Positions 1-64,000 of a stretch of DNA of 64,000 nt are shown piece by piece (within the stretch, counting starts at the first letter, position 1; the number at the start of each line of letters is the position of its first letter). The notes below the pieces were generated by a model. It worked only from the letters and a program-made list of their open reading frames with translations, was not told the DNA's origin and did not search any database. The stretch lies in NCBI GenBank assembly GCA_001002765.1, contig LCMS01000002.1:1454-65453 (forward strand). The letters run 5' to 3'. This DNA comes from Candidatus Uhrbacteria bacterium GW2011_GWE2_46_68 (lineage in GTDB: Bacteria > Patescibacteriota > Patescibacteriia > UBA9934 > GWF2-40-263). Both the position numbers and the translations under genes were made by a program.

Positions 1-240
1 GTGAGCGCACCCACTCAAAAAAATCAACGCAAAAAACCAAAGGTTTTTCATGACTTCTCCTGTTTTTCCGGTTTGGTTGGAAAGGGCAAGAAAGAGAACA
101 ATGATTGCGCTCTTTCTCACACTTTTCAAGGATAAAACATTGGTTCAAAACCGCATGTTTTGCCCAGTTTTGAACGAGTAAATATAGCACAAAAAGGCCG
201 TTTTGTCAACGCTTCCATGCATTTTTGAAATATGGTGATG

Positions 241-272
241 GGTCGGTAGGGGCAAGCGGCCGTTCGCCCCTA
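241..272. repeat. GC-rich near-perfect palindrome GTAGGGGCAAGCGGCCGTTCGCCCCTAC (copy 1 of 3; arms slightly imperfect)
   Basis: Read directly. Same palindrome recurs at 53586-53613 and 54458-54485. Confidence 0.8.
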
Positions 273-379
273 CATGAGTCGATTATGATTGACAAAATCG
301 CCAAAAATTGATACAAAACCACGTCTTCTGTGCGCGGAAACCCCGCGTAAAGAAGCTTGAAAAAGCTCTTTCCAACACC

Positions 380-432
380 ACAACAAGTCACCACCCCATC
401 CCCCTTCGTTCCGCCAACGGCGGGACTTCGGG
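380..432 (+). repeat. Structured repeat copy A (ATCCCCC-TTCG-TTCCGCC-AAC-GGCGGGAC-TTCG-GGGGGAT), in the 5' leader of the CDS starting at 464
   Basis: Shares its core with 19028-19080 and 27744-27800. Outer and inner stems are maintained by compensatory changes. A possible -35/-10 promoter (TTGACA at 286-291) lies upstream. Confidence 0.7.
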
Positions 433-463
433 GGATAAACCACCGCGCACGGAGAAAATCACC

Positions 464-2935
464 ATGTCTATTTTTGACCTTCACAAAGTACTGACCGAGT
501 CAGGTGGACTCCTCATTGGAGAAAGCGTGGAAATGGCCGCCACTGATGTGGCCGAAGCCCTTCCTGGAAAAGAGCTTGTCAAACAGCTCCTCAAGAGGAT
601 TCCAGGGGCAAGGCCTCTTGCCGCTCATGCGGCTAATCCACTTTTTTTCAAAGGCCTTGGTATTGCCATGGCCGCGGTTTTGCCCGCAATGGCAGACCAG
701 GTGCTTCCAGGAAACAACAATGCCAATGTGGCCAGAGCTCGCGATATCATCAAAAAGCTCGGACCACACCTGTCGATCGGCTTTGGCCACGGTATCGCCA
801 ATCAGTTCGAGTATGAGCGGGCTGTTGAACAGGCCATTGATGATGCGGATGCTGATCGCCTTCCCGCGATTGTGACTGCAACCGACGGTTCTGCCCCGGT
901 TATGGTTGCCTGGAGTCCGGAGCTTGAGGGGTATCATCCCTCCATGCCCAATGATTCCAAGGATCCTGACGCGGTCAAAAAGGAACCCTATGTAGTCTTG
1001 TGCTCCACCTATCAGAGAATGAAGCAGCGCCTGGGCGCCGGATTCAAGGAAGTTTTCATGACCAAGGATGACGCCGAACTTCGCGGGTTTCGTCCCGCCG
1101 GCTGTTGTCAGGTCACGATTTCCGCAATCGAGGCTGGAAAGAAAAAGGGGAAACCCGGATTTTTCGAAGCAATCGGTGAAGAGGGTCGTGCGCTTACCCG
1201 CGCGTTTGTGAGGACTGCGATTTTCAAGGATCCCACAGGCAAGCAAGTCGGCATTGATTTTGGCAAAGAGATTTTGCCCCACATGCCCCCCGAGCATTGG
1301 GCATACCTTGGAAACCATATCAAGGCAGACCCTGTTACCGGCCTTCTGTCGGATGAAGATTATGATGAGGTCGTAGGCCATATTCGAGTCTTCGGAAAGG
1401 GGACTTTGGAATTTGGCACCAAGATCCTTCTGGCGCTTCAATGGGCATATCGGCAACTCAATGCACACCCGAAGATTGCCAAGGCAGGAAAGATTGCAGG
1501 CATTATCGTTATTGTCTTGACCATTATTTTCGGCATCTTCGCAGTCTTTGCTGGGATCGCGACAGTCGTTGGGTCGATCGTCCTCTACCTCGTGGCCTCC
1601 TTGGCCGCGCATGGTGGTTGGGCGGTTGGTCTTATGGCGCTTGCAATCGGGTTGCTCTTTTTGTGTCGGATTCCCCTGGCCTCCAGTCAGGCAATGACCA
1701 ATTGGATCGCGAAGTGGATCCCCGGTGAACAAAAGACCGTGACCTGGATGAAGCAGGTTGCCGATGAGGCGTTTGCATTTTTCGCAACGTCGTCGTGGTT
1801 TTTCTTCTGGCTCGTGATTTTTGATGCCGGATTTGTCGCGCGCATTTCGATGTGGTTCCTGTATTTTTTGACCTGGGCCGGACTTCACTACGCAAACAAG
1901 AGCTTCAACTTCTCTTGGGTGCGTGATGTGGAATTCGCCAGGGCAAAGATTTTCCAAGTTCTCACTATGGCGCAGATCGCCCTTATCTTCTTGCTCACAC
2001 TTGCGGGCTGGCCGGAGATTCCCACCACAGACCTCACGATTGAAAGTCGCACGGTTTCATTGACCAAGTCAGATGGGACGGTTTACAGCCCCACCGCGTC
2101 ACTGATTCCTACTCCCCAGGGGACGTATTTCCTGGCCGAGGACGTGATGGGTCAATCCAAGGCCATCCAGATGGCACAGACAAATGGTTTGATCACCCTC
2201 GATTCCGGAGCGCGTTTCGATCTGCCTGGTTATCAGCTTAAGGAAGAGGATCTGGGAAACGGGAAGGTGACCTACAAGGTTGCCACAGCTCCCAAGATTT
2301 TTTTCTGGGAGTGGATGCCGCATTGGATCGGGTATGGGCCGCAAGAGTTGGGAAGTAACGAGGAAATCATTGCGCGTGTTCTCGAGATTGACGCTGCTCG
2401 ACAGCTTACCTTGGCTTCGGCTGAGGGGCTTTTGGCCGCAGAAGTGGATCCCGCACTCCAAGACGCCAAGGCTTACTACCTTGATCATGCCAAGCATAAG
2501 GATCGTGTGTGGCGGTGGGTGGGGACTTTCCTGCTCCTGCCCCTGACCTTTATCGGGTATTGGTTCTTGCGAAAGACCGAGGTGGTCGAGAGCAAGTTTG
2601 GAAACTCGGTTGCGGTGAGCAATCAGCCCAACAATATCGGTCGCAGTCTTCTCTTCGTTGTTCCACTTATGGCCATGTTCGGTCTGTGGAGTGGTCCGGC
2701 AAGCGAAGCGGGATGTCATGGATGTGGTGGTTGCAGTTGTGTACATCATCCAACCGCTTCTCACGGTTGCGGGTGTAGCGGATGTTCCTTGCCTATGCCA
2801 AACACCTCGTCTTCCCAAAAGTCAAAAGCTAAGGGGAGTGAGGAGACGTCTGATACAGAGAACGAAGATTTCAAGCGGCTTTGCCGCGAGTCGACGCCAG
2901 AGGGTCGACAGACTCTCGGTTGCCCAAATCCTTAG
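464..2935 (+). CDS. Large polytopic membrane protein of unknown function with a Cys/His-rich C-terminal tail (CHGCGGCSCVHH...HGCGCSGCS)
   Basis: ORF 308..2935. Start moved to the ATG at 464, which has a GGAGA RBS, because the upstream codons translate the repeat element. About 8 hydrophobic helices sit in the middle. No family recognised. Confidence 0.5.
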   Translation: MSIFDLHKVLTESGGLLIGESVEMAATDVAEALPGKELVKQLLKRIPGARPLAAHAANPLFFKGLGIAMAAVLPAMADQVLPGNNNANVARARDIIKKLGPHLSIGFGHGIANQFEYERAVEQAIDDADADRLPAIVTATDGSAPVMVAWSPELEGYHPSMPNDSKDPDAVKKEPYVVLCSTYQRMKQRLGAGFKEVFMTKDDAELRGFRPAGCCQVTISAIEAGKKKGKPGFFEAIGEEGRALTRAFVRTAIFKDPTGKQVGIDFGKEILPHMPPEHWAYLGNHIKADPVTGLLSDEDYDEVVGHIRVFGKGTLEFGTKILLALQWAYRQLNAHPKIAKAGKIAGIIVIVLTIIFGIFAVFAGIATVVGSIVLYLVASLAAHGGWAVGLMALAIGLLFLCRIPLASSQAMTNWIAKWIPGEQKTVTWMKQVADEAFAFFATSSWFFFWLVIFDAGFVARISMWFLYFLTWAGLHYANKSFNFSWVRDVEFARAKIFQVLTMAQIALIFLLTLAGWPEIPTTDLTIESRTVSLTKSDGTVYSPTASLIPTPQGTYFLAEDVMGQSKAIQMAQTNGLITLDSGARFDLPGYQLKEEDLGNGKVTYKVATAPKIFFWEWMPHWIGYGPQELGSNEEIIARVLEIDAARQLTLASAEGLLAAEVDPALQDAKAYYLDHAKHKDRVWRWVGTFLLLPLTFIGYWFLRKTEVVESKFGNSVAVSNQPNNIGRSLLFVVPLMAMFGLWSGPASEAGCHGCGGCSCVHHPTASHGCGCSGCSLPMPNTSSSQKSKAKGSEETSDTENEDFKRLCRESTPEGRQTLGCPNP

Positions 2936-3029
2936 GTTAGGGAGCCAACGAGCCTCGTGCATGCACGGGGCTTTTCTTTTTGGAAAACAAAACCACCGCG
3001 ATTGCTCGCGGCGGCTTTCACAATTGGAT

Positions 3030-3365
3030 TTACCAGTTGCTATTGTTGCTTTGCTGATAACCTCCACCACTGGAGCGGCGGTTGTTGTAACCACCACTGG
3101 AGCGAGGGGGACGATCAGCCATGGGGCGGGCTTCATTGACAGTGATGGCGCGGCCATCAACCATTTTTCCGTTCATGCCGTCAATGGCTGCTTGCGCTTC
3201 CTCATCGGTAGACATTTCCACAAAGCCGAAGCCTTTGGAACGTCCAGACATCTTGTCCACGATAACCGTGGCCGAGACGATAGAACCGAAGGCAGAAAAC
3301 GCTTCACGCAAACTCTCTTCCGTTGTGTCGTAAGAGAGGTTTCCGCAATATAACTTCTTTGCCAT
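3030..3365 (-). CDS. RRM-type RNA-binding protein with a glycine/arginine-rich tail
   Basis: Has the RNP1-like KGFGFVEM motif and the RNP2-like LYCGNLSY motif. The C-terminus is RSSGGGY-rich. Confidence 0.85.
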   Translation of the reverse strand: MAKKLYCGNLSYDTTEESLREAFSAFGSIVSATVIVDKMSGRSKGFGFVEMSTDEEAQAAIDGMNGKMVDGRAITVNEARPMADRPPRSSGGYNNRRSSGGGYQQSNNSNW

Positions 3366-3505
3366 AGATCTCTAATGTGAGTTTTATAAAAGGTGAGTTC
3401 GACCTTTTCTTTCCTGCTTCACATAAGTAACTATGGAGAGAGAAAAAGAAAAACACTCGTGAGCAAGGATAGCAGATTTTATGGGAAAAAGCAAGGGGTA
3501 AGGCC

Positions 3506-3919
3506 TCATTTGTTCATTTTTGAGAGCAAAAAGGCGCTTACTAGGGCCTGGAGGAGAATTGTAAAGCTCCAACTCGCGATCATGATAAGGGAAAGAGGAA
3601 AGCTGCTGTAGGACATGATCATGCCGGGAATCGTGAGAACCCAATAGCCAAGACCAAAAAGAATCCAAGGGCGATGACACTTACAAACCTGGAAACAAGG
3701 TTTTGTTTTGTTCCAAACCCAAGCGAGGATAACGCCAAGCACAAAAGGTTCGACAAACATAAGAGACATGAGCGGATCGGACCAAGGGCGGAAAATTCCG
3801 GATGTCTCATATTCGGCCATAAGGGAGGGAAGGAGGACGCCGGTTAGTGCATTAAGGATGAGACTAACGATGACCATAGCAAGACCTGCCAAGAGTCCTG
3901 GAAGAAGGATGTGTTTCAT
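3506..3919 (-). CDS. Small integral membrane protein (about 137 aa), unknown function
   Basis: Start trimmed to the ATG at 3919 (MKHILLPGLLAG...). Four predicted TM helices. Confidence 0.45.
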   Translation of the reverse strand: MKHILLPGLLAGLAMVIVSLILNALTGVLLPSLMAEYETSGIFRPWSDPLMSLMFVEPFVLGVILAWVWNKTKPCFQVCKCHRPWILFGLGYWVLTIPGMIMSYSSFPLSLIMIASWSFTILLQALVSAFLLSKMNK

Positions 3920-3938
3920 AAAAAAGTTTAAGAATAAC

Positions 3939-4979
3939 TTATGTGAGTGAAAGAGCGTCTTCCACTGCTTTACGGAGAGAAAGAAGATGTTGACGCTGCG
4001 TGGAGTTTTTTTGATTCGTAATATTTTCAAAAAAACATCGTACAGAATCTTTTTCCAAATCCGTTTCATTTGCCAATCGATGTATAAGTGTGTGCACGTC
4101 CTCTGCATCTTTTTTTGTTTTAAGTAGTGCGGCAATTTCAGGATCAGCGGAAAAAATTTGATACAGCGTTTCGCCGGTCATTCCTTTTTTTATCTGTGGC
4201 GCCACACGCCGCACCACGAACTCTGTGCGCTGTTTTATCGCTTCCTCTTCTTTACATAATATCTCTTCAATAGTATCCATGTCTTCCAAAGTCAGCGTTC
4301 CTGTCGCAGCCAATTCTTGCAAATCCACAAGATCATAAGGACGCCCGCAGTGCAATTTGAAGTAAGCGACTTTTGCCGGATGAGATAAGAAAATTTTTTT
4401 TCCTCGATACAGAAAGGGTCTCGGTGTATACCAAGATTCCGGAAGTTCCACTTGTTGATACCCCAAAGGTTTTCCCTCCGCGTTTCTTTTGACCAAATGG
4501 ACATCAATAAAATTCAGCGGATGATCAAATCGGATGTTTCCATTTTTGTCGATCGCCACTAAAGAACGATCTTTCTCTGATTCACGAATCTCACCGGCTG
4601 TTGCCCAGACCATTCCTTTTTTATTTGGATCCTCGTGTCCTACGGTTAGAAAAAATGCATAGCCTTGTGTATAAAGATGTTTTTCCAGATCTTCCAAATC
4701 CTCGGGTTCCACAAACAAATCCACATCTTTATGGACACCGATATAGTCTCCCTTGAGAAGGGAGATATTAAGAGCGCCATCCAGTTGCCAGCGTACAGAC
4801 GTGCCGGATAGGAGGTCGCTTAATTGATCTAGTTTTGTGTCCATCTCTTTGCGATCTTCCGGTGTAGGAATACGTCGTTTTTCAAAAGCTCCTTGTGCTT
4901 CATCGTGAAAAGCAGGCCGTTCTTGTTGGCGTTTTTGCGTTCGTAAATCTTGGAGGGGGATTGGAGAGCCTTCTCTCAT
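3939..4979 (-). CDS. Nucleotidyltransferase-fold protein resembling the Lnu(A)/ANT(2'') lincosamide/aminoglycoside nucleotidyltransferase family
   Basis: The motif WQLDGALNISLLKGDYIGVHKDVDLFV matches the W-LDGGW...G....H.DIDL signature of LnuA/ANT(2''). The ATGA start overlaps the stop of the downstream S51 peptidase gene. Confidence 0.5.
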   Translation of the reverse strand: MREGSPIPLQDLRTQKRQQERPAFHDEAQGAFEKRRIPTPEDRKEMDTKLDQLSDLLSGTSVRWQLDGALNISLLKGDYIGVHKDVDLFVEPEDLEDLEKHLYTQGYAFFLTVGHEDPNKKGMVWATAGEIRESEKDRSLVAIDKNGNIRFDHPLNFIDVHLVKRNAEGKPLGYQQVELPESWYTPRPFLYRGKKIFLSHPAKVAYFKLHCGRPYDLVDLQELAATGTLTLEDMDTIEEILCKEEEAIKQRTEFVVRRVAPQIKKGMTGETLYQIFSADPEIAALLKTKKDAEDVHTLIHRLANETDLEKDSVRCFFENITNQKNSTQRQHLLSLRKAVEDALSLT

Positions 4980-5590
4980 AGAGATGAAGAAATAAGGGTT
5001 TGTTTTTCACCTGTGATCAATAGTGCCTGGCCATCTGCAACAGGGAGGACGGGGTAGGAAACTTTTTTGCAAAATGACTCGACTTCATTTTTTTGTTCTG
5101 GCTTGTAATGAGGAAAGATCGCGGTATCCGTAAGATGAAAACCTTTCAAATTTTTTAGTTGACGTTCGTTCATATCCCCCTCACTTCCCCAACCGGCAAT
5201 TTCGATATCCGGTCCGGCAATAATACTTCCCGCACTGATGCCGACATATATGGATCGATCTGCCAAGATCGCTTGTTCGATGACCTGATCCATCCCCGTC
5301 TTTTGCAATCGATCCAGATAGAGAAACGTATTTCCTCCACACACACAGAGAACATCTGCAGAAATTTGTGGCGGAATTTTTTCTTCAAGAAGATTGTAGA
5401 CAGAAATTTTTTCTATGCCCATGGATTGCAGTTCTTCCCTATCCATATCAATCCAACGCTGTTCCTCAGGAGATTGAACACAGACGATCAAGAAAACCGA
5501 ACATTCTTGTGGAGGTTTGACGAGTAGGGAGAGAAAGGTTTGTTTGATCGCGTCAGTCGACCAACCATCTGAGGTCAAAAGAAGTTTCAT
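4976..5590 (-). CDS. Peptidase S51 (dipeptidase E/cyanophycinase-like) family protein
   Basis: The motifs GGNTF and GISAGSII match the S51/class-I glutamine-amidotransferase-like fold. Start trimmed to MKLLLTSDG at 5590. Confidence 0.6.
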   Translation of the reverse strand: MKLLLTSDGWSTDAIKQTFLSLLVKPPQECSVFLIVCVQSPEEQRWIDMDREELQSMGIEKISVYNLLEEKIPPQISADVLCVCGGNTFLYLDRLQKTGMDQVIEQAILADRSIYVGISAGSIIAGPDIEIAGWGSEGDMNERQLKNLKGFHLTDTAIFPHYKPEQKNEVESFCKKVSYPVLPVADGQALLITGEKQTLISSSL

Positions 5591-5648
5591 AGTGTGAGAA
5601 CTATAGCGTAACAAAAACACTCTGGACGAGCCAGAGCGTTTTATTTTT

Positions 5649-6047
5649 TTATTCCGTTGTTTGTTCGTCAAACTCCGCTTCATTCGCCATAGCTTCTTCC
5701 TTGGTCGCGCGGACAATACCATCTTTGTGATGGGCAGGAGAATAGATCGTATAGAGTTTAAGATCCTCGGTTTTGGAAACATTGATGACATTGTGCGTGG
5801 CTCCCGCAGGGACAATGACAGCCGATCCATCAATGACATCATAGCTATTTTCATCAATGATACATTGCCCTCGCCCATGTTCGAAACGAAAAAATTGATC
5901 GTTATCGGTATGTACTTCCATACCGATTTCCTCCCCGGGTTTGAGGCTCATAAGAACTAGTTGGCAGTGTTTGCCTGTGTAGAGTACTTTGCGGAAATTA
6001 TTGTTGGATAATGTATCTTGCTCGATATTTGCATGGAAACCTTTCAT
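5649..6047 (-). CDS. Cupin domain protein
   Basis: Cupin motifs G(X)5HXH-like (EIGMEVHTDNDQFFRFEHGRG) and PAGATHNVIN. Confidence 0.6.
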   Translation of the reverse strand: MKGFHANIEQDTLSNNNFRKVLYTGKHCQLVLMSLKPGEEIGMEVHTDNDQFFRFEHGRGQCIIDENSYDVIDGSAVIVPAGATHNVINVSKTEDLKLYTIYSPAHHKDGIVRATKEEAMANEAEFDEQTTE

Positions 6048-6095
6048 AGATTTTGGCGATTATGTTTTCTTTCCCTCCATGTTACTCTATCTTAT

Positions 6096-6518
6096 ATGAA
6101 CATCACACTCGGCATATGTGAGAAAAATTTTTTGGAAACACTTGAAGGACATGAGGAAATACTGTTTTCCGATAAGGGGAAGTATCATGCTATTTTTTGT
6201 GATCACAAAAAAGTGGGGGTCGTTGGTTTTATCCCCGTCGTGTTCCCGAAGTGCACAGGGTTCGTGCAGATCGTTATCGATCCCAAAAGTCGAGGGAAGG
6301 GGATGGCAGAGATTGCGGAAGATTTACTTGCGCAAAAATATCATCTACGCGCCCTGTATGCCACAATTAAAATAGATAACCTCGCTTCCATCCGAGCTCA
6401 TCGTAAAGCGGGATTTACAATGATAGACGAAAAAAGGCTGGAAGTATTAAGAGATCAGGGTTTGTTGGGCGAAAATGAAATAAGGATGGAGAAAGAATAC
6501 AAAATTTTCACAGAATAA
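6096..6518 (+). CDS. GNAT family N-acetyltransferase
   Basis: Acetyl-CoA-binding motif VIDPKSRGKGMAEIA with GFTMIDE at the C-terminus. Start at MNITLG (6096). A bidirectional terminator hairpin lies at 6520-6550. Confidence 0.6.
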   Translation: MNITLGICEKNFLETLEGHEEILFSDKGKYHAIFCDHKKVGVVGFIPVVFPKCTGFVQIVIDPKSRGKGMAEIAEDLLAQKYHLRALYATIKIDNLASIRAHRKAGFTMIDEKRLEVLRDQGLLGENEIRMEKEYKIFTE

Positions 6519-6559
6519 TAAAAACTCCAGGCGAACTGGAGTTTTGTGTGCAAGCTCGT

Positions 6560-7078
6560 TTATTTTGTAAGTTGCCAAGATCGAATGCGTCCGAAATAAT
6601 TTGATGTGACAGAGATGAATTGTGTTTGATCATAAATGTCTTTCACACGCTCGCTAAATGTCTGATCAGCGTTGCAAAAATCAGAGCTGTACCAAGTGTC
6701 CACGACGTTTCCTTCTGCATTGAGCGCGTTCATACGACTTCCTTCATAGCCGACTATTGGAAAAAGGAGAGTTGATATATCCCCGTTTACATTTTTTACT
6801 TTTACCGAACCCGGGAATATTTGTGATCCTGGATTGCAGGATCCGTTTATAACAAGTACTTGTTCCACTTTCGTTGTAAAAGACATCCAGACAAAAATTC
6901 CACACAAGAGAAAGAAAACAACAACTCCACAATCGATGAGTTTTCGCATTTTTGGTTTATGTTGACGAAGCTTTAAGACCCAAAAAACAATAAGAGCTAT
7001 TACGATGATAGTGATAGCTCCCACAACCCCGATGAGGATGGGCCAAGGATTGTTGGCCACAAGGAGTCCGGTTTGCAT
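6560..7078 (-). CDS. Membrane-anchored hypothetical protein
   Basis: ORF with one or two N-terminal TM helices and no recognisable domain. Confidence 0.35.
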   Translation of the reverse strand: MQTGLLVANNPWPILIGVVGAITIIVIALIVFWVLKLRQHKPKMRKLIDCGVVVFFLLCGIFVWMSFTTKVEQVLVINGSCNPGSQIFPGSVKVKNVNGDISTLLFPIVGYEGSRMNALNAEGNVVDTWYSSDFCNADQTFSERVKDIYDQTQFISVTSNYFGRIRSWQLTK

Positions 7079-7155
7079 AGGAGGATATATTTTATTTGTT
7101 CGTACTAATGATACTCATCTTAGCCTGTATGGCTTCCGATTCCGATTTTCAATTT

Positions 7156-7245
7156 TGGCGGAGAGGGAGGGATTCGAACCCTCGATACCCTTTCGGATAT
7201 ACATGATTTCGAGTCATGCGCTTTCGACCACTCAGCCACCTCTCC
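7156..7245 (-). tRNA. tRNA-Ser (anticodon CGA)
   Basis: Cloverleaf read by hand: acceptor GGAGAGG/CCTCTCC, anticodon loop CTCGAAA, long variable arm, T-loop TTCGAAT, CCA encoded. Confidence 0.8.
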
Positions 7246-7258
7246 ACGCGTCAAAATA

Positions 7259-7906
7259 TCATTGCCCACCTTCACCGTCAACGAAATTTTTTTGCGCACC
7301 CTGCGAGGCGATGGATCGCGCCATGGCGATCATCTCCCCTTTCGTCATTTTTTCGCCATCAGATGCAATCGTCACCACCACCTCTCCTGCCTCAAACAAC
7401 ATTACTTCTGAAAACGGACAGACTCCTGGGAATCCTTCCACATTTATTTCACACAAAGGGAGAACTCCATGCATGGGAAAGAGATAGGCGATTTTTTCCT
7501 CCACCATTACCTCATCCACATTGGTCGTCAGATATTTTGCCCGCTCCTCACCGAGTGTTGTGTTTGGGGTAAAAGTGATCTGTCCTGTGCGCCAATTTTC
7601 TTTTGTAAAGACCGCGATGACGGTTCCATCAAGATAGATGCCAATCACAAATATTTCATTCCCAAACACATCCTCGGGAAGCCAGAGGGCTGTATCAGTT
7701 TTTGCCAGGGCTTCTTCCCACGATGAGGTTTGAATCACCCCATCTTCTTGCAACAAAAGAGGGATGGGAGAGTCAGGGATCATCCATTGGACTAAGCGAA
7801 TAATGACCGCGGTAAAACAAACAAACGCAAGAAGGACAAGGAAAAATTTTACGCTTCCTTCACGCGTGGTCGGATGATGACGCAAGATGCGGTTTAGAAT
7901 CATAAG
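7259..7906 (-). CDS. Hypothetical protein with an N-terminal TM segment
   Basis: ORF 7259..7984. The 5' end overlaps the upstream gene, so the start is uncertain. No domain recognised. Confidence 0.3.
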
Positions 7907-9122
7907 AAAAAAGAAGAAGAGCAAAGAACATCCAAACAAGAACAGAAAGATCGTTTTTGAAATAAGGAACATCCACAAGACCATGAATCAGCATTTCAAA
8001 AAAGATGGCGAGACACAGGATTCCAACCCAAGAATGACGTACGCGAGGAATGGCACGGATCAAAAGATATCCAAGATACAAAAGAAGGATTATTCCCAAT
8101 ATTCCAAGCTCTACCCAAGTATTAAAAATGATATGGTGCGGGTATTGAAAAATTTCGATGTAGGTATGCGTGTGATAGGGAACAAGCGCTGTGGGATATC
8201 CTGCAAGTCCTGCACCGACGATCGGGTGATCTTTGAGAAGCTCCCACGTTTCTTCCCATTGTGTCAGTCGGACAGATCCGGAATAGTCTTGTAAGGTCAG
8301 TTTTTGAAAAATAAAAGTGCGCGCCGATGGAATGAGAACGATTGGAATGATCACAAGGACTGCAAGGGGAAGAGAAATTTTTCGCCAAAATTTTGATGCA
8401 AGAGAGAGAAGAAAGAGTGTGATAGTGACTGCAAGAATCGCTGCTTCGCTTTGCGCAAGAATAATGGCCACCCCACTTAAAAACGCAGCGACCATCCAGA
8501 AAACAAATTGTTTTTTGTTTTGTGATTGCCATGCTTGTCTTCCGGCAAAGATTCCCATAAGAATAAGGGGGCCAAGATATAATCCCACCGCATTAGGATA
8601 AGGGAAAAAACTTGTGACACGTCGCTCGATATCCCAAGGCACGGGAATACCAATTTGGAACATCCACTGCACGATCGCAAAAAGGGCGGTGAGGAGTGCC
8701 CCACACCCCAAAGCCACAAAAAGAGAAGAAAGATTTTTTTGATCGCGCACAAGAACGCGAACAAGAAAGAACAGGATGATCGGTTCCACAAAATACGCCT
8801 TCCAAACTCCAAACCCGGCAAGCACATTTGGTGCGGGTAAAAGAGCAATCGTTGCGGTAACGAGAGATCCGATCGTAAAAATTTTCCATGGCAAAGGAAG
8901 GGTTTTCCACGCATGCAAAAATGAATGCGGTTGTTTTGTGAGTGCCACGATTGCGAGGATCAGGATCATTCCTTCCAAAAATGTCATGGGGATCTTGAGA
9001 ATATCAAAACGCAAAAGATAGGTAGGAAGTCCAAAGGCGATCAAACACAATCCGTATTTTGGTTCGCGCCAACAGATGAAGGTGAAAAAAATGAAGAGGA
9101 GCCCAAGAAGAAATGGATACAT
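7860..9122 (-). CDS. Polytopic membrane protein, O-antigen ligase/polymerase (Wzy/WaaL)-like
   Basis: More than 10 TM helices with a large periplasmic loop. Adjacent to a Wzx-like flippase. Assignment is by topology and context only. Confidence 0.4.
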   Translation of the reverse strand: MYPFLLGLLFIFFTFICWREPKYGLCLIAFGLPTYLLRFDILKIPMTFLEGMILILAIVALTKQPHSFLHAWKTLPLPWKIFTIGSLVTATIALLPAPNVLAGFGVWKAYFVEPIILFFLVRVLVRDQKNLSSLFVALGCGALLTALFAIVQWMFQIGIPVPWDIERRVTSFFPYPNAVGLYLGPLILMGIFAGRQAWQSQNKKQFVFWMVAAFLSGVAIILAQSEAAILAVTITLFLLSLASKFWRKISLPLAVLVIIPIVLIPSARTFIFQKLTLQDYSGSVRLTQWEETWELLKDHPIVGAGLAGYPTALVPYHTHTYIEIFQYPHHIIFNTWVELGILGIILLLYLGYLLIRAIPRVRHSWVGILCLAIFFEMLIHGLVDVPYFKNDLSVLVWMFFALLLFSYDSKPHLASSSDHA

Positions 9123-9124
9123 AT

Positions 9125-10561
9125 CTAGCGTTTAGTCGGGAGAAAACGTGAAGGGATCAGTGTTTTGATTTCTGTTGTGCTTATTCCTTTGACCGCAAAC
9201 AGGACAGCCAGATAGACAAGGGCGCCAAGAGTAATATCCGTGAGCACATGGAAAGAATGAAAGTGAGTGAGGAAGAGATACATGACCAAGGAAGCAAAGA
9301 GGGCCTTACCCGTTTTGATAAGACATGGGAAACAACGAGAAGAAAATGTGACCACAAGAAAAGTGAGAAGGGCGATCGCACATTCGGAAAAAATGGTGAC
9401 TCCCACTGCACCCCACACGCCATAGAGAGGAATAAACCAAAGGTAGCCCGCAACAGAAAGGATGGCCACACTCGCATATCCCCACATCATGAGTTTTTGT
9501 TTCTGTAAGGCAACGACGATATGACCATACAAGGTGCCGATGAACACTCCCAAAATAGCGATAATAAGATAGCGCAAAATCGTGCCGGAAATTACATATT
9601 GATCTCCGGCCACAAAAGTCATAAGCGCAGTTCCAGTCGCTTGGACGCCGATTAAAATCGGGATGACGGCGATCATAAAAATATCAAAACTGCGGCGCAA
9701 CATGCGGTTAAAATCTTCTGTACGTTTTTGTGTCCATGCTGTGACCATGGTGGGAAGAAGAAGCCCCATAAACATGGTGGGGATAGCAGTCAAAATGTCC
9801 AAAATGCGATACGTGACGCCATACATCGCGACTTCTTCTTGTGTGCGCAGTAAAGATAACAAAATAATATCGCCTTTGAGGTAGAGGAGGTTGAAAAGAA
9901 TGGAAACGGCAATGGGCCAACTACGAAGAGCGGCTTGTTTCCATATGGTAAAATCAAATCGCGGTTTGATGCGCAAAAACGGTTTAGCAAAAAAGATCAT
10001 GGCAACAAGCCAGACAATATTGGAGAGGATCAGAGAGGCCACCATAGAGATGACACCAAGACGAAGCCAAACAAACAAGAGAATGATAATGACCAATATC
10101 GTGCGATTGATAAGTTCGGCAACCGCCGGCCGCCACATGCACGCATGTTTTTGAAAAATACCTGTGAGGAGACTTGCGCCACCCATGATCCAGTAAGCGA
10201 TCGCACCCACAAGGACCGCTTGCTGAATGCTGGCAGACCAAGGGAAAAAGAAAACAAGAATCGCGGCAAGCGCAAAGAGGATTCCGCCCGAAAGCATGCG
10301 CATGGCAAAAAAGTTTCCCACGATTTTTTCTTCTTGTGCATCGGGTTCGGAAATCATCACAATCAAGGTCAACGTGAGTCCGAAGTCTACAATCACTCCA
10401 AAAAATTGAAGATAGGTAATCGCGGTCGTGTAGGATCCGAAATCACTTGTGGAAAGATATCGCGTCAAAATCGCGATCACGACAAGTCCCACAAGAAGCG
10501 ATCCTATTTTTCCAAGAACTTGAACAAAGAAGTTTCCCGCAAACGTTTTAGCTTGAATCAT
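9125..10561 (-). CDS. Polysaccharide biosynthesis / oligosaccharide flippase (Wzx, MOP superfamily)-like protein
   Basis: 478 aa with about 12-14 TM helices. The N-terminus (NFFVQVLGKIGSLLVGLVVIAILTRYL) is typical of Wzx/MOP flippases. Confidence 0.55.
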   Translation of the reverse strand: MIQAKTFAGNFFVQVLGKIGSLLVGLVVIAILTRYLSTSDFGSYTTAITYLQFFGVIVDFGLTLTLIVMISEPDAQEEKIVGNFFAMRMLSGGILFALAAILVFFFPWSASIQQAVLVGAIAYWIMGGASLLTGIFQKHACMWRPAVAELINRTILVIIILLFVWLRLGVISMVASLILSNIVWLVAMIFFAKPFLRIKPRFDFTIWKQAALRSWPIAVSILFNLLYLKGDIILLSLLRTQEEVAMYGVTYRILDILTAIPTMFMGLLLPTMVTAWTQKRTEDFNRMLRRSFDIFMIAVIPILIGVQATGTALMTFVAGDQYVISGTILRYLIIAILGVFIGTLYGHIVVALQKQKLMMWGYASVAILSVAGYLWFIPLYGVWGAVGVTIFSECAIALLTFLVVTFSSRCFPCLIKTGKALFASLVMYLFLTHFHSFHVLTDITLGALVYLAVLFAVKGISTTEIKTLIPSRFLPTKR

Positions 10562-10648
10562 AAAGATTGTCTTTAGTGTAGCACGCGTTCAAAACAGGAG
10601 GAATGATCAATGTTTTCCGTTCTTCTTCTTTATTGTGTATAGATTCGA

Positions 10649-12640
10649 TTGAAAAAGAGCGTATTTTTTGTTAGGATAAAAATAGAAACTATGCCCATGT
10701 TTTCAAAAAACAGATTCACCGTTTCATCTCAAACAAAAACACAACCTCACAAACAAAACGACAAAAAAAGAATCCTGCCGAGAGTTTTGGCAGGTTTTTT
10801 TGTGCTTCTTTTTTGTGGAGGACTCTTTTTTGGAGAAAGCTCTTTTGCGCAAGCCGCTTCCAAAAAAGGATATGAAGCTATGCAAGTATCAATGACAGGT
10901 GGAGGGATACTCAAGATGAAACCGCGCGAAACCAAACAAGTCACGATGCAATTTCAAAACAGAGGACCAAATGTTTGGGTGAATAGTGGTGAGGAGTTTG
11001 TTTCCGTCTATACCTATGGACCCAAGTATCGTATATCAGATTTTGAAAATGGATGGCTTCATTCCGATCAACCCTCAGCGCTCAAAGAATCGTCAGTCGC
11101 GGTAGGGAGTATTGGAACGATCACCTTTACACTTACGGCGCCATCAAAAACAGGAACTTACAAAGAGACTTTTGCGCTTGCCGCCGAGGATGTCACCTGG
11201 ATCCCGGGGGGAGAGTTTACGTTGACGATAGAAGTGAGCGAATGCACAACTTCTTGTGCTTCTTCTACAACTTCGACACCGACATCATCTTCCCTCTCCA
11301 CCAACATAGCTTCCCCGTTAATAAACGGATTATCGGCTACGATTCAAACACGTTCTCCCGCATCTATCACGGCCGGGCCCGGAGACACCGTGGATTATAA
11401 AGTGAAGATTTTAAACTCGGGCACAAAATCTTGGACCATTCGAGAAGTGCGTACCTTGGATATGCACGTAGCCTCATCAATGACTCTGGCCTCCATGGAA
11501 ACACGTCATGGATCATGGATGGCCACTAACCGTGTCGCCTTCAACAAAACCGATATTGTTGATCCCGGGGAATCTGATACGTTCCGTTTCAAGTTTACCG
11601 CTCCCACAAAAAAGGGGGCATACACTGTGCGTTATCGTTTAGCCGTGGATGATACTATCCTCCCTGATTTTTATATCGACATTCCCGTGGATGTCACCAC
11701 AGGATCTCCACAAGCAAAAGAGAGTGAGGTCATTGTGGAGGAAAGCGAAGTTATCAATGAAATTGAAGAGCCTATAATGCGTATTGGGGTTTTGATCGTG
11801 GATGATGAAACACAACAGCAAGTCATCATCAGTTGCGATCATCCCTGGAATCTTACCAATGGGGATGGAAAAGTTCTCGAAGAGATGGACGCAGGGAAAA
11901 GCGTTACCGCTTTTTATAAAAAAGGATCCTACACATACAATGCGGGAAAAGGAGCGATAAAATCTTCCTCGTATCTGCGCTTTGTTCCCAAAGATGAGAA
12001 CGCGATTTGTATCATTGAAAATTTTGATCGGCGGGTCACGCGCGGTACCGCGCACGCGGACAATACATTTCGCGATATCCTGGAACTTCGCTATAACAGT
12101 ACAAAGGATCGCACCTGGGTCATCAACGAGCTTCCGATCGAAGAGTATTTATACGGGATAGCAGAGACTTCCAATGATTCTCACGCCGAGTTTCAAAAGA
12201 CCCTTGTAACCATTGCCCGTACCTACGCGCTTTATCATTGGGAGCGTGGAACCAAGCATGCCAGCGAATTTTTTCACATGACGGCGTATTCGGGCGACCA
12301 AGTGTATAAGGGGTATGGCTATGAGCAGCGTATTCCTCGCGTAGTAGAGGCGGTCAAGGAGACACGTGGCACGACGGTCACCTATGAAGGAAAAACCGCG
12401 ATCACTCCATATTTTTCTCGCTCAAACGGCCAAACTTATGATTGGAGCGAGGTGTGGGGTGGGAATGTTCCTTGGGTCAAAGGTGTGGCTTGCCCTTGTG
12501 ACATTGGGAAAACACAATGGGGTCACGGGGTGGGACTTTCCGCAAGTGAGGCCTTGTGTCAAGCAAAAAACGGTAAATATTGGGAAGACATTTTGCACTA
12601 TTTTTATACGGGGATTGATCTCTCGAAGCGCTGGGAATAG
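10649..12640 (+). CDS. Secreted SpoIID/LytB domain protein (peptidoglycan remodelling)
   Basis: The C-terminal region (YHWERGTKHASEFFHMTAYSGDQVYKGYGYE...FSRSNGQTYDWSEVWGG) matches the SpoIID/LytB amidase-enhancer domain. N-terminal signal peptide. A bidirectional terminator hairpin lies at 12647-12685. Confidence 0.7.
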   Translation: MKKSVFFVRIKIETMPMFSKNRFTVSSQTKTQPHKQNDKKRILPRVLAGFFVLLFCGGLFFGESSFAQAASKKGYEAMQVSMTGGGILKMKPRETKQVTMQFQNRGPNVWVNSGEEFVSVYTYGPKYRISDFENGWLHSDQPSALKESSVAVGSIGTITFTLTAPSKTGTYKETFALAAEDVTWIPGGEFTLTIEVSECTTSCASSTTSTPTSSSLSTNIASPLINGLSATIQTRSPASITAGPGDTVDYKVKILNSGTKSWTIREVRTLDMHVASSMTLASMETRHGSWMATNRVAFNKTDIVDPGESDTFRFKFTAPTKKGAYTVRYRLAVDDTILPDFYIDIPVDVTTGSPQAKESEVIVEESEVINEIEEPIMRIGVLIVDDETQQQVIISCDHPWNLTNGDGKVLEEMDAGKSVTAFYKKGSYTYNAGKGAIKSSSYLRFVPKDENAICIIENFDRRVTRGTAHADNTFRDILELRYNSTKDRTWVINELPIEEYLYGIAETSNDSHAEFQKTLVTIARTYALYHWERGTKHASEFFHMTAYSGDQVYKGYGYEQRIPRVVEAVKETRGTTVTYEGKTAITPYFSRSNGQTYDWSEVWGGNVPWVKGVACPCDIGKTQWGHGVGLSASEALCQAKNGKYWEDILHYFYTGIDLSKRWE

Positions 12641-12661
12641 AGAATTCAAAAAAATCCTGGA

Positions 12662-13240
12662 TTACTCCAGGGTTTTTGTTTGTGCAGAACTTGTCATCTC
12701 TTGTCGCTTGCGTTCCCGATTATCTTCAACCACATGGATAATCTGTTCTTTTATTTTTTCAGGCTTCGATATTTCTTTAAAATGAAATTGTTTCATCTGC
12801 CCCGCCGTTTGAATCACGACATCTCCATAATCGAGCATGGTACGAATGACTCCTTGCACATCAGAGGTGACGTCTTGCACTGCATCTAAGGGAAGCTCGG
12901 AGGCAATACGACTGAACAATCCTTTTTGTTCAATATTGATGACGCGTTCATTGGTGACGATCCAAGTATCCAGATAAAAATCCGTAAACTCCATGAAGGC
13001 AAAAAGCCAAACCGCAAGAAAATAAATGATCGCGACGGTGGCAAAAAGCGGCCCCAAGAGCGGATGCTCGTACCAGGTTTGAATTTCATCCGCATACACA
13101 GTGAGACCGGCAGCCAGAGGAGCGCCGATAAAAAAGATCGCGGCAGTAACAAGTCTTGTATTGGTGATCCAGTGACGGCGGAGAAATAAAATCACTTTTT
13201 CATCCTTGCGTTGATTGGGAAGATGATCAAGGCGCATCAT
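12662..13240 (-). CDS. Bacterial PH (bPH_2, YdbS/YdbT-like) domain membrane protein
   Basis: Two TM helices followed by a PH-like domain (YLDTWIVTNERVINIEQKGLFSR...DYGDVVIQTAG). Confidence 0.6.
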   Translation of the reverse strand: MMRLDHLPNQRKDEKVILFLRRHWITNTRLVTAAIFFIGAPLAAGLTVYADEIQTWYEHPLLGPLFATVAIIYFLAVWLFAFMEFTDFYLDTWIVTNERVINIEQKGLFSRIASELPLDAVQDVTSDVQGVIRTMLDYGDVVIQTAGQMKQFHFKEISKPEKIKEQIIHVVEDNRERKRQEMTSSAQTKTLE

Positions 13241-13542
13241 ATGGGAAGGATGGTTTGTGAATAATCTTCAAAAAAGTTTTTCAAAGAGATCGAAGCGGTC
13301 CAATCTATATCCAGTGTAATGAAGATGGCCAGACTCACAAGAAAAACGGTTCCAAGAATATAGATTGTGGAGATGATATACAGACCGAAGTTGTAGACGC
13401 CGAATCGAAACAGATGGTAGAGGTTGAACAGACTGTAGAGAACAAAAACGAAAAAAAAGATTCCCAGAGGAAGGAGTAGCCAAGAGACGGAAAGTGAAAG
13501 AGAGGAGAAAATTTCTAGGTCCATAGGGAGATAGTGTAACAC
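13237..13542 (-). CDS. Small membrane protein (2-3 TM), probable partner of the bPH protein
   Basis: ATGA start/stop overlap with the downstream bPH gene. Hydrophobic. Confidence 0.4.
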   Translation of the reverse strand: MLHYLPMDLEIFSSLSLSVSWLLLPLGIFFFVFVLYSLFNLYHLFRFGVYNFGLYIISTIYILGTVFLVSLAIFITLDIDWTASISLKNFFEDYSQTILPI

Positions 13543-13545
13543 GCA

Positions 13546-14583
13546 TTAGAGGAGGGTAGCAGGAGGTGTGAGGCCAAGATGTTCATAGGCGCGACGAGTG
13601 GCGAGGCGTCCGCGCGGGGTACGTTCCAAAAGTCCCAACTGTAACAAGAATGGTTCGTACACTTCCTCGATCGTATCAATTTCTTCTTGTGTGGAGGCGG
13701 CAAGAGTGTTGAGTCCGACAGGACCCCCGTGAAATTTTTCAATAATGGCGTGAAGGAGGCGTCGATCCACGTCATCCAGACCAAGAGGGTCAACATGAAG
13801 GATGTCAAAAGCTTCTTGTGCAACCGAGGTGGTAATGGTTCCTTGTGCGCGCACTTGTGCAAAATCGCGTACACGGCGCAGGAGGCGGTTGGCAATACGA
13901 GGAGTTTTGCGCGCACGCGAGGCCAAAAGTTCACAGGCGTCTTTTGCAATTTCCACTTGAAGCTTGGAAGCATTACGACGAATGATATGGGCGATATCTT
14001 CATCCGCATAAAAATCTAGGTGATGGGTGACGCCGAAACGATCTCGCAGTGGAGAGGACAGAAGAGAAAGGCGGGTGGTGGCACCGATCACAGTGAAGCG
14101 TTCCAAATTGAGCCGGAGGGTACGCGCGGTTGGTCCCTTTCCAACGATCAGATCAAGCGCATAATCTTCCATGGCAGGATAGAGGACTTCCTCAATTGTT
14201 TTATTGAGTCGATGAATTTCATCAATAAAGAGCACATCTCCTTTTTGCAGATTAGAAAGGATGGCGGCGAGATCACCGACGCGTTCGAGAGCCGGACCGC
14301 TTGTGATTTTGATTTGCGCCCCACATTCATTGGCAATGATATGGGCAAGGGTGGTTTTACCAAGGCCCGGATTTCCGTAGAGCAGTACGTGTTCAATGGG
14401 TTCCTCTCGTTTTTTTGCCGCTTCCAAAAAAATCGAAAGGTGTTCTTTGATCACAGGTTGTCCTACAAAATCTCCCAAGGTTTTTGGGCGTAAACTGATT
14501 TCTTCTTCTCGTTCGGTTTCCGAAGCCGTTGGAGTTGTGAGCAGATTTGTTGGGGGTATGTGTTGATTGTCTCTTTCAATCAT
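13546..14583 (-). CDS. ruvB: Holliday junction branch migration ATPase RuvB
   Basis: Has Walker [18 protein letters not shown], and the sensor and winged-helix regions. Start at MIERDNQ with an AGGTGAT RBS. Confidence 0.95.
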
Positions 14584-14684
14584 ATCACCTGTATTATGCG
14601 GGAAAGAAAGGGGAGGAGCAAGGTAAACAAGAGGATGAATTTGACGAAGAATCGTCAAGAGAGTACTTTATTCAAGTAAAGTCT

Positions 14685-14978
14685 ATGTCAATCAAAAAAG
14701 ATCCCTGGAATCAGACAGAAGCACAAGCCTTGCTCGATGCTTTTTTCCTTTTGAAAAATCAAGAAGAACTACGTTGTTTTTTACGCGATTTATTAACGGA
14801 GAAAGAAATTGCAGAGTTTAGTTTGCGATGGAAAGTCGCCAAGATGTTGAGCCAGGGAATTCCTTATACGACGATTGTGGAGGAAACGGGTATGAGTTCG
14901 ACAACGATCGCTCGCGTTCAGAAATGGCTCACGGCGGGAAAAGGAGGGTACCGTCTTATTCTTGATCGACAAAAATAG
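14685..14978 (+). CDS. YerC/YecD family TrpR-like DNA-binding protein
   Basis: VAKMLSQGIPYTTIVEETGMSSTTIARV...YRLILDR matches the YerC/YecD (Trp-repressor fold) family. Start at MSIKKDPW. Confidence 0.75.
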   Translation: MSIKKDPWNQTEAQALLDAFFLLKNQEELRCFLRDLLTEKEIAEFSLRWKVAKMLSQGIPYTTIVEETGMSSTTIARVQKWLTAGKGGYRLILDRQK

Positions 14979-14981
14979 TGT

Positions 14982-15539
14982 ATGAAAAGAGGAGCACGCA
15001 AATGGCAGATCGGAGTGATGGGTTCAGCCGCTGATCTCGCTTATGAAAAAAATCTAGAATATTTGGCTGAAGAGGTAGGAAGCGAAATTGCCAAAGTGGG
15101 TGCCGTGTTATTTTTTGGCGCGGAAAAAGATTATGACTCCTTATCTACAGCTGCCTGTCGTGGGGCAAAAAAATTCGGAGGGACAACGATCGGAGTGACG
15201 TACGGAAAAGGACTTGATGTCTATGAACAAACGAGTGCTGACGTTATTATCGCCAGCGGACTTGAGCGCGGAGGAGGACGGGAACTGACTTTGGTATTGA
15301 GTTGTGACGTGATTATTGCTTTAAACGGCGGGTCCGGAACTTTAACCGAAATGGCGATTGCCTATCAGGCAAACATTCCGATCGTTGTGTTAGCAGGAAC
15401 AGGTGGGTGGAGCGATCAATTGGCTGGGCAATATCTTGATGCGCGTAAGCGCGTGAAGGTGGAACAAGCCCAGACTCCAAAAGAAGCCGTTGCACTCGCT
15501 TTGCAACGTATCAAACAATGTTATGACAATGCGTGTTAG
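14982..15539 (+). CDS. LOG/SLOG-superfamily Rossmann protein (TIGR00725-like)
   Basis: The N-terminal IGVMGSA and the LNGGSGTLTEM motif (GGxGTxxE) are characteristic of the LOG/DprA/SLOG fold. Only 4 nt separate it from yerC-like. Confidence 0.55.
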   Translation: MKRGARKWQIGVMGSAADLAYEKNLEYLAEEVGSEIAKVGAVLFFGAEKDYDSLSTAACRGAKKFGGTTIGVTYGKGLDVYEQTSADVIIASGLERGGGRELTLVLSCDVIIALNGGSGTLTEMAIAYQANIPIVVLAGTGGWSDQLAGQYLDARKRVKVEQAQTPKEAVALALQRIKQCYDNAC

Positions 15540-15676
15540 CTTCATTTTTACTTTCCATCATTTTTATACTTTTTCCTTGGGAGAGGAGATGGGCTTTGGT
15601 TTGCAATGACGATTTGTTTAGTAGCCAAGGTCAATCCCTTCTCCGAAGGGATTTTTCTTTTGAGAAGGGTGTGCGT

Positions 15677-16552
15677 ATGCAAACGGAGGTCATCATGATT
15701 CCCTATGTCATTTCCGAAGATGTGGCTCTGCTCCTTGGCGCTTGGGCTCCAACGCGAGGATTCCAAGTTCCTTCCCAGATTTTTTTTGAAGGATGGAGGG
15801 AAGAATTTGTCTTTTTTATGCAAAGGATGTTTCCGGATGTTATTTCCGTCTCTGAGAAAGAGATGACACAAGGACTGTCGAATCTTTTGGAGCATATAGA
15901 TCTCCCCGTTCTTTCTTTGGATGGAGTGTACGTGCAAGCGGATTTGTCTCTTGAGCTGGCAAGACAAATCAATGGGGAGAAAAAAGAGGTGGGGATCGGG
16001 CATCGTCCAGGAACTCCTCTCCTTCTGCATCAAGTGCGGAAGATTCAAGAAAGCGGAGTGCGCGAAGTGGCGCTTGTCGATGATGTGATTTTTTCCGGGG
16101 CGCTTATCGAGCGTGTCCACCATCTGTTAGATCGGTTAGGAATACGTGTCGGCGTTGTTTGCGCAGGAGTGGGAATGGGAGAGGGGGTGAGGAGATTGTT
16201 GTCGCACGGATATGATGTGCGATGCGTACGGAAGTTTGAGAGTGTTATAGATGAAGTTTGTGAGCGAGATTTTGTCCCAGGTGTCCCGCAATCCGGTCGT
16301 GCCATTTTAGGGAATGATCGTGTGGGTGCTCCTTATCTTTTACCTTTTGGGGATCCTATTGGTTGGGCATCCATTCCTCCGGAACACGCAAAATTTTTTT
16401 CCGCCTTTTGTTTTGCTCGCGCCATTGTTCTTTTCGAGGAAATAGAACATCTATCAGGTCAACCTGTGAGATGTTGTGATCTTTCACGTTTTCCCATAGG
16501 TTTGCCGCAAGACAACACGCGTTTTGTGGACTCCTTACGCTTTTTGCGTTAA
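15677..16552 (+). CDS. Phosphoribosyltransferase (type I PRTase fold)-like protein, unknown substrate
   Basis: PRPP-binding-like motif VALVDDVIFSGALIE. Overlaps the stop of the SLOG gene. Start uncertain (15533, 15677 or 15695). An intrinsic terminator lies at 16553-16585. Confidence 0.45.
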   Translation: MQTEVIMIPYVISEDVALLLGAWAPTRGFQVPSQIFFEGWREEFVFFMQRMFPDVISVSEKEMTQGLSNLLEHIDLPVLSLDGVYVQADLSLELARQINGEKKEVGIGHRPGTPLLLHQVRKIQESGVREVALVDDVIFSGALIERVHHLLDRLGIRVGVVCAGVGMGEGVRRLLSHGYDVRCVRKFESVIDEVCERDFVPGVPQSGRAILGNDRVGAPYLLPFGDPIGWASIPPEHAKFFSAFCFARAIVLFEEIEHLSGQPVRCCDLSRFPIGLPQDNTRFVDSLRFLR

Positions 16553-16576
16553 ACCCGAGGAAACACCTTGGGTTTT

Positions 16577-16605
16577 TTTGACAAGAAAGAATTATGGGTA
16601 TATAT
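16577..16605 (+). promoter_or_regulatory. Sigma70-like promoter (TTGACA-N17-TATATT) upstream of the DUF5320/DUF134 pair
   Basis: Hexamers read directly, with a 17-nt spacer. Confidence 0.5.
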
Positions 16606-16632
16606 TCAAAATATAATTTCTCATATATTTCT

Positions 16633-16833
16633 ATGCCACATCAAGACGGAACAGGACCTTGTGGAAAAGGTCCAAAAACAGGGAGAGGATTAGGAGCCTG
16701 TATAGGCGTGCCTAATGATCAACTTTTTGATCAGCCTTTTGAGAACTGCGGGAAGAGGAAGGTTGGATTTTTTGGCCGCACATTTCGAAGATCGCCACGG
16801 GGAAGATGTGGTTTTGGAAGAAATGAAAGGTAA
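16633..16833 (+). CDS. DUF5320 family small protein
   Basis: The N-terminus (MPHQDGTGPCGKGPKTGRGLGAC) is typical of DUF5320 proteins. Confidence 0.55.
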   Translation: MPHQDGTGPCGKGPKTGRGLGACIGVPNDQLFDQPFENCGKRKVGFFGRTFRRSPRGRCGFGRNER

Positions 16834-16841
16834 AAAATAGT

Positions 16842-17123
16842 GTGTCACGTCCAAGACAAGGGAGACGAGTACGGTTTTATCCGGAAATCGTGTATTTTAA
16901 ACCCCAAGGAATCCCCATGAGGGATCTTGAGGTTGTTACATTGGAGTCTGAAGAACTTGAAGCCTATCGTTTACGCCATGTCCAAGGCATGGAACAAATA
17001 GAAGCGGCAAAAAGTATGCAAACTTCGCAAAGCACATATCAGAGAATTTTATACCGTGCTTATGAAAAAATAGCAGATGCGTTGGTGCATGGAAAAGCCA
17101 TCAAACTTATTCGCGACATATGA
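16842..17123 (+). CDS. DUF134 (UPF0251) predicted DNA-binding protein
   Basis: GRRVRFYPEIVYFKPQGIP...LEVVTLESEELEAYRL...EAAKSM.TSQSTYQRIL matches DUF134. GTG start. Confidence 0.65.
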   Translation: MSRPRQGRRVRFYPEIVYFKPQGIPMRDLEVVTLESEELEAYRLRHVQGMEQIEAAKSMQTSQSTYQRILYRAYEKIADALVHGKAIKLIRDI

Positions 17124-18241
17124 TGAAACTCTTTGTTATATTTTCTTTTTTTCTGTTTTTTCCTTTTTTAGCATTCGGTCAGACTTTTTCCGAAGAACAA
17201 GCTCAAACCAGTGAGATGTTTGAGGCGCGCGTGTCGTGTATTTTAGAAGAACGGGAAATACAAAGAGAAGATGGAACTTTTACAATACAACAGAACATTC
17301 TTTTGGAAGGATTGAGAGGGGAGTGGAAAGACGAGGAAGTTTATTATGAAGGCATTTCCGTTATTGATGTTTTGGATGCGAATGTTTACGAAGAAGGAGA
17401 TAAAGTATTGGTATTGAAAAGTGAAAATTCTGAAGGAGAAACCTATTTTTATCTCATGGATTTTGTGAGGAGGGACGCCTTGTATCTTTTATTGTTTCTT
17501 TTTTGTCTCGTAACTATTCTTGTTGGCAAAGTAAAAGGTTTCAAAGCTTTGCTCGGTCTTGCCGTGAGTTTTTTGATCATCATTAAAATGATTTTGCCAG
17601 GTATTTTGGGAGGAGGAAATCCTTTGGTATGGGGGGCGGCGGGATCTTTTTTTATTTTACTTTTTCTCATCTATCTTACGGAAGGTTGGAATCAAAAATC
17701 TCATATTGCCATGGTAAGCATCTTTTTTTCCCTGCTGGCTGTCATCATACTGTCATGGCTTTTTTCTGGATGGGCGCATTTGTCCGGATATGCACAAGAG
17801 GAAACTATGTTTCTTATCGGAATAGGGAATAACATTATTGATTTTAAGGGATTGGTTTTGGCGGGGATGCTCATTGGTGCCATTGGTGTTTTAGATGATG
17901 TGGTGGTGAATCAAATAGAGACCGTGCAACAGATGAAAAAAGCGAATCCATTCCTCTCACCTCAAAAAATATATGAGATGGCCCATCAAGTGGGAAAGAC
18001 ACATATGGGAGCTATTGTGAACACACTTTTTTTGACCTATGCCGGTGCCTCTTTACCCCTTCTTTTATTGTTTGTTGTGAGGGAAGAGCCATTCCTCACC
18101 TTTTCACAAATTTTGAATCATGAGATGATCGCCACAGAATTGATTCGCACCTTGGTGGGAAGTATCGGGGTGGCACTTTCCATGCCTCTGTCCACCTTTT
18201 TGGCATCTCGTATCTTAAAAAAAGAACCTAAGGTAGAATAA
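17120..18241 (+). CDS. Polytopic membrane protein, possibly YibE/F family
   Basis: Signal peptide, then a 110-aa soluble domain and 6-7 TM helices. Family call is by topology and composition only. Confidence 0.35.
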   Translation: MMKLFVIFSFFLFFPFLAFGQTFSEEQAQTSEMFEARVSCILEEREIQREDGTFTIQQNILLEGLRGEWKDEEVYYEGISVIDVLDANVYEEGDKVLVLKSENSEGETYFYLMDFVRRDALYLLLFLFCLVTILVGKVKGFKALLGLAVSFLIIIKMILPGILGGGNPLVWGAAGSFFILLFLIYLTEGWNQKSHIAMVSIFFSLLAVIILSWLFSGWAHLSGYAQEETMFLIGIGNNIIDFKGLVLAGMLIGAIGVLDDVVVNQIETVQQMKKANPFLSPQKIYEMAHQVGKTHMGAIVNTLFLTYAGASLPLLLLFVVREEPFLTFSQILNHEMIATELIRTLVGSIGVALSMPLSTFLASRILKKEPKVE

Positions 18242-18264
18242 AGGCACTCACATTTTTTGTTTTT

Positions 18265-18954
18265 ATGAAAAAAATATTTTGTCTTTTGCTTACAGGTTTG
18301 GTATTGACGGGTATAGGGTGTGCGGGAGGAGAAAACGAACCACAAATCGGTGATGCACCCGTTATCAATGAATATAAAAAAGTATCAATCACAGCCGATG
18401 TTATTCTCAAGAGGGAGAATGGAACGGAAGCGACCACGTGTCTAGGGAGCGGAGCATTTTCATTGGATTTTTATTTTGCTGTCGGAGGAGGGAATCCTCT
18501 TGTGCAAAGAGGGTCTTTTCAACTCACAGATTATTTCTGCATGCTCATTGGTGATATGCAGGATTGCGAGGTCTATCCTCTTGATACCGCTTATGAACCC
18601 ACAGAAGTTTCCGCTGAAGCAGATTTACGAGTGCATCAGAGCACAATCACATCTGATACAGGAGAAAAATTAGACGCCGATAGAATTCAATTTAGATTGG
18701 AGACATTGCCCGCTGGGGTTCCGCTTGATATTTATTGGTATTGCCCGGGCGAGCATAGTGTTCCAAAAGTAATGCCAGATGTCGCATTATTAACCCAGTT
18801 ATTTTTGCCGCTTTATCAGGAAGGATGGGATTTTTCCGTGGCTGAAGATTATACTCACACTTCTACACGCACGAATTATCCTTTGAATATGGGGGTGACC
18901 GCAGACATTACATTCACTCTATCCTCCACGCGCGTTTCCTCAATTGAGGAATAA
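18265..18954 (+). CDS. Lipoprotein of unknown function
   Basis: Lipobox LTGIGCAGG. A terminator hairpin follows at 18958-18992. Confidence 0.45.
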   Translation: MKKIFCLLLTGLVLTGIGCAGGENEPQIGDAPVINEYKKVSITADVILKRENGTEATTCLGSGAFSLDFYFAVGGGNPLVQRGSFQLTDYFCMLIGDMQDCEVYPLDTAYEPTEVSAEADLRVHQSTITSDTGEKLDADRIQFRLETLPAGVPLDIYWYCPGEHSVPKVMPDVALLTQLFLPLYQEGWDFSVAEDYTHTSTRTNYPLNMGVTADITFTLSSTRVSSIEE

Positions 18955-19027
18955 AAAATAAGCCGCATGCGCGGCTTGTTTTGTATGGATGAATCGATTC
19001 TGATTCCAGCTTAAAGTCTAAAACAGT

Positions 19028-19110
19028 TTCAGAGTCCCCCTTCGTCCCGCCGATGGCGGAACTTCGGTGGGACATCCCCCATAGCTCCAACTTTGTTGGA
19101 GCGACGGGGG
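19028..19110. repeat. Structured repeat copy B plus a second hairpin, immediately 3' (on the - strand) of tRNA-Leu(TAA)
   Basis: GTCCCCC-TTCG-TCCCGCC-GATG-GCGGAAC-TTCG-GTGGGAC, then GCTCCAAC-TTTG-TTGGAGC. Confidence 0.7.
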
Positions 19111-19111
19111 A

Positions 19112-19198
19112 TGGTGGGCGAGGTGGGATTCGAACCCACGAGACCTTTCGATCAGCAGATTTTAAGTCTGCCGCGTATACCAGCTCCGCCACTCGCCC
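19112..19198 (-). tRNA. tRNA-Leu (anticodon TAA)
   Basis: Hand-folded: anticodon stem-loop GCAGA-CTTAAAA-TCTGC, long variable arm, T-loop TTCGAAT, CCA encoded. Confidence 0.8.
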
Positions 19199-19261
19199 CA
19201 GACAACAGAGAGCATAACAAACCATCCTCATTTTTTCAATAAAAAAGGACGCCATTTTCGT

Positions 19262-19804
19262 TTAGGCGTCTTGGTCAAAATGCACAGTGCAGCGAGCCTC
19301 ATAGGCATCTTTGGCGCCAACGAGGACGAGTTCTTTTGCAGGAACGATGCGTTGGCTGTGGTAGGCGGGCTGTCCGCAGATACTGCACATGGCGTGTTGA
19401 GGGTAGATCTCAAAGGCTTCTTGAAGCAATCTTGCCATGGGCCCGAAGGCTTTTCCGCGATAGTCGCGGTTGAGGCCTGCGGCAATAACCCACTTGCGAT
19501 GGACATAGACGAGAGCATGGATCACCTCGACGATTTCCTCATCAAAAAATTGCACTTCTTCGATTCCGATCACATCCACATCATGCTCAAGAACATAGGC
19601 GAGGATTTCCCTTGCCGTTTTTTTAATTTCGGCGGGGAACCTATCTCCATTGTGCGTAGAAGTACAGGCATCCTCTCCACAGCGATTGTCTACTTCGGGT
19701 TTGAACAAGACTACATGCCGTTTGGCGTGATGGGCACGGCGCAGGCGTCGGATCAACTCTTCGGTTTTGCCGGCATACATGGGGCCGACAATGAGCTCGA
19801 ACAT
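19262..19804 (-). CDS. tdk: Thymidine kinase
   Basis: P-loop GPMYAGKTEELIRR and the C-terminal zinc ribbon CSICGQPA...C. Confidence 0.9.
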   Translation of the reverse strand: MFELIVGPMYAGKTEELIRRLRRAHHAKRHVVLFKPEVDNRCGEDACTSTHNGDRFPAEIKKTAREILAYVLEHDVDVIGIEEVQFFDEEIVEVIHALVYVHRKWVIAAGLNRDYRGKAFGPMARLLQEAFEIYPQHAMCSICGQPAYHSQRIVPAKELVLVGAKDAYEARCTVHFDQDA

Positions 19805-19925
19805 GGGCTGAAGCGGAAGGGAACAGGGGGTTGCCATCATGAATCACTCCATGGGTAAAAAAGAACCGTCTGTATTATAACAGACGGTGCTTTTTGGTGG
19901 TGTGGATGAATGGGGATGAGAACTA

Positions 19926-20879
19926 TTATTTTTTGGCTCGTTTTACATCACGCAGTTCGCGCCAAGAAAGCCCGAGGAAAATAAGGAGTAAGAGTGTTGT
20001 GTTGAGCGGGGCAATCCAAAAAGGAAATTCTTTACCAAAACTCTCAAGGACCATAATGGCTCCTAAAAATCCAATGGAGTACATAGCGCCATTTTTAAGA
20101 TAGGCGAATTTGGAAATGAAATTCATGCCTTTCACGGTAAATTCCCGAACCACAAACGCTCCAAGACCATTACCCAGTAAGATCAGGGGAACAGAAAGAG
20201 TAAAGGCAAACGCCCCGATCACGCCATCAATGGAAAAGGAAGCATCCAAAACTTCCAGGTAGAGCAATTTGCTCCAGGCACTCATACTGCTTTTCTTTTC
20301 CAATTTTTGTTCTGCTGCCTCGGCATTTTTACGAAAACCATCGGTGATGAAAAACGCGGTGGATCCAATAGAGGCGGCAAGAGCCAACAGAGCATTTTCT
20401 TTGATGGAAAAATAAATTACGGCCGTAATAAACAAAGAAGAAACGGCATAGAACCATACGCTTTGTCGATGGAGAAAATGTTCAACCAAGAAGGCGTATT
20501 TTTTTTCTTCCAAAAAAAGCCAAGAAAGAAAAACAAAGAAAAGGTAGACCCCACCTCCCAAAAGGAGAAGTGGCTTGGAATGCTCGAGAGATTGTTCGAC
20601 AAGAAGAGGGTCAGAAAAAGAGAGGCGGAATACTTCGGGAAGAGAGAGGCTGGCATTTGCAAGCCATACAATAACAAAAGGAAGAATTCCTCGCATGACG
20701 AAAACCGCTAGGAGCAGCCCCCAGAAAAGAAAAAACTTCCGATATTTTTCCGGTACGGTTTTGAGAACATGTGCATTGACAACTGCGTTATCAATCGAGC
20801 TGATGATCTCAAAAAGTGCCAGGCCGAATAAAATAATAAAAGATTGGAACATAGCATTGTTTCCATTATAGCATTTCAA
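19926..20879 (-). CDS. TerC/DUF475-like integral membrane protein
   Basis: SIDNAVVNA motif and multi-TM topology. A bidirectional terminator lies at 19862-19900. Confidence 0.5.
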   Translation of the reverse strand: MKCYNGNNAMFQSFIILFGLALFEIISSIDNAVVNAHVLKTVPEKYRKFFLFWGLLLAVFVMRGILPFVIVWLANASLSLPEVFRLSFSDPLLVEQSLEHSKPLLLLGGGVYLFFVFLSWLFLEEKKYAFLVEHFLHRQSVWFYAVSSLFITAVIYFSIKENALLALAASIGSTAFFITDGFRKNAEAAEQKLEKKSSMSAWSKLLYLEVLDASFSIDGVIGAFAFTLSVPLILLGNGLGAFVVREFTVKGMNFISKFAYLKNGAMYSIGFLGAIMVLESFGKEFPFWIAPLNTTLLLLIFLGLSWRELRDVKRAKK

Positions 20880-20892
20880 AGAAAAAATCCTC

Positions 20893-21588
20893 TTAAGGAG
20901 AGGATCTTTTTTGTTTGAGAAGTTGTTTTTCCGATAGGGTCAATCTTTCGGTGGCATAAGAGAAGGCAATGGCGGAAAAAGTGCGGATATGAGTATGGAA
21001 AAATGCGAGTGTCTCCTTCGCATAAAGGGTGTGACATTCTCGCAGAGTCCACCCCACAGCCTTTTGAACATAGGGGTCAGGATCTTTCAGGAGAATTTTT
21101 ATGAGAGGAAGGATTTTTGATGGGGGAAGATATTTTCGTTTGGGAGAGGCGTAGAGAATGAGAGGAACGATGGAGTTCCGTCGCTCCCAAGGATTGAGGG
21201 ATCGGTTCCATTTTTTAAGTGTTGGATAGACAAGTTTTGGGAAACGCTCGAGGAGAAAGGAATAGATTTTTGAGAGCATGTCCGAGTGTTCCCAGCCATC
21301 GATGCGGGAGATCCAGGATTTGAGCATTGCCCAATCTTTGGGGGTCAGTTTGTCCTTGCGTTCCTCGAAATAAAAAAGGGGAAGATGCATGGCTTCATGG
21401 ACAAGAGCTTCACGCCAAATAGTGTTCCAGATTTTTGATTGTGTTTCGTGAGGTTTGTCAGAAAAAGAAAACCCTTTTTTATAGAGGGCGCGCAGATGAG
21501 GGAGACGAATACCCAAACAAGAATAGTGTGTGCATTTTTTTCGAAAGGCACAATAATCTGTACTCGGTTCTGCCAGGGGTTTCAGCAT
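20893..21588 (-). CDS. DNA alkylation repair enzyme (AlkC/AlkD-like HEAT-repeat) family protein
   Basis: KAVGWTLRE and W..R... repeats. Start trimmed to MLKPL (21588) because the longer ORF overlaps the sodA 3' end. Confidence 0.5.
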   Translation of the reverse strand: MLKPLAEPSTDYCAFRKKCTHYSCLGIRLPHLRALYKKGFSFSDKPHETQSKIWNTIWREALVHEAMHLPLFYFEERKDKLTPKDWAMLKSWISRIDGWEHSDMLSKIYSFLLERFPKLVYPTLKKWNRSLNPWERRNSIVPLILYASPKRKYLPPSKILPLIKILLKDPDPYVQKAVGWTLRECHTLYAKETLAFFHTHIRTFSAIAFSYATERLTLSEKQLLKQKRSSP

Positions 21589-21616
21589 GTGCAGAATTTC
21601 TTGAAGAGAAGTTTTT

Positions 21617-22246
21617 TTAGGAGAGGAGTGAGGTGACATAGTTCCAGTTGATATGGTTCCAAAAATTTTCCACAAAACGCGCGCGATCATTTCGATAATC
21701 AATATAATAGGCATGCTCCCAAAGATCGAGGGTGAGAAGGGGTTTTTGTGAGGTGGCCACAGGGGTCTCTGCATTGGTTGTCGAAAGGATGCCTAAAGTG
21801 GTATCAGGATTTTGAACAAGCCAGATCCACCCTGAGCCAAAGAGGGCAAGGGCGGTATCAGTGAATATCCTTGTAAACTCATTTTCTGATTTGAAAGAAG
21901 CGGAGAGACGTTTTTGTAGAGATTCCGGAATAGACTGAGTTTCGGAGGAAAGGCAATTCCAGAAAAAAGCATGATTGAAGTGTTGTGCGGCAGGATGGAA
22001 AATACTAGGAGTATTTCCGCGCGTACCCTCAATGATTTTTTCCAAAGTTTTTTCTGCCCAGGGGGTATTTTCGATCATGGCATTCAATGTGGCAACATAA
22101 CCGGCATGATGTTTGCCATGGTGGTAATCAAAGGTTTCTTTGGAAAGAAATTCTTTGAGGGCGTTTGAATCAAATGGGAGAGAGGGGAGAGAGAACATAA
22201 AGATTGCGGAAAGAATATTGACTGTACTGTAGCGGAAAAAGGGCAA
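21617..22246 (-). CDS. sodA: Fe/Mn superoxide dismutase
   Basis: HHGKHHAGYV, DLWEHAYY and metal-ligand His/Asp residues. Confidence 0.9.
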   Translation of the reverse strand: MPFFRYSTVNILSAIFMFSLPSLPFDSNALKEFLSKETFDYHHGKHHAGYVATLNAMIENTPWAEKTLEKIIEGTRGNTPSIFHPAAQHFNHAFFWNCLSSETQSIPESLQKRLSASFKSENEFTRIFTDTALALFGSGWIWLVQNPDTTLGILSTTNAETPVATSQKPLLTLDLWEHAYYIDYRNDRARFVENFWNHINWNYVTSLLS

Positions 22247-22524
22247 AACAAAAATATCCGACCAAGGTCAGATATTTTTATGTGGAGCGGGAAACGGGGA
22301 TCTCACCTTTCCATGGGGGAACGTCGTTCCCCCTCTGGAGCCCTGCACCATGTAAGGTGCAGGGCTGTCACCCCTTCCTCCTTTAGAGTCTATCGAGGAA
22401 AACTTCCGTTTTCCTCGAGCTCCTTTCCCTGGGTTCGATTCCCGTTTTTTATTTTCTCCAATTAAAAATATCCGACCAAGGTCAGATATTTTTATGTGGA
22501 GCGGGAAACGGGGATCGAACCCGC
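22246..22524. repeat. Direct duplication of the tRNA-Gly 3' end plus its terminator hairpin (22246-22310 and 22461-22524), flanking a 150-nt hairpin-rich segment
   Basis: About 55 nt repeated exactly: AAAAATATCCGACCAAGGTCAGATATTTTTATGTGGAGCGGGAAACGGGGATC. Confidence 0.75.
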
Positions 22525-22571
22525 GGCCTTCTCCTTGGCAAGGAGACGCTCTACCACTGAGCTACTCCCGC
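22497..22571 (-). tRNA. tRNA-Gly (anticodon GCC)
   Basis: Hand-folded: GCGGGAG acceptor, anticodon loop TTGCCAA, T-loop TTCGATC, CCA encoded. Followed by a hairpin plus T-run terminator. Confidence 0.8.
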
Positions 22572-22645
22572 GCGGTAGTGGAAAAAATATAGCATTCTAG
22601 ATAAGGAGTGGCAAGAGTCTTTAGAGTGTGGGAGTGAATATGAGC

Positions 22646-23176
22646 TCACTCCTGCCAAGCCGGAATTCCTAGGAAAGTATCAATGACCCCAAATCGTCTG
22701 TCTACAATATCAAAACGTTGATCCATCCCATCCAATCGTTCGTCTACCATATCAAATCTTTTATTTACCACCTCGAATCGTTCATCAATAATATCAAATT
22801 TTTCATCCACAATATCAAAACGTTTATCCATTTCATCCAGTCTTTCATCTGTTCTTGTCAATTGAAGTCTGATAGCAGCTGTTTCACTATCGAGTTTGAG
22901 AGACAGGCGAACAATGGCATCACCATTAGCTGCTGTTTCGTGTTTAAGAAACAAGATATTATTTTCTGTACGTTCAAACTGTTGTTGCGTGATCACGATA
23001 AAATCATCCAGTGTTTGCGCGATTTGATCCACCTTATCACCAAGTTGATCAATTTTTTCTCCCAGAAAATCCACTTTTTGCTCCAGGCGATCCGTTTTTT
23101 CTCCCCAAAAATTTACCTTGCGCTCCAAGGAAGTTGTCGTCGTAAAGAATTCTTTTTGTGTGACAAAGGATTCCAT
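22646..23176 (-). CDS. Repeat protein with about 11-residue acidic/basic heptad-like repeats, unknown function
   Basis: The C-terminal half consists of RFD.VDE(K/R)FD units repeated more than 6 times. Confidence 0.45.
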   Translation of the reverse strand: MESFVTQKEFFTTTTSLERKVNFWGEKTDRLEQKVDFLGEKIDQLGDKVDQIAQTLDDFIVITQQQFERTENNILFLKHETAANGDAIVRLSLKLDSETAAIRLQLTRTDERLDEMDKRFDIVDEKFDIIDERFEVVNKRFDMVDERLDGMDQRFDIVDRRFGVIDTFLGIPAWQE

Positions 23177-23230
23177 AGCGAAGATATTATAGCACGCCCC
23201 GATCTATGCCGGGGCGTGCTATTTTCAGGC

Positions 23231-23440
23231 TTAAGAAGCGGGTTGTTGGTTACGCATTTGTTCACGCATCCATCGGATACCCGAACGGTTGCCTGCGCAA
23301 TATTGTTCTTTGGCAACGAACATGATGAAGTCGCGCAGTTTTGAGGTGTGGAAGTCATCAAGTCCGCACTCTTCTGCAAGCGCTTGCACACGCTCGATAA
23401 AAGGAAGATGCCATTTATTGGTTTGAGGTGAGTCGCTCAT
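23231..23440 (-). CDS. Small conserved-looking hypothetical protein (69 aa)
   Basis: ORF followed by a 12-bp-stem hairpin at 23180-23225. Confidence 0.35.
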   Translation of the reverse strand: MSDSPQTNKWHLPFIERVQALAEECGLDDFHTSKLRDFIMFVAKEQYCAGNRSGIRWMREQMRNQQPAS

Positions 23441-23547
23441 AGGAAGGTGTTAAAGGTGGATGAGAAGTCGCGCGCAGGAGTTCAATCACATATTCTCCCA
23501 ATAAAGTGGAGACCACAGAGGAAACTCCATAGGCAAAAGCCTTATGT

Positions 23548-26500
23548 TCAATGCGTTTCTTGAGTTCCGAGGCGGAGAGGGCGATGGGTGACATAGGATT
23601 TAATTCGTGGAGCGAAATAAGAGAGAGCAAAACCGGCGAGGATAACCAGAGCGGCCGTCGTAAGCACCAGGGCAATACGTTTAGAGGTTTGTTCTTGTGC
23701 GATTAATCCGGTCATGGTTGTGTCTTCGGTTGTGGATACAAGAATTTTGATATCTTCAGCAAAGCGCGGAAGCAAAACCAGTTGGTCATTGGATTTCGTA
23801 AGAATTCCTGTGACAGCCATGTGTGCGCCTGTTGAAAAATTTGCAGGGGTGAGTCCAGTGACAGAGGCAAGCCGCACCGTCAGCTGTATCCCGTCTTCTT
23901 CCAAGAGGATGGATGAATTTTCTTTGGATACGACGATGCCAGAGACTGTTATCAATATGCCTGTTTTTTCCGTTGAGATTTCAGTAAGAGTCATTGAAGC
24001 TGCTTCGAGATTGGATGGGTTTTTTTGAACAACAATATCTTGTTGTTCACTAATTTTAATCCTTCGTTCTTCTCGACTTGTGCTCATTACTCCTTTCACA
24101 GTCACTTCGTCTCCTTCTTGAAGCACGGGGAAATCCGCGTTGTATTGATAGATTTGGATACCGGAGGTTTCGTCTTGGATATAGAAGATTTGTTTTCCAA
24201 GAATGCCCGGAACCACACTGACAATACCGGTTACCTGCACAGGTGTGTCATCGGCAAGAGTGCGGACTTGATCCATTGTTACCAAGTAGCCAGAAGAGGT
24301 GTTGGGCCGATCCACGGCAAGAGTGGTGGTTGTCTTTTCTCCGGCAGAGACGATGGTGTTGGTTGTTGTAACGGAAGAAGGTTTGTCCACTTGAGTCGTC
24401 GGAAAAGCATTTGGTTCATTTGCTGTAGGGTGGGAAGTCCAATCCCAAGATCCGTGGATACGTGCCAAGGATTGGCCCTGGTTTGTTTTTTCATACGTCA
24501 CCTGATCAAGCAGTTTGTAAGAAGGATCATAGAGGGAAACCGTATCTCCAAGATTATTGAGTGCCAGAGCTGTAACTTCTCGCATGAGAGCCATAACCGA
24601 GACATTGGAAAGATTTTGATGTGTGGAAAAAATAAATTGTTTTCCTGAAGCATCTTCAAGGATCACACCAAAGAGATCGACCGGACTGTCCCCTACATTT
24701 TCAATTTCAATAAATTCCTCAACCTCATCAGATCCATTGGTATTGGGATAGATTTCAGAAAGACGAAGTGCGGTGTAGTCATAAGAAACATTGGTTTCCT
24801 CCTGTGTTTCAGATACGCCTGACGACGTCGTGTCCGTCGTTGTTTCCTCCGCGGTTGAAATAGTATTCACCATTCCAGGTGTGACAGTTTCCGTTTCTTT
24901 CCAAGTTCCTTCAGCTGTTTTTGCAAGCGCATATCCTTTTTTGGGAGCGGGAATTTCCGCGGCCCCATAGATAAGCGTATCAATCACGTTTCCTTGTCCA
25001 TCTTTGAGAATCAAAGTGTCACCATCGTTATTGAGAACGCCTTTGGGAGAGGGAACGATGAGATAGGATTTTGGCGCGAGTGTTCCTTCACCCAGATTCG
25101 TTTGTTTACCTGTCGCATCTTCGAGTGTCCAGTGTGTAAGCGCGATTTCATTGGTTCCTGGATGATAGATTTCCACCCATTCCACTTCTCCTTCCAAAGG
25201 GCTCGAGACGAGTTCGTTTAAAAGAAGATCACCGGATTGGTAGGAGAGAACCGATGTCACATCTTCAATATTTTCCGTTTCCGTGATGGTTTTTTCCTCG
25301 ACAGATTCTTCCTCGATTGTCACCTCTGGAAGTTCGGTCGTAAAGATATTTTCTTGTCCTGGTGTAGGTGTTGTGGTAGCGATCAAGGTTCCCTCTTGTG
25401 TGTGAGCATAAGCAGAAGGGTCACTCAATGCGGGAAGATCATCGGTTCCGTACATAATAGTTTCAATGATAGTTCCAGAGGCATTAGACAAGATGATCGT
25501 ATCTTCATCATTATTTAATTTCCCCGCAGGTTCGCTGATAAGATAATAACTTTGTGCGGCCATGGTTCCTTCAAGTGTGGTGATTTTTCCTGCCGCATCC
25601 GCAAGAGTATAACCAGTAAGATCAAGGGGAACATCGGAGTTGTTATAGAGCTCCACAAACTCGAAAGCATCTTCGGAAGGATCAGAGACAAACTCGGAGA
25701 TAAAGAGGGAAGGACTCACCGTTTCTTCAGAAGTATTTTCTGTGATGATTTCGGTTGTGAAGATATTTTCTTGTCCTGGTGTTGGTGTTGTCGTGGTGAC
25801 CAAGGTTCCTTCTTGTGTGCGTGCATAAGCGGAGGGATCACTCAAGGCAGGAAGATCATCGGTTCCGAAGATAACGGTTTCCACGATTGTGCCACTAGGA
25901 TCAGTAAGGATGATCGTATCTCCATCATTGTTTAATTTTCCTGCAGGTTCAGAAACAAGATAATAACTTTGTGCGGCTATAGTTCCTTCAAGGGTGGTGA
26001 TTTTTCCTGCCGCGTCTGCAATGGTATAGCCCGTGAGATCAAGAGGAAGATCAGTATTGTTGTAGAGCTCGATAAACTCGAAGGCGCCTTCGGAAGGATC
26101 GGAAACAAATTCGGAGATGAAGAGGGAAGGCAGAACAATCTCTTGCTCGACAATAGTTTCCTCGATATCTTCCACAACCTCCTCTGTTGTTGTACTTTCC
26201 GTTTCGGTCAAAACAGATTCTTCTTGTACAGGAGTATCGGACGTTTCCTCTACAATCGTCGTCGTTTCAAAAGAGTAGAAACCCGGCGTTCCAAGATCAT
26301 TTATACCTTCTTTTATTCCGGTTTGAGCAGTGGTCGCTGTCCAAGCATCGGGGAAAGTTCCATCCAAAAGAGGATAGACACGTTCCATGGAAGCATAGGG
26401 GCCACCCAAAGAAGTTCCTCCCGAATTTCCGGCCAGAGGGACGGATCCATCTCCGGCCACATCCAGGATTTCTCCCTGCGCATTTGAAAAAGTGATTTGA

Positions 26501-26874
26501 AGCGCAGAGTTTGAGAGGGAAATACTGCTGGTGATATACGAAGGCACTGTCGACACAACGGCGTTTTCGTGGGCAATATCGTAGTTTGCGATGAGAAAGG
26601 TTGAGTAAGGTGTGATAAGAGAGCCTTCGGGCAAGGTAATTACGCTTCCCGAGGAAGCTGCGCCCAGAAGTTCATAACCAGAAAGATCAATCGTAGCGTC
26701 CGTTGGATTTGCAAGCTCAATCCATTCATCCGAGGCACTTAGTGAAGATCCTGCCCAGGCGATTTCAGAGATAAAGACGGTGGCGGGTGTTGCCGCTTGT
26801 GCAGAAGGTGCAAAAAGAATTCCGCAGAGAAAGAACCCCATCACCCAATGAGAAAAATTTTTCCATCGTTGCAT
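23548..26874 (-). CDS. Large secreted/surface protein with multiple Lamin-Tail-Domain (LTD) repeats, a Thr/Glu-rich linker and a C-terminal TM anchor
   Basis: At least four LTD-like units (e.g. EWIELANPTDATIDLSGYEL and FEFIELYNNTDLPLDLTGYTIADAAGK...NNDGDTIIL). Signal peptide MQRWKNF...APSAQA. Start trimmed to 26874. Near-identical 290-bp DNA repeats at 25270-25560 and 25690-25980. Confidence 0.65.
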   Translation of the reverse strand: MQRWKNFSHWVMGFFLCGILFAPSAQAATPATVFISEIAWAGSSLSASDEWIELANPTDATIDLSGYELLGAASSGSVITLPEGSLITPYSTFLIANYDIAHENAVVSTVPSYITSSISLSNSALQITFSNAQGEILDVAGDGSVPLAGNSGGTSLGGPYASMERVYPLLDGTFPDAWTATTAQTGIKEGINDLGTPGFYSFETTTIVEETSDTPVQEESVLTETESTTTEEVVEDIEETIVEQEIVLPSLFISEFVSDPSEGAFEFIELYNNTDLPLDLTGYTIADAAGKITTLEGTIAAQSYYLVSEPAGKLNNDGDTIILTDPSGTIVETVIFGTDDLPALSDPSAYARTQEGTLVTTTTPTPGQENIFTTEIITENTSEETVSPSLFISEFVSDPSEDAFEFVELYNNSDVPLDLTGYTLADAAGKITTLEGTMAAQSYYLISEPAGKLNNDEDTIILSNASGTIIETIMYGTDDLPALSDPSAYAHTQEGTLIATTTPTPGQENIFTTELPEVTIEEESVEEKTITETENIEDVTSVLSYQSGDLLLNELVSSPLEGEVEWVEIYHPGTNEIALTHWTLEDATGKQTNLGEGTLAPKSYLIVPSPKGVLNNDGDTLILKDGQGNVIDTLIYGAAEIPAPKKGYALAKTAEGTWKETETVTPGMVNTISTAEETTTDTTSSGVSETQEETNVSYDYTALRLSEIYPNTNGSDEVEEFIEIENVGDSPVDLFGVILEDASGKQFIFSTHQNLSNVSVMALMREVTALALNNLGDTVSLYDPSYKLLDQVTYEKTNQGQSLARIHGSWDWTSHPTANEPNAFPTTQVDKPSSVTTTNTIVSAGEKTTTTLAVDRPNTSSGYLVTMDQVRTLADDTPVQVTGIVSVVPGILGKQIFYIQDETSGIQIYQYNADFPVLQEGDEVTVKGVMSTSREERRIKISEQQDIVVQKNPSNLEAASMTLTEISTEKTGILITVSGIVVSKENSSILLEEDGIQLTVRLASVTGLTPANFSTGAHMAVTGILTKSNDQLVLLPRFAEDIKILVSTTEDTTMTGLIAQEQTSKRIALVLTTAALVILAGFALSYFAPRIKSYVTHRPLRLGTQETH

Positions 26875-27111
26875 ACAGGAGAATGTAAGATGAATAAATC
26901 CCGGGATGCCTACCGCGCGGCCGCAGCGGTAGGCAACAAAAGAAGAACCCCTTTGCGGGGGTTCTTCTTTTGTTAGCTCCATCACATCAATTTTTTTTGC
27001 ATTTGTCAATCGTCGTATGGGGACAACTTTACGTTACGAGAAAATTTTTCAGTTTCTAATATCATCGACGCCCACAGGTAAGTTTGTGTGGCATCGATGA
27101 TTTAATAACAA

Positions 27112-27660
27112 CTACTTAAACCACGCCACAACAGAAAGACTTGAAGCAATACGGGAATATTTTTTATAAGAATTGATAATTTTTATCTCTATTTTTTTTC
27201 GAAGACGAATAAGTTTACTGTTTTCACATTTTAAATTTGACGGAGAAACACTTTCTGGACCCCGTACTTTAAAATACTCGATAAAATCACTTCTTAAACT
27301 GTCGTCGATAACATTAAAGTTGTTGACGGTGTATTCAAAAAATTCTTGCTCATCAAAAACTATTCCACTATTTTTTCTTACAGTTTTCTCTGATGCTGAG
27401 GGAATTTGATCAAAATTAAATGAATGAAACCAACCACAGTTTTCTTTATTATGAATTTTATCGGCTATTGAAACTGAAAAATCTTCTCTCATTTTTACAA
27501 AAGCGTAAGCAATCGTGTAAAAATTATCTAGTTTTATCTTTGCTTTTCGTTTTTTGTTTCTAGAAAGGGGCAAGAAAATTTCTATTGCCAAAACAGAGGA
27601 TATAATTCCTAAAATAGCGCTGATTATTTCTTGATAACTTTCGATAAAATCAGAAAACAT
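27112..27660 (-). CDS. AT-rich orphan hypothetical protein with an N-terminal TM helix
   Basis: Start trimmed to MFSDF (27660). The upstream extension of the ORF translates the repeat element. Visibly lower G+C than the flanks. Confidence 0.35.
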   Translation of the reverse strand: MFSDFIESYQEIISAILGIISSVLAIEIFLPLSRNKKRKAKIKLDNFYTIAYAFVKMREDFSVSIADKIHNKENCGWFHSFNFDQIPSASEKTVRKNSGIVFDEQEFFEYTVNNFNVIDDSLRSDFIEYFKVRGPESVSPSNLKCENSKLIRLRKKIEIKIINSYKKYSRIASSLSVVAWFK

Positions 27661-27743
27661 AAATTTTTTTGGTGGCCTGCCACCCGTCCGCCCGGATAAG
27701 ACTGTGGCGGATCCGCCTCTGGCGGAAAGCTCCGAAGGAATAA

Positions 27744-27810
27744 CAGTTTCAGAGTCCTCCTTCGTCCCGCCATCGGCGGGACTTCGGAGGGGCATCCCGC
27801 CTACGGCGGG
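27744..27810. repeat. Structured repeat copy C plus a second hairpin (CATCCCGCC-TAC-GGCGGGATG), immediately 3' of tRNA-Leu(TAG)
   Basis: GTCCTCC-TTCG-TCCCGCC-ATCG-GCGGGAC-TTCG-GAGGGGC. The outer stem CCTCC/GGAGG carries a compensatory change relative to the other copies. Confidence 0.7.
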
Positions 27811-27811
27811 A

Positions 27812-27896
27812 TGGTGGGCGAGGAGAGACTCGAACTCTCACGGGAAAACCCACATGGTCCTAAGCCATGCGCGTATGCCAATTCCGCCACTCGCCC
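27812..27896 (-). tRNA. tRNA-Leu (anticodon TAG)
   Basis: Hand-folded: anticodon loop CTTAGGA, long variable arm, T-loop TTCGAGT, CCA encoded. Confidence 0.75.
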
Positions 27897-27904
27897 ACGT
27901 GACA

Positions 27905-28089
27905 ATATAGTCATTACATCGTGAAACGAGATTTATCCATCCGCAATGATGGCGGTCTGCTTGTCCTTCGCACAGAAAAATCCTCAATGTATCTACGGAT
28001 ACATCTGCGGTTTTTCTATGCTGCAGGACGGCGCATCCCATCCATCCTTGCGGCGTCTAAAGTCTCGTTTCACGATGTAATGACTATAT
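27905..28089. repeat. About 185-bp element bounded by a perfect 27-bp inverted repeat (ATATAGTCATTACATCGTGAAACGAGA)
   Basis: IR arms at 27905-27931 and 28063-28089. Partial internal dyad symmetry. Directly abuts the 5' side of tRNA-Leu(TAG). Confidence 0.7.
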
Positions 28090-28158
28090 TTGTAACATGA
28101 TCCGCGTCTTTCTTCAACGAAAAAACGCCCGTTTGTGGGCGTCCGTTGTGAGATCTTA

Positions 28159-29022
28159 TCAGATCTCTTTATAGTGTTGAAACATGTTTTGGACTACGGC
28201 ATCTATTCCTTCATAACAACTTTGCGGATCTGCTGTCAGATTCGGGATTGAGACGGTGACAAAGAGAGGAATCCATTGAATTTCTGGATAATGAGTTGCG
28301 AATTCCATAACTCCCAGCAAGAAAGGAAGGTGAAGGTCATTGTGAAGATCGGGTATTGCGATTTCTACAGAAACATCTCTATTTTTTCTTGTTTTCACCT
28401 GAAAGCAGAATCCAAATTCGCCTGAAGGATCAAGAGCAAAGAGATCTATTTTCCAGGCAATGTCTTCAAAAGGGGTTGGATGATAGACCTCTGTGTCGTA
28501 TCGACGCAGAGATTGAATAAAGAGAGCAACTCCCAAGGCTCCTTGGCAGTAAATTTCCCAAGATCGTTGTTCGTCCCTTTTTTCTCCAGGGTACATTTCT
28601 CGAGAAAAATAACGACTTAGCGATCCAGCCAATCCGCGATAACTCTCAGCAAGATGCATGAGCATCATGGACCCAATCTTCCCCACGTTTGATCCGTAGA
28701 AGACAGTTCGTTCTGCTACGTCCATTTCCTCTAGTGCTAAAATAAATCCATGAAAAAACGAAGCGCAAAGGATGGGTTGTAGATCAGAGGAACAAGAAGG
28801 GAATAATTCTTGGAACACGGCAATAAACAGACTTATCTGAAAGTATCTTTTCTTGAAATCCTCTCTTGTTCTTTGCCCCTGCGTATATCCAGCTTCTTTC
28901 GCCTTGCGCATTTCTTGCGAAAGGGAACCTGGCAATTCACAAAGAGGGGTTCGTTCTCTCGCATAAGAATGGTTTGATCTAAATTTTTCTCTATTTGTCA
29001 AAGAACACCTCGCAAGAAGCAA
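28159..29022 (-). CDS. Hypothetical protein (287 aa), no recognisable domain
   Basis: ORF only. Lies upstream of and co-directional with the M16 peptidase. Confidence 0.35.
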   Translation of the reverse strand: MLLARCSLTNREKFRSNHSYARERTPLCELPGSLSQEMRKAKEAGYTQGQRTREDFKKRYFQISLFIAVFQELFPSCSSDLQPILCASFFHGFILALEEMDVAERTVFYGSNVGKIGSMMLMHLAESYRGLAGSLSRYFSREMYPGEKRDEQRSWEIYCQGALGVALFIQSLRRYDTEVYHPTPFEDIAWKIDLFALDPSGEFGFCFQVKTRKNRDVSVEIAIPDLHNDLHLPFLLGVMEFATHYPEIQWIPLFVTVSIPNLTADPQSCYEGIDAVVQNMFQHYKEI

Positions 29023-29135
29023 GATAAGTTATCCTAAAGAAAGGAAGGAGCGAAGTCAATCTTAGGTGATGAAAAAACGGCCGAACCAATTATTGTGAAA
29101 TAAAGGTTCAGGCCGTCGTGCGATGTCAGATGAGA

Positions 29136-30389
29136 CTAAGGTCGCGTAATAAGAGTCCATCTTTTCTCTGATTGGAGCCACGGGAGCAGATTTCGAACAT
29201 CGTCCATGGTCACACTCTCAAAGTCATTACTAGTTTCTGAAAGTGGGATGATCCGTTGGTGATGTCCAAGATCATTGATGGCACCATTGCAGACTTCATT
29301 GCCGGTTAGATCAATCATAGATTTACTTGCAAGGATGTGTCGTTTGAATCGTTCAAGCAAATCTTCACGATGTTTTATTGAAGCGATGCATTCCTCTATG
29401 ACTTTCTCGATCTGATCAAGTGCTTCAAGTTTAAACGCACCGCAACAGATAGAGAATCGGCTGAAGTCTCGAAAATTGAGTTGAGCGCTGTTGATAGCAT
29501 AGGTCCAAGCACGCTTCTCTCGCACTTCCTCGTCTAATATTTCATCGAATATATTTCTTGTGACACGGATGATCTGTCTGTTGATATTCCCTGGGATTTT
29601 CGCGACACTTCGGTATACACAGATCTCGACCGGAACGTTGAGGTATTTTGACATCTCGAGGATATAACGGGTTTCTGAAGGTGGTTTGACATCAGTCATC
29701 AGAGTCGGAAGAGGTGTGCGTACCCCATCTTTTTTCACAGCGAAAGGACTTTCAAAAAGAAGCTTAACAAGTTCTGAGAGTTGCATGCCGCCGACACCCA
29801 CGATACTCATATTCGCAGGGGTGTAGTGTGCATTATAGTGTGATTGCAAATCACCTTGTGTGATTCGTCCGATTGAATCTAGATCGCCGATCGGACAAAC
29901 AATCCTATCGAGCCAGTGGCCGGTATAGAGAGCATGATGCTCACGCATGGCAAGGTCGAATTGTTGCCTGAATGGATATCGTCGATGAAATTCACCACCA
30001 ATAATCTGACGTTCCTTCTCAATGGATTTTTCAAGTCTGGCTGAAAGCAACATGTGTCCAAAGATTGAGAATGCCTTTGTAAGAATTGCCTCATGTATAG
30101 GTACAAAGAATTGGTAGTATGTGTGAGGATAACCAGTCGCACCAAGACGGACCGTTCCTCCGCAATCCTCAAACAACACACAGATTTCTCTTGCTGAGAC
30201 AGTGCCGTTTTTTGACACTAAATGTTCGACAAAGTGTGACAGTCCTTCGAGTCCAATGGGATCATGCTCTGCTCCACTGTGAATCACAAATGCTATAACT
30301 TCCCACGTGCGTCCTGGCCAATGAGCTGCGTGGACCGTGAGACCATTTGGTAATGTTGTTGATTGGAATTCAGCGTACGGATCCCACAT
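29136..30389 (-). CDS. M16 (insulinase/pitrilysin) family zinc peptidase
   Basis: Inverted zinc-binding motif HFVEH (HxxEH) near the N-terminus. Length of 417 aa is typical of M16B. Confidence 0.65.
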   Translation of the reverse strand: MWDPYAEFQSTTLPNGLTVHAAHWPGRTWEVIAFVIHSGAEHDPIGLEGLSHFVEHLVSKNGTVSAREICVLFEDCGGTVRLGATGYPHTYYQFFVPIHEAILTKAFSIFGHMLLSARLEKSIEKERQIIGGEFHRRYPFRQQFDLAMREHHALYTGHWLDRIVCPIGDLDSIGRITQGDLQSHYNAHYTPANMSIVGVGGMQLSELVKLLFESPFAVKKDGVRTPLPTLMTDVKPPSETRYILEMSKYLNVPVEICVYRSVAKIPGNINRQIIRVTRNIFDEILDEEVREKRAWTYAINSAQLNFRDFSRFSICCGAFKLEALDQIEKVIEECIASIKHREDLLERFKRHILASKSMIDLTGNEVCNGAINDLGHHQRIIPLSETSNDFESVTMDDVRNLLPWLQSEKRWTLITRP

Positions 30390-30556
30390 AAGAGTTTCCC
30401 TTTGTTAAAGAGCTTTTGAAAAATTTCTATACGTGGAAGCTTCCATGTATAGAAGACAGGACTTTGTATCAGTTTTAATTATTTTTGTCATTTTTTTGTA
30501 ACGTGAACAGACCATTTTCTCGACAAAAGGAAAAACCTTGTTTACGATAACGTCAT

Positions 30557-31147
30557 ATGCGCATTATTTTGGTTCATGGGTTTAAGGCTTCTCCACAAAT
30601 GAATTTTCATCCTTGGCTTGCGGGGGAACTTCGCAAGGCAGGGTATGAGGTAGTGACTCCCATCCTTCCACTTTCCGATGGAGAGAATTTTGATTTGACT
30701 TTGGTTATGGAAAAAATGAAAGAGCAAGTGGGTTATTTAAAAAGCGATGATATTTTGCTCGGGCATTCGCTGGGAGGTTTGATCGCCTTGCGTTACCTGG
30801 AGTCTATCGAGATGACACAAACCCCTCATGCCATGGTATTGGTGGGGGCACCCTGGAAAGTGTCGCGACCCGAGCTTCGACCGCTTTTTATGGCAGATCT
30901 GGATGCCGATGTTTTAATGTGGAAAGCGCGGGAGTTCGTGATCATCCATTCTAAAGACGATACTCTCGTTCCATTTGAACACGGAGAGCGATTAGCCGAG
31001 GCACTCAAAGCTCGACTGGTGGTGACTACAGGGGATGATCATTATATGGGAGAGCGTTATCCAGTACTTTTGGAAGAGATCAATCGTCTTATCTCCATCC
31101 CGCATATTTTTGAGCCAGGCGAGGGGCTCCCTGATGATTTTTCTTAA
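30557..31147 (+). CDS. Alpha/beta hydrolase, YdeN/RBBP9-like serine hydrolase
   Basis: ILVHGF, nucleophile elbow GHSLGG, C-terminal His. A terminator hairpin lies at 31150-31180. Confidence 0.6.
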   Translation: MRIILVHGFKASPQMNFHPWLAGELRKAGYEVVTPILPLSDGENFDLTLVMEKMKEQVGYLKSDDILLGHSLGGLIALRYLESIEMTQTPHAMVLVGAPWKVSRPELRPLFMADLDADVLMWKAREFVIIHSKDDTLVPFEHGERLAEALKARLVVTTGDDHYMGERYPVLLEEINRLISIPHIFEPGEGLPDDFS

Positions 31148-31174
31148 AAGAAGAGACGCCCGCAGGCGTCTCTT

Positions 31175-31648
31175 TTAGTAGTGGTAGGTTTTGCATTTTA
31201 GAATCGTCATCGCTCGATAAAGTTGTTCTAAAAGAATGGTTTGAGCAAGTTCGTGGGGAAAGGTGAGGGGAGAAAGGGAAAGGAGTGCAGGTGTCTTAGA
31301 GAGAAGGTCAGGATCTAATCCCAAAGGTCCTCCCAATATGAAGACTAGATGTTTGGTTTCGTTTTGTGACCAGGAAAGCAGTTGAGTGGAAAATTCAAGA
31401 GAGGTATAGGATTTTCCTCGTTCGTGCAGAAGGATAAGAAGTGCATCTTTTGGACAGGCTGCAAGAAGGCGCTCAGCTTCCTTCTTTTTCACCTTTATTT
31501 TTTGGGAGGGTGAAGAAAATGGCTCGGGTTTTACAGAGAGGATCTGGATTTTAGCATAGGGAGACAACCGAAGAAGATATTCGTGGGAAAGGTCGGCAAG
31601 GCGTTTATCTTTTGTTTCTCCGACAGCAAGAATCGTAATATGAAGCAT
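31175..31648 (-). CDS. rlmH: 23S rRNA (pseudouridine1915-N3)-methyltransferase RlmH (SPOUT)
   Basis: 157 aa. LVFILGGPLGL and the overall SPOUT pattern. Confidence 0.8.
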   Translation of the reverse strand: MLHITILAVGETKDKRLADLSHEYLLRLSPYAKIQILSVKPEPFSSPSQKIKVKKKEAERLLAACPKDALLILLHERGKSYTSLEFSTQLLSWSQNETKHLVFILGGPLGLDPDLLSKTPALLSLSPLTFPHELAQTILLEQLYRAMTILKCKTYHY

Positions 31649-31739
31649 AGATTTTCTCTAGAATATCAGAAAAAAGAGAGGATTCAAAAGAAGAATTTTT
31701 TCTTGTGGATGAGGGAGGGATAAACAGGGTCAAATACCG

Positions 31740-31768
31740 TTGACACAAAAAGAGGGTTGGGATACTAT
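31740..31768 (+). promoter_or_regulatory. rRNA promoter (TTGACA-N17-TACTAT) about 290 nt upstream of 23S
   Basis: Hexamers read directly. The same hexamers occur upstream of 16S on the - strand. Confidence 0.6.
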
Positions 31769-32060
31769 GGCCGCGACCTAGAAAAGAAAAACGTGTGTTA
31801 AATTCAGGGAAACAATAGATATCCATTGCGGGATGGTGGATGTCTTCCCCAGAGTAAGCGCCCGCGCATTTGCGCGGTTTTTAAATCCTTTAGAATCAGA
31901 GAGGAGTGGTTATAAAACCATTCGTCCCTGATCCCAAAGATCAGGAAATAGATCCTTACAACTAAAGAAGAATCATACAAAAAGTAAGTAAAGTCATTGA
32001 AATTAGAAATATAATATCGAAATATTATATTGGGTCCACTGAAGGAAATAATCTTTCAGT

Positions 32061-35157
<3,097 letters not shown>

Positions 35158-35222
35158 ACTGAAAGGTTGTATCCTGTATGATTCTTCTTTGTAAGGAATC
35201 TTTTTATTAAAAGGGTTTCAAT

Positions 35223-35338
35223 GTCTCGGTGCCATTTCCAGGAGGGTCACACCTGTTCCCATCCCGAACACAGTCGTTAAGCCTCCTTGGGCCGATGGTA
35301 GTGCGTATGCGCGAGAGTAGGTGGGCGCCGGGACATTG
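35223..35338 (+). rRNA. rrf: 5S ribosomal RNA
   Basis: CCCATCCCGAACACAG...GCCGATGGTAGTG...GCGAGAGTAGG matches 5S conserved blocks. A T-run follows. Confidence 0.85.
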
Positions 35339-35514
35339 GAACTCTTTTTTGTTTCCCGATAGACTATCTAGGTATGGAAAAAAAATCTTGTTATCTTTGT
35401 CCTTTTGTGACCCATGCGGTGATGCTTGGGATAGGGCTTATTTTAGGGGGTCTTTTTCTTTAATAGATGACCTTGTATAAACCAACTCGCCTGCTATGAT
35501 AGAGGCGATTTTTT

Positions 35515-36273
35515 ATGACATTTCGATTTGTTATTTTGGCAGCTGGTATGGGGTCTCGCATGGGAGGATCAATTCCAAAGGCTCTCATTCCTGTTGGAGG
35601 AAAACCTATTTTGCAGTGGCTCCATGAATCCACCAAAGCGTCTGGAGTTGATGGAGTTCCCATTATCGTCATCGGGCATGAGCGTGATCAACTCTGTCGA
35701 TCGTTTCATGGAGTGAGTCAATATGTCGTGCAAGAGGAACAGCTTGGAACAGGCCATGCTGTCATGATGACACAGGAGGCAGCACGAGGATCTGACGCGA
35801 TCATCGTGCTTTATGGAGATCATCCCTTTATCTCTCCCCAAACACTTCGTCAGTTAAGTCATCAGCATGAGGCACAAGACAATACGATCACAATGATGAC
35901 CGTCACGGTTCCCTCCTTTGATGGTTGGCAAAGGGTTTTTGCTCATTGGGGACGCATTTTACGTAGTGACAAAGGAAAGATTTTAGGAATCAAAGAATAC
36001 AAAGATACGAGCGAAGAAGAGCGCCAGTGTTTGGAAGTAAATCCGGCTTTTCTCTGTTTTAAAGCTGATTGGCTTTGGAAAAATCTCAAAGAACTGAAAA
36101 ATGATAATAAACAAAAAGAGTATTATCTTACGGATTTGATCGCCATGGCTGTGGAGCAGAAAGAAAAAATAGAGACCATTCCCATTCCTCCAGAGGAAGC
36201 GATTGGTATCAATACGCCCGAGGAACAGGAGATCGCAGAACAAATTCTCCGCCAACAAAAACGACCCGAGTAA
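35515..36273 (+). CDS. Sugar-phosphate nucleotidyltransferase (GlmU N-terminal-like NTP-transferase domain)
   Basis: ILAAGMGSRMGGSIPKALIPVGGKP and QLGTGHAV resemble GlmU and other sugar-1-P nucleotidyltransferases. No acetyltransferase LbH domain. A terminator follows at about 36255-36290. Confidence 0.65.
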   Translation: MTFRFVILAAGMGSRMGGSIPKALIPVGGKPILQWLHESTKASGVDGVPIIVIGHERDQLCRSFHGVSQYVVQEEQLGTGHAVMMTQEAARGSDAIIVLYGDHPFISPQTLRQLSHQHEAQDNTITMMTVTVPSFDGWQRVFAHWGRILRSDKGKILGIKEYKDTSEEERQCLEVNPAFLCFKADWLWKNLKELKNDNKQKEYYLTDLIAMAVEQKEKIETIPIPPEEAIGINTPEEQEIAEQILRQQKRPE

Positions 36274-36288
36274 AGCGGGTCGTTTTAT

Positions 36289-36618
36289 TTACCGGACGTC
36301 TCCACTTCCTCCCAAAGTTCCGCGTTCTTGCCGTGAAGTTAATTTGTTGATGTTGTCCTGGGCGACTGTTTCAAGATCAATATGGAGTTCAGTTGCTAAG
36401 GCCGCCACATACCAGAGAACATCTCCAAGTTCGGCTTTGCACAGTTCTCGATAATCATCGGTGAGTACAGAATCATGATCTCGTATGATTTTTTTGATTT
36501 TATTAAGCATCTCTCCGGCTTCTCCGCCAAGTCCAAGAGCAGCGTAATAAAGATTTTCTCCAGCGTGAGGATAAGTGGCCGTCTTCCAGGACGCGGTTTG
36601 ATAATCAGAAAATTGCAT
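36289..36618 (-). CDS. MazG-like nucleotide pyrophosphohydrolase
   Basis: EAGEMLN...ELGDVLWYVAALA matches the MazG EExxE/D motifs. Confidence 0.7.
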   Translation of the reverse strand: MQFSDYQTASWKTATYPHAGENLYYAALGLGGEAGEMLNKIKKIIRDHDSVLTDDYRELCKAELGDVLWYVAALATELHIDLETVAQDNINKLTSRQERGTLGGSGDVR

Positions 36619-36655
36619 AGGCGATTGTTAAGAATATTGTTATGATAGCACACAT

Positions 36656-37912
36656 ATGCGCCTTATTGTCGACTGGCATATCCACTCCAAATATTCTCGA
36701 GCTTGCTCAAAAGATTTAGAGCTCCCTACCATTGCCAAATGGTGTGAGCGCAAAGGGATTCAGATTGTGACGACAGGGGATTGGACCCATCCCAAGTGGT
36801 TTGAGGAAATTTCCCGACTTCTTGAGGAAACAGGACAAGGTATCTATGAACTGCGCAATCGCTCAAGTTCCACGCGTTTCATGTTAACACAGGAGGTGAG
36901 TCAAATTTACAAACAAGGAGAAAAAACTCGCCGTGTTCACAATCTGATTTTTTCTCCTTCTCTGGAGACATGTAAAAAAGTGAACATCATGTTGACCGAT
37001 CATGGATGCAATTTGAAATCCGATGGTCGTCCTATTTTGGGAATCAACAGTGAAGAGCTTTATAAACGTCTCAAAGAGATTGATGATCGTATTTTGGTTG
37101 TACCAGCTCATGCTTGGACGCCCTGGTTTTCAGTGTTTGGCAGCAAATCAGGTTTTGATTCGCTTGAAGAATGTTTTGGATCCATGACACCATATATTTA
37201 TGCGATCGAAACCGGTCTTTCCTCTGATCCCACAATGAATCGCCGTTTATCCGCCTTGGATCATGTGACTATTATTTCCAATTCTGACGCACATTCTTGT
37301 CATAAACTCGGGCGTGAGGCCAACGTGTTTGATCTTTCCAAAGAGGAAGTCTCTTATAATACATTCACAGAGATTTTAAAAACCGGAGACGCAAAACGTT
37401 TTCTTTATACCATCGAGTTTCATCCAGAGGAAGGAAAATATTACGCGGACGGATGTGCGGATTGCCAATTTTCTTGTTCTCCGCAGGAATCCAAACGTTT
37501 GAAGTTTCGTTGTCCTTCTTGCAAAAAACTCATGACGCTTGGGGTGGGGCATCGCGTGGAAGCGCTTGCTGATCGTCCAGACAAATTTCCTCGAGGTATT
37601 CCTCACAAATACATTGTGCCACTTGAGGAAGTGCTTGCAGAGTCTTTTGGCGTTTCATCTCCCACATCCAAAAAAGTACAGGAAGAATATAATCACCTCA
37701 CCACCTGTGTCGCTGATGAATTTACACTATTACTTGATACTCCACTTGAACAGATTGCCGCACAGACAAAATATCCCGATGTGGTTGAAGCTATCCGTCG
37801 CATGCGAGCAGACGAAATGTATATTAAACCCGGGTATGACGGCATCTTTGGAGTTGTGAAGATTTTTGGTCCGGACGAAAAACGAACCCCAAAACAATCC
37901 ACCTTATTGTAG
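36656..37912 (+). CDS. PHP-domain protein resembling endonuclease Q (EndoQ) with a C-terminal zinc ribbon
   Basis: N-terminal DWHIHSKYSRACS with GDWTHP, and a C-terminal CADCQFSC...CPSCKK zinc ribbon. Pattern is known from archaeal EndoQ. A terminator lies at 37915-37955. Confidence 0.5.
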   Translation: MRLIVDWHIHSKYSRACSKDLELPTIAKWCERKGIQIVTTGDWTHPKWFEEISRLLEETGQGIYELRNRSSSTRFMLTQEVSQIYKQGEKTRRVHNLIFSPSLETCKKVNIMLTDHGCNLKSDGRPILGINSEELYKRLKEIDDRILVVPAHAWTPWFSVFGSKSGFDSLEECFGSMTPYIYAIETGLSSDPTMNRRLSALDHVTIISNSDAHSCHKLGREANVFDLSKEEVSYNTFTEILKTGDAKRFLYTIEFHPEEGKYYADGCADCQFSCSPQESKRLKFRCPSCKKLMTLGVGHRVEALADRPDKFPRGIPHKYIVPLEEVLAESFGVSSPTSKKVQEEYNHLTTCVADEFTLLLDTPLEQIAAQTKYPDVVEAIRRMRADEMYIKPGYDGIFGVVKIFGPDEKRTPKQSTLL

Positions 37913-37944
37913 AATCAAAAAACCTCCGGGCTTCCCCGGAGGTT

Positions 37945-39189
37945 TTATAAGACATCCACAAGTGTTCCCACAGAAGCCCAGTCATAGATCCACATCATGT
38001 CCGCAAGCGAAGCATTGATACACCCATGGCTCATGGGGTTTCCGAAATTATTATGCCAATAGGCATAGTGAATGTAGATGTGCGGATAAATGCGCAGATT
38101 CCACGGCACAAGACCAAGACTATAATTGTTTGGATTTTCCACGCCATAATTCCAGGTGTAATCCACCCAGGGAAGTTTGGCGAGGACCTCATGCTGTCCT
38201 ACCGGTGTTGTCCACGGCCATTTGGCTGCGGAAATGGGAAAAGTATTTGCCACAATACCTGACTCAAACGCGTAGAGTTGTTGAGTGGAAAGGTCGATCA
38301 CGATATGTTTTTGATCCTCAGGATATCCCATGGGGCGACCGGGGGCAGTGAGTGTTTCCACTGATCCATTTTGATCAAGATCAGCGAAAAGAATTTCCTG
38401 CGAGATAGACCACGATGGCTCATCTGTCACTACGACCGCTTGATAATTTTGTTTTTGCGTTTGAGGTGAGGTGAGGAGTTTTCCGTTTTCAATACGAACG
38501 GATACTCCTCGTGTATCATTCACGTCTGAAGAAAAAAATTCTTGTTCCAGCGTCATCTGTCCTTTTTGCCAAGACCAAATTTTTACATGTGGTCCACCCG
38601 TAGGTCCGGCACCTGTCACCAATTCCATCTGTCCATCCTCATCCATATCTCCACACGTTATATTTGTTCCCCCTCGAAACGAGGCATCATAAGCAAAAAA
38701 TCCCGGGCCCATTGCATGACCATAATTGGTAAAGAGTCGCACATGGGGGCCTCCACCATATTGGGCACTCGTGATAATTTCATTGACCCCATCTCCGGTG
38801 AGATCGCACGCCTCTACAAAAATGCCACTTCCCATATGAGCAGCATAGGCAAGAAAGCTTCCGATGACAGATCCATCTTGTCGAAGAATAGAGACGCGTG
38901 GTTCATTATGTACCCCGTTTCCCACAATGAGTTCCGGAACGCCATCCCAACCAAGATCCGCGACTGCTAAAGAAATTCCTCCGGCCCAATTTTCCATGGC
39001 ATAGTCGATCGTCTGTAACACGTTTCCTTCTTGATCGGAAATCGAAAAAGAAATTGAGTGGATGTTTGCAAGTGTAAGACTTGGGAAGAGAAAACAAATC
39101 CCAAGGCAAAAAGAGAGAAACCATTTCATACGTGTTTCTATTGTACCGTGTTTTTTTCTCTTCGTCAGACAAAAAATATCTCCCGACAC
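37945..39189 (-). CDS. L,D-transpeptidase (YkuD) domain protein with N-terminal FG-GAP/VCBS-like repeats
   Basis: C-terminal catalytic SHGCIN motif. D.DGDG-type repeats in the N-terminus. Signal peptide. Confidence 0.7.
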   Translation of the reverse strand: MSGDIFCLTKRKKHGTIETRMKWFLSFCLGICFLFPSLTLANIHSISFSISDQEGNVLQTIDYAMENWAGGISLAVADLGWDGVPELIVGNGVHNEPRVSILRQDGSVIGSFLAYAAHMGSGIFVEACDLTGDGVNEIITSAQYGGGPHVRLFTNYGHAMGPGFFAYDASFRGGTNITCGDMDEDGQMELVTGAGPTGGPHVKIWSWQKGQMTLEQEFFSSDVNDTRGVSVRIENGKLLTSPQTQKQNYQAVVVTDEPSWSISQEILFADLDQNGSVETLTAPGRPMGYPEDQKHIVIDLSTQQLYAFESGIVANTFPISAAKWPWTTPVGQHEVLAKLPWVDYTWNYGVENPNNYSLGLVPWNLRIYPHIYIHYAYWHNNFGNPMSHGCINASLADMMWIYDWASVGTLVDVL

Positions 39190-39225
39190 GTCTCGAGAGA
39201 TATTTTTTATTTGAGAGAGAAGAGC

Positions 39226-39318
39226 TTACTTTCTCTTCTTGGCTTTCGTGGCTTTCTTTGTTGCCTTCTTTGCGACTTTCTTCTTGGCAACTTTCTTTGC
39301 CTTTTTCTTTGCTGCCAT
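39226..39318 (-). CDS. 30-aa lysine/alanine-rich micro-protein (MAAKKKAKKVAKKKVAKKATKKATKAKKRK)
   Basis: Not in the ORF track because it is under 60 aa. Perfect SD GGAGGT 7 nt upstream of the ATG. A hairpin terminator lies downstream. Confidence 0.45.
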   Translation of the reverse strand: MAAKKKAKKVAKKKVAKKATKKATKAKKRK

Positions 39319-39677
39319 AATGTTACCTCCTTCAGTGAGTGTGAACACTCACGGTTTATAGTTATGCTCGACCGAGCACTGCAACACGTGAAGGAATGTA
39401 CGCGCTGCAGACAGGGTCGTGACGACGGACGCGCGTCATCGACGACTTAACTCCATTATAGATCATTCAGAACATGCGACAAGTTGTTTTTATAAAAAAA
39501 AGATGATGCTGTGGATAATTTTTTTTGAGAAAAAATATTTTTTGAAAAAAGATGACGGCCACGATCGGACAATGCGGAGTAAAAAAAGAAACGGATTCAC
39601 ACTTATTTTTTTATTTTTGCACTTTTTTGTTTTTATTTTTTTCTCTTTCACGCATTACCCGTTACGATGTTGCTACT

Positions 39678-41495
39678 ATGTGTGGCATTATTGGATACGT
39701 CGGCACTCGTCCGGCACAACCGATTCTTTTGCAAGGTCTTCGCAGAATGGAGTACCGCGGTTATGATTCCGCTGGCATGGCCATTTTTGATTCCCAGGGC
39801 GTTTTTGTGCAAAAACACCAAGGAAATGTGCAAAAATTGGCCTCCTCACTTCCCTCCACTCCTATGGAGGGGAGGTGTGGAATTGCGCATACGAGATGGG
39901 CAACACATGGAATTCCAAATGATGTGAACGCACATCCACACACCGATTGTCATGAACAAATTTTTTGTGTGCACAACGGCGTGATTGAAAATCACACGAA
40001 ACTTCGCATCGCCCTCATGAAACGCGGACATCAATTTCGTAGTGATACAGATTCGGAAGTTCTTTCACATTTGATTGAGGAAGCATGGAGACGGGAACAA
40101 TCGTTGGAGGATGCAGTGGCGTATGCTCTCAAACAAGTGAAAGGAACTTATGCCGTTGTGATTTCTGCGCGCGATAAAAAAGATTTTCTGATCGCTGCGC
40201 GCCAAGGGAGTCCGCTTCTCTTTGGTGTTTGCGAAGATCATTCGCTTGTTATCGCTTCTGATCTTTCTGCGATCGCCGATGAGACGCGTGACATTATTAT
40301 TTTAGAAGATCAAGAGATGCTTATAGGGACACAAGACGCTTGGTCCATTCGCACATTAACTGGAGAGAAAAAAGATCGCACCACACAACGTCTTTTGACG
40401 GACCTGACAACCGTTCAAAAAAATGGACATCCGCATTTCATGATTAAAGAAATAACAGAAAGTTCTGATCTTCTGCGGATGTCTATCGCGCGAGAAAAGT
40501 CTACACAAGAGATACATGCCCGCGTGGAGGCACAAAAATATCGATGGCTCCACACCACACGTTTCATTGCCGTGGGATGTGGAGGGATGTTTTACAATGC
40601 CTTGATAGCCTCTCAAGGTTTCGAAGCCATCGCAGGTATTCCGTCCAAAGCGATCACAGGTTCTTCCTTTCGTTACGATTCCTTGATAGTGGATGAGCAA
40701 ACGACCGTTCTTTTCCTTTCTCAATCCGGAGAAACGGCTGATACGATTGCGGCTTTGCGAAAGGCCAAGGGACAAGGAGCCTACACGATTGGCATAACCA
40801 ATGTAATGGGTTCTACAATCGCACGCGAGGCAGACGAAACTTTTTTGATTGCCATGGGCCCGGAGATTTCCGTTGCTTCAACAAAAGCGATGTTTGGCAC
40901 GATTCATGTATTGTCGGAATTGATACATGCGGTTGCTTCTCTCCGAGGAAAAAACCATCCGGAAATTTTGAACGCTTTAGAACAGATTCCCGATCAGCTT
41001 GCCGAGATTGTTGCCAAACGAAAAGAGATTGCTGATCTCACGAAAAAATATCTGACATGTTCTCACGCTTTGGTGATGGGAAGAGGATATGAGGAAGCGG
41101 CAGCTAAAGAAGGAGCGCTTAAACTCATGGAGATCGCCTATCTTCCCGCCCAGGCGTTTCATTCCGGAGAATTAAAACATGGCCCCCTGGCCCTTATTTC
41201 TGATCAAACCTTTGCCCTCTTTTCGATTCCCAAAGATGATGTCTACGAAAAAAATCTTTCCAATATTGAGGAGGTCAAAACGCGACAAGGAAAAGTGATT
41301 GTTCTTACAACCAAAGAGACGGAAGAAGCGCAAGGGATTGCCGATGACATGATGATCATTCCCAAAACCATCTCACTGTTACAGCCGATCCTTTCCATGT
41401 GTGCGCTTCAGTTATTTGCCTACGCTTTTGCGATGCATAAGGGGTATCCTATTGATCAACCGCGGCATCTTGCGAAATCCGTAACCGTGGAATAA
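39678..41495 (+). CDS. glmS: Glutamine--fructose-6-phosphate aminotransferase
   Basis: N-terminal MCGIIGY (catalytic Cys2). Two SIS domains. C-terminal ...VTVE. Confidence 0.95.
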   Translation: MCGIIGYVGTRPAQPILLQGLRRMEYRGYDSAGMAIFDSQGVFVQKHQGNVQKLASSLPSTPMEGRCGIAHTRWATHGIPNDVNAHPHTDCHEQIFCVHNGVIENHTKLRIALMKRGHQFRSDTDSEVLSHLIEEAWRREQSLEDAVAYALKQVKGTYAVVISARDKKDFLIAARQGSPLLFGVCEDHSLVIASDLSAIADETRDIIILEDQEMLIGTQDAWSIRTLTGEKKDRTTQRLLTDLTTVQKNGHPHFMIKEITESSDLLRMSIAREKSTQEIHARVEAQKYRWLHTTRFIAVGCGGMFYNALIASQGFEAIAGIPSKAITGSSFRYDSLIVDEQTTVLFLSQSGETADTIAALRKAKGQGAYTIGITNVMGSTIAREADETFLIAMGPEISVASTKAMFGTIHVLSELIHAVASLRGKNHPEILNALEQIPDQLAEIVAKRKEIADLTKKYLTCSHALVMGRGYEEAAAKEGALKLMEIAYLPAQAFHSGELKHGPLALISDQTFALFSIPKDDVYEKNLSNIEEVKTRQGKVIVLTTKETEEAQGIADDMMIIPKTISLLQPILSMCALQLFAYAFAMHKGYPIDQPRHLAKSVTVE

Positions 41496-41516
41496 CGTTT
41501 TTTTGAGGGAGAGCCC

Positions 41517-42098
41517 ATGAAGTTTCATCTCGTTCTTTCAAGACATACGCAAACCCATTGGAATGCACAGTGCCGTTATTCGGGTCAGGCCGATGTGCCA
41601 CTTGATGATACGGGAATTTTGCAAGCAGACGATTTGGGAGAGAAACTTTCTTCACACTCTCTTTTGTTCATTTACTCTTCTGATCTGATTCGAGCGGTTT
41701 CCACAGCTCAAGCGATTGCGAAAAAACAAAAGCTGCGGATACAGGTGAGAACCGATATGCGATTGCGTGAAGTTCATGCGGGAGAAATAACCGGGCTTAC
41801 AAAAACGGATGCTGATTTGCGTTTCCCGGCTCCACATTTTTCCACGCACCATACGGAATTTGATTTTAGATCCATCGGCGGTGAGTCTGCTTTGCAAGTT
41901 CGAGGGCGTCTCCATGATTTTTTCCACGACCTTGCATCCACTCACCATGATCTTGTGATGACTGGTCCACACATTCTTCTTATGGGTCATGGATCTGCGT
42001 TTCGTCACTTCCTCACCCATCACGGACATGTTTGGAATCTACCTCAAGGTGGTTTCCAAATTGTTACGCTCGATTTTCCCTTACGCAAAGAGCTTTAA
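41517..42098 (+). CDS. Histidine phosphatase (phosphoglycerate mutase-like) family protein
   Basis: RHTQTHWN catalytic motif. Confidence 0.7.
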   Translation: MKFHLVLSRHTQTHWNAQCRYSGQADVPLDDTGILQADDLGEKLSSHSLLFIYSSDLIRAVSTAQAIAKKQKLRIQVRTDMRLREVHAGEITGLTKTDADLRFPAPHFSTHHTEFDFRSIGGESALQVRGRLHDFFHDLASTHHDLVMTGPHILLMGHGSAFRHFLTHHGHVWNLPQGGFQIVTLDFPLRKEL

Positions 42099-42229
42099 CC
42101 AGCTCTTTTTTTGCATTCATGATTTTAACTTGCTTATTCCACGCAGCTTGGCCTACTCCGCCGAAGTAGCTTCGGCTACGAAGGCCGGACTGCGCAGAGG
42201 TTCATTTGGCTCGTTGCCGTCAGTCATAA

Positions 42230-43270
42230 CTATTTAATAACCATGATCCTTGCCATTCGATCAACCGTGCTATCAAGATCGAATGATGACTGCTCATTCT
42301 CACAGGCGGTCTTTTGCGGATCGTCATAATTGGCGCACTGCACGGCCTGTAAACTGAAAGTGAAAATGACAGTCTTGTGCTCTGCCTGTGTCGAGTCGGT
42401 CGAATAAAGAGGAAAGGCGTAGGCGTAATTGGTATAAACACTGCCGGCCGCGCCTTCGCTTTTTTTGGTTACGCAATAAGTCCGATCATCCACCATACGC
42501 TTTAGCGTCTGGCCAGCTCGAGCAGTTTCCGATCCTGCTTCGGTGCAGGTAAATGGCTCGTTCAAAACCTGAATCTGCGGAGGCCAATCAACAGTGTGGA
42601 TGTATTCGGTGAGTAAGGTTTTAGGATACTGGAACGTTATGCCGGTCTTGCTATCGGTGGCTGTTATCCAAAGATTGTTATTCTCTCCCGGACACTGGGC
42701 AAACTCGCATTTGGGTCCGGTACGCCCGACATACGAACCGTCCGGACAGAGTTTAGCTTCCTGTGTGCATGCAACTTGTCCAGAGCCAGAGGAAGGATTG
42801 AGTTGCCAAATCGAATAATTCAAATAGCCGGCGAAACTAACCCAGAGAATATATGGCAAAAGAAGCCACATGGCCGGTTTAGAAATTTTTGCAAAGGCGA
42901 CGATCATGGCGAGAATGGCAAGCCAGAGGAAAATAATTTCAATCAACGCACCACCCGGACTGCGCAGACCAAAAAAGATAATTGACCAAAGCGTGTTCAA
43001 GACCAGCTGGCCGAGGAATATGCCGAGGGCGATTTTTACATCCCTACGATCCAACCCTTTCTTCCAAACAAGAAACGCCGTGATACCCATAAGCGCAAAC
43101 AATGTCGTCCACACCGGTCCGAACACCCACGCCGGAGGATTGAGAGCTGGTTTGACAATCCCTGCATACCAGCCGGCAATGGACGGTGTCGTAAACACCG
43201 AGCCGATGATACCGGCGAGCTCAGACACTACGATGGCGATAATGAGTTTGAGCGTGTTGTTCATTTTCAT
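42230..43270 (-). CDS. TspO/MBR (translocator protein) domain fused to a C-terminal Cys-rich extracytoplasmic domain
   Basis: GWYAGIVKPALNPPAWVFGPVWTTLFALMG...LVW matches TspO. About 170 extra C-terminal residues with 8 Cys. Start at MKMNN (43270). Confidence 0.7.
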   Translation of the reverse strand: MKMNNTLKLIIAIVVSELAGIIGSVFTTPSIAGWYAGIVKPALNPPAWVFGPVWTTLFALMGITAFLVWKKGLDRRDVKIALGIFLGQLVLNTLWSIIFFGLRSPGGALIEIIFLWLAILAMIVAFAKISKPAMWLLLPYILWVSFAGYLNYSIWQLNPSSGSGQVACTQEAKLCPDGSYVGRTGPKCEFAQCPGENNNLWITATDSKTGITFQYPKTLLTEYIHTVDWPPQIQVLNEPFTCTEAGSETARAGQTLKRMVDDRTYCVTKKSEGAAGSVYTNYAYAFPLYSTDSTQAEHKTVIFTFSLQAVQCANYDDPQKTACENEQSSFDLDSTVDRMARIMVIK

Positions 43271-43682
43271 AATATTAATATCAACTGTTTTGGTATTTTT
43301 GTTGATATTGGTCATGCAGATATCAACTATTTGATATCCGCATTATATTCTAATAATTTTTCGGCTGGGGAGATACTGCCAAGTACCTCGTGCGGAAAGT
43401 AGTTCCAAGCATCGGTTACCAGTTCGAGCACATTGCTCAATTCCGATGCGTCTCCGACACGATCTGGGTAAGATGACAAAAGTGATAATAGATTGTGAGC
43501 CTTTGTTTAATTGGACAATGAAAATGGAAATACTCGAGGTAAAAAAACGCATCTACGAGATGCGAAAGGAGGGGGCTTCCTACATGAAAGAGGAATTTGT
43601 GGAACGCAAGGATGAAGCAGAAAACGAAATACCTACAGAAGCAAGGGGTGAAGCCCCGAGCAAGGAGACTCATTCAATATGG

Positions 43683-43754
43683 TGGACCAGTGGGGATTCG
43701 AACCCCAGACCCCCGCCTTGCAAAGGCGGTGCTCTACCAACTGAGCTACTGGCC
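43683..43754 (-). tRNA. tRNA-Ala (anticodon TGC)
   Basis: Hand-folded: GGGCCAG acceptor, anticodon loop TTTGCAA, T-loop TTCGAAT, CCA encoded. Confidence 0.8.
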
Positions 43755-43912
43755 CCTATTTCCAAACATTTTGTGGCAAAATCATAACATTCCGAACCCT
43801 AAGCGTCAACGGATTTTGTGAGAAATACATTGGAAAATTGTCTGCACATCATTTTTAGCTGATGAATAGAAAAACAAAAAAGAAGCCTGGCATGGCTTCT
43901 TTGCGTAGACCC

Positions 43913-44665
43913 TTAGGATCCGTTTGTGAGCTTGCGTCCCATGGCCCGTGCGGCTTTGAGTTTTGGAGATACCACCCCGAGTTCTTGATCCATTTCTTTC
44001 TCAAGTGCGGCAACATTTGCCGCCACCGAAAGAGGGTCATGAAGGCGATGTTCGACACCATCGAGTGATCGGCGGATTTGATCCTCAAGTTCCCGTACAT
44101 GTTCCAGAGATGTCGCAAGCGAATCATCTGGTGCAGTCAGTTGTGGCTTGGAGTCACCTTCTTTTTCCATCTGCAAGAGAATGTTAGCTACTTGTACATG
44201 CCGTGTGGTTTCTTCTTGCAGGCTCAATAGAGACTCATGCATTTGTGCTTCGTTCAAAAGAGGTTCCATGCATCCCAGACTACGCATCTCGCAGTATCTA
44301 TTCCAACGACGAATCATCACACTGACGCGATTCTGGATGAGTCCCACCAAATGGGCGAAAATATCATAGCGAGAAAAAAGAGAACTCGGCAGAACCAGAG
44401 GGTTGATTTCCCCTCGGTTTATTACACGTTCCGTCATTACAGCAGATACTATAATCAAGAGATAAAAAATGTCTAAGAATACGAAGGTTCCTGTGAAGTA
44501 GTATGCGTTCTCAAGGAAAGATATGACAGCGAAAACAGAGAGGAAACAGGCTATGAATGCTGCCGTACATGTCTTTCTCTGACAAGATATTTTCTCAGTT
44601 TCCGCTTTTTGACATAGGCTGTTACAACTTTCAACACTTGGGATGATAAGATCGTTTTTTTTCAT
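43913..44665 (-). CDS. Hypothetical membrane/coiled-coil protein
   Basis: ORF with N-terminal TM helices and a C-terminal coiled-coil-like region. Start uncertain. Confidence 0.3.
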   Translation of the reverse strand: MKKNDLIIPSVESCNSLCQKAETEKISCQRKTCTAAFIACFLSVFAVISFLENAYYFTGTFVFLDIFYLLIIVSAVMTERVINRGEINPLVLPSSLFSRYDIFAHLVGLIQNRVSVMIRRWNRYCEMRSLGCMEPLLNEAQMHESLLSLQEETTRHVQVANILLQMEKEGDSKPQLTAPDDSLATSLEHVRELEDQIRRSLDGVEHRLHDPLSVAANVAALEKEMDQELGVVSPKLKAARAMGRKLTNGS

Positions 44666-44808
44666 GACCCGTAACCCCCAAGTGTTTTTTTTGAAAGAAC
44701 AAAGGTTCATATCTTTATCATTTTTAGCCAAAAAGTTAACCCACTTGCCTTGACGCAGGGCAAGTTTTCTGCTAACTTAAGCCGTCTTTCTTTCCACGGA
44801 GACAAGAC

Positions 44809-46200
44809 ATGTCAAACGTTCTTTCCACATGCATATTGTGTGTTTTCTTCACCGTCTTTGCGGGATGTGATGAGGAGCAGAAAATTTTCCGATCAAGTCG
44901 CCTGTGTGCCGGATCCTCGGAGAAAATATCCGAAGTGACGGCACAAACCGATCCAGAGGTTGAGGTGACGGTGATCCCTCCAAATGAGGAACCCACTCGT
45001 GATCCGGAGGATGAAGTGCTCGAGACCACCCCACTTCCTCCGCAAGCCCCGCTTCCTACCGAGTTTATAAATCTTCTTACCCATACGGCCTATCTCCCTC
45101 CCGGTTCTCCCCGGCAAAGTGATGTGCCCGAACATTTGGGAGGGGCGATCAAGACCGGATATCTTATTCTCAACTCCATGCACCTTGAAAGAAGTCGCTG
45201 TGGGGGATCGGGATCTGGTTGGCGAAAGTGTTTCGGGGACTATTTGATCGCCGCAACGGATGCACAGGGAAGGGTAAATGTTTTTTCTCTCTACGAGGGA
45301 GAGGAAGCTTCCCATCATTTCAAGGTTACCTGTGAGCGCAAAGGTGGATGCCAAGGCGGAGTCAATCCTTCTTTTCATGTGGAGTCTCCTTTGGGATGGA
45401 CCGTGGTCGCGATTCGTACCGCTGTGCGCGCCAAGGACGATGCAACCCAAGGGGCGGTGTATATTCCCTACAGCTCCAGGCTCGATACACCCGAGCTTCG
45501 AGACGCGGCTATCGATTATTTGGGGGACATTGCCCTTTCCGCTTATTATGATCTTCATGCTAGGCAATTGGAGTCGGATTTTCTCACAGATAAACTTGTT
45601 GTGGATGTGGGGACCCTTGATCACATCATCGCCTTGATTTTGACTGAGCAAATGCTCCATGACCTTGATTTTGTAAACGGAGACGATGCGGTGCGACTTG
45701 CTATGCTCAATCGAACTCTGACCATTATCGGTGCCAACCGTGATCGGTCCTTCTGGTATACACGCAGCCGTGTGGGTGCAACAGGAATCGGGCAGATCAT
45801 GCCCGGAACCTATAACCGCCTGCGGGAGCGATATGATCGTGCCGGACTTCCTGAGGATAGAGAGTTTGGTCGTCTGGATCATGCCATGGCTCTCAAGGCC
45901 ATGATCATCCATGCGGATGCCGAGCTTTGGCCCATGAGTGATGAATACCGTCATTTCGTGATCGAACATCCCAAGGAAGGTCGTTTGATTTTGGCAGGCG
46001 GATACAATGCCAATGTGAAGAGGGTCTACGAAGCGATCAAAGAATGTGGAGACACATGGCGAGAGCCGTCTTGTAAAAAGCTTCCGGCAGAGACTCGCCG
46101 ATATCTCATCAAGTACGAATGGATTTATGCTGTCTTGTTTGATCCTGCCTTTCGAGAACAGGTATGGCTAAATGCATTTACGCAAAGAGCTCCCCAGTAG
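44809..46200 (+). CDS. Secreted protein, possibly a lytic-transglycosylase (SLT)-like domain
   Basis: Signal peptide. GATGIGQIMPGTYNRL resembles the SLT GLMQ(I/V)MP motif. Otherwise unassigned. Confidence 0.35.
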   Translation: MSNVLSTCILCVFFTVFAGCDEEQKIFRSSRLCAGSSEKISEVTAQTDPEVEVTVIPPNEEPTRDPEDEVLETTPLPPQAPLPTEFINLLTHTAYLPPGSPRQSDVPEHLGGAIKTGYLILNSMHLERSRCGGSGSGWRKCFGDYLIAATDAQGRVNVFSLYEGEEASHHFKVTCERKGGCQGGVNPSFHVESPLGWTVVAIRTAVRAKDDATQGAVYIPYSSRLDTPELRDAAIDYLGDIALSAYYDLHARQLESDFLTDKLVVDVGTLDHIIALILTEQMLHDLDFVNGDDAVRLAMLNRTLTIIGANRDRSFWYTRSRVGATGIGQIMPGTYNRLRERYDRAGLPEDREFGRLDHAMALKAMIIHADAELWPMSDEYRHFVIEHPKEGRLILAGGYNANVKRVYEAIKECGDTWREPSCKKLPAETRRYLIKYEWIYAVLFDPAFREQVWLNAFTQRAPQ

Positions 46201-46214
46201 GGAAGCTCTTTTTT

Positions 46215-46520
46215 GTATTTTAAGGGGGTTTCACCCCCCTTGCCCCCTCTCCGCTTTTCTTTGGCCTGCAAAGAAAAGAAACAGGCCGCCCGCCTGCGCT
46301 CGCCAGGCCACCTTTGGCACTGCTCGCCTTGGCTGTGGAACGTCGCTTGCCTCCTGTGGCTGACAGAAAAAACAAATGGTCAGCCTTGGAGGCTTCGCTC
46401 GAACCATCCTCGCCACAACAAGCCTAGCTTGTTGTCGGCTCGCTTGTGCCAAGGTGGCTCTGGCGTGCTCGGAGGGCGGGACAAAAGATAGGATTCTGTT
46501 TTGGAAATAGGATTTCTAAG
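46215..46520. other. GC-rich, hairpin-rich intergenic region between convergent genes (candidate structured ncRNA)
   Basis: Contains GGCCTG..CAGGCC, GGCTGAC..GTCAGCC and ACAACAAGC..GCTTGTTGT hairpins. Noticeably higher G+C than the surrounding sequence. No convincing ORF. Confidence 0.3.
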
Positions 46521-46522
46521 AC

Positions 46523-47521
46523 TTATACAATCTCATTGACCTGACAAGGCAGACGTTTGCCTTTCAAAAATAGCAAGATATTTTCGGCCACAACCTTGGC
46601 CATAGCCTCACGCGCTTCTATGGTGGAGGAGGCTATATGCGGAGTGAGGACAACATTTTTCATTTTTCGCAGTTCCAAGTGGTCGTGAGGATCGCAATCA
46701 ATCATAGGTTCGCATTCGTACACATCAAGTCCTGCACCGGCGATTTGCTTACGCGCTAAAGCCTTCAAAAGTTCTCGTTCATCCACGACAGGACCTCGAG
46801 CCGTATTGATGAGAAAGGCGGTTTTTTTCATGAGTGCCAATTCCTTTGTGCTGATCAAATGATGTGTGGAAGGTAGAAGGGGAACATGCAAGGAAACAAA
46901 ATCAGAGCGTTTTAACAGTTCGTTTATACTGACAAACTTTGCCCCGGTTTCTTTTTCAAGCACAGGATTACGTTTCACATCATGATAGAGAATTTTCATG
47001 AAAAATCCGTCGTGCATCCTGTGCACCACAGCTTCTCCAATGGCCCCGGTTCCGATGATCCCTAGCGTTTTTCCATATACATCAGTTCCAAGGAGAAGGT
47101 GGGGATCCCAACCTTTATAATTTCCGGCGCGTGTAAAAGCATCAGATTCCACAATGCGGCGGGTGAGAGCAAACAAAAGTGCGATCGTGTGTTCTGCCAC
47201 AGATTCGGAAACATAGGGAGAAGGAGCATTAGCCACCGCGATTTTACGTTTCGTTGCCGCTTCCACATCAATATTATTAAAACCTACGGCGTAGTTCACA
47301 ATCAATTTAAGGGAGGACCCGGCGGCATCCATCACCTTGGCATCAATGCGATCGGTGAGAAGACACAAAAGAATATCTACGCCTTTTATGCGTTTGAGCA
47401 GTTCTTTTTGCGGGATCACTCGATTTTTTTCATACACATCAAGTCGAAGACGTTTGTCTTTTAAAAGAAGGTTCATGCCAATATCTGGGATACGGCGAGT
47501 GACAAGGACGCGGTAGTTCAT
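46523..47521 (-). CDS. D-isomer-specific 2-hydroxyacid dehydrogenase (glyoxylate/hydroxypyruvate reductase-like)
   Basis: NAD-binding GIIGTGAIG and the catalytic-domain pattern. Start at MNYRV. Confidence 0.8.
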   Translation of the reverse strand: MNYRVLVTRRIPDIGMNLLLKDKRLRLDVYEKNRVIPQKELLKRIKGVDILLCLLTDRIDAKVMDAAGSSLKLIVNYAVGFNNIDVEAATKRKIAVANAPSPYVSESVAEHTIALLFALTRRIVESDAFTRAGNYKGWDPHLLLGTDVYGKTLGIIGTGAIGEAVVHRMHDGFFMKILYHDVKRNPVLEKETGAKFVSINELLKRSDFVSLHVPLLPSTHHLISTKELALMKKTAFLINTARGPVVDERELLKALARKQIAGAGLDVYECEPMIDCDPHDHLELRKMKNVVLTPHIASSTIEAREAMAKVVAENILLFLKGKRLPCQVNEIV

Positions 47522-48510
47522 AGAGTCTTTTTTGTTTTGATGTGAAATTTTTTGAGGGACTTTATGGATGGCCATGCGTGGAGAATTCCAATTTTGGCGC
47601 CATAATGTTGGATCACAGACTCGGCATTAGCCATTCCCAAAGCCAGTGCGGTTTCCAATGGTTTGTTTTGGATAAAAGCGGCCACACATCCGGATCCAAA
47701 CGCATCTCCCGCTCCTGTTTGTGAAATGGGTTTTACTTTGGAGGCAGGGGCAAAAAGGAAACGATGGCCATCATCGGCATAGGCACCTTTGGGACCATCG
47801 GTGATGAGGGTGATTTTTCCTTCTCGATGCAAAAGGCGGAACATTGCGGAAAGTTTTGTGGCTTTGGTGAGAAGGTGAGCCTCTTCTTTGTTCACATTAA
47901 AAACATTCACCAAAGGAAGGATTGTTCCAAACGCATGCAGGCCTTTTTCCAATTCTTGGCTCCCCGGGTTCCAGGCGATCTTGATTTTGTGTTTGGCCGC
48001 ATGTTCGATGATTTGTTTTGCCAGAGAAAAATTTCCTCCCAAAGATGTGAGATAGATCCATTTGGAACGCAGTTGACGCCAAGGGATAGAAGCGGATTTA
48101 AAGGAAGCCGAGACCCCGCGATACACAAGAATTGTACGTTCTCCATTTTTCATCGTAAGGATAACAGACGATCCTGTACGTCCTCCCACAATTTTTTTTA
48201 CAAGAGAGGTATGCACTCCTTCCGCTTGCAATGTTTCGATGACATCTCGTCCCGGAGCATCTTCACCCACTTGGCAGCAGGTTGCGGTTTTATATCCAAG
48301 ACGGGCAAAGGTGACGGCTGCATTACTTGCCCCGCCTCCGGTTGTCAGTACCAGATCATCCAATTCTATTTTGTCTCCCAAGTTGAGACACTCGCCAGTG
48401 CCAGAGGAAAAGGTTTTGGAATGAATGGCCACGAACGCATCAGAGACAAGGAAGGTGTCGCGTGTAGCCCCGCCGATGGTGATGATATCGAGCATAGAAT
48501 TAAGAGTCAT
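47518..48510 (-). CDS. PfkB-family carbohydrate/nucleoside kinase (ribokinase-like)
   Basis: GGGASNAAV, the TGAGDAF anion hole and the DT.GAGD motif. Confidence 0.8.
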   Translation of the reverse strand: MTLNSMLDIITIGGATRDTFLVSDAFVAIHSKTFSSGTGECLNLGDKIELDDLVLTTGGGASNAAVTFARLGYKTATCCQVGEDAPGRDVIETLQAEGVHTSLVKKIVGGRTGSSVILTMKNGERTILVYRGVSASFKSASIPWRQLRSKWIYLTSLGGNFSLAKQIIEHAAKHKIKIAWNPGSQELEKGLHAFGTILPLVNVFNVNKEEAHLLTKATKLSAMFRLLHREGKITLITDGPKGAYADDGHRFLFAPASKVKPISQTGAGDAFGSGCVAAFIQNKPLETALALGMANAESVIQHYGAKIGILHAWPSIKSLKKFHIKTKKTL

Positions 48511-49666
48511 GTCGAGATAAAAGTGTGGAATCAGATTTGCTCCCGCCCCATTTTTTTGGCGTGCGCTCAAGCGCTTCTTTTTGAATGGACTGTTTGAGCG
48601 CAAAACTTTTTTCTTTGGCCAAGGTGAGATATTCCGGGATCAAAGAGACTTTTTTTCCTCGTTTGCGATCAAGTGCGCGTTTTGCGGCAAGAACAATAAA
48701 AGGGGCTGTAAGTCCATACGCGGTTTTCAACTCCGAAGCCTCCCCGCTTGTACCAAAGCGATCTTGGATGCCGATGCGTTCAAGCGGAATAGGACAGGAG
48801 GCTGTAAGATATTCGGTGACCGCACCACCCAATCCTCCGGCGACCTGACCATCCTCACAAGTGACAAACGCTCCGGTTTGTTTTGCAGCCATCAAAAGAG
48901 TTTTTGTATCAAGCGGTTTGATCGTATGACAATTGATGACGCACGCTTGGATTCCTTGTTTTAAAAGAAGATCGGCTGCCACCAGCGCTTCATAAAGAAT
49001 CGGCCCTGCGGCAACAATCGTGACATCTGTTCCTTGCCTATACACTTCTGCCCTTCCGATACGGAAAGGAGTTTTTGGCGTAGTAAAGATTGGAGAAGAC
49101 TCCCGCGCTAAACGCAGGTAAGAAGGAGAAGATAATTTTGCGATCGCCAAGGTGGCTTTTTTTGCTTCGATTTGATCTGCAGGAACGACCACGGTCATGT
49201 CCGGGAGCGAACGCATCATGGCAATATCCTCGGTCATCTGATGGGTAGCGCCATCAGGTCCAACTCCCACGCCCGCATGAGACCCGACGATCACCACAGG
49301 AAGATGTTGCAGACAGATGCAGGTGCGGATTTGTTCAAAATTGCGTCCGGGAGAAAAAGCGGCGTAGGCGGCCACAAACGGTTTTTTTCCACACAGGGCC
49401 ATGCCTGCGGCAATGGATGCGGCAGATTGTTCGGAAACACCAAGTTGTACAAAACGATCAGGATATGTTTTTTTAAACTCCATGCTTTGGGTTGACTCTG
49501 TCACATCACAACAAAGCACCACGATGGAAGGATTTTTACGCCCCGCTTCCACCAAACCCTGTCCATAACCCACACGCGTGGAAGCAAACACAAGATGCTT
49601 GGCATCAAAAAGATGATGGCTCAAGTAAGCTTGTTTGAGGATTGCGGATTTGGGAGCAGAGGACAT
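48500..49666 (-). CDS. Transketolase, C-terminal (pyrimidine-binding) subunit
   Basis: Matches transketolase Pyr and C-terminal domains (VQLGVSEQ, GSHAGVGVGPDGATHQ). Confidence 0.85.
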   Translation of the reverse strand: MSSAPKSAILKQAYLSHHLFDAKHLVFASTRVGYGQGLVEAGRKNPSIVVLCCDVTESTQSMEFKKTYPDRFVQLGVSEQSAASIAAGMALCGKKPFVAAYAAFSPGRNFEQIRTCICLQHLPVVIVGSHAGVGVGPDGATHQMTEDIAMMRSLPDMTVVVPADQIEAKKATLAIAKLSSPSYLRLARESSPIFTTPKTPFRIGRAEVYRQGTDVTIVAAGPILYEALVAADLLLKQGIQACVINCHTIKPLDTKTLLMAAKQTGAFVTCEDGQVAGGLGGAVTEYLTASCPIPLERIGIQDRFGTSGEASELKTAYGLTAPFIVLAAKRALDRKRGKKVSLIPEYLTLAKEKSFALKQSIQKEALERTPKKWGGSKSDSTLLSRHDS

Positions 49667-49675
49667 ACAGAGGTT

Positions 49676-50599
49676 CTAGTGTTTTTTATGATGATGTCGT
49701 CGCGCAAGTTTCCAAATGATCCACATCAAAACAAGAATGGGGAAAAGAAGGCCACCGCCTACAATCACAAACCAAATGCCGAAGTTGATGAGATTTTGAC
49801 CTAAAACCACAAATGCTTGAGCCGCTTGTTTGACCGTTGTCCACGGACGGAATTCTTTGGAAGGAAGGGTGATAAGCGTCTCTTCGGAAAGGGAAACCGA
49901 GATGGTGGAATACATGGTACGATCATCCAGGTAATTGATACGTCCTTGTAAGACTTCGATTTCGGAGCGGATTTCTCCCAAAGCCTCTTGGACTTTCAAA
50001 ATTTCTTCCACGGTTGTGGCGCGATTCAAGATAAGAAGATACGCAGCTTCTTGCGCTTGCGCGGTTGTAAGTCGCGCCATGTAGTCAGTGTATTCCTCGG
50101 TGACATCCGTGCCGGTTGTGGATTCCTCGGATACAAATGTTGCTAGGTCTTTGAGAGATTGAATGGCCGCTTCAAAGGAAGCCGAAGGAATGCGAATATT
50201 GATCGATCCTGTCTTAGTCCCATTTTCCGATTCATTGACATAGGAGGATTGAACAAATCCTTTGAGCGTTGATGTCAGTTCGGTTGTTTGGGTGATCGCT
50301 TCATCTACCTTGTCAACAATAAGCGTCAGTGAACCGGTTTTGATAATTTTTTGACTGACATCAGTCGCGCTCGTTGCCTCGTCATAGGTGACGAGAGAGT
50401 CATTCATGACAAATGATCGTGTGGAAGGAGCACTCGCCGCACCGGCAAACATACCAAAAGATTCTGATTGGAAGGATCCCACGTTTCCTGTTGCCACAAG
50501 AGAAAGGCGTACCACGATGGCAGTAAAAATAACGAGTGCGATGACAGCTACAATGATACCCAAAGGAATCAAGATCCAACGTAAAAGATGTTTATGCAT
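49676..50599 (-). CDS. DUF4349 domain membrane protein
   Basis: N- and C-terminal TM helices with a central DUF4349-like region. Sits between the two transketolase subunit genes. Confidence 0.5.
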   Translation of the reverse strand: MHKHLLRWILIPLGIIVAVIALVIFTAIVVRLSLVATGNVGSFQSESFGMFAGAASAPSTRSFVMNDSLVTYDEATSATDVSQKIIKTGSLTLIVDKVDEAITQTTELTSTLKGFVQSSYVNESENGTKTGSINIRIPSASFEAAIQSLKDLATFVSEESTTGTDVTEEYTDYMARLTTAQAQEAAYLLILNRATTVEEILKVQEALGEIRSEIEVLQGRINYLDDRTMYSTISVSLSEETLITLPSKEFRPWTTVKQAAQAFVVLGQNLINFGIWFVIVGGGLLFPILVLMWIIWKLARRHHHKKH

Positions 50600-50607
50600 A
50601 AAGATGA

Positions 50608-51426
50608 TTAAGATTCTCTGGCAATGGTGCCAGAGAGAGAATGAATTTGTTTGATCGCATTTTGAGATTCAGCGCCCGGTTTTGGTGTTTTTCCATGCCA
50701 GGTAAAATCATGCTCCATAAAATCCACGCCACAGCCGGGAACGGTATCGGCAATAATAACTGTTGGTTGTTCGGTGATTTGTTGCGCGTGAGAAACAGCG
50801 TTGATAACTTGACGCATATCATTACCATCACAGCGGATCACATGAAGGCCAAAGGACTCAAATTTTGCTTGGAGAGGTTCCAGTGGCATCACCTCCTCGG
50901 TCGTTCCATCAATTTGGATATTGTTGCGATCCACAATAAAGGTGCAGTTATAAAGATGATGTTTGGAAGCAAAAAGCATAGCTTCCCAAGTTTGCCCTTC
51001 TTGAAGTTCGCCGTCAGACATAAGGCAATAGACGCGCCACGGCGCATGATCCATAAGCGCCACATAAGCAGCGCCGGTCGCCTGGGAGGAAGCCGATCCC
51101 AAAGGCCCGGAAGTTTGTTCGATCCCCGGGAGGGATCCGTATTCCGGATGTCCTTGAAGACGGGAACCAAATTTGCGCAGGGTCATGAGAAGAGATTTTG
51201 AAAAATAATCCGCATGTGCAAGAGCAGCATATTGGGCGGGAACCGCGTGCCCGTTACTTAAAAAAAGTCGGTCGCGGTTTTGCCAGTCAGGTTGTTTGGG
51301 ACGATGGACAAGAATATGAAAATAAAATGCCGTGAAAATATCTGCCATTCCCAAGGAACTAGCCGTGTGTCCCGAGCCTGCCTCTACAAGCATATCAATC
51401 ACATCTTCACGAATGGTACAGGCCAT
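50608..51426 (-). CDS. Transketolase, N-terminal (TPP-binding) subunit
   Basis: GSGHTASSLGMADI, LFLSNGH and the GDG-type TPP motif (CLMSDGELQEG). Confidence 0.85.
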   Translation of the reverse strand: MACTIREDVIDMLVEAGSGHTASSLGMADIFTAFYFHILVHRPKQPDWQNRDRLFLSNGHAVPAQYAALAHADYFSKSLLMTLRKFGSRLQGHPEYGSLPGIEQTSGPLGSASSQATGAAYVALMDHAPWRVYCLMSDGELQEGQTWEAMLFASKHHLYNCTFIVDRNNIQIDGTTEEVMPLEPLQAKFESFGLHVIRCDGNDMRQVINAVSHAQQITEQPTVIIADTVPGCGVDFMEHDFTWHGKTPKPGAESQNAIKQIHSLSGTIARES

Positions 51427-51585
51427 TTTTTGCAATGCGTGGCATTTGCGTTCCGAAAGAAAAAGAGATTTCCGTGGTCTTGATTCTCTTTTGTGTATGG
51501 GCATACGATACCCACAGTGTAGCAGAAAAATGGTGGGATTCGAAACGAAAAAGCAGAGGTTTATGCCCTCTGCTTTTTTTCTGAT

Positions 51586-52380
51586 TTATTCAACAACGAT
51601 CGTTCCCGTGTTGCTTTCATCATAGCGATCGTAGTACTCGTAGGTGCCTGACTCATCAAAATATCTTGCCCATGAACGGCCGGCGCTGATCGTGCCGCTG
51701 CCCCATTCTTTGTCTTCGTCCGAGGCAGAGTGGTTTTCCGTATCGGTATTGTTCCAGCGGATTGCAGTGCCTACCTCGATCGTGATCGAAGTATCACTGT
51801 ATCCCGCAGAGGAGATATCGATTTCCGCGGCTTCCTGGAGATCCTTGTCCTCATCAATACTATAGGCATCGGCTTGCTCGGCATCAGGATCAAAACTTGA
51901 GGCTGTATCAATACTTGCTCCCATGGTGTAGTTGCCAAAGAATCCATCTGGAAGATCATCAATTTGCTTGTTCCAATCAGATCCGTATAAAGCTTCCGCG
52001 ATCTCGGCAGTTTTGACCCAGCGCAAGGTTCCGTTGGAACCGATGGCATAGGTGGTCGGCGAGCTTGTCACTTTGATCATTTTTACCCCCGGTTTGTAGG
52101 TGATATTTCCACCGAGTTGAACCGTGGCCAGATCAGCATCAGAGACCCATCTCACATCATCAAAGTTTTCGTACCAGGTGAAATAGATTTTGTCGTTTGG
52201 AAAAACATAACGGAATCCGTCAACACTGTAGTAGTACACTGCAGAAAAACTTTCACCGCGAAAGAGATCACCAGCCTGAAGATCATCCACAGAAATCAAA
52301 GAAGACGCTTTGGCTGGGGAAAGGGCACAAATTCCAAACACCGCAACCAAGATACTCAGATAGGCAAGTCCTTTTTTCAT
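51586..52380 (-). CDS. Secreted hypothetical protein
   Basis: Signal peptide. Acidic C-terminal region. No family recognised. Confidence 0.35.
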   Translation of the reverse strand: MKKGLAYLSILVAVFGICALSPAKASSLISVDDLQAGDLFRGESFSAVYYYSVDGFRYVFPNDKIYFTWYENFDDVRWVSDADLATVQLGGNITYKPGVKMIKVTSSPTTYAIGSNGTLRWVKTAEIAEALYGSDWNKQIDDLPDGFFGNYTMGASIDTASSFDPDAEQADAYSIDEDKDLQEAAEIDISSAGYSDTSITIEVGTAIRWNNTDTENHSASDEDKEWGSGTISAGRSWARYFDESGTYEYYDRYDESNTGTIVVE

Positions 52381-52457
52381 AGAGCATGTGAAAATAATGA
52401 TAAAGATAAGGATAGTATAGCATGGGTTTTTGTAAGCGAGGAGCAAGGGTGTGGATT

Positions 52458-53102
52458 TCAACAAAAGGATTGAAGGCGCTTGAGGGCTTGAAGCGGGTCT
52501 TGTGCGGAAAAAATGAGTGATGCCACAGAAAAACGGGTGATCCCGGCTTCTTTTAGGGAAGGAATGAGGTTTTCAGTTACCCCGCCGTCAATCTCGATGG
52601 TAATTTGCGGATAAAGGTGATGAAGATGGTGAATTTTTTCGAGGATATATTCTCCTTCAAACGGTTGGCCAGAGGATCCCGGGTGTACGCCCAAGATGGT
52701 GGCTTGATCTACATGTGGAAGAATCGTTAGAGCTTCTTCAATGGGAGTCTCCGGATTAAACGCGACGGCCGTTTCGAGGTGAAGATAATCTTTGGCATGA
52801 GAAAGGATGGTGCCGACCGGTCTATCTAGTTCATGGTGAACAATGACACGTTTGGTTCCGGGCACAAACTTTTTCCATTCCTCGATAATGGGAAGAGGAT
52901 TTTCGATCATGAGATGGAGTTCAAATTGTGCCTGTGTGTCAAGAGCTCCTACATGATGCGCATCAAACCAACTGACGTGATCATAGAGACTTCCGTCGAG
53001 GATATCGACTTGAATGATGGGGGCGAGGGATTCAATCTGGCGGAGTTTACGTTCAAACTCTTGTTTTGACTCTGCAAGAATGGCGGGGATGATTTCTATC
53101 AT
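52458..53102 (-). CDS. rpe: Ribulose-phosphate 3-epimerase
   Basis: IIPAILA, VDILDGS, HLMIENP and GVTENLI motifs. The start overlaps the rpiB stop (ATGA). Confidence 0.85.
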   Translation of the reverse strand: MIEIIPAILAESKQEFERKLRQIESLAPIIQVDILDGSLYDHVSWFDAHHVGALDTQAQFELHLMIENPLPIIEEWKKFVPGTKRVIVHHELDRPVGTILSHAKDYLHLETAVAFNPETPIEEALTILPHVDQATILGVHPGSSGQPFEGEYILEKIHHLHHLYPQITIEIDGGVTENLIPSLKEAGITRFSVASLIFSAQDPLQALKRLQSFC

Positions 53103-53563
53103 AGGGGATAGATATGCGATTCGATTTCAGAGAGTTTTTGAAGACGACGTAGGTGGCGTTCTTCTCCACTAAAATCAGTTTGGAGCCAAAGGGTGGTGAT
53201 CTTCAGGACTTCTTGTTTTGAAAGATGTCGGGCAGGAAGGCAGAGAACATTGCTGTCATCGTCGGTTCGACTTGTTTGCGCAACCTGTTCATCAAAACCT
53301 GTTGCCGCACGAATGCCTTTTACTTTGTTTGCCACGATAGAAACTCCTTGGGCATTGGCGCAAAGAAGAATGCCACGTGCCAGGGGGTCGGTAGCGACTC
53401 TTTGAGCCACGGCATAGCTAAAGTCAGGATAATCATCATCCTCGACCAAATGAGCATTACCAAGATCAGTCACTTCAAAACCTTGCGCAATAAGGTCGGT
53501 TTTGAGGGTTTCTTTGTATTCCCATCCCGCATGATCCGCTCCGATATAAAGATGTGGTTTCAT
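53099..53563 (-). CDS. rpiB: Ribose-5-phosphate isomerase B
   Basis: LYIGADHAGWEYK and the RpiB/LacAB fold pattern. Confidence 0.85.
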   Translation of the reverse strand: MKPHLYIGADHAGWEYKETLKTDLIAQGFEVTDLGNAHLVEDDDYPDFSYAVAQRVATDPLARGILLCANAQGVSIVANKVKGIRAATGFDEQVAQTSRTDDDSNVLCLPARHLSKQEVLKITTLWLQTDFSGEERHLRRLQKLSEIESHIYPL

Positions 53564-53585
53564 ATGCGGGTATTATAACAGATGA

Positions 53586-53613
53586 CGGGTGGGTAGGGGC
53601 GAACGGCCGTTCG
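53586..53613. repeat. Perfect palindrome TAGGGGCGAACGG|CCGTTCGCCCCTA (copy 2)
   Basis: Read directly. Intergenic, downstream of the alpha-CTD-like gene. Confidence 0.85.
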
Positions 53614-53679
53614 CCCCTACCACAGATGGATATTGATGGTGTTTTAAAAACAAAAAAACCTCTCTTTTGTCCGCAGACG

Positions 53680-54414
53680 TTAGAGAGGTCGGTCGTATTG
53701 TTCGTGAGCCCTGAGTGCAGTGATCACGAGATCAAGAGGGTAAAGACCCCTGAGATAGAGTGCTGATTTAAGTGCCGCCTTCTTTTTCCCCAGAGCATCG
53801 ACGTGATCGTGGATCTGTTGGACGGTGGGGTTCATGCCATGCTTTTGGAAGAAAAAGCAGATTGCGGAGTGGGTCGTTCCTTCCTGCACATTCACTCCTA
53901 TCCCCAAGCGCAACGCATCGAGAAGTTTTGAAAATGCACTGATTTCATCTACGATTTGACGCAGCCTTTGTTCCAATTGATGTTTGGCACTTTCGAGAAG
54001 TGTTGAAAGTGTTTGCTCATCATTCATGGCGGCTTGCTCCTCTTGAGGTTTTGGTGGGTGAGAGGGTCGGCGCTTCCTTTCATACATCTTCTTTTCCTCG
54101 TTCCAATCCTCAAGGAGAGGCATATCCTTTTTCTCGAGCTCTGCGTTGATGTGAGCTTGGTATTTACGCAAATCCATTCCCAGGCTGAACCGCAATTCAG
54201 CCAGCATTTCTTTGATTTCGTTGAGAGTTTTTTTCCCAAGATTTCGGAGGGAATGGATTTCTTCTTCGGTCCGCGCCACGAGGTGAGCCAGGGTTTCAAT
54301 GGAAGCTTCATAAAGACGGTTTTCAGCTCTCTTACTCCAGTTCAATTCCGTGCATGGCACCAGAAGTCTATCAACAAAATCAGATGCTTCTTCGTTAAGT
54401 GTGGGAAGAGGCAT
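53680..54414 (-). CDS. Stand-alone RNA polymerase alpha-subunit C-terminal-domain (alpha-CTD, HhH)-like protein
   Basis: NWSKRAENRLYEASIETLAHLVARTEEEIHSLRNLGKKTLNEIKEMLAELRFSLGM closely parallels RpoA alpha-CTD ([23 protein letters not shown]). No RpoA N-terminal domain. Start at MPLPTL (54414) with a GGAGA RBS. Confidence 0.6.
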   Translation of the reverse strand: MPLPTLNEEASDFVDRLLVPCTELNWSKRAENRLYEASIETLAHLVARTEEEIHSLRNLGKKTLNEIKEMLAELRFSLGMDLRKYQAHINAELEKKDMPLLEDWNEEKKMYERKRRPSHPPKPQEEQAAMNDEQTLSTLLESAKHQLEQRLRQIVDEISAFSKLLDALRLGIGVNVQEGTTHSAICFFFQKHGMNPTVQQIHDHVDALGKKKAALKSALYLRGLYPLDLVITALRAHEQYDRPL

Positions 54415-54457
54415 GGTTGTCTCCTTCGGGGTTTTTGATGGAAAGAACACGTGTATG

Positions 54458-54485
54458 TAGGGGTGAACGGCCGTTCACCCCTACA
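54458..54485. repeat. Perfect palindrome TAGGGGTGAACGG|CCGTTCACCCCTA (copy 3, with a compensated C>T/G>A change)
   Basis: Read directly. Lies in the divergent region between the alpha-CTD-like gene and ileS. Confidence 0.85.
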
Positions 54486-54588
54486 GGCGATTTTGCCCTC
54501 ATACGTGACCACAATAAAACCAACGCGTCAATCGGTTTGCTCGGCGGCCTACATTTTGGTACCATAAAGCTTACAAAATCATCAAAAT

Positions 54589-57483
54589 ATGGCCGATTCT
54601 CAACCAAATCTCCCGGAGCAGGAAAAAGAAACCCTGGCCTTTTGGGAGAAACAAGAGATTTTTAAAAAGTCTTTGCAAAAAAAAGCCCCAAAGGGCAATT
54701 TTGTTTTTTTTGAAGGTCCGCCTACTGCTAATGGGCGTCCGGGGATCCATCATGCCGAGGCGCGAGCGTTCAAAGACGCCATCCCACGATTCCGTACCAT
54801 GCAAGGTTATCATGTGGGTCGTAAAGGCGGCTGGGATACCCATGGCCTCCCTGTGGAAATTGAAGTGGAAAAGCAATTGGGGTTTAAGAGCAAGGCTGAA
54901 ATTGAAGGTTATGGAGTTGAGGCATTTAATCAACAGTGTCGGGAGAGTGTGTGGAAGTATTTGAATGAATGGATCGAGTTTACCAAGCGTATGGGATATT
55001 GGGTGGATTTGGATGACGCGTATATCACCTACAAACCCGAATATGTGGAGTCTCTCTGGTGGTGTATCAAACAAATTTGGGATAAAGGACTTTTGTATAA
55101 AGATTATCGAGTGACCCCACATTGTCCGCGCTGTGGGACATCGCTTTCTTCCCACGAGTTATCACAAGGATATAAGGATGTGGAGGATCCGGCGATTACG
55201 ATTGCATTTAAAGTGACTTCGAAAGCGGATGGATCAACACCAAGTGAGTCGGAATATCTGGTCGCTTGGACCACCACTCCTTGGACTTTGCCCGGGAATG
55301 TGGCACTCGCTGTGGGAGAAGATGTGGATTATGTGAAGGTGAAGCAAGGAGATAAATATTATTGGCTGGCCAAAGCACGATTGTCTTTTGTGATGAGCGG
55401 AGAGTACGAAGTTGTAGAGGAACAAAAAGGGAAGGTGTTGATCGGTTATGCTTATGAACCTTTATATCCTTTTGTAAAAGATGCGATTGCCGGAACACCG
55501 GAAGGGGAAAAGAAAGCATGGATCGTGGTGGGTGCCGATTTTGTTTCGATTGAGGATGGATCTGGAATTGTGCATACGGCCGTCATGTATGGAGTGGAGG
55601 ATTTTGAACTCGGACAAAAAATAGGACTTCCCAAATATCACATGGTGGATTTGAACGGAAAGTTTGTGAATGGAGCCGGACCCTATGCCGGAAGGTTTGT
55701 AAAAAGTGCGGATGGGGCGATTATGGATGATTTGGAAGCGCGGGGGTTATTGCTTAAACGTGAAAAAATTACTCATACTTATCCATTTTGTTGGCGTTGT
55801 AAGTCACCGGTTATTTATTATGCCAAGGATTCTTGGTATATCAAGATGAGCCAAATGCGTGAAAAATTGATGGCGGAAAACGAAAAAATTCATTGGGAGC
55901 CGGAACATTTGAAAGATGGGAGATTTGGCGAATGGTTGCGTGAGGCAAAAGACTGGGCTTTTTCCCGCGAGCGCTATTGGGGAACCCCGCTTCCTGTCTG
56001 GGAGTGTAATGCTTGCAAGGAACAGATGTGTATGGGGAGTTTTGAAGAGTTGCGTGCGCAAGCAACCACTCCACTTCATGATCCTTTTGATCCTCATCGT
56101 CCGTTTGTGGATCAAGTGGAGGTGAAATGCCAAAAGTGTGGGGGGGTGGCAAAACGCGTGCCCGATGTGATTGACGTATGGTTTGATTCGGGTTGTATGC
56201 CGTTTGCTCAGTGGCATTATCCATTTGAGAACAAAGAAAAGATTGATGAGGGGATTGAGTATCCGGCGGATTTTATCTCCGAGGCGATCGATCAAACCCG
56301 CGGATGGTTTTATACCTTACTTGCCGTGGCTGTATTGCTTGGAAAAGAACGACCGTTTAAGAACGTGATTTGTTTGGGGCATGTCCTTGATGCGGAAGGA
56401 AAAAAGATGAGTAAGTCTTTAGGGAATATAGTAATGCCCATGGAAATGATGGAAAAATACGGAGCCGATGCTGTGCGTTGGTATATGTACACGATCAATC
56501 AACCTGGGGAAGGAAAACGGTTTGATGAAAAAACACTTTCTGAAATGGTCAAAAAGAATTTTACTATTTTGCTTAACGTCATGCGGTTTTACGAGATGTT
56601 TGCCAAGGATGTTCCCACAGCAAATCAAGTAGAGTCGGCTCATATAATGGATCGATGGATTCTCGCACGATTACACGAATTGATCCGCAACAACACAAAA
56701 TGGCTTGAAGAGTACAAGGTACTTGAGCCCGCGCGAGCGATCAGCGAGTTCATCAATGATCTTTCCACCTGGTATGTCCGTCGCAGTCGCGAGCGGTGTA
56801 AGGGGGCAGATGAAGAAAGCGCTTTGGCAGTCGCCACTTTACGCGTGGTTCTTTCCGCACTTTCTAAGCTCATGGCGCCTTTCACTCCTTTTATTGCCGA
56901 AACGGTTTACAAAGCCGTGGATCACACAAAAGAATCTGTCCATCTGGAAGATTGGCCGGTTGTAGATTTGATAAAAATTGATCAAGAACTTTTGGACGAG
57001 ATGGGAAAGGCGCGATCTACTGTTTCAAAAGCCTTAGAAAAACGAGCCGAATCAGGAATCAACGTACGTCAGGTATTGTCGATGATGACAATCACCCGTC
57101 CTTCAGGAGCAATGTCTAATGAGGTTATTGAGGTCGTTAAAGATGAGGTGAATGTCCGTGAGATCAGAATAGAAAAAGGAGAGCATGCCGTTCACCTTGA
57201 CCTCACTCTTACTCCAGAGCTTGTACGGGAAGGGACGGTGCGTGAGGTAATTCGTCGTGTGAATGCGATGCGTAAAGAAGCCAATCTCACGATTGGTGAC
57301 CGTATCATTTTGTTTGTGATAAGCGAGCATCCTGAAGTGAAATTAGCTTTGGAAGAACACAAGGACGCTTTGCTTAGAGGAACACTTGCCAATCAACTTG
57401 GGACACAGGGAGACGCGCCAGAAGGAGCAGAAGCATTCCGCGTGAATGAATATGATATGCAGATAGGGTTTAAAAAAGTGTAA
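54589..57483 (+). CDS. ileS: Isoleucine--tRNA ligase (long, eukaryote/archaea-like type)
   Basis: PPTANGRPGIHH (HIGH-region variant), DWAFSRERYWGTPLP, KMSKSLGN. 964 aa. A terminator follows at 57485-57525. Confidence 0.85.
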   Translation: MADSQPNLPEQEKETLAFWEKQEIFKKSLQKKAPKGNFVFFEGPPTANGRPGIHHAEARAFKDAIPRFRTMQGYHVGRKGGWDTHGLPVEIEVEKQLGFKSKAEIEGYGVEAFNQQCRESVWKYLNEWIEFTKRMGYWVDLDDAYITYKPEYVESLWWCIKQIWDKGLLYKDYRVTPHCPRCGTSLSSHELSQGYKDVEDPAITIAFKVTSKADGSTPSESEYLVAWTTTPWTLPGNVALAVGEDVDYVKVKQGDKYYWLAKARLSFVMSGEYEVVEEQKGKVLIGYAYEPLYPFVKDAIAGTPEGEKKAWIVVGADFVSIEDGSGIVHTAVMYGVEDFELGQKIGLPKYHMVDLNGKFVNGAGPYAGRFVKSADGAIMDDLEARGLLLKREKITHTYPFCWRCKSPVIYYAKDSWYIKMSQMREKLMAENEKIHWEPEHLKDGRFGEWLREAKDWAFSRERYWGTPLPVWECNACKEQMCMGSFEELRAQATTPLHDPFDPHRPFVDQVEVKCQKCGGVAKRVPDVIDVWFDSGCMPFAQWHYPFENKEKIDEGIEYPADFISEAIDQTRGWFYTLLAVAVLLGKERPFKNVICLGHVLDAEGKKMSKSLGNIVMPMEMMEKYGADAVRWYMYTINQPGEGKRFDEKTLSEMVKKNFTILLNVMRFYEMFAKDVPTANQVESAHIMDRWILARLHELIRNNTKWLEEYKVLEPARAISEFINDLSTWYVRRSRERCKGADEESALAVATLRVVLSALSKLMAPFTPFIAETVYKAVDHTKESVHLEDWPVVDLIKIDQELLDEMGKARSTVSKALEKRAESGINVRQVLSMMTITRPSGAMSNEVIEVVKDEVNVREIRIEKGEHAVHLDLTLTPELVREGTVREVIRRVNAMRKEANLTIGDRIILFVISEHPEVKLALEEHKDALLRGTLANQLGTQGDAPEGAEAFRVNEYDMQIGFKKV

Positions 57484-57547
57484 AAAAAGACAGGGTGGAT
57501 AGCCCCGTCTTTTGTCTCTTATTGAGCTCGTGTAGAATAGAAGACGT

Positions 57548-58324
57548 ATGCCTATAGATTTTTCCAAGTTGTTTACGATGCTCGGCCTTTCGGAAACCGA
57601 GACAAAGATTTATTTCGCTTCTTTGCATTTGGGCCCCACAAGCGTTCAGGAGATTGCAAAGAAAGCTCGGCTATCACGCACCGCTGCTTATGACGCGATT
57701 GCCTCCTTACAAGATCGAGGATTGCTCTCCACCTATGAACGTGGAAAAAAGAAATTTTTTACGGTAGAGGATCCGGAGCGCGCAATCTCCTATTTTCGTA
57801 ATCAAGTGAGCAACCTCAATGATCAGTTGGGTGTGTTACACACTTCACTTTCCGAGCTCAAGATGTTAGCTGGAGGAGAAAGACCGTCTGCACGTTTTTA
57901 TGAGGGGAAGGATGCGATTCAGGCTGTTTTTCATGACGTCGCTTTGGTTTCACCTTCTATCCGTTATGAGGTGGCCAACTATGATGATGTGTATGAGCAT
58001 TTGGATATAGGACAACTTGAAAGTTATCGGCGCATTTTGCACGAAAAGAAAATCAAAATGAAGATGATTTTTTGCGGTAAGCTGCGAAAGATTTCTCCTC
58101 ACACTGAGTATTATCGAATGCCTTCAAGCGTGGGAGAATTTCACGGAGATATCTGGTTGTATGGAAATCGTGTAGCTTTTGTTTCTTTTATCGGCAAGCC
58201 GATCACGGTTATCATTGAAAGTGAGGCTTTTTCTCATGTAGCAAAAGCACTTTATGAGACAGCTTTGCTTGGGTGTGAAAAGGTGGAAGGTCCTGACATT
58301 TTTCCTCAAAACACAGAGAAATAG
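57548..58324 (+). CDS. TrmB-family transcriptional regulator
   Basis: The N-terminal wHTH (LGLSETETKIYFASLHLGPTSVQEIAKKARLSRTAAYDAIASLQDRGLL) matches TrmB. Confidence 0.6.
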   Translation: MPIDFSKLFTMLGLSETETKIYFASLHLGPTSVQEIAKKARLSRTAAYDAIASLQDRGLLSTYERGKKKFFTVEDPERAISYFRNQVSNLNDQLGVLHTSLSELKMLAGGERPSARFYEGKDAIQAVFHDVALVSPSIRYEVANYDDVYEHLDIGQLESYRRILHEKKIKMKMIFCGKLRKISPHTEYYRMPSSVGEFHGDIWLYGNRVAFVSFIGKPITVIIESEAFSHVAKALYETALLGCEKVEGPDIFPQNTEK

Positions 58325-58616
58325 CTTGTTTGTCAAGAAAAAAAGAACATTTTTTTAGGCTTAGATAAGCCTTTTTTATTTCATGAGCACCGGGAACCAT
58401 TGACAAGAGAGCTTTCATTATGATAGTCTAACGCGTTCGTAAAAACGAACATAAAGAGAGAGAGGCTGCAAAAGCAATGAAGGAGAGAGAATGTATATTA
58501 TTTCGTTTCCGGAATCCTGTTTGTGTGCCCCATGCTTGCACATAAATATATTTCTGGATCAAAAAAGCTACCCAAAAAACGGGTCGTTTTTTGATTTACG
58601 GTATAATGGAAAATAT

Positions 58617-59483
58617 ATGATAAAGAAAAAGACCGTGGTCATTGTCCCGACTAATGATGCAGAGGCGATGTTGATCGCTCTATTGGCTGAAAAGAGAGGG
58701 TTTGATGTCCTGCGTTCCAAGCAGAGTCATGGAGCTTCTTTGGATCATGGGCGTGATTATGTAGAAGCTATAAAGAAAGGAGAGTGGCAACGGGTTATTG
58801 TTGTGGAAATGCCAGGGATACAGACAGAAGAACGTATACGTTCTTTGGGGTGTGACATCGTCATTATCGATCATCATAATTACACTGGACTAGAACGAGC
58901 ATTTTATCCGCATTCTCATCGAACTCTTCCTTCTTCATTGGAACAATTTTTACACGTGGCTCGGATTACCGATCATCAATTGGAGAAATGGGGATTTTCT
59001 CCAAAACAGGTGAAGGGGGTAGGACTTTTTGATCGGGGATTTATTTGGGCATTGCAAAAAGAGGGATATACGAAAAAGGAGATACAAGAAGTACTTCAAT
59101 ATGAGGAAGAGTTGATGGGGGAAAGAAAACCATTGTCAGAAGATAAAAAAAGGTTAGAGGCTGTGGAAGAGACGTGGATGTATCATAAGAAATGGAAGGA
59201 GTTTTTTTTGGTGGAAAACAACAGTGTTTATCTTTTGCGAGGAGCTCTTTCCATTTTTCTTGCATTGAAACGTAGGAAACCCACTCCTCTTATTCTTTGG
59301 GAAAAGCGGCATCATCGTTTTTATGTGCAAGAGACACCATGGGCACAGACACTTTATAAACATTTTGGAGGATTTACTTATGGATCGCAGCAAAATTGGG
59401 GGTACCGCAATGATCAAGAAAAAAAGAAATTATGTCTTGATGATATTTTGATATTTTTAGCATCAAGGAAAGAGACATCATAG
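58617..59483 (+). CDS. Hypothetical protein
   Basis: ORF only. Start at MIKKK. No family recognised. Confidence 0.35.
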   Translation: MIKKKTVVIVPTNDAEAMLIALLAEKRGFDVLRSKQSHGASLDHGRDYVEAIKKGEWQRVIVVEMPGIQTEERIRSLGCDIVIIDHHNYTGLERAFYPHSHRTLPSSLEQFLHVARITDHQLEKWGFSPKQVKGVGLFDRGFIWALQKEGYTKKEIQEVLQYEEELMGERKPLSEDKKRLEAVEETWMYHKKWKEFFLVENNSVYLLRGALSIFLALKRRKPTPLILWEKRHHRFYVQETPWAQTLYKHFGGFTYGSQQNWGYRNDQEKKKLCLDDILIFLASRKETS

Positions 59484-59520
59484 CGGACAAAAAAATACCA
59501 GTTTATCTGGTATTTTTTTG

Positions 59521-59595
59521 TGGTGCCGAGGGTGAGAATTGAACTCACGACGCAAGGATTTTCAGTCCTTCGCTCTACCACTGAGCTACCTCGGC
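59521..59595 (-). tRNA. tRNA-Phe (anticodon GAA)
   Basis: Hand-folded: anticodon loop CTGAAAA, T-loop TTCAATT, CCA encoded. Confidence 0.8.
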
Positions 59596-59776
59596 TTATC
59601 CATCCGGATAAAATTTTTGCGGAAAATTTTGAATGATAAACAGTTTCATCTTTTTCTTCTTTCGTGTGGCACGACAGAACCCCTTACTCTATTTTGAATG
59701 ATGGGGGGTGTGGCGCTGTCAGGTTGAAGTCTTGACGAAGACTGGCTTACCCCCGAAGCTCCAAAGGAGCGAAGGG

Positions 59777-59853
59777 TGGTGGGCGTGGGAGGACTCGAAC
59801 CTCCGACCTTCACATTATCAGTGTGACGCTCTAACCACCTGAGCTACACGCCC
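59777..59853 (-). tRNA. tRNA-Ile (anticodon GAT)
   Basis: Hand-folded: anticodon loop CTGATAA, T-loop TTCGAGT, CCA encoded. Confidence 0.8.
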
Positions 59854-59940
59854 GTATTTTTTTGGAATGATTCATCCGAAAACGTGGCGATACTATAACA
59901 AAAGAGGGGAGGAATGACAAGATGTTTTAGGGGCCTTTTT

Positions 59941-60333
59941 TTAGCCAAACCAATTATGATGAGGGAGCAAAACTTCTAATTTTACGATTTCACTTGTCTT
60001 TAAAATAATAGCAGTCTGAAGGTTGTCTTGGTGTACTTGTCTTATGAGTTCACGACAAGAACCACAAGGCGGTAATATTTGATTTTCTCCTTTCTCATTT
60101 TTCCAAACTGCAACAATCGTTTTGATTTTGAATTCTCCTTCCGTAATCATGGCAGCAATTGCAGCTTTTTCAGCACAAAATCCCATTCCAGAACAGAGAT
60201 CCGCACAAACACCTACGAAGATGTGATTCTTGTCTGTAACTAAAGCGCATCCCACATCCCCAATTAAATAATTTTGAATTTTCACCGGTCGAATAAGAGA
60301 AGCTGCTTTTTGGATGAGTTTTTTGTTTGTCAT
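59941..60333 (-). CDS. cdd: Cytidine deaminase
   Basis: Zinc ligands CAEKAAI and PCGSCRELI. Confidence 0.85.
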   Translation of the reverse strand: MTNKKLIQKAASLIRPVKIQNYLIGDVGCALVTDKNHIFVGVCADLCSGMGFCAEKAAIAAMITEGEFKIKTIVAVWKNEKGENQILPPCGSCRELIRQVHQDNLQTAIILKTSEIVKLEVLLPHHNWFG

Positions 60334-60497
60334 AAGTAAAAATAGTATAACAGATAAAATAAAAACATCCCTGCAGTGGGATGTTTTGTCATCTTCTTTG
60401 TGATTGCAACGAATGCTCTGCGCATTGCGCAGAAATCAACTTGAAATGTTGATCTCGACCTAGGATCAATACGTGTTCACGTACTGACTAGATTTCC

Positions 60498-61939
<1,442 letters not shown>

Positions 61940-62140
61940 CAATAAAAACCTTGTTAAAAAACAAGGCTCTGCTCATTTGTTTTTTTGTTCGTTGCAATCA
62001 CAGAAAAGACAACATCTTTTTGTGATCGACAGGGAATGTTCTATTGGAAAGATCATACACTTTTCACAATTGAAAACTCATTCGGGATGAAGCCTACGAA
62101 TGAGTTTTTGAAATAAACGAGATTGTGAACAGGTGGCGTA

Positions 62141-62169
62141 ATAGTAGCGAAAGCCTGTTTGAGTGTCAA
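62141..62169 (-). promoter_or_regulatory. rRNA promoter (TTGACA-N17-TACTAT on the - strand) about 200 nt upstream of 16S
   Basis: Hexamers are identical to those of the 23S promoter. Confidence 0.55.
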
Positions 62170-62231
62170 GGGAACGGAAAAGGCGGTTGGGGATGAACAG
62201 GGGATAGAAAAACCCTTATTTTAAAAGGGCT

Positions 62232-62660
62232 TTATGGTGATAGAGGGAGGGAGATGTTTCTTGTCTGTGCATTGATCATTTCAAAGATAATAGAAATCGA
62301 TACATTTTTGTTTAAAAGATGATGGGGAGGCCATTCGATCACAATAATAACGTCAGATCTATGGAGCCATTCTTCCAGTTCCAATCCTTGTAAATCACAC
62401 AAAGGTCCCAGGCGATAACAATCGAGATGAACAAGAAAATGGATGGTTGGGTGACTGGTGTGGTAGATATTCATGAGGGTGAAGCTTGGGCTTCGCACAT
62501 AAGCCTTCACACCCAACGCTTCCCCGAGTCCTTGAACAAAGGTTGTTTTGCCAGACCCAAGATCTCCCTCGAGCGCGAGTATTTCTCCACCTTGAAGTGA
62601 GGATGCGAGTTGAACAGCAAGTTGTTTTGTTTCCTCTGGTGTATGAGTGGAAAATGTCAT
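62232..62660 (-). CDS. tsaE: tRNA threonylcarbamoyladenosine biosynthesis protein TsaE
   Basis: P-loop GDLGSGKTTF and YHLDCYRL-like motif. Confidence 0.85.
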   Translation of the reverse strand: MTFSTHTPEETKQLAVQLASSLQGGEILALEGDLGSGKTTFVQGLGEALGVKAYVRSPSFTLMNIYHTSHPTIHFLVHLDCYRLGPLCDLQGLELEEWLHRSDVIIVIEWPPHHLLNKNVSISIIFEMINAQTRNISLPLSP

Positions 62661-63667
62661 AGAGATGAAAGAGGGAGATTGGGATCGGCCGCTAAAGTCA
62701 AAGGATCAGCAAAGTCATTTTTTTGCAAATGGAAAAACGCCGCCACCCCAATCATGGCTGCATTATCTGTCGTATAGGTAATGGGGGGGGTGTGATAATG
62801 AACGTGAGGAAAACGGTCGGATAATATTTTTTTAAGCGTTTCCCGCAGAGAGATGTTTGCAGAAACTCCTCCGGACAAAAGAACAGAAGCAGGTTGATAT
62901 TTTTCCACAGCCTTGAGGGTTTTTGAAACCAATATGTCTACGACCGCATCCTGAAAAGAAGCACAAATATCTTCAGGACGATCATCTGGGTGATCCTTCA
63001 CGTGATAAGCAACAGCCGTTTTTAATCCTGAAAAACTAAAATCAAAGCTGATAGCGTTTTTCATGGGACGAGGAAAGTCAATCGCATCTTTTTTTCCTTC
63101 TAGCGCTTTTTTAGAGATGAGAGGTCCTCCTGGATACCCAAGCCCTAAAAGTTTTGCCACTTTATCAAACGCTTCACCTGCAGCATCATCTCGTGTACGG
63201 CCAAGATATTCATAATTCCCATGATCTTTCATGAAGATGAGCTCCGTATGTCCACCAGAAACAAGGAGAGCGACACAGGGAAAAAGAGGAGGTTTTTCCG
63301 CAAGCCAACAACTGTATAGATGTCCTTCTAGATGATTGATGGCGATAAGCGATTTTTGCCAAGCAACTGCAAGAGTAGTGGCGCAAGCCACTCCCACACG
63401 CAGCGACGGGACAAGTCCGGGGCCGGCAGTGACCGCTATTGCATCAACAGTAGAACCGTCTTGCGGAATTTCCAGAGCATAGAGAAGCGGAGCGATTTGT
63501 TCCGCGTGCATACGAGCAGCGATCTCGGGTACGACTCCTCCATAAAGCGCGTGGGTGTCTATTTGAGAAGATACGAGATTTTTTTCCACGATAAACATGT
63601 CGTCTTTACAGGAGACAATAGCTAAAGAAGTATCATCACAACTTGTTTCAATCGCAAGAATGCGCAT
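62657..63667 (-). CDS. tsaD: tRNA N6-adenosine threonylcarbamoyltransferase TsaD
   Basis: ILAIETSCDDTS, the HMEGH-like metal site (NHLEGHLY) and GGVSAN. Confidence 0.9.
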   Translation of the reverse strand: MRILAIETSCDDTSLAIVSCKDDMFIVEKNLVSSQIDTHALYGGVVPEIAARMHAEQIAPLLYALEIPQDGSTVDAIAVTAGPGLVPSLRVGVACATTLAVAWQKSLIAINHLEGHLYSCWLAEKPPLFPCVALLVSGGHTELIFMKDHGNYEYLGRTRDDAAGEAFDKVAKLLGLGYPGGPLISKKALEGKKDAIDFPRPMKNAISFDFSFSGLKTAVAYHVKDHPDDRPEDICASFQDAVVDILVSKTLKAVEKYQPASVLLSGGVSANISLRETLKKILSDRFPHVHYHTPPITYTTDNAAMIGVAAFFHLQKNDFADPLTLAADPNLPLSSL

Positions 63668-63708
63668 AAGAAAAGAAAAAAGGTGGCAGTTGCCACCATT
63701 GTAGCAGG

Positions 63709-64000
63709 TCAAGCCACCCGTTCCAGTTGTAGACGGCTGTCCCGTACCACACGCACATTCGTCTTTTTAATAAGGAGTGCGTTGACACGCAACGACTCGA
63801 GAGCTAACCGTCGGATAGCCTGTTCATATTCATGGCGAGGGATTTCGTTTGCTATCGCGCGCTCGAGGAGAATGTCATATTCTTTTTGCAAACCGTGCGC
63901 TTCACGATAGAGCGGATGCAGGAAGGAGAAATGGCGATCTTGAAAGATGGACGAGATGACGGAAGCGGCACGGTCATCTTCAAGTCTTCCATAGCGTAGC
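63709..64000 (-). CDS. Partial CDS (C-terminal part; continues beyond the window end), unknown function
   Basis: ORF open to the window edge. Confidence 0.3.
   Translation of the reverse strand, partial: LRYGRLEDDRAASVISSIFQDRHFSFLHPLYREAHGLQKEYDILLERAIANEIPRHEYEQAIRRLALESLRVNALLIKKTNVRVVRDSRLQLERVA

What the first reader, a model, noticed from the sequence alone, without database searches (positions are those of the whole stretch)
380..432. Three-copy structured repeat with compensatory base changes (outer stem / TTCG / inner hairpin / TTCG / outer stem)
Copies lie at 380-432, 19028-19080 and 27744-27800. They share the architecture C5-TTCG-(G)TCCCGCC-N3-4-GGCGGGAC-TTCG-G5. Between copies, the outer stem changes CCCCC/GGGGG to CCTCC/GGAGG. 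The inner stem varies T/G, C/G and C/A at one position. Those variations preserve pairing on one or the other strand, which indicates selection for secondary structure rather than for sequence. Copy A sits in the 5' leader of the large membrane-protein gene, downstream of a TTGACA box. Copies B and C lie immediately 3' of the two tRNA-Leu genes and share an extra 15 nt (AACAGTTTCAGAGTCC). The element could be a cis-regulatory RNA, a tRNA 3'-trailer processing or termination structure, or a small REP/MITE-like mobile repeat.
Basis: seen in the sequence. Interest (0 to 1): 0.65.

Follow-up and report, generated by a model that had tools for sequence, protein, structure and literature searches.

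The report
Dispersed two-tier hairpin repeat near tRNAs
The three copies are real members of a large, undescribed family of about 40-base two-storey hairpin repeats that come and go between related genomes, cluster at tRNA gene ends in groundwater bacteria, and look like the tip of a conserved ribosomal RNA helix.

Summary
Three copies (397-438, 19033-19074, 27753-27794) share this layout: a C-rich arm, TTC, an 8-bp GC hairpin with a 3-nt loop, TTC, and a G-rich arm. A covariance model finds a fourth, diverged copy abutting tRNA-Ile (59747-59781, minus strand) and one weak candidate.

The window comes from a Candidatus Uhrbacteria genome (CPR). No Rfam family matches, and a sequence search of the literature found nothing.

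Copy A is not a conserved leader element. Orthologous leaders carry 0, 1 or 2 units. Apical loops flip to their reverse complement between relatives. Copies occur in either orientation, in tandem arrays, and in frame inside genes. Twenty of 98 unique copies lie within 80 nt of a tRNA gene, against about 2 expected.

Copy B sits upstream of a canonical terminator, so it is not the terminator.

Read on the GAA strand, the element resembles the distal part of 16S rRNA helix 44.

Best reading: a REP-like selfish palindromic repeat carried in transcripts as a very stable hairpin. This is a new variant of a known kind and of moderate interest.

The parts
397..438 (+). Copy A. Sequence: CATCCCCC-TTC-GTTCCGCC-AAC-GGCGGGAC-TTC-GGGGGATAA. 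It lies in the 5' untranslated leader of the 823-aa gene, whose ATG is at 464 with a GGAG 10 nt upstream. It reads TTC on the gene's strand.
   Evidence: One search gives 60.5 bits. It is absent from orthologous leaders L228 and L230 and doubled in L231.
19033..19074 (-). Copy B, in the 3' trailer of tRNA-Leu(taa). It reads GAA on the tRNA strand. The inner pair is G.U on that strand, and the outer stem has one mismatch.
   Evidence: One search gives 53.6 bits. The same trailer module follows other tRNAs in relatives.
27753..27794 (-). Copy C, in the 3' trailer of tRNA-Leu(tag). It reads GAA on the tRNA strand. Both stems are perfect, with outer stem CCTCC/GGAGG.
   Evidence: One search gives 61.6 bits. 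Orthologs L157 and L189 carry it with the loop inverted.
59747..59781 (-). Sequence: CCA-CCC-TTC-GCTCC-TTT-GGAGC-TTC-GGGG. It directly abuts and overlaps the CCA end of tRNA-Ile on the same strand. It has the same frame but a shorter, different inner hairpin.
   Evidence: 23.9 bits, E=3.5e-4. Sequence.
42154..42191 (-). Weak candidate copy E. Sequence: GTCCGGCC-TTC-GTAGC-CGAA-GCTAC-TTC-GGCGGAGT. It lies between the convergent TspO-like and histidine-phosphatase genes.
   Evidence: 19.2 bits, E about 0.007..
19073..19113 (-). Hairpin H1, between the CCA of tRNA-Leu(taa) and copy B. It has the same two-tier design and the same outer stem as copy A (CATCCCCC/GGGGGATG). Its internal loop is GTC x TAT and its inner hairpin is GCTCCAAC-AAA-GTTGGAGC.
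   Evidence: Read. L140 has a compensated variant of the inner stem.
27793..27813 (-). Hairpin H1 between the CCA of tRNA-Leu(tag) and copy C: CATCCCGCC-GTA-GGCGGGATG. In relatives L157 and L189 an AT-rich palindrome takes its place.
27660..27752 (-). Conserved trailing module downstream of copy C: ACTCTGAAACTGTT..TCCTTCGGAGC, TCCGCC-AGA-GGCGGA, TCCGCC..GGCGGA, GGTGGCAGGCCACC. Relatives carry the same module behind other tRNA genes.
   Evidence: No Rfam match.
19022..19037 (.). The 16-nt extension shared by B and C (27742-27757 in C). It is the start of the conserved trailing module.
18960..18977 (.). Canonical bidirectional intrinsic terminator that ends the tRNA-Leu(taa) transcription unit downstream of copy B.
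19112..19198 (-). tRNA-Leu(taa), with an encoded CCA.
27812..27896 (-). tRNA-Leu(tag), with an encoded CCA.
59777..59853 (-). tRNA-Ile(gat). Its 3' end forms part of copy D's C-rich arm.
60566..60603 (-). Distal segment of 16S rRNA helix 44: CACCC-GAA-CGTCGCC-GTAG-GGCGGCG-GAA-GGTGGGAC. This is the natural structure that the element resembles when read on its GAA strand.
285..396 (+). Conserved promoter-like box and leader of the 823-aa gene, into which copy A is inserted. The leader resumes at 439-463.

Best explanation
The element is one member of a large, undescribed family of small dispersed palindromic repeats. These are REP-like, non-autonomous 'selfish' DNA.

The unit is a two-tier hairpin of about 40 nt with these parts:
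- a C-rich arm
- TTC
- a GC-rich hairpin that starts with G and ends with C, most often GTCCCGCC-NNN-GGCGGGAC
- TTC
- a G-rich arm

Units are gained, lost, tandemly duplicated and internally inverted at the DNA level on short evolutionary time scales. They settle mainly in transcribed non-coding DNA, especially next to tRNA genes, where a tRNA acceptor strand can serve as one arm.

When transcribed, a unit forms a very stable hairpin (-21 to -27.5 kcal/mol in either orientation). Its most likely cellular effect is passive. It would act as a structural barrier or end-protecting hairpin in tRNA trailers, spacers and leaders, as proposed for REP elements. It is unlikely to be a gene-specific switch.

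Shown here: the family, its architecture and covariation, presence/absence and copy-number polymorphism, loop inversion, enrichment at tRNA genes, and the fact that B is not a terminator.

Inferred: the mobility mechanism, since no mobilising enzyme was identified, and any effect on RNA stability.
For: Host contigs range from GC 0.34 to 0.70. Their labels include Patescibacteria, Omnitrophota, Planctomycetia, Verrucomicrobiota and Acidobacteriota.

**Structure under selection.** 92.9% of cells are paired. Double changes occur in 8 of 15 pairs. Slid controls give 37-49% paired. Of 76 unique strict copies, 40 have at least 6 of 7 outer pairs. When flanks are re-dealt among copies the mean is 21 and the maximum 28.

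**Turnover at orthologous sites.**
- The leader of the 823-aa gene carries 0 units in L228 and L230, 1 in the window and 2 in L231.
- L228 has two units downstream of the same gene where the window has none.
- The spacer after tRNA-Ile differs in L232.
- Another 42 kb of Uhrbacteria sequence has no copy.

**Inner hairpin inverted between relatives.** ATC and GAT are exchanged. Loop triplets occur as reverse-complement pairs across the family: AAC 8 / GTT 6, ATC 4 / GAT 4, TGT 5 / ACA 3.

**Varied contexts.** Tandem arrays are seen in L123, L211, L170 and L192. Both orientations relative to flanking genes occur. In-frame copies lie inside a multi-copy 460-aa gene family.

**tRNA enrichment.** 20 of 98 unique copies lie within 80 nt of a tRNA gene, against about 1.8 expected.

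**No prior description.** There is no Rfam family, and the literature holds no relevant mention of the sequence.
Against: - No mobilising enzyme was found. There was no IS200/IS608-like TnpA in 1.58 Mb of loci, though the queries came from memory.
- No clear target-site duplication flanks whole units.
- The same core and the same TTC/TTC loop recur in distant phyla. This is unlike classical REPs, which are species- or genus-specific, and it hints at a sequence-specific function.
- The internal loop triplets are essentially invariant while both stems vary. This is more than a selfish palindrome needs.
- There is a bias towards the GAA reading on transcribed strands. Near tRNAs it is 17 to 3, and between co-directional genes 13 to 8. 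Wobble pairs show a weak excess on the GAA strand, 30 to 17.
- The element resembles 16S helix 44.
- Phage contigs essentially lack it.
Confidence: 0.55

Rival explanations
1. The element is a functional RNA module that mimics the distal stem of 16S rRNA helix 44. When transcribed in the GAA orientation, the hairpin presents the same C-rich and G-rich arms, GAA/GAA internal loop and CCGCC/GGCGG helix as h44. It would recruit an h44-binding factor to tRNA precursors and some mRNAs. That factor could be ribosomal protein bS20, which contacts the h44 tip, or a 30S biogenesis or processing enzyme. The result would couple the processing or stability of those transcripts to ribosome supply.
For: - One pattern hit (L023) lies inside a 16S gene. 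It reads CCC-GAA-GTCCCGCC-ATG-GGCGGGCC-GAA-GGTAGGAC, just upstream of AAGTCGTAACAAGG. The element model scores it at 28.7 bits.
- The window's own h44 has the same frame.
- The Rfam bacterial consensus at that position is C-uGAA-Gccgcc...ggcggC-uAa-Gg.
- The GAA orientation predominates near tRNAs, 17 to 3, and in the 460-aa gene family.
- The loop triplets are invariant across phyla.
- bS20 hydrogen-bonds to G1458-G1459 at the h44 tip (PMC12991084).
Against: - A sizeable minority of copies are transcribed in the antisense (UUC) orientation. These include copy A and copy D, which is on the same strand as tRNA-Ile.
- Copies are gained and lost between close relatives.
- The orientation of tRNA-abutting copies is dictated by which acceptor strand serves as an arm.
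- The resemblance to h44 is limited to about 40 nt.
- The window's own h44 tip is not detected by the element model at E<10.
- No binding data exist.
Confidence: 0.17
2. The element is a tRNA 3'-trailer or spacer processing and stability signal. The hairpin would block 3'-to-5' exonucleases or position an endonuclease such as RNase III, E or Z, so that CCA-encoding tRNA precursors are trimmed correctly.
For: - B, C and D all lie just 3' of tRNA genes inside the transcription units.
- There is 11-fold enrichment near tRNA genes.
- The same hairpin-plus-element module follows at least five different tRNA genes in relatives: Leu-cag, Leu-gag, Leu-tag, Arg-ccg and one more not typed (L140).
- Some copies use the acceptor 3' strand as an arm: L021, L087, L164, L183 and copy D.
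Against: - Only 3 of the 7 tRNA genes in the window have one.
- About 80% of copies are not near tRNAs.
- Copies also sit 2-6 nt upstream of tRNA 5' ends, in mRNA leaders, between convergent genes and inside coding regions.
- The spacer after tRNA-Ile in L232 has different hairpins.
Confidence: 0.15
3. Copy A is a gene-specific cis-regulatory leader structure, such as an attenuator or riboswitch-like element, that controls the downstream 823-aa gene.
For: Copy A lies between a promoter-like box and the SD/ATG of the gene, and it folds stably.
Against: - Orthologous leaders that conserve every other leader segment lack it or carry two units.
- The same element occurs in unrelated contexts.
- There is no Rfam match.
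Confidence: 0.04
4. The element is a rho-independent transcription terminator.
For: It is a stable GC-rich hairpin, often found at gene ends and between convergent genes.
Against: - No T-run follows A, B, C or D.
- The organism uses canonical hairpin-plus-T-run terminators. One lies 50 nt downstream of B, and one follows tRNA-Phe.
- Copy A sits between a promoter and its gene.
Confidence: 0.04

Closest known systems
REP / BIME elements and REPINs of Proteobacteria, mobilised by RAYT transposases
   Same: - Short (20-40 nt) imperfect palindromes present in many copies.
- Mostly extragenic and transcribed.
- An internal asymmetry gives the unit an orientation.
- They occur singly, in pairs and in clusters.
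- Turnover between strains is rapid.
- The proposed side effects are RNA-end protection and structural barriers.
   Different: - No RAYT or IS200-like gene was found.
- There is no conserved 5' GTAG.
- The same core recurs in several phyla instead of one species group.
- The design is two-tier with an invariant symmetric 3x3 loop.
- Association with tRNA gene ends is strong.
Distal stem of 16S rRNA helix 44
   Same: Read on the GAA strand, the element has a C-rich 5' arm, GAA, a helix beginning G(N)CCGCC, a short cap, GGCGG(N)C, GAA, and a G-rich arm ending GGGAC. A 16S gene of a CPR relative (L023) matches the loose search pattern itself.
   Different: - The copies lie outside rRNA genes.
- Copies occur on both strands.
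- Copies are polymorphic between relatives.
- The similarity does not extend beyond about 40 nt.
- The Rfam consensus loop is 4x3 (uGAA/uAa), not 3x3.
Rickettsia palindromic elements (RPE)
   Same: Both are dispersed palindromic repeats that insert not only between genes but also in frame inside protein-coding genes and next to RNA genes. In relatives of the window organism, the element and related CCGCC hairpins lie in frame inside a 460-aa gene family.
   Different: RPEs are 100-150 bp, unrelated in sequence and confined to Rickettsia. No in-frame copy is present in this window.
Mobile GC clusters of yeast mitochondrial DNA
   Same: Both are very small GC-rich palindromes in an AT-richer genome. 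Both are flanked by a repeated trinucleotide (TAG there, TTC here) and are found singly and in tandem arrays. This comparison rests on my own knowledge of that literature.
   Different: - The host system is different.
- Here the repeated trinucleotide sits inside a larger hairpin.
- Empty C-rich/TTC/G-rich hairpins are not enriched, so a simple insertion-with-duplication model is not supported.
tRNA-linked 3' external transcribed spacers (e.g. 3'ETS-leuZ of E. coli) and phage T7 RNase III hairpins
   Same: Both are structured RNA segments co-transcribed behind tRNA genes, or between cistrons, in which a stem is interrupted by an internal loop.
   Different: No sequence similarity exists. There is no evidence here of sponge activity or RNase III cleavage. 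The element is not restricted to such positions.

Membership tests
Any Rfam family | The sequence scores at or above the family's gathering threshold against its covariance model. | tested here: not met
   A whole-window scan at gathering thresholds found only rRNA and tRNA. A permissive scan of 27640-27900 gave only chance-level hits at E>0.6.
REP / REPIN-RAYT system | Short imperfect palindrome, dispersed in many mostly extragenic copies. | tested here: met
   The window has 4-5 copies. Public data hold more than 200 copies. Most lie between genes.
REP / REPIN-RAYT system | A cognate RAYT (IS200-like HUH Y1 transposase) gene, usually flanked by the repeats. | tested here: inconclusive
   tblastn with two IS200/IS608 TnpA sequences written from memory found nothing in 1.58 Mb of loci plus the window. 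The complete genome was not available.
REP / REPIN-RAYT system | The repeat sequence is specific to one species or genus, with a conserved 5' tetranucleotide such as GTAG. | tested here: not met
   The same core is found in contigs of GC 0.34-0.70 labelled as several phyla. The conserved flank is TTCG, not GTAG.
MITE (non-autonomous DNA transposon) | Terminal inverted repeats bounded by a target-site duplication, and derivation from a full-length IS element. | tested here: inconclusive
   Filled and empty orthologous sites exist, but their junctions show only CCACC microhomology and no clean duplication. The TTC direct repeat is internal to the unit. No parent IS was seen.
Intrinsic (rho-independent) terminator | A GC-rich hairpin immediately followed by a T-run on the transcribed strand. 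| tested here: not met
   The terminator scan of 1-20000 lists canonical terminators at 2950-2973 and 18960-18977 but none at A or B. The sequences after C and D have no T-run.
Gene-specific cis-regulatory leader RNA | The structure is conserved together with the regulated gene across orthologs. | tested here: not met
   The element is absent from the 77% and 74% orthologs' leaders and doubled in the 91% ortholog, while the rest of the leader is conserved.
Integron attC site | R''/R' boxes with conserved AAC...GTT, extrahelical bases, and uniform orientation behind gene cassettes. | tested here: not met
   The arms are CCNCC/GGNGG with no AAC/GTT. Orientations and contexts are mixed.
16S rRNA helix 44 (as a true rRNA segment) | The segment lies within a 16S gene, between CCGCCCGTCA and AAGTCGTAACAAGG. 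| tested here: not met
   Only L023, L065 and the window's own 16S satisfy this. None of the window copies A-E and none of the strict metagenome copies do.
16S rRNA helix 44 look-alike (resemblance, not membership) | C-rich arm, GAA, a G..CCGCC helix, a cap, GGCGG..C, GAA, and a G-rich arm. | tested here: met
   Direct comparison. The Rfam consensus is shown. The element model hits the L023 h44 tip at 28.7 bits but does not hit the window's own tip.

The most novel reading that the evidence does not exclude
The hairpin is a portable RNA mimic of the distal stem of 16S rRNA helix 44. It would be a new class of cis-acting module, shared by CPR bacteria and several other uncultivated phyla. It would bring an h44-tip-binding factor, such as bS20 or a 30S biogenesis or processing enzyme, to tRNA precursors and selected mRNAs, linking their fate to ribosome assembly. 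Its mobility would then be the means by which the module is distributed.
Probability: 0.12. Interest if true: 0.8.

Novelty: new variant of a known kind. Interest (0 to 1): 0.5.

Why it matters
Small palindromic repeats shape bacterial genomes and transcripts, but none has been described for CPR bacteria. Known families are confined to narrow host ranges. This family has an invariant internal loop, lies next to tRNA genes, occurs in several phyla of uncultivated bacteria and resembles a conserved ribosomal RNA helix.

If that resemblance is only superficial, the family is still useful:
- It marks misannotated genes. The public record translates straight through copy A.
- It marks strain-level variation.
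- It can break assemblies at repeats.

If the resemblance is functional, the family would be a new way of tying tRNA or mRNA processing to the ribosome.

Tried and rejected
- **Rfam.** A gathering-threshold scan of the window and a permissive scan around copy C found nothing relevant.
- **Literature.** A full-text search for the core sequence in six spellings returned only unrelated primer matches. A keyword search for REP-like repeats in CPR returned nothing relevant.
- **First genome-collection scan.** The pattern was too loose.
- **Phage origin.** The strict pattern gave 0 hits and the loose pattern 1 hit in 2.9 million viral contigs.
- **Nested-insertion model.** The idea was that an inner hairpin plus TTC inserts into the TTC loop of a pre-existing C-rich/G-rich hairpin. 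Such empty hairpins are not enriched, and whole units, arms included, are what differ between orthologous sites.
- **Replication-strand rule.** GC skew is positive along the whole window, yet A, B and C read TTC on the + strand while D and E read TTC on the - strand.
- **The 460-aa gene family as mobilising enzyme.** Its 5' end carries the element, but it has no Pfam, NCBIfam or PDB similarity and is absent from the window. The question is left open.
- **IS200/IS608 transposase search.** There were no hits. The queries came from memory, so this is weak evidence.
- **Wobble-pair asymmetry as a test of the functional strand.** The counts are 30 versus 17, which is suggestive but not decisive because the copies are related.
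- **Trailing module behind copy C.** A consensus fold gives several hairpins and possible alternative pairings but little covariation.

Full report
**1. What is there**

The three copies exist as described. The pattern TTCGTYCCGCCNNNGGCGGRACTTCGG matches at 405-431, 19041-19067 and 27761-27787, all on the + strand, and never in shuffled sequence. With their flanks, each copy folds into:
- an outer stem of 5-7 bp
- a symmetric 3x3 internal loop
- an 8-bp GC stem
- a 3-nt loop

Free energies are -21 to -27.5 kcal/mol on either strand. The internal loop reads UUC/UUC on the + strand and GAA/GAA on the - strand.

- The loop is always 3 nt.
- B and C are separated from the CCA ends of the two tRNA-Leu genes by a further hairpin each. 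The tRNA genes are on the - strand.

A covariance model built from 43 family members scores A, B and C at 60.5, 53.6 and 61.6 bits. It also finds a fourth copy at 59747-59781 on the - strand: CCA-CCC-TTC-GCTCC-TTT-GGAGC-TTC-GGGG. This copy overlaps the CCA end of tRNA-Ile. A weak fifth candidate lies at 42154-42191.

**2. Source organism and setting**

A window protein is identical to proteins of Candidatus Uhrbacteria (CPR/Patescibacteria) from Rifle groundwater. The window corresponds to GCA_003506835.1 contig DNYB01000003.1.

The organism uses ordinary hairpin-plus-T-run terminators. One bidirectional terminator sits at 18960-18977, 50 nt beyond copy B on the tRNA strand. A promoter-like site precedes tRNA-Leu(taa). 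Copy B is therefore inside the tRNA's 3' trailer and is not its terminator.

**3. The family elsewhere**

The strict scan alone gave 116 copies in 109 loci.

Host contigs span GC 0.34-0.70. Their labels include Patescibacteria (among them Uhrbacteria relatives, Woesebacteria and Doudnabacteria, plus a Saccharibacteria variant), Omnitrophota, Planctomycetia, Verrucomicrobiota and Acidobacteriota. Some are long, GC-rich contigs, so misbinning of CPR DNA cannot explain the spread.

Phage contigs essentially lack the element. It matches no Rfam family, and the literature search found no relevant mention.

**4. Structure is selected**

On the 43-sequence alignment, 92.9% of cells form standard pairs, against 37-49% when the partners are slid. 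Six of 7 outer-stem pairs and both free inner-stem positions show double changes.

That alignment was chosen for intact stems, so I repeated the test on all 76 unique strict copies. Forty have at least 6 of 7 outer pairs. When flanks are re-dealt among copies, the mean is 21 and the maximum 28. The arms are always C-rich on the 5' side and G-rich on the 3' side.

The inner hairpin is usually GTCCCGCC-NNN-GGCGGGAC. The same frame also carries other hairpins: GCTCC, GTTTAGC, GCTCAACC, GTCCCG and GTAGC. The TTC triplets hardly vary.

**5. It comes and goes**

The 823-aa gene downstream of copy A has homologs at 91, 77 and 74% identity. Their leaders keep the TTGACA box, the conserved leader segments, the GGAG and the ATG. 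The two distant homologs have no element, and the 91% homolog has two tandem units, one with a different inner hairpin.

Further differences between relatives:
- L228 has two adjacent units, in opposite orientation, downstream of the same gene where the window has none.
- The spacer after tRNA-Ile in L232 holds other hairpins.
- Another 42 kb from two other Uhrbacteria-like contigs has no copy.

Copy C differs from its orthologs at tRNA-Leu(tag), and copy B from the B-type trailer copies that follow other tRNAs in relatives, by having the loop as the reverse complement, ATC versus GAT. Across the family, loop triplets come in reverse-complement pairs.

Tandem arrays with periods of 41 and 68 nt occur.

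In relatives, the element lies in frame near the start of a multi-copy family of roughly 460-aa proteins of unknown function. The same genes contain a second in-frame pair of CCGCC hairpins.

**6. Where copies sit**

Twenty of 98 unique strict copies lie within 80 nt of a tRNA gene, against about 1.8 expected.

Copies that abut a tRNA use its acceptor strand as an arm:
- The 3' strand serves as the C-rich arm in L021, L087, L164, L183 and copy D.
- The 5' strand serves as the G-rich arm in L121, L130, L215 and L227.

In the window's lineage, one module of about 150 nt follows at least five different tRNA genes. It consists of a hairpin, the element in the GAA orientation and a conserved tail.

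Between protein genes, orientation is mixed. There are 13 GAA and 8 TTC copies between co-directional genes, 7 between convergent genes and 3 between divergent genes. No replication-strand rule holds in the window.

**7. Resemblance to 16S helix 44**

While looking for empty sites, I found that one pattern hit (L023) lies inside a 16S rRNA gene. It reads CCC-GAA-GTCCCGCC-ATG-GGCGGGCC-GAA-GGTAGGAC, just before AAGTCGTAACAAGG.

The window's own 16S has CACCC-GAA-CGTCGCC-GTAG-GGCGGCG-GAA-GGTGGGAC at 60566-60603. The Rfam bacterial consensus at that position is C-uGAA-Gccgcc...ggcggC-uAa-Gg.

Read on its GAA strand, the element therefore looks like a miniature of the distal stem of helix 44. The element model scores the L023 tip at 28.7 bits but does not detect the window's own tip.

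bS20 contacts the h44 tip (PMC12991084). Whether this resemblance reflects descent, mimicry or coincidence in a simple motif is not settled.

**8. Interpretation**

Gain and loss at orthologous sites, copy-number change, inversion, tandem arrays, intragenic in-frame copies and mixed orientation all point to a REP-like selfish palindromic repeat. Such a repeat would be carried in transcripts as a very stable hairpin (confidence 0.55). Its mobilising mechanism is unknown.

Several features go beyond what such a repeat needs:
- the invariant loop
- recurrence across phyla
- a bias towards the GAA orientation (17 to 3 near tRNAs; a weak wobble asymmetry of 30 to 17)
- the likeness to h44

These keep two rival readings alive: an h44-mimic RNA module (0.17) and a tRNA-trailer processing or stability signal (0.15). 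A gene-specific leader switch and a terminator are each largely excluded.

**9. Verdict**

The family is much larger and more mobile than three copies suggest. It is best filed as a new variant of the known class of small dispersed palindromic repeats. The unexplained resemblance to rRNA helix 44 makes it worth a targeted experiment.

Noticed in passing
window 308-2935: Public annotation calls the gene as 875 aa from TTG at 308 (P0001/P0007, e.g. KKU33676.1), which translates through copy A. Orthologs start at the ATG equivalent to 464 (823-834 aa), and a GGAG lies 10 nt upstream of that ATG. The start is probably misannotated because the repeat keeps the frame open.
   Followed up: partly
window 285-463: The leader of the 823-aa gene is conserved in relatives down to 74% protein identity. 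It contains small hairpins (GCGCGG..CCGCG, AAGCTT..AAGCT) and a long-range complement GTGCGCGG (331-338) / CCGCGCAC (443-450) that brackets the site where copy A is inserted. It may be a leader RNA structure in its own right.
   Followed up: partly
window 32063-35333 (+) and 60502-61946 (-): The rRNA genes are unlinked. 23S and 5S lie 25 kb from the 16S gene and on the other strand. The 23S match spans 3095 nt against a 2925-position model, suggesting an insertion. The 16S gene is short at 1445 nt.
   Followed up: no
window 59600-59745 (-): The spacer between tRNA-Ile and tRNA-Phe contains further repeated segments: TTCGTCAAGACTTC and CATTCAAAATAGAGTAAGGGGTTCTGTCGTGCCACACGA. Near-identical segments recur behind other tRNA genes in relatives (L129, L146, L156).
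   Followed up: partly
L208 2327-5110 and more than 30 other places in loci L119-L219: A multi-copy, often tandem family of roughly 460-aa proteins with no Pfam, NCBIfam or PDB similarity. The first 100 nt, an AT-rich hairpin plus the element, are nearly nucleotide-identical among paralogs that are only 50-72% identical in protein sequence. A second hairpin pair lies in frame inside the gene. The family is absent from the window.
   Followed up: partly
L228 2929-3006: Two family members sit back to back in opposite orientation downstream of the ortholog of the 823-aa gene. Their inner hairpins, GCTCAACC-AAA-GGTTGAGC and GTCCCG-TCATA-CGGGAC, differ from those in the window.
   Followed up: no
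L021 5288-5375: In a Patescibacteria genome, the tRNA-Tyr 3' end (..CCCACC) is followed by the element and then by a second CCCACC...TTCGGTGGGC hairpin. The tRNA end sequence is thus repeated twice downstream.
   Followed up: no
L006, L008, L020, L106 (Planctomycetota/Phycisphaerae contigs): Runs of CCGCC-NNN-GGCGGATC hairpins joined by TTCGRCC form tandem arrays. They may be a related but differently organised repeat family in GC-rich genomes.
   Followed up: no

Follow-up and report, generated by a model that had tools for sequence, protein, structure and literature searches.

Which signal and which substrate bring together a small TrpR-fold repressor, a SLOG-type Rossmann protein and a PRTase-like protein in one operon of a CPR bacterium? 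CPR bacteria (Patescibacteria) account for a large share of bacterial diversity and generally lack amino-acid biosynthesis, and their regulation is poorly understood. They are host-dependent, and Saccharibacteria are generally without de novo amino-acid synthesis (PMC10633639). The locus lies in a stretch of 64,000 nt of the genome of Candidatus Uhrbacteria bacterium GW2011_GWE2_46_68 (contig LCMS01000002.1), which we refer to as the window. We found no earlier description of the three-gene module, or of a histidine attenuator in CPR bacteria, in the literature.

ORF listing of the window showed three co-directional ORFs on the plus strand. The three genes recognised in a previous, sequence-only reading of this DNA are therefore real, its ORFs and family assignments hold, and we agree that theirs is not a standard salvage arrangement. 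The layout had to be corrected at two points. The gap between genes 1 and 2, given as 4 nt, is 3 nt long, and the overlapping stop and start described for genes 2 and 3 appeared because the longest ORF, opening at GTG 15533, had been taken for gene 3. This 339-aa ORF is unsupported, since the homologues, of ~285 aa, begin at a conserved PYV(V/I)S that corresponds to ATG 15695, which is preceded by GGAGG 5 nt upstream. With this start there is no overlap with gene 2, and a spacer of 155 nt (15540–15694) is left between the two genes. The spacer and the His attenuator in it had been missed because gene 3 was read from the spurious GTG; a longest-ORF call can hide regulatory RNA, which is a caution for gene calling. 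At the end of the operon the predicted intrinsic terminator was recovered at 16553–16585 on the plus strand, as a hairpin (AAACCCGAGG-AAACA-CCTTGGGTTT) with a fold energy of −14.8 kcal/mol followed by a T-run.

Gene 1 (14685–14978, plus strand, 97 aa) encodes HisR, a TrpR-fold repressor of the YerC/YecD family. This family had already been named from the sequence and was confirmed by the profiles Trp_repressor (PF01371, E = 2.8e-20, 72.6 bits, above the cut-off of 27) and TIGR02531 YerC/YecD (73.9 bits, over the curated cut-off of 42.2), and PDB sequence matches were found to 3KOR, 3FRW and 3G1C. The last of these is the E. eligens HisR used in the work that identified the YerC family as the histidine repressor HisR, with the operator consensus cacTTTAnnnnnnTAAAgtg; L-His-dependent DNA binding in vitro was demonstrated there for R. 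gnavus HisR only (PMC9413887). What had been described as a generic, dedicated small DNA-binding protein is thus a member of a published family of histidine repressors (PMC9413887), with a predicted operator at the operon start. This operator is the palindrome ACTTTA-TTCAAG-TAAAGT (ACTTTA-N6-TAAAGT) at 14665–14682, without strand, which matches the consensus, overlaps a putative −10 and ends 2 nt before the ATG of gene 1. Its position in front of hisR itself implies autoregulation. The exact sequence CTTTAN6TAAAG was present at this one site in the 64-kb window, and 36 of the 42 exact sites in 840 kb of related loci were located at most 120 nt upstream of hisR or the SLOG gene. A tentative promoter was read from the sequence at 14641–14669 on the plus strand (−35 TTGACG at 14641–14646, a 17-nt spacer and −10 TACTTT at 14664–14669), and it would yield a near-leaderless hisR mRNA. 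It was not among the hits of a consensus promoter scan, because the −10 fits at 3 of 6 positions only.

Gene 2 (14982–15539, plus strand, 185 aa) encodes a SLOG cluster-4 (TIGR00725-like) Rossmann protein, a putative ribotide phosphoribohydrolase. It was assigned by its match to PF18306, SLOG cluster 4 (E = 2.7e-30, 105.4 bits against a cut-off of 26.3), and carries the sequence NGGSGTLTE, which is the GGxGTxxE motif. The SLOG family and the motif had been seen correctly, but the protein does not reach the cut-off of TIGR00725 (86 against 106.9 bits); the scores for LOG PF03641 (17.5, cut-off 27) and TIGR00730 (29.6, cut-off 96) were also below threshold. In the alignment with LOG, R100 and E123 take the places of the catalytic Arg and Glu, whereas GGGxxG is absent. 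The nearest PDB sequences are 1RCU (TM1055) and the Moco carrier protein 2IZ5. Across CPR loci the SLOG protein is 60–73% identical.

Gene 3 (15695–16552, plus strand, 285 aa, with an alternative start at ATG 15678) encodes a divergent protein with the type I PRTase core fold. Its candidate PRPP motif, VALVDDVIFSGAL, has an invariant DD pair and a conserved S-G, with the usual terminal Thr replaced. The fold and the DD pair agree with the earlier PRTase assignment, but the score against Pribosyltran (PF00156) is 12.3 bits, below the cut-off of 26.3. Neither Pfam nor NCBIfam has a model for this family, which comprises about 760 clusters at 50% identity. An identity with PF24390, whose name 'PRTase-CE' probably refers to PRTases of conjugative elements (PMC5512222), was considered and set aside as uninformative, the N-terminal matches being weak and restricted to 8 of 37 members.

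The spacer ahead of gene 3 shows what the operon responds to besides HisR. A leader peptide ORF of 28 codons (MTMRVSFIFTFHHFYTFSLGEEMGFGLQ) runs from 15523 to 15609 on the plus strand, in the +1 frame relative to gene 2 and overlapping the last 17 nt of that gene; it contains the tandem His codons CAT CAT (15556–15561) and ends at TGA (15607–15609). Homologous short ORFs in other loci contain HH, HHH, HRH or HNH, and 35 of the 42 leaders have a His run of at least 2. Among leader residues, His accounts for 10.4%, versus 1.3% in the background; both CAT and CAC are used, and in a frame control 28 ORFs were open in the His frame versus 3 in the other frames. No obvious Shine-Dalgarno sequence precedes the leader ORF, which would therefore have to be translated by coupling to translation of the SLOG gene.

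The RNA from the His codons onwards (15556–15665, plus strand) matched our covariance model R1 with 73.3 bits (E = 3e-11). Region 1 starts at the His codons, region 2 covers ~15576–15604, region 3 covers ~15621–15648, and region 4 is the 3’ arm of a terminator, which was identified by terminator scan and folding at 15633–15662 on the plus strand. This terminator consists of a hairpin at 15633–15653, AATCCCTTC-TCC-GAAGGGATT, followed by the U-run TTTCTTTTG ahead of gene 3, and it is kept in other loci with compensatory changes from CCC/GGG to CUC/GAG. Fold energies in the window were −31.4 kcal/mol for 2:3, −12.5 kcal/mol for 3:4 and −10.4 kcal/mol for 1:2. The 1:2 hairpin is strong in most loci (15 bp); its weakness in the window means that this copy departs from the family consensus. 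In the alignment the alternative pairings 2:3 and 3:4 had 86.2% and 87.5% of cells paired, versus 39–59% in slid controls, and included 12 and 7 pairs, respectively, with double (compensatory) changes. R1 matched at about 40 further CPR loci, immediately ahead of the PRTase gene or of a GNAT/AstE/HAD plus PRTase set; over 20 of these loci were outside the seed alignment, and the attenuator was also present in two loci fetched independently via the SLOG protein.

Based on these results, the identification of the spacer as a ribosome-mediated attenuator, and as a previously undescribed histidine-sensing RNA switch, is well supported by comparative sequence analysis. A DNA palindrome was rejected as an explanation of the hairpins, since variant cells mostly still pair and plus-strand R1 scores are far above those of the minus strand. 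A riboswitch or a PyrR-type protein-binding leader was set aside in view of the in-frame ORF with His codons and its conserved start and stop. Searching Rfam with positions 13000–18000 of the window and six related loci (E ≤ 1) gave no real match, His_leader included; a match to mir-3202 at 15572–15652 was merely the attenuator hairpin.

The gene neighbourhood was surveyed in 80 related loci with the PRTase gene, counting SLOG genes within 6 kb. The PRTase gene co-occurred with SLOG in 61 loci, with HisR/YerC in 35 and with HisRS (hisS) in 31, so that co-conservation of the three genes, as had been proposed, was indeed observed. SLOG was present in 46 of the 54 loci that had at least 3 kb on both sides of the PRTase gene. 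Where SLOG was absent, a HAD plus a nucleosidase was found instead, the nucleosidase being a PNP or an IU-NH and usually accompanied by the HAD: 60 loci contained SLOG only, 9 nucleosidase only, 1 both and 10 neither (Fisher p = 3.5e-6). Further neighbours of the PRTase gene were HAD phosphatases, kinases, HAL and GNAT/AstE-like pairs, GNAT being accompanied by AstE in 6 of 6 loci, and fusions were found of HAD with PRTase, GNAT with PRTase, PRTase with kinase and SLOG with AstE. The last of these had merged the AstE/AspA-like deacylase into the SLOG cluster during ORF clustering, and an apparent second SLOG paralogue was discarded for this reason. The clustered hisS is bona fide and looks canonical (394.9 bits to TIGR00442, over the cut-off). 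HisG was found in 4 of the 80 loci and HAL-like genes in 14; the HAL scored 484 bits, just under the cut-off of 524, and is close to histidine-degrading HutH. The window was searched by tblastn for the accessory proteins HisRS, HAL, HADs, kinases, GNAT, PNP, IU-NH, HisG and AstE, and none was found. Saccharibacteria also carry the module; loci bearing titles of oral Saccharibacteria MAGs, L069 and L070, are among them. Its distribution across CPR lineages is patchy.

HisR family membership, the operator and the His leader attenuator together mean that the evidence points to histidine homeostasis, not to defence. In our best explanation, to which we give a probability of about 0.6, hisR, the SLOG gene, the His leader/attenuator and the PRTase-like gene constitute a histidine-limitation operon that adds, and then removes, a 5-phosphoribosyl group. 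HisR is expected to use L-histidine as its co-repressor, to bind the palindrome at 14665–14682 and so to keep the whole operon off when free histidine is plentiful, a step that is well supported. Equally well supported is the predicted course of attenuation. When His-tRNA is scarce, the ribosome would stall at 15556–15561, regions 2 and 3 would pair, the terminator at 15633–15662 would not form and the PRTase gene would be read; when His-tRNA is plentiful, the ribosome would proceed to the stop codon, where region 2 ends, and block the 2:3 pairing, so that the 3:4 terminator forms. The operator and the attenuator would thus place two independent histidine sensors on the operon. As the attenuator is internal, the SLOG gene would sense free histidine, and the PRTase gene would sense both free histidine and tRNA charging.

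As to the chemistry, the two enzymes probably attach and remove ribose-phosphate on a histidine-related compound. The PRTase-like enzyme would transfer 5-phosphoribosyl from PRPP to a nitrogen of such a compound (histidine or an imidazole precursor), and the LOG-like SLOG protein would hydrolyse the N-glycosidic bond again, giving the base and ribose 5-phosphate. In this scheme phosphoribosyl would serve as a transient handle, paid for with PRPP, by which a histidine source is captured, trapped or converted; in the larger clusters, GNAT would likewise add an N-acyl group and the AstE/AspA-like deacylase would remove it. Against this reading, a PRTase followed by a hydrolase on one base would be a futile cycle unless conversion or trapping takes place in between, and the 3-gene version encodes no conversion or trapping step between the PRTase and SLOG. 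In addition, a pathway that spares histidine does not readily accommodate HAL.

Other functions were weighed against this. It is possible, but on balance we think it unlikely, that the module supports histidine biosynthesis through the economy of nucleotides and PRPP. SLOG (or HAD plus nucleosidase) would then break nucleotides down to ribose 5-phosphate for PRPP, and the PRTase-like protein would salvage adenine or AICA or, in reverse, make PRPP, feeding HisG or disposing of AICAR. PpnN-type LOG relatives of E. coli perform nucleotide breakdown of this kind, and the partner enzymes belong to ordinary nucleoside-salvage types (uridine-phosphorylase-like, IU-nucleoside hydrolase, PfkB nucleoside/ribokinase-like and nucleotidase-like HAD). 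A few loci lie within or beside his genes (HisG in 4; HisD-, HisE- and HisI-like ORFs by eye) and one module is situated inside a branched-chain amino-acid biosynthesis cluster. However, most loci, the window included, have no his biosynthesis genes nearby, and the module is found in Saccharibacteria, which generally lack de novo amino-acid synthesis (PMC10633639). Such an economy also leaves the GNAT/AstE pairs and the family-specific, invariant C-terminal motif of the PRTase unexplained. Production of a riboside-type metabolite under histidine starvation only, for example an exported mimic of histidine or histidyl-adenylate that makes the host release histidine, with the clustered HisRS as housekeeping or resistant target, would account for the fusions of the PRTase to HAD phosphatase, GNAT and kinase; these resemble nucleoside natural-product pathways, where a ribotide is subsequently dephosphorylated. 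An aminoacyl-tRNA synthetase in a variable enzyme cluster also recalls self-resistance genes. Host dependence of CPR bacteria (PMC10633639) would suit such a product, but we regard it as quite improbable: a core of three genes provides too few enzymes, the SLOG-or-nucleosidase pattern speaks for removal of the ribose and against its retention, the clusters contain no conserved exporter, and with 394.9 bits to TIGR00442 the clustered HisRS looks canonical.

The sequence-only reading likened the operon to nucleotide-centric signalling or conflict modules. If it were a defence, conflict or nucleotide second-messenger system, SLOG would sense or cleave a signalling nucleotide made by the PRTase. 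Signalling nucleotides are indeed sensed by SLOG domains in Thoeris ThsA, histidine-ADPR is known as a bacterial immune signal, and the patchy distribution of the module across CPR lineages would fit. Such a role is very improbable for this operon, however, since no PADLOC model matched any of the three proteins, the search gave no relatives in viral contigs, and the neighbours include no effector, toxin or known defence gene, being hisS, his, HAL and salvage-type enzymes; furthermore, the operon is under two histidine-specific regulatory devices. PRTase folds have repeatedly been turned into regulators, as in PyrR, PurR and ComFC. The PRTase-like protein could, by this precedent, act as a regulator in the manner of PyrR or PurR, by binding the leader RNA or sensing PRPP, and SLOG would be a ligand-binding partner; the family profile weakly matches PyrR structures (E 0.005–0.06) and the sequence of the leader hairpin is unusually well conserved. 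Those matches span the generic PRPP loop only, though, the switch is already accounted for by the His-codon leader ORF, whose start, frame and stop are conserved, and needs no protein factor, and fusions to HAD, GNAT and kinase suit an enzyme better, which makes a regulator highly improbable.

Returning to the histidine-limitation operon, the locus provides two concrete regulatory devices in CPR bacteria, a predicted HisR operator and a leader-peptide attenuator outside the Rfam families. It also ties two orphan families, SLOG cluster 4 (TIGR00725-like) and an unclassified PRTase family of about 760 clusters, to histidine, and the search for substrates is therefore narrowed from any nucleotide to a few histidine-related compounds. 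Rather speculatively, the PRTase-like protein and SLOG may form a new, PRPP-paid route of histidine acquisition in host-dependent CPR bacteria. A histidine source (scarce histidine, urocanate or another imidazole) would be transiently phosphoribosylated and, in the larger clusters, also N-acylated; the ribotide would be trapped or converted, and free histidine released by the SLOG hydrolase, or by HAD plus nucleosidase. Such a route would be on only when both histidine and His-tRNA are low. If the enzymes do salvage or capture histidine, this would be a new mode of amino-acid acquisition for an auxotrophic symbiont.

Compared with known systems, the extended clusters are reminiscent of the N-acyl protecting-group pairs ArgA/ArgE, DapD/DapE and AstA/AstE, as they always pair GNAT with an AstE/AspA-like deacylase. 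In these clusters GNAT is joined to the PRTase by fusion or coupling, as is the deacylase to SLOG; the window itself has no GNAT or AstE genes, and the analogy is one that we infer. With the LOG cytokinin riboside 5’-monophosphate phosphoribohydrolases and PpnN, gene 2 shares the SLOG Rossmann fold, (P)GGxGTxxE, the aligned Arg and Glu and, presumably, the release of a base from a ribotide. It differs in that the GGGxxG phosphate loop of LOG is replaced by GAEKDYDS and its score is under the LOG Pfam cut-off, and TM1055 (function unknown) and the Moco carrier protein, which is a binding protein, are closer to it than the characterised LOG enzymes are. Gene 3 can be superposed over ~120 of its 285 residues on type I PRTases (OPRT, XPRT, APRT, UPRT, and the non-enzymatic relative PyrR); unlike these, it has an N-terminal extension and a C-terminal extension of ~100 aa with the invariant motif DEVCERDFxPGVPxSGR...PYxxPFGxPxxWAS.

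The regulation is closer to what has been described. HisR regulons of Firmicutes and some other phyla involve the same protein family (TIGR02531; PDB relatives 3G1C, 3KOR and 3FRW), and the predicted operator here is of the same type, a 20-bp CTTTA-N6-TAAAG (PMC9413887). Published regulon members are genes of his biosynthesis and of histidine transport (yuiF and hisXYZ), whereas here the genes encode SLOG and an atypical PRTase, and the host is a CPR bacterium; Patescibacteria are not mentioned in the text of that paper (PMC9413887). Like the leader-peptide attenuators of the enterobacterial his leader, Rfam His_leader, trp, pheST and the Firmicutes His attenuators in PMC9413887, the CPR element contains a short ORF whose regulatory codons, here for His, stand in tandem at the foot of region 1; its 1:2, 2:3 and 3:4 pairings exclude one another, region 2 ends with a stop codon, and the terminator has a U-run. 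Unlike the known leaders, it lies within the operon, its start codon is located in the tail of the upstream gene, and it has just 2–3 His codons, which in some loci are taken from the C-terminus of the upstream gene itself. Finally, the genes under its control are not those of his biosynthesis.

The three co-directional ORFs described in the sequence-only reading are present in the window. Gene 1 (14685-14978, + strand, 97 aa) is the YerC/YecD protein of the Trp-repressor fold it was said to be, matching PF01371 (2.8e-20) and TIGR02531 (73.9 bits, cut-off 42.2). Gene 2 (14982-15539, + strand, 185 aa) follows after a gap of 3 nt, not the 4 nt claimed. It had been called a TIGR00725-like LOG/SLOG protein; it does belong to SLOG cluster 4 (PF18306, 2.7e-30), but it scores under the curated cut-offs of TIGR00725 and LOG. 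Among solved structures, TM1055 (1RCU) and the Chlamydomonas Moco carrier protein are nearest to it in sequence. Homologues of gene 3 (n = 112) are approximately 285 aa long and have their N-terminus at a conserved PYV(V/I)S; a start at GTG 15533 disagrees with both, whereas ATG 15695 (+ strand), with GGAGG just 5' of it, matches the motif. Genes 2 and 3 therefore lack the overlapping stop and start attributed to them and are separated by a 155-nt spacer (15540-15694). Gene 3 encodes a putative PRTase whose family comprises about 760 clusters at 50% identity (E < 1e-10). It keeps the DD pair of the PRPP motif, which is invariant, as is a family-specific C-terminal motif with many charged residues, DEVCERDFxPGVPxSGR...PYxxPFGxPxxWAS.

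The terminator reported to close the operon is real (-14.8 kcal/mol). Its T-run is overlapped by a near-consensus promoter (TTGACA-17-TATATT, 11/12 positions, 16578-16606, + strand), downstream of which lie a small Cys/Gly-rich ORF (16594-16833) and a 93-aa ORF (16842-17123). Upstream of the operon, on the opposite strand, is a gene (13546-14658, - strand) that is RuvB-like by eye (Walker A GNPGLGKTT); its start faces the promoter region of gene 1 and it converges on nothing.

Scanning one genome per species for the gene 3 family gave 80 loci (numbered with the prefix L), with record titles that are mostly CPR/Patescibacteria and a minority labelled otherwise, e.g. 'uncultured Gammaproteobacteria' (labels as recorded). 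As expected under the sequence-only reading, the three genes are co-conserved: a SLOG gene lies within 6 kb of the gene 3 homologue in 61 of the 80 loci (46 of the 54 where both flanks are at least 3 kb), and YerC was found in 35/80. The order and orientation of the genes differ among loci, and the association is therefore functional, as opposed to inherited synteny. Across loci SLOG is much better conserved than the PRTase (60-73% versus 31-53% identity).

The YerC family has been published as HisR, a TrpR-family repressor that responds to histidine, with consensus operator cacTTTAnnnnnnTAAAgtg and L-histidine as co-repressor in vitro (PMC9413887). Gene 1 is thus the predicted hisR. The window contains one exact match to CTTTAN6TAAAG, at 14666-14681; the predicted operator (14665-14682, ACTTTA-TTCAAG-TAAAGT) ends 2 nt 5' of the start codon of gene 1 and tentatively, by eye, overlaps a possible -10 element. 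In related loci totalling 840 kb, 36 of 42 exact sites are located within 120 nt 5' of hisR or SLOG, and those 5' of hisR are often paired, 18 bp apart. Two loci retrieved independently via the SLOG protein share both this operator and the leader. HisR-type palindromes (e.g. TACTTTAGTTAACTAAAGTA) also occur directly 3' of the PRTase stop codon (L012:3579, L022:6907, L023:6881, L032:6872), where they could regulate the next gene, or serve as a second operator or as weak terminators.

In approximately 20 loci the SLOG and PRTase genes are 150-200 nt apart. The spacer is strongly conserved and consists of a long hairpin, a variable middle and a hairpin with a U-run. In the window the terminator hairpin lies at 15633-15653 (+ strand), followed by TTTCTTTTG. 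The 3' strand of hairpin 1 (region 2) is also complementary to the 5' arm of the terminator hairpin (region 3); this long-range 2:3 pairing was chosen by RNAalifold, and compensatory changes were seen. In the trimmed alignment, hairpin 1 together with the terminator has 86.2% of cells paired and the alternative 2:3 helix has 87.5%, versus 39-59% in slid controls, with 12 and 7 pairs, respectively, showing double changes. In about 40 loci a covariance model (seed of 17 sequences) matched directly 5' of the PRTase gene (E 1e-17 to 1e-3), plus strand scores being far above those of the minus strand. More than 20 attenuator loci are outside the seed alignment, and in some loci the attenuator precedes a GNAT, AstE-like or HAD gene that is itself 5' of the PRTase gene. 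The match in the window scores 73.3 bits (15556-15665). Here the 2:3, 3:4 (terminator) and 1:2 (first hairpin) pairings have energies of -31.4, -12.5 and only -10.4 kcal/mol; as its 1:2 hairpin is weak, this copy would depend mainly on a ribosome covering region 2. No Rfam family matches the spacer; the sole 'hit' of the region, mir-3202 at 15572-15652 (+ strand; 24.8 bits, gathering score 90), is a chance match to the 2:3 hairpin. A conserved box, AGTTCTTTAACAA, follows the attenuator terminator and precedes the ribosome-binding site of the PRTase gene in L003:5955-5975, L013:2805-2830 and some 12 other loci (alignment A2, columns ~188-203), but is absent from the window; it is no full HisR palindrome, and no pairing partner could be assigned to it.

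A short ORF crosses hairpin 1 in a single frame. In the window it runs from ATG 15523 to TGA 15607-15609 (+ strand), encodes MTMRVSFIFTFHHFYTFSLGEEMGFGLQ and has CAT CAT at 15556-15561. Its ATG falls inside the 3' end of the SLOG gene, in the +1 frame, a position that suggests translational coupling to that gene. Region 1 has the His codons at its 5' foot, and the stop codon comes just past region 2. Runs of two or three His codons occur in 35 of 42 leaders, and HRH or HNH in others; both CAT and CAC are used, and His accounts for 10.4% of leader residues versus 1.3% in neighbouring proteins. In a frame control (37 hits), 28 ATG-initiated ORFs reaching region 1 were in the His frame and 3 in another. 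A few loci have no separate leader ORF (L024:18-167, L017:5741-5890, L011:5692-5850, L031:5070-5213, L068:5747-5908). There the upstream gene (SLOG, HisR or PfkB) supplies the His codons from its C-terminal end, which extends into region 1; translation of the upstream protein itself would do the sensing. By sequence, spacer and leader ORF are built like a ribosome-mediated attenuator of the trp or his type.

On the evidence of operator and attenuator, free histidine would control the whole operon via HisR, and His-tRNA charging would act through the attenuator as an additional control on the PRTase gene. We put the probability that the three genes are a histidine-regulated operon at about 0.85-0.9.

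Clustering and annotation of the ORFs of the 80 loci revealed recurrent partners: a bona fide hisS (31 loci; 394.9 bits, cut-off 286.75), an AstE/AspA-like deacylase (19), two HAD phosphatase families (16 and 15), a HAL-like lyase (14) and a PfkB kinase (13), and further APH-like kinases, GNAT, a uridine-phosphorylase-like PNP, an IU-nucleoside hydrolase and HisG. None of the accessory partners of the larger clusters was found in the window, whose operon is a minimal version of the module. Larger clusters also carry a longer PRTase-family paralogue (~340-360 aa, ~23% identity to the window protein) for which neither Pfam nor NCBIfam gives a match above threshold (L035:10134-11216, L036:8971-10047, L038:273-2542, L044:7004-8050, L060:2125-3171, L086:11050-12084).

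SLOG and nucleosidases (PNP or IU-nucleoside hydrolase) are nearly mutually exclusive (60 loci with SLOG only, 9 with nucleosidase only, 1 with both, 10 with neither; Fisher p = 3.5e-6), and 7 of the 10 loci with a nucleosidase have a HAD phosphatase as well. Acting one after the other, phosphatase and nucleosidase do what a LOG-type enzyme does in a single step, converting ribotide to base and ribose. This replacement supports a putative LOG-like, catalytic function of the SLOG protein, whose R100 and E123 align with the catalytic Arg and Glu of LOG. Natural fusions (L050:3970-5271; proteins P0118, P0119 and P0085), useful handles for the pathway, join the PRTase to HAD, GNAT or an APH-like kinase, and SLOG to the AstE/AspA-like deacylase; GNAT is accompanied by a deacylase in 6/6 loci. 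The simplest reading of fusions and partners is that a phosphoribosyl group and, in the larger clusters, an N-acyl group too would be attached by one enzyme pair and removed by the other. That a histidine-related substrate is phosphoribosylated in this add-and-remove manner we propose only tentatively, with the odds somewhat against it.

The sequence-only reading had seen a resemblance to nucleotide-centric signalling or conflict modules, with defence among the possible roles. A defence or second-messenger role is without support: the three proteins have no PADLOC match, no relatives were found in the viral contigs searched, and no defence genes are among the neighbours. Gene 3 might instead be a PyrR-like regulator, but the leader ORF makes such a role superfluous and the assumption unnecessary. 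Judging from the regulation, and from hisS, HisG and HAL as neighbours, the substrate would be histidine or an imidazole relative; our confidence in any specific one is low. Saccharibacteria and other Patescibacteria mostly lack de novo amino-acid synthesis (PMC10633639), and we therefore favour a pathway that captures or salvages a histidine source over one that supports endogenous biosynthesis. The module does, however, lie amid his genes in a few loci, and amid branched-chain amino-acid biosynthesis genes in one. In a few HisG-carrying loci it is next to ORFs that by eye resemble HisB-N/HisD (L054:275-2060, - strand), HisE (L064:5690-6022) and HisI (L061:1012-1356), so that at least some carriers may make histidine. 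A PRPP or purine economy serving HisG is possible, and the pathway may concern a starvation-induced riboside that is exported.

Literature searches found no earlier description of the module. HisR regulons and leader-peptide attenuators are already known kinds of system. What is new is the occurrence of both devices in CPR bacteria, a class of intra-operon attenuator without an Rfam match, and their targets, two protein families without known function.

Follow-up and report, generated by a model that had tools for sequence, protein, structure and literature searches.

Three palindromes in a Candidatus Uhrbacteria genome as probable double-foot REPs of the RAYT group 4 type

The palindromes present in a 64-kb stretch of Candidatus Uhrbacteria DNA (referred to here as the window) are very probably double-foot REPs (repetitive extragenic palindromes) of the TnpA_REP subclass 2.4 / RAYT group 4 type. 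Five direct observations carry this assignment: the unit is the same from genome to genome, its boundaries are sharp, it is spread across phyla, it is physically associated with RAYT genes, and orthologous sites in relatives are empty. The transposition chemistry of subclass 2.4, and the enzyme, if any, that would have acted in this genome, are inferred. The copies are a further case of a known kind of REP, with a CPR genome as host, and their position around a gene for an RNA polymerase alpha-CTD-like protein looks like an accident of insertion.

A search of the 64-kb window with the 22-nt core, allowing up to three mismatches, returned exactly three matches, against 0.00 expected from 100 shuffles, confirming the existence of the three palindromes described in the original prediction. 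None of the three is assigned to a strand. Copy A (GTAGGGGCAAGCGGCCGTTCGCCCCTAC, 246–273) is a decayed double-foot REP whose 26-bp palindrome (247–272) carries two mismatches in one arm, in agreement with its earlier description as imperfect; three independent assemblies give the same sequence for this copy. The divergent spacer that holds it separates a lipoprotein-like gene (minus strand, start near 51) from the gene of an 823-aa membrane protein (plus strand, start 464). Copy B (GTAGGGGCGAACGGCCGTTCGCCCCTAC, 53593–53620) has the consensus form of the pan-phylum element. This copy is real, but it had been placed at 53586–53613, whereas the sequence TAGGGGCGAACGGCCGTTCGCCCCTA occupies 53594–53619, within a perfect palindrome of 30 bp (53592–53621). 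Copy C (GTAGGGGTGAACGGCCGTTCACCCCTAC, 54457–54484) represents a symmetric GTG/CAC sub-variant, with the variant core at 54458–54483 and a perfect palindrome at 54456–54485, and occupies the spacer from which the alpha-CTD-like gene and ileS diverge.

All three copies are intergenic, each lies upstream of at least one gene start, and all are singletons present in low number (three in 64 kb), with no REPIN- or BIME-like pairs. Every copy has the GTAG...CTAC feet and a stem bottom of three G-C pairs (GTAG-GGG...CCC-CTAC). Folded as single-stranded DNA hairpins, copies B, C and A gave energies of −15.2, −13.4 and −8.0 kcal/mol, with z-scores of −5.2, −6.7 and −2.1, respectively. The palindrome had been described as having no loop, which is formally correct; in practice, the central GGCC serves as a tetraloop. 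A T-run is absent beside all three palindromes, a scan of the whole window against Rfam at the gathering score gave matches to rRNA and tRNA alone and none at the palindromes, and a scan of 53400–54700 for consensus promoters and terminators called nothing at them. Assemblies made independently, from NCBI, JGI, ENA and Logan runs, agree exactly in the palindrome sequences. Copies A and C occupy divergent, promoter-containing spacers, a placement that is rare in the family as a whole (5/68).

The narrow pattern TAGGGGYRARCGGCCGYTYRCCCCTA was detected in at least 119 stretches of public genomes. The unit was found in Cyanobacteria, Chloroflexi/Anaerolineae, Nitrospirae, Planctomycetes, WOR-3, Bipolaricaulota, Latescibacterota, Deinococcales, Ignavibacteria and others. 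It occurs in isolates, including Crocosphaera watsonii WH 8501 and Leptolinea tardivitalis, and in complete isolate genomes, and a looser pattern recovered related forms in viral contigs. The presence of the 28-mer in at least 15 phyla, together with these viral forms, is consistent with horizontal spread of a REP family. The consensus form GTAGGGGCGAACGGCCGTTCGCCCCTAC accounts for 88 of the 123 matches listed from other genomes; among the same matches, the 35 non-consensus copies are changed in both arms in 25 cases and in one arm in 10. The GTG/CAC form TAGGGGTGAACGGCCGTTCACCCCTA is a recurring sub-variant, seen nine times in other genomes among the matches listed, and the paired substitution of copy C can therefore no longer be read as a compensated change that arose locally.

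The edges of the unit are sharply defined. Among the non-redundant copies listed from other genomes, position −1 is G in 115 of 116 and position +1 is C in 112 of 116. These two flanking bases are counted in the 28-bp unit and are the last conserved ones; beyond them, every position is random in the 116 copies and the flanks are unrelated. No target-site duplication was found in these 116 occurrences. When the centre was left free, 28-mers were observed to dominate (56/138). Across 38 distinct centres, the outer three pairs are complementary in 34–35 and the inner two in 25–26, where chance would give 25%, and even the would-be loop positions are self-complementary above chance. The structure thus covaries. 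As had been proposed, the element behaves as a symmetric hairpin-forming unit. Among the matches listed and with crude ORF calls, 92 of 123 copies fall outside long ORFs, compared with about 20% of random positions. On the same basis, flanking genes are arranged in tandem in 46 cases, convergently in 17 and divergently in 5, and family-wide the copies are mostly downstream of genes, nearer to 3' ends. Many of the occurrences in draft genomes are at contig ends, as would be expected of a dispersed repeat.

Clustering of the ORFs at the fetched loci revealed one transposase family, represented at five loci from five different lineages. At three of these loci (L151, L187 and L254), the transposase ORF itself contains the unit, in frame (...VGANGRSPL...); at L149 the unit abuts the 3' end of the ORF, and at L251 a related REP variant is located about 100 nt downstream of the ORF. 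The transposase ORFs match Pfam Y1_Tnp (PF01797; 1.4e-6 and 1.2e-5) and the NCBIfam model of the REP-associated tyrosine transposase (NF047646; 5e-17 and 3.5e-21), and their motifs NHIH, WQ and YIxNNP identify them as Y1/HUH enzymes of TnpA_REP subclass 2.4 (RAYT group 4). The family is large, comprising at least 7996 protein clusters. A REP-coded peptide is present in 94 of the best 120 of these clusters, and wherever both motifs could be located among these 120 the peptide lies between HUH and WQ. No other protein family was found to adjoin the element recurrently in the clusters inspected, in which response regulators/kinases, ABC ATPases and short-chain dehydrogenases are generic neighbors at varying distances. 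Across the 74 kb covered, comprising the window and a further 10 kb next to it, no RAYT gene was found.

These features correspond to a described group of elements. Subclass 2.4 of TnpA_REP is defined by the motifs NH[IFV]H, WQ and YIxNNP and is scattered across phyla, and its double-foot REPs combine a 5' GT[AG]G and a 3' C[TC]AC with a stem that starts from three G-C pairs (Quentin, Siguier, Chandler & Fichant 2018, BMC Genomics 19:475; PMC6006769). In the same study, REP insertions were reported in frame inside tnpA_REP, between HuH and Y, and REPs were noted to occur in genomes without tnpA_REP. The unit matches this definition of a double-foot REP, and comparison with REP/BIME-like elements, proposed in the original prediction, was the right lead. 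RAYT group 4 is common in Cyanobacteria, Chlorobia and Caldilineae, among 17 classes, and its flanking 16-mers are low-copy, at about 14 per replicon (Bertels, Gallie & Rainey 2017; PMC5581495). The GTAG REPs of Di Nocera et al. (2013), which were defined with an unpaired tag at one end only, were considered as a match and rejected on account of this one-ended tag. The literal strings GTAGGGGCG and CGCCCCTAC are absent from that paper, and in the full-text literature they retrieved unrelated primer sequences alone. A small dispersed repeat of cyanobacteria, reportedly described by Elhai et al. in 2008, is a possible match. The literature search for REPs or RAYTs in CPR/Patescibacteria gave nothing relevant.

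The palindromes share with subclass 2.4 double-foot REPs the stem bottom of three G-C pairs, a long GC-rich stem, the extragenic location and the low copy number seen in the window, as well as the in-frame occurrence of the unit in RAYT genes and a distribution over many phyla in which Cyanobacteria and Chloroflexi are prominent. They depart from the described members in their CPR/Patescibacteria host, in the lack of a RAYT within 74 kb, and in that two of the three copies are in divergent promoter spacers. With the REP, BIME and REPIN elements of E. coli and Pseudomonas (RAYT groups 2 and 3), they have in common GC-rich extragenic hairpins, a 5' GTAG guide, association with a Y1 HUH enzyme and the absence of target duplication. 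However, classical REPs carry a single unpaired GTAG foot and bulged, imperfect stems, and occur in hundreds of copies, typically as inverted pairs (BIME/REPIN), with sequences specific to a lineage. The present unit has two feet that pair with each other, forms a perfect palindrome, occurs as single copies and hardly changes in sequence from phylum to phylum. The subterminal hairpins of IS200/IS605 are recognized as single-stranded DNA by a related Y1 HUH transposase (TnpA_IS200), as is proposed for the present unit, and their insertion also leaves no target-site duplication. Unlike the 28-bp hairpin, which is dispersed alone, these hairpins are the ends of gene-carrying insertion sequences, and the left and right ends differ. 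Rho-independent terminators are also stable, GC-rich, intergenic stem-loops; the palindromes differ from them in lacking a T-run, in their cross-phylum sequence conservation, and in that one copy comes after a genuine terminator and the other two are in divergent spacers.

The mechanism that would account for these features starts from the symmetry of the unit. Its 28 bp open with the GTAG foot and the GGG at the base of the stem, continue through an inner stem that varies but stays self-complementary, and close with the mirror-image CCC-CTAC. Owing to this mirror symmetry (GTAG-GGG...CCC-CTAC), either strand offers an identical hairpin that begins with a 5' GTAG guide. On the model of E. coli TnpA_REP, a Y1/HUH enzyme may recognize the single-stranded DNA hairpin through the GTAG tetranucleotide and the stem base. 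Hairpin cleavage and strand transfer are known for the E. coli enzyme alone (PMC3479197, PMC8266576), and by extrapolation the recognized hairpins of the present family would be cut and rejoined, and would thereby spread into intergenic DNA without target-site duplication. In Candidatus Uhrbacteria, the copies would be low-density passengers that landed in spacers, two of them by chance on either side of the alpha-CTD-like gene. The GTG/CAC change would then be a REP sub-variant that was propagated or corrected as a whole hairpin rather than the product of selection at this locus. Counting against the REP assignment are the failure to find a RAYT gene in the 74 kb covered, the low number of copies and their lack of pairing, the divergent spacers around copies A and C, and filled and empty sites that do not align as clean 28-bp indels.

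The alpha-CTD-like gene (53680–54414, minus strand) encodes a protein of 244 aa and is called identically in 19 contigs. As had been proposed, it contains an alpha-CTD-like domain, which is N-terminal (Pfam RNA_pol_A_CTD, PF03118; residues 14–73; E 1.3e-14). Only three protein clusters match the 244-aa protein. The two perfect palindromes do flank the gene, copy C being located 42 nt upstream of its ATG and copy B 59 nt downstream of its stop; the gene is a neighbor of the REPs and is outside the element. Between the stop and copy B lies an intrinsic terminator (53646–53690, minus strand), predicted by folding as a stem of 9 bp or more over the stop codon followed by UUUUUUUGUUUUU; in the direction of transcription, it lies 25 nt before copy B. 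Because the gene has this canonical terminator of its own, copy B is not needed for termination, and the earlier statement that the palindrome, having no T-run, is not a classic intrinsic terminator holds. On the other side of copy B, the start region of rpiB (53561–53580, minus strand), as read from the sequence, comprises an extended −10 element TGTTATAAT (53580–53572), 8 nt and the ATG (53563–53561). With a transcription start deduced from this arrangement, the rpiB promoter is putatively leaderless, and copy B would span about −28 to −55 of it, centered near −41.5.

The nearest syntenic relative (L265) retains ileS, the alpha-CTD-like gene (73% identity at the protein level) and rpiB, as well as the terminator and the rpiB promoter. 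Copy B is missing from the orthologous spacer of this relative, and copy C is missing from its own spacer both in L265 and in a further syntenic relative (L266). The last 29 nt 5' of the rpiB ATG are identical in L265, and the remaining spacer has diverged. The filled and empty sites do not align as clean 28-bp indels, the spacers having diverged further. As the relative keeps the gene without a palindrome at either site, a functional tie between the two is unsupported. For the same reason, the idea of the alpha-CTD-like gene as a cassette between REPs that has taken the place of a RAYT was discarded, the gene being in place in the relative without REPs.

The original prediction had linked the palindromes to the alpha-CTD-like gene, as bracketing elements or binding sites. 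In its general form, this reading has a dimeric DNA-binding protein, possibly the alpha-CTD-like protein itself, use them as operators or recruitment sites and so regulate the alpha-CTD-like gene, ileS and the rpiB operon. The perfect dyad symmetry, the placement of all copies upstream of at least one gene start, the position of copy B near −41.5 of the putative rpiB promoter, and the self-complementarity of the would-be loop positions, a property of double-stranded DNA, would all suit such sites. However, the identical 28-mer with unrelated flanks occurs in at least 119 stretches from many phyla in no such gene context and also inside transposase (RAYT) genes, and the closest syntenic relative has gene, terminator and promoter but neither palindrome; absence from relatives is what the original prediction itself had named as contrary evidence. 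Moreover, the unit avoids divergent promoter regions family-wide, and its inner stem shows free covariation, something that an operator read base by base would not tolerate. The known contacts of alpha-CTD domains are with UP elements, which are A/T-rich, and a GC-rich palindrome would be an ill-suited target; an operator role is highly improbable. A mixed scheme, in which the REPs of this ultra-small CPR genome have no resident transposase and were seeded or mobilized in trans, by a host or neighbor RAYT or a phage-borne copy in a groundwater community where the 28-mer is common, and in which copy B, replacing about 100 bp of ancestral DNA at about −41.5, was co-opted as an upstream promoter element of rpiB that the alpha-CTD-like protein might conceivably contact, is very unlikely as a whole.

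The elements might instead act mainly as RNA hairpins, either bidirectional terminators or stabilizers of mRNA 5'/3' ends, with incidental conservation of sequence. This possibility is an unlikely one, notwithstanding the very stable folds, the family-wide preference for positions 3' of genes in tandem or convergent spacers, and the known stabilization of upstream mRNA by E. coli REPs (PMC3733652). Such a function alone cannot account for an identical, sharp-edged 28-mer across phyla; furthermore, copy B comes after a complete canonical terminator, no transcript should end at copies A and C, each being set in a divergent spacer, and no copy has a T-run or an Rfam match. An RNA-level effect could nevertheless be secondary and co-opted for some copies, which is compatible with the REP explanation. 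It is improbable, to a greater degree, that the copies are relics of decayed RAYT genes, the in-gene REP having outlived the gene rather than transposed into a spacer. REPs do lie inside most genes of the RAYT clade, and two weak tblastn extensions were obtained, one reading 'FHAFL...SVGASGRSPLH' against the HUH region of the L254 transposase (E 0.005) and one of 62 aa at 26% identity (E 0.011). However, similarity beyond the nine REP-coded residues is at chance level, neither the N-terminal motif (YDYS...YFVT) nor the Tyr motifs (WQRNYY, YIxNNP) occur in the matches, one of the weak matches runs over the start of ileS on the opposite strand, the spacers measure only 100–400 nt, and those of the relative are ordinary, with no gene remnants in them. 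Chance similarity or an assembly or library artefact, which the frequent contig-end positions in draft genomes might suggest, is scarcely credible given that zero matches are expected by chance, that the sequences are identical in independent assemblies and found in complete isolate genomes, and that a dispersed repeat would itself give rise to such contig ends.

Assignment of the palindromes to double-foot REPs removes a tempting false lead, according to which an orphan RNA polymerase alpha-CTD protein would have a palindromic signal system of its own. The assignment also provides a recognition rule for RAYT group 4 double-foot REPs, namely hairpins of the form GTAGGGG[CT][AG]-N-[CT][AG]CCCCTAC; peptides such as VGANGRSPL and RGERPFAPT in spurious ORFs are marks of the same elements. 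The finding bears modestly on the study of mobile DNA and has little effect on how the biology of this locus is seen. If confirmed genome-wide, it would extend REP/RAYT-type mobile hairpins to a genome of the Candidate Phyla Radiation. In the adjacent 10 kb, a fourth, decayed copy lies 1.6 kb beyond the window, at the start of a called ORF.

The window DNA is that of Candidatus Uhrbacteria (CPR; GCA_003506835.1, contig DNYB01000003.1) and was assembled from Rifle groundwater metagenomes too. Direct reading and exact and approximate searches located three GC-rich 28-bp palindromes, here called copies A, B and C. The inner palindromes of copies B and C are TAGGGGCGAACGGCCGTTCGCCCCTA (53594-53619) and TAGGGGTGAACGGCCGTTCACCCCTA (54458-54483), respectively, and the imperfect copy A reads TAGGGGCAAGCGGCCGTTCGCCCCTA (247-272). 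The palindromes of the original prediction are present, but its coordinates for copy B (53586-53613) began 8 bases and ended 6 bases too early; an inverted-repeat finder returned two perfect palindromes of 30 bp (53592-53621 and 54456-54485). With 3 or fewer mismatches allowed, a 22-nt core matches at exactly three sites in the window (46% G+C); 100 dinucleotide-preserving shuffles yielded no match at all. The two perfect copies form single-stranded DNA hairpins of -15.2 and -13.4 kcal/mol, and the imperfect one a hairpin of -8.0 kcal/mol. Their description as symmetric hairpin units is the right interpretation, whereas the reported lack of a loop is only formal, the central GGCC being able to act as a tetraloop.

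A fourth, decayed copy, GTGGGGCAAACGGCTGTTTGCCCCTAC, whose foot is GTGG and whose length is less by one base, was located about 1.6 kb left of window position 1, at 8157-8183 of L267 (the stretch with 10 kb left of the window), right where a called 299-aa ORF begins. No two of the four copies are the same variant: two are perfect and two decayed, and all are singletons throughout the 74 kb formed by the window and the 10 kb beyond its left end. No gene for a REP-associated tyrosine transposase (RAYT, or TnpA_REP; REP, repetitive extragenic palindrome), nor a convincing remnant of one, was found in these 74 kb. Just beyond the left end of the window, adjoining the REP-bearing spacer, four tandem genes with T4SS_pilin (PF18895) matches occupy L267:6301-7992.

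The element is not special to the window locus. A narrow scan (TAGGGGYRARCGGCCGYTYRCCCCTA; one genome per species) returned at least 119 stretches; their sources include isolate or complete genomes and numerous groundwater MAGs, and cover Cyanobacteria, Chloroflexi/Anaerolineae, Nitrospirae, Planctomycetes, WOR-3, Bipolaricaulota, Latescibacterota, Gemmatimonadales, Calditrichaceae, Ignavibacteria, Deinococcales, Wallbacteria and others. Among the matches listed, the exact copy-B sequence accounts for 88 of 123 copies and the copy-C variant for 9; the 35 non-consensus copies carry symmetric changes on both arms in 25 cases and a change on one arm only in 10. When the inner positions were left free (TAGGGGYNNNNGGCCNNNNRCCCCTA), a scan of viral contigs gave 21 loci of 38 to 68% G+C, in nearly all of which the free positions are self-complementary and the unit is bounded by G and C. 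A looser scan, GTAGGGGYR-N4-16-YRCCCCTAC, was dominated by 28-mers (56/138 among the matches listed). The 38 distinct 10-nt centres among the matches listed are complementary at the three outer pairs in 34-35 cases and at the two innermost pairs in 25-26, against 25% expected by chance.

The boundaries of the unit are sharp. Among 116 non-redundant occurrences in the matches listed, TAGGGG is preceded by G in 115 and CCCCTA is followed by C in 112, whereas positions beyond these are uninformative, with flank-to-flank complementarity at chance level. No target-site duplication of 2-9 bp above expectation was detected in the same 116 occurrences. Because of these sharp edges, uninformative flanks and missing duplications, the element is a discrete unit of 28 bp, GTAG-GGG-(inner stem)-CCC-CTAC, that has inserted into unrelated DNA. 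Its placement is typical of REP elements: 92 of the 123 copies among the matches listed lie outside long ORFs as called by a crude method, versus about 20% of random positions, and the flanking gene pairs comprise 46 tandem, 17 convergent and 5 divergent ones. At eight loci (L149, L150, L190, L193, L213, L240, L165, L191), the TAG of the GTAG foot is, by crude ORF calls, the stop codon of the adjoining ORF on either strand, which suggests insertion at or into gene 3' ends. In several Cyanobacteria (Planktothrix, Okeania and others; L174, L192, L202, L194, L206, L198, L256), the 28-mer sits inside a longer recurring repeat, ...acttacgcaaaacaaccatatctag[REP]cagatggtgtataatt..., suggesting that it is nested in, or the core of, a larger MITE-like element. 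Another longer repeat, ggcgtgcggcgttcctg[REP]cgaaaacgtcacgcc, is common to a WOR-3 bin and an Anaerolineales bin of one sample, with two nearby copies each in L156 (332, 1017) and L181 (3962, 4133); the explanation may be a bigger composite repeat or mis-binning of contigs between the two.

Long ORFs of all fetched loci were clustered, and one cluster was found to involve the element physically, at five loci from five lineages (Anaerolineaceae, Syntrophaceae, WOR-3, groundwater Nitrospirae and Wallbacteria). The 28-mer lies in frame within the ORF in three of these, coding VGANGRSPL, and abuts the ORF 3' end in one; the fifth locus has a related REP variant some 100 nt downstream of the ORF. 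The proteins carry the motifs HRRSIRLxGYDYS...GAYFVT, MPNHIHGI, WQRNYYE and YIANNP, and match Pfam Y1_Tnp as well as the REP-associated tyrosine transposase family of NCBIfam (NF047646), in two stretches that flank the insert. A database search assigned at least 7996 clusters to this family, some named REP element-mobilizing transposase RayT. A REP-coded peptide (e.g., VGANGRSPL, VGATGRSPL, VGAHGRAPL, RGDRPVAPT or VGAGLKPAPT) occurs in 94 of the top 120 matches, which are biased toward it since the query held the peptide, and lies between the HUH and WQ motifs wherever both could be located.

TnpA_REP subclass 2.4, equivalent to RAYT group 4 of Bertels et al., is defined by the motifs NH[IFV]H, WQ and YIxNNP, and its REPs are long hairpins with three G-C pairs at the stem bottom; some genomes carry REPs but lack tnpA_REP (Quentin et al., 2018, PMC6006769). 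Group 4 spans 17 classes, with Cyanobacteria, Chlorobia and Caldilineae as common hosts, and its flanking repeats are low in copy number, about 14 per replicon (Bertels et al., 2017, PMC5581495). The window elements share every testable sequence-level feature of double-foot REPs (hairpins with 5' GTAG and 3' CTAC) of subclass 2.4, and are members of this known kind, newly noted in a CPR genome. To our knowledge, only E. coli TnpA_REP has been shown to cut and rejoin single-stranded hairpins by means of a GTAG guide; we infer such chemistry for subclass 2.4.

At the window locus, copies B and C flank a minus-strand gene (53680-54414) for a stand-alone 244-aa alpha-CTD-like protein. It contains an N-terminal RNA_pol_A_CTD domain (residues 14-73, Pfam E 1.3e-14); no second Pfam domain was matched, and the C-terminal ~170 aa are uncharacterised. 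Only three clusters match among 5.8 billion proteins, itself included, all from groundwater members of this Uhrbacteria lineage. The gene is followed on the minus strand by rpiB, rpe and split transketolase genes, with ileS in divergent orientation on the plus strand. Copy C lies 42 nt 5' of its ATG and 104 nt 5' of that of ileS; copy B lies 59 nt beyond its stop codon and 15 nt 5' of an extended -10, TGTTATAAT, which ends 8 nt 5' of the rpiB ATG. No Shine-Dalgarno sequence precedes that ATG (53561-53592, minus strand), and rpiB appears leaderless. A complete intrinsic terminator (53646-53690), a hairpin overlapping the alpha-CTD-like stop codon plus UUUUUUUGUUUUU, precedes copy B. To the left of copy A is a lipoprotein-like gene that reads leftward from near 51, and to its right an 823-aa membrane protein gene that starts at 464.

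The original prediction tied the palindromes to the alpha-CTD-like gene, absence from relatives counting against it, and absence is what was found. Two JGI contigs encode a full-length homologous cluster (73% identity) in the same order, ileS, alpha-CTD, rpiB, and neither carries a GT[AG]GGG...CCC[CT]AC palindrome anywhere. In alignments, the relatives keep the coding ends, TTGACG block and Shine-Dalgarno region upstream of the gene, as well as the terminator and the 29 nt 5' of the rpiB ATG, which include TGTTATAAT and are identical in the syntenic contig L265, whereas the REPs are missing and the surrounding spacer is remodelled. Since gene and signals are kept in relatives without REPs, the gene is older than the REPs here, and the signals for its expression are independent of them; the association is coincidental. 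A role as operator or alpha-CTD binding site is contradicted by these empty orthologous sites, by pan-phylum identity with unrelated flanks and by the freely covarying inner stem.

Neither the sequence identity nor the sharp boundaries can be explained by a role purely as an RNA terminator or stabiliser. Such a role also fits the window copies poorly, since they have no T-run, a real terminator stands ahead of copy B, and divergent genes surround two of them; it may still be a side effect of some copies in other places. That the copies are relics of RAYT genes finds only chance-level support. An artefact is excluded, as independent assemblies (in which copies A, B and C have the same sequence) and isolate genomes carry the palindromes.

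Elsewhere in the window, a direct repeat of about 54 bp (about 22250-22303 and 22464-22517) holds a small palindrome (AAAAATATCCGACC/GGTCAGATATTTTT) and includes the end of a tRNA gene (22500-22571), the first copy being a partial tRNA-end duplicate about 213 bp away; the pair looks like a scar or the att sites of a small integrated element. The 23S and 5S rRNA genes (32063-35333, plus strand) and the 16S gene (60502-61946, minus strand; a 1445-bp match to a 1533-position model) are about 25 kb apart on opposite strands; in CPR genomes, rRNA genes are often unlinked.

Follow-up and report, generated by a model that had tools for sequence, protein, structure and literature searches.

The question raised by this locus is what kind of gene encodes a 244-amino-acid protein that public records name "DNA-directed RNA polymerase subunit alpha". 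The gene lies in a stretch of 64,000 nucleotides from Candidatus Uhrbacteria bacterium GW2011_GWE2_46_68 (contig LCMS01000002.1), which is referred to as the window. The public label is wrong. We conclude with high confidence that the gene is real, chromosomal and monocistronic and belongs to a narrow clade of Uhrbacteria (CPR bacteria), that it encodes an RNA polymerase alpha C-terminal domain (alpha-CTD) paralogue joined by a flexible Pro-rich linker to an orphan four-helix domain, and that the product is neither an alpha subunit nor a fragment of rpoA. Judged from its sequence, this protein probably serves as a small DNA-binding transcription factor that is specific to the lineage and makes use of a recruited alpha-CTD.

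The original prediction had described a stand-alone alpha-CTD without the alpha N-terminal domain, and this was borne out by profile search, by comparison to solved structures and by fold comparison. The Pfam profile PF03118 (RNA_pol_A_CTD) matched residues 14-73 over profile positions 8-67 of 67, with E=1.3e-14 and 54.1 bits against a gathering threshold of 23.8, and was present in all six full-length family members. Likewise, the C-terminal ends (last ~70-90 positions) of the NCBIfam RpoA models matched residues 8-96, with E-values down to 6.6e-17. The previously quoted alignment of NLGKKTLNEIKEMLAELRFSLGM with the E. coli protein was reproduced within residues 4-85, which align with residues 240-321 of E. 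coli alpha (1COO; E=5e-10). Structure prediction by AF2 from three sequences gave an unusable model (pLDDT 39.8); after 93 RpoA-CTD fragments had been added to the alignment, a usable model was obtained, in which residues 8-96 reach a pLDDT of 90-98. Foldseek superimposed this domain on 1Z3E and on the DNA-bound alpha-CTDs of 3N4M and 9ZUM with an rmsd of 0.6-0.7 Å over ~67 residues (42-45% identity, probability 1.00, target-normalised TM 0.85-0.95). The fold and its helix-hairpin-helix core are thus those of the RpoA alpha-CTD of E. coli (1COO, 1LB2, 3N4M) and Caulobacter (9ZUM).

The identity of the protein as an RpoA subunit was rejected on several grounds. A Pfam scan at E<=1 found neither of the alpha-NTD domains PF01000 (RNA_pol_A_bac) and PF01193 (RNA_pol_L) in the 244 residues, the NCBIfam RpoA models scored 32-61 bits (best 53-61) against cutoffs of 228-523, and the gene is located outside the S13-S11-S4-rpoA-L17 cluster. 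In comparison with RpoA, the paralogue lacks the N-terminal dimerisation and assembly domain, carries its CTD at the N-terminus, occupies a different genomic site and diverges far faster than its housekeeping neighbours. No second alpha-CTD was found in the window by tblastn, and neither the window nor the 10 kb preceding its first position contains an rpoA. That the gene is simply the 3' end of a broken rpoA, an objection which the original prediction had itself named, is excluded: the CTD is N-terminal and is preceded by its own ribosome-binding site and ATG, the locus is that of ileS and rpiB and not the ribosomal cluster in which the real fragmented rpoA genes of other assemblies lie, and both architecture and position are kept in four lineages. 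Such fragments do occur elsewhere. A search with a profile of the alpha-CTD part yielded no protein longer than 151 aa, and most matches were rpoA fragments on short contigs; the two matches on long contigs that were inspected were rejected as stand-alone proteins, since they are frameshifted rpoA genes within the S13-S11-S4-rpoA-L17 cluster.

The coordinates of the gene, its domains and the adjacent elements are compiled in Table 1. Direct reading places the start codon at the ATG at 54414, with a GGAGA Shine-Dalgarno sequence 6 nt upstream; a longer reading from a GTG at 54450 finds no support in the orthologues, which all start with MPLP.

Table 1 Features of the alpha-CTD paralogue and its surroundings (positions in the window).
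Feature	Coordinates	Strand	Remarks
Alpha-CTD paralogue CDS, 244 aa	53683..54414	(-)	Stop codon 53680-53682; ORF and translation
Shine-Dalgarno GGAG	54421..54424	(-)	6 nt 5' of the ATG; GAAGGAGAC kept in L001
Alpha-CTD domain, residues 8-96	54127..54393	(-)	Pfam core residues 14-73 = 54196-54375
Family-specific conserved extension, residues 97-117	54064..54126	(-)	Motif MPLLxxWNxxxxxY..RP
Pro-rich, K/E-rich, length-variable linker, residues ~113-131	54022..54078	(-)	Low pLDDT, indels
Orphan C-terminal four-helix domain, residues 132-244	53683..54021	(-)	Helices 132-169, 183-192, 198-220, 226-238
Intrinsic terminator	53646..53690	(-)	Hairpin overlaps the end of the CDS (last codons, stop), then U7 tract
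28-nt GC palindrome, second copy	53593..53620	(.)	Between terminator and rpiB start; absent there in L001
28-nt GC palindrome, copy in 5' region	54457-54484	(.)	Perfect; absent from all orthologous loci
Window-specific ~59-nt segment holding the 28-nt palindrome	54449..54507	(.)	5' region of the alpha-CTD paralogue
TTGACG hexamer, -35-like	54526..54531	(-)	Invariant in 4/4 orthologous upstream regions

A gene that diverges this quickly might have no function at all, being either a decaying duplicate of the rpoA 3' end or an artefact of annotation or assembly. Besides the fast divergence, this reading could draw on the orthologue in lineage L009, where the position of the start codon reads ATA and a TAG ends the frame early, suggesting that the paralogue is dispensable, and on a repeat insertion that replaces conserved upstream sequence in the window genome. 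However, the identical 244-aa protein is encoded on 20 contigs that come from separate assemblies of NCBI, JGI, ENA and Logan. The dN/dS ratio against the L001 orthologue is 0.35 (Fisher p=5e-8) and falls to 0.26 in the C-terminal domain (residues 132-244); it is below 1 in every segment, and both domains, like the protein as a whole, show significant purifying selection. Open reading frames are intact with 56 invariant columns in the alignment of the six family members, and the Shine-Dalgarno sequence and terminator are conserved. Moreover, the conserved and confidently predicted non-RpoA domain of 113 residues cannot derive from rpoA. We therefore regard a gene without function as very improbable.

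Next to the alpha-CTD, the protein carries parts that RpoA does not account for. The original prediction had noted about 150 unrelated C-terminal residues rich in Lys and Glu; this description holds for residues 86-131, where K+E make up 30%, but not for residues 132-244 (11.5%), which form a conserved helical domain. In the family-specific extension that follows the CTD, P99, W104, Y111 and P117 are invariant in the six family members and pLDDT stays at ~96 up to residue 110. The linker drops below a pLDDT of 50 at residues 121-128, contains indels and shows 22-63% identity among family members. Behind this flexible linker, AF2 confidently predicts the four-helix domain (pLDDT 89-97 at residues 141-220). 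Its helices show a regular 3-4 hydrophobic stripe, and the family shares a C-terminal tail, HE(Q/S)Y(D/E)xPL. Searches with the C-terminal domain against Pfam, PDB sequences, PHROGs and PADLOC gave no significant match; the best similarity found, of helix 198-220 to a GCN4-type coiled coil, is a hint at most (E ~0.2). A degenerate second alpha-CTD was rejected as its origin (hhalign probability 0.1%). Relatives of the domain are confined to three clusters among 1.84 billion representatives, and a profile search retrieved seven proteins.

The two-domain protein and its position are common to four related lineages, and no further family members were found in GTDB species genomes, IMG/VR, GenBank phages and JGI metagenomes outside the known lineages. 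Wherever the flanks are known, the gene lies between ileS and the rpiB-rpe-tktN-DUF4349-tktC genes. In the window, ileS (54589-57483, plus strand) is divergent from the paralogue across a 174-bp spacer, in agreement with the divergent arrangement that had been proposed. Across lineages the paralogue shows 39-73% identity, compared with 84-92% for IleS and 70-98% for the other neighbours, which makes it the fastest-evolving gene of the neighbourhood; its lowest identities, 39-45%, are reached where the neighbours retain 70-90%. For a general DNA-binding regulator such divergence is unusual, so that it counts against this reading.

A block that is rich in A/T, almost invariant and carries an imperfect palindrome lies in the intergenic region shared with ileS. 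Taken together with the conserved gene position, this block may suggest a local regulator, that is, a DNA-binding factor dedicated to the promoter of the divergent ileS and/or to the pentose-phosphate genes rpiB-rpe-tkt downstream. However, the carriers are close relatives with general synteny, and the position consequently carries little functional information. A TrmB-family regulator that adjoins ileS and is 90-98% conserved is an equally good candidate for the operator, and a conserved terminator separates the paralogue from rpiB. The hairpin of this terminator folds with -17.9 kcal/mol in RNAfold (z=-3.6; none of 200 shuffles folds as well), and hairpin and T-tract are kept in L001, L008, L009, L020 and L021. 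Regulation of the flanking genes hence appears improbable to us.

Further elements lie in the 5' region. A comparison of the L001, L008 and L009 upstream regions showed the sequence TTAGAT 17 nt after the invariant TTGACG hexamer in these three lineages. The combination TTGACG-17-TTAGAT was dropped as a promoter, because TTAGAT has no A as its second base and a consensus scan detected no promoter for any of the orthologues; the TTGACG block may, tentatively and on sequence grounds, represent a promoter element. In the window genome, the ~59-nt segment stands in place of 19 nt (TAGATGATCTTCCCTCTC-like) of L001, L008 and L009. The GC palindromes that the original prediction had placed at the boundaries of the gene indeed flank it on both sides as two perfect 28-nt copies, where none would be expected by chance. 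As the palindrome-bearing insertion replaces conserved upstream sequence, expression of the paralogue in the window genome is uncertain.

As regards function, the residues of the alpha-CTD that contact DNA and sigma are informative. For DNA binding, the "265 determinant" of E. coli comprises V264, R265, N268, C269, G296, K298, S299 and E302. Sequence comparison places R29, N32, N58, G60, K62 and T63 of the window protein at the positions of R265, N268, N294, G296, K298 and S299, and E302 is also kept; within the determinant, R, N, G, K, T and E are thus retained, and V264 and C269 are replaced. These two replacements, V264 to K and C269 to R, bring extra positive charge to the DNA-binding face. 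Across the family, R265, N294, G296, E302 and G315 are kept in six of six members, and S299 is T in all of them. K298 is kept in 4/6 and is H in the other two, N268 is H in 3/6, and C269 is A in half of the family. The determinant is therefore not uniformly conserved, which speaks against a DNA-binding factor, as does the net charge of -3 of the alpha-CTD part, although the E. coli alpha-CTD is likewise slightly acidic (count from the alignment).

The proposed mechanism combines both domains. The alpha-CTD module would bind the minor groove of A/T-rich, UP-element-like DNA via its retained helix-hairpin-helix core, and the C-terminal helical domain would supply self-association or partner binding. 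In this way the 244-aa protein may work in trans as a small factor, specific to its lineage, that acts on transcription or the nucleoid, and at A/T-rich DNA upstream of promoters it could compete with, or supplement, the alpha-CTDs of RNA polymerase itself. Its layout inverts that of alpha, in which the anchoring domain and the linker precede the CTD. Support for this mechanism comes from the close fold match to DNA-bound alpha-CTDs, from a DNA-contact core that is retained where other RpoA-invariant residues drift, from the flexible linker and the confidently helical C-terminal domain, and from the signs of selection on the gene. The substitutions within the determinant, the net negative charge, the fast divergence, the hint of dispensability in L009 and the uncertain expression in the window genome weigh against it. 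Taken as a whole, this mechanism is a tentative proposal with somewhat less than an even chance of being correct.

One possible alternative is an accessory subunit, whose helical domain would dock on RNA polymerase or sigma and bring a third alpha-CTD in trans, extending or altering the recognition of upstream promoter DNA. The combination of an anchor domain, a flexible linker and an alpha-CTD mirrors alpha itself, the DNA-contact core is kept, and the conserved tail could be a docking motif. However, the C-terminal domain is only ~40% identical between lineages with 84-92% housekeeping identity, which is hard to square with docking on a conserved polymerase surface. The family is also limited to a handful of genomes and shows no similarity to known RNA polymerase-binding proteins, and we consider this role unlikely.

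A second alternative is based on competition for proteins instead of DNA. Phage proteins hijack or modify the alpha-CTD, for example by ADP-ribosylation of R265, and a free copy of the domain might serve as a decoy that titrates activators, NusA-like factors or phage proteins targeting the alpha-CTD, with the helical domain sequestering them or signalling. The fastest evolution in the neighbourhood would fit a protein engaged in conflict or an arms race, R265 is invariant, the fold is a near-perfect alpha-CTD, and phage-encoded proteins with this domain exist (BFVD). Against this stand the surfaces that a faithful mimic should retain. E261, V264, C269, K271, K291, F295, R297 and R/K317 are 90-100% conserved in the 93 RpoA fragments, whereas they are variable or replaced in the paralogue family. 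For example, the "261 determinant" (D259, E261), the contact to region 4 of sigma-70, is not preserved, the E261 site being N/E/T/D/Q/Q in the six members compared with 97% E in the RpoA fragments. A faithful decoy is made less likely by the loss of residues that RpoA keeps invariant for contacting sigma and, in part, DNA. In addition, dN/dS is below 1 throughout, the conserved neighbourhood contains no defence or phage genes, and no defence family was matched beyond a domain-level similarity to PglW. A decoy therefore has a low probability in our view. We give slightly less credence to an extended scenario, in which an alpha-CTD copied out of rpoA became a fast-evolving trans-acting mimic that occupies UP-like DNA or intercepts alpha-CTD-targeting factors (those of phage, or those of the bacterium that hosts this episymbiotic CPR lineage) and acquired a new helical effector or oligomerisation domain, its divergence reflecting an arms race. 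If true, it would represent a new class of transcription modulator.

The genomes of CPR bacteria are tiny and encode very few recognisable transcription factors. Under the preferred reading as a DNA-binding factor, a DNA-reading module of the core RNA polymerase would have been reused, together with a new partner domain, to build a factor specific to this lineage. If UP-like DNA or RNA polymerase is bound, the protein would provide a simple, testable way to study how DNA upstream of promoters is recognised in an uncultured phylum, and, should its function hold, it would illustrate more generally how a polymerase subdomain can regulate as a free copy. On the practical side, the label "RNA polymerase subunit alpha" means that the gene could be counted as a second rpoA in marker-gene surveys.

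A literature search on alpha-CTD homologues and paralogues returned nothing relevant; several known protein families nevertheless allow a comparison. Phage proteins annotated as "RNA polymerase alpha subunit C-terminal domain-containing" in BFVD, such as A0A6J5L490 (131 aa) and A0A2P1JY10 of Rhodococcus phage Finch (240 aa), have the alpha-CTD fold in 110-240 aa without an alpha-NTD and are, like the paralogue, functionally uncharacterised. Their similarity to it is weak and restricted to the CTD (Foldseek E ~1e-2, 22-28% identity), with no common C-terminal domain. No PHROG matched the paralogue at E<0.005, and IMG/VR and GenBank phage records contained no family members, the matches being to rpoA-like CTDs only. 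The NCBIfam family NF005841 (PRK07758) comprises 95-aa hypothetical proteins that are short, stand-alone and alpha-CTD-like, and it matches residues 27-77; with 20.7 bits against a cutoff of 115 and a length of 244 aa, the paralogue falls outside this family, which also lacks the C-terminal helical domain. Diverged, paralogous or C-terminally extended alpha-CTDs are found in Francisella alpha1/alpha2 (PDB 6WMP), in H. pylori (2MAX) and in NF003513-type RpoA, and residues 80-96 of the paralogue align with the extra C-terminal tail of extended RpoAs. All of these are complete alpha subunits that assemble into RNA polymerase, whereas the paralogue has no assembly domain. Finally, the BREX type 2 kinase PglW contains an alpha-CTD-like domain similar to residues ~17-90 (NCBIfam E=1.1e-4; PADLOC E ~2e-5). 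No BREX genes were found near the paralogue, whose neighbours are housekeeping genes, and PglW is a protein of ~1400 aa with kinase domains, whose model the paralogue matches with 20 bits against a cutoff of 990. Its alpha-CTD-like domain shows, however, that this fold has also been put to use in proteins other than RpoA.

The gene divergent from ileS proved to be a selected, monocistronic gene, whose product carries the fold of the RNA polymerase alpha C-terminal domain (alpha-CTD) with its DNA-contact core, flexibly linked to an orphan helical domain. The 244-codon ORF starts behind a GGAGA motif; a longer ORF with a GTG start at 54450 lacks support, as the orthologues all begin with MPLP. 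In line with the original prediction of a stand-alone alpha-CTD protein, Pfam placed PF03118 (RNA_pol_A_CTD) on residues 14–73 (E = 1.3e-14; 54.1 bits, gathering score 23.8), and residues 4–85, including the motif pair named in that prediction, align with residues 240–321 of E. coli alpha in PDB sequences (E = 5e-10). Eight RpoA equivalog models of NCBIfam match residues 8–96, albeit by their last 60–90 positions only and with 32–61 bits compared to full-length cutoffs of 228–523. As predicted, no alpha N-terminal domain was detected in the protein; a second alpha-CTD is not encoded in the window according to tblastn. The C-terminal part had also been described as Lys/Glu-rich, which holds for residues 86–131 (30%), but not for residues 132–244 (11.5%).

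Public records and UniRef label the protein "hypothetical protein" or "DNA-directed RNA polymerase subunit alpha", and the latter name is wrong for what is a paralogue of the domain alone. The possibility that it is the 3' fragment of a disrupted rpoA is ruled out: the alpha-CTD is located N-terminally and has its own ribosome-binding site in front, and the gene is flanked by ileS and, in the other direction, by rpiB, rpe, a gene for a secreted cupredoxin-like protein, tktN, DUF4349 and tktC, whereas true fragmented rpoA genes among the database matches sit in the S13-S11-S4-rpoA-L17 cluster. Likewise, the identical protein on 20 contigs across NCBI, JGI, ENA and Logan assemblies rules out an assembly artefact; its four NCBI accessions are from Candidatus Uhrbacteria (HBK33448.1, HCB19125.1, KKU33334.1 and KKU41683.1). 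As alpha is universally essential, a canonical rpoA is expected in the same genome. In two ENA assemblies, frameshifts break the rpoA of the ribosomal cluster so that its NTD and CTD are called as separate ORFs, and such artefacts can mimic stand-alone alpha-CTD proteins in database surveys. An intrinsic terminator (9-bp outer stem, inner stem and U7; RNAfold −17.9 kcal/mol, z = −3.6) begins within the 3' end of the alpha-CTD reading frame, taking in its final codons and the stop. It is kept at all orthologous loci, and the gene therefore represents its own transcription unit.

Coordinates of the alpha-CTD gene and of further features in the window and in related contigs
Feature	Sequence	Position	Strand	Detail
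alpha-CTD gene	window	53680-54414	-	ATG 54414, TAA 53680-53682
Perfect GC palindrome, 28 nt	window	246-273, 53593-53620, 54457-54484		GTAGGGGYGAACGGCCGTTCRCCCCTAC; intergenic; 3 copies vs 0 expected by chance
Degenerate palindrome copies (n = 2)	L022	14707, 15307		just outside the window
Palindrome-bearing segment	window	54449-54507		~59 nt
A/T-rich block upstream of ileS	window	~54553-54588		directly before ATG 54589
Imperfect palindrome	window	54554-54567		TTTTGGTACCATAA
ileS	window	54589-57483		
TrmB-family regulator	window	57548-58324		
330-aa ORF	window	58491-59483		
TATAAT to rpiB ATG	window	53561-53577	-	perfect; rpiB ATG 8 nt downstream
292-aa ORF	window	51586-52464	-	cupredoxin-like
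DUF4349 protein	window	49676-50599	-	
23S + 5S rRNA	window	32063-35333	+	23S match 3095 nt vs 2925-nt model
16S rRNA	window	60502-61946	-	match 1445 nt vs 1533-nt model
875-aa ORF	window	308-2935	+	no Pfam match on record
Four small T4SS-pilin-like genes	L022	16525-18216		in a run just beyond window start
alpha-CTD orthologue	L009	3703-4473		
Split rpoA	L010 (ERZ25039554)	3301-4324		
Split rpoA	L011 (ERZ25039537)	3471-4312		

AlphaFold2, run on an alignment of 6 family members and 93 RpoA-CTD fragments, yielded a mean pLDDT of 89.1; the pTM of 0.52 is consistent with two domains that fold independently and are joined by a flexible tether. Residues 1–110 reached a pLDDT of at least 90 and linker residues 121–128 remained below 50, while the C-terminal half was predicted as a four-helix domain (residues 132–169, 183–192, 198–220 and 226–238; pLDDT 89–97 over residues 141–220). 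Foldseek against the PDB superimposed the N-terminal domain on the DNA-bound alpha-CTDs 3N4M, 3N97 and 9ZUM at 0.6–0.7 Å over ~67 residues, with 42–45% identity. Residues 80–96 are the counterpart of a C-terminal tail in some RpoAs (NF003513, 7YE1, H. pylori 2MAX), and residues 97–117 (MPLLxxWNxxxxxY..RP) are family-specific and conserved.

Functional residues were compared between the six family members and the 93 RpoA fragments, with query residue n corresponding to E. coli n + 236. R265, N294, G296, E302 and G315 are invariant in both sets. S299 is T in 6/6 members (98% S in RpoA fragments), K298 is K in 4/6 and H in 2/6 (100% K), and N268 is N in 3/6 and H in 3/6 (99% N). The sigma region 4 contact E261 reads N/E/T/D/Q/Q (97% E). 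Further differences affect V264 (K/R/P/A; 100% V), C269 (R/A; 99% C), K271 (variable; 72% K), K291 (S/G; 90% K), F295 (L in E. coli; L/V in the family, 100% F), R297 (K in E. coli; variable, 100% R) and R/K317 (D/H/F; 93% K or R). Judged from this alignment, the family keeps the helix-hairpin-helix DNA-contact core with the minor-groove arginine, but not the RpoA-specific protein-contact surfaces, a pattern that favours a DNA-binding role and speaks against a protein that faithfully imitates the alpha-CTD of RNAP as a decoy. The fast evolution of the protein would suit a mimic or decoy that engages factors targeting the alpha-CTD, yet the loss of RpoA-invariant surfaces makes this rather unlikely. 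Tentatively, and somewhat short of probable, we propose a small DNA-binding protein, specific to this lineage, that acts in transcription or as a nucleoid factor: its alpha-CTD would read A/T-rich minor grooves, the helical domain would serve self-association or partner binding, and on promoter-upstream DNA the protein might either compete with the alpha-CTDs of RNAP or add to them.

The four lineages carrying the gene, namely the window genome and those of the orthologous loci L001, L008 and L009, are close relatives, with IleS 84–92% identical across all their pairs. Relative to the window genome, amino acid identity is 92%, 87% and 84% for IleS (L001, L008 and L009, respectively), 98% and 90% for the TrmB-like regulator and 85% and 72% for the 330-aa ORF (L001 and L008), and 70–86% for RpiB, Rpe, TktN, DUF4349 and the cupredoxin-like ORF (L009). 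With 73%, 45.5% and 40%, about equally divergent in both domains, the alpha-CTD protein is by far the fastest-evolving of its neighbourhood. A third alpha-CTD, supplied in trans and docked on RNAP, is similarly improbable to the decoy, because its anchor domain evolves so fast. For the closest pair, dN/dS was 0.35 (alpha-CTD 0.46, linker 0.37, C-terminal domain 0.26), with 0.047 for IleS. Non-synonymous changes are significantly depleted (p = 5e-8 overall, 4e-6 in the C-terminal domain), and the gene is therefore under selection. This purifying selection, together with the conserved second domain, renders a decaying duplicate very unlikely. The L009 orthologue has ATA at the start-ATG position of the others, an upstream in-frame ATG extending the called ORF, and a TAG (from CAG) six codons ahead of the usual stop; the ATA and early TAG could reflect incipient pseudogenisation or sequence error.

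A profile search of 5.8 billion proteins recovered 7 family proteins in all, confined to a handful of MAGs; in the 6 full-length members (6/6), PF03118 at the N-terminus is followed by a Pro-rich linker that varies and by the conserved C-terminal domain. An exhaustive HMMER search of 1.84 billion cluster representatives with residues 80–244 matched only 3 clusters. The family had no match in 185,579 GTDB species-representative genomes, IMG/VR or GenBank phages, and JGI metagenome contigs held no member outside the lineages already known. Given the fast evolution of the gene, this restriction may partly reflect divergence beyond detection. The gene lies between ileS and rpiB wherever flanks are available; however, relatives this close share gene order anyway, so that the position says little, and a local regulator of ileS or of the pentose-phosphate cluster seems a decidedly doubtful assignment.

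Upstream of the gene, TTGACG is invariant in 4/4 lineages and followed after 17 nt by TTAGAT in 3/4. Since position 2 of TTAGAT is not the canonical A and a consensus scan called no promoter there in the window, L001 or L008, we regard this pair as a conserved block and do not call it a promoter. The palindrome-bearing segment takes the place, in the window genome, of 19 nt after the TTGACG spacer. As originally predicted, GC palindromes bound the gene, with one perfect copy upstream and one between the terminator and rpiB. The 28-nt palindrome is absent at all orthologous loci of four related lineages; it is a recent, genome-specific repeat and no part of the gene's design, and resembles a REP- or MITE-like element that has begun to spread recently. 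On the divergent side, the A/T-rich block is near-invariant in the four lineages, exceeding coding-sequence conservation, and contains an imperfect palindrome; the block is a candidate for the promoter or an operator of ileS, in the latter case possibly one for the TrmB-family regulator (90–98% conserved). The ileS ATG has no Shine-Dalgarno sequence in front. The TATAAT close to the rpiB ATG is conserved in L001 and suggests a leaderless rpiB mRNA.

Elsewhere in the window, the rRNA genes are unlinked, with 23S + 5S and 16S ~25 kb apart on opposite strands, and the 23S match implies insertions totalling ~170 nt. The rpiB-rpe-tktN-tktC pentose-phosphate cluster encloses the DUF4349 gene and the 292-aa ORF, which has an N-terminal hydrophobic segment and a weakly cupredoxin-like C-terminus; L009 keeps this arrangement (70% and 86% identity, respectively). 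The 875-aa ORF lies near the window start, beyond which the contig L022 carries the pilin-like genes.

Databases already contain cases in which proteins other than RpoA have recruited the alpha-CTD fold, namely phage "alpha subunit C-terminal domain" proteins, PglW and NF005841; literature searches gave no paper on what any such protein does. The protein described here falls outside the RpoA, NF005841, PglW and phage families by the membership tests for each and belongs to the PF03118 domain family only. Its C-terminal domain and overall architecture are new, though limited to a handful of MAGs.
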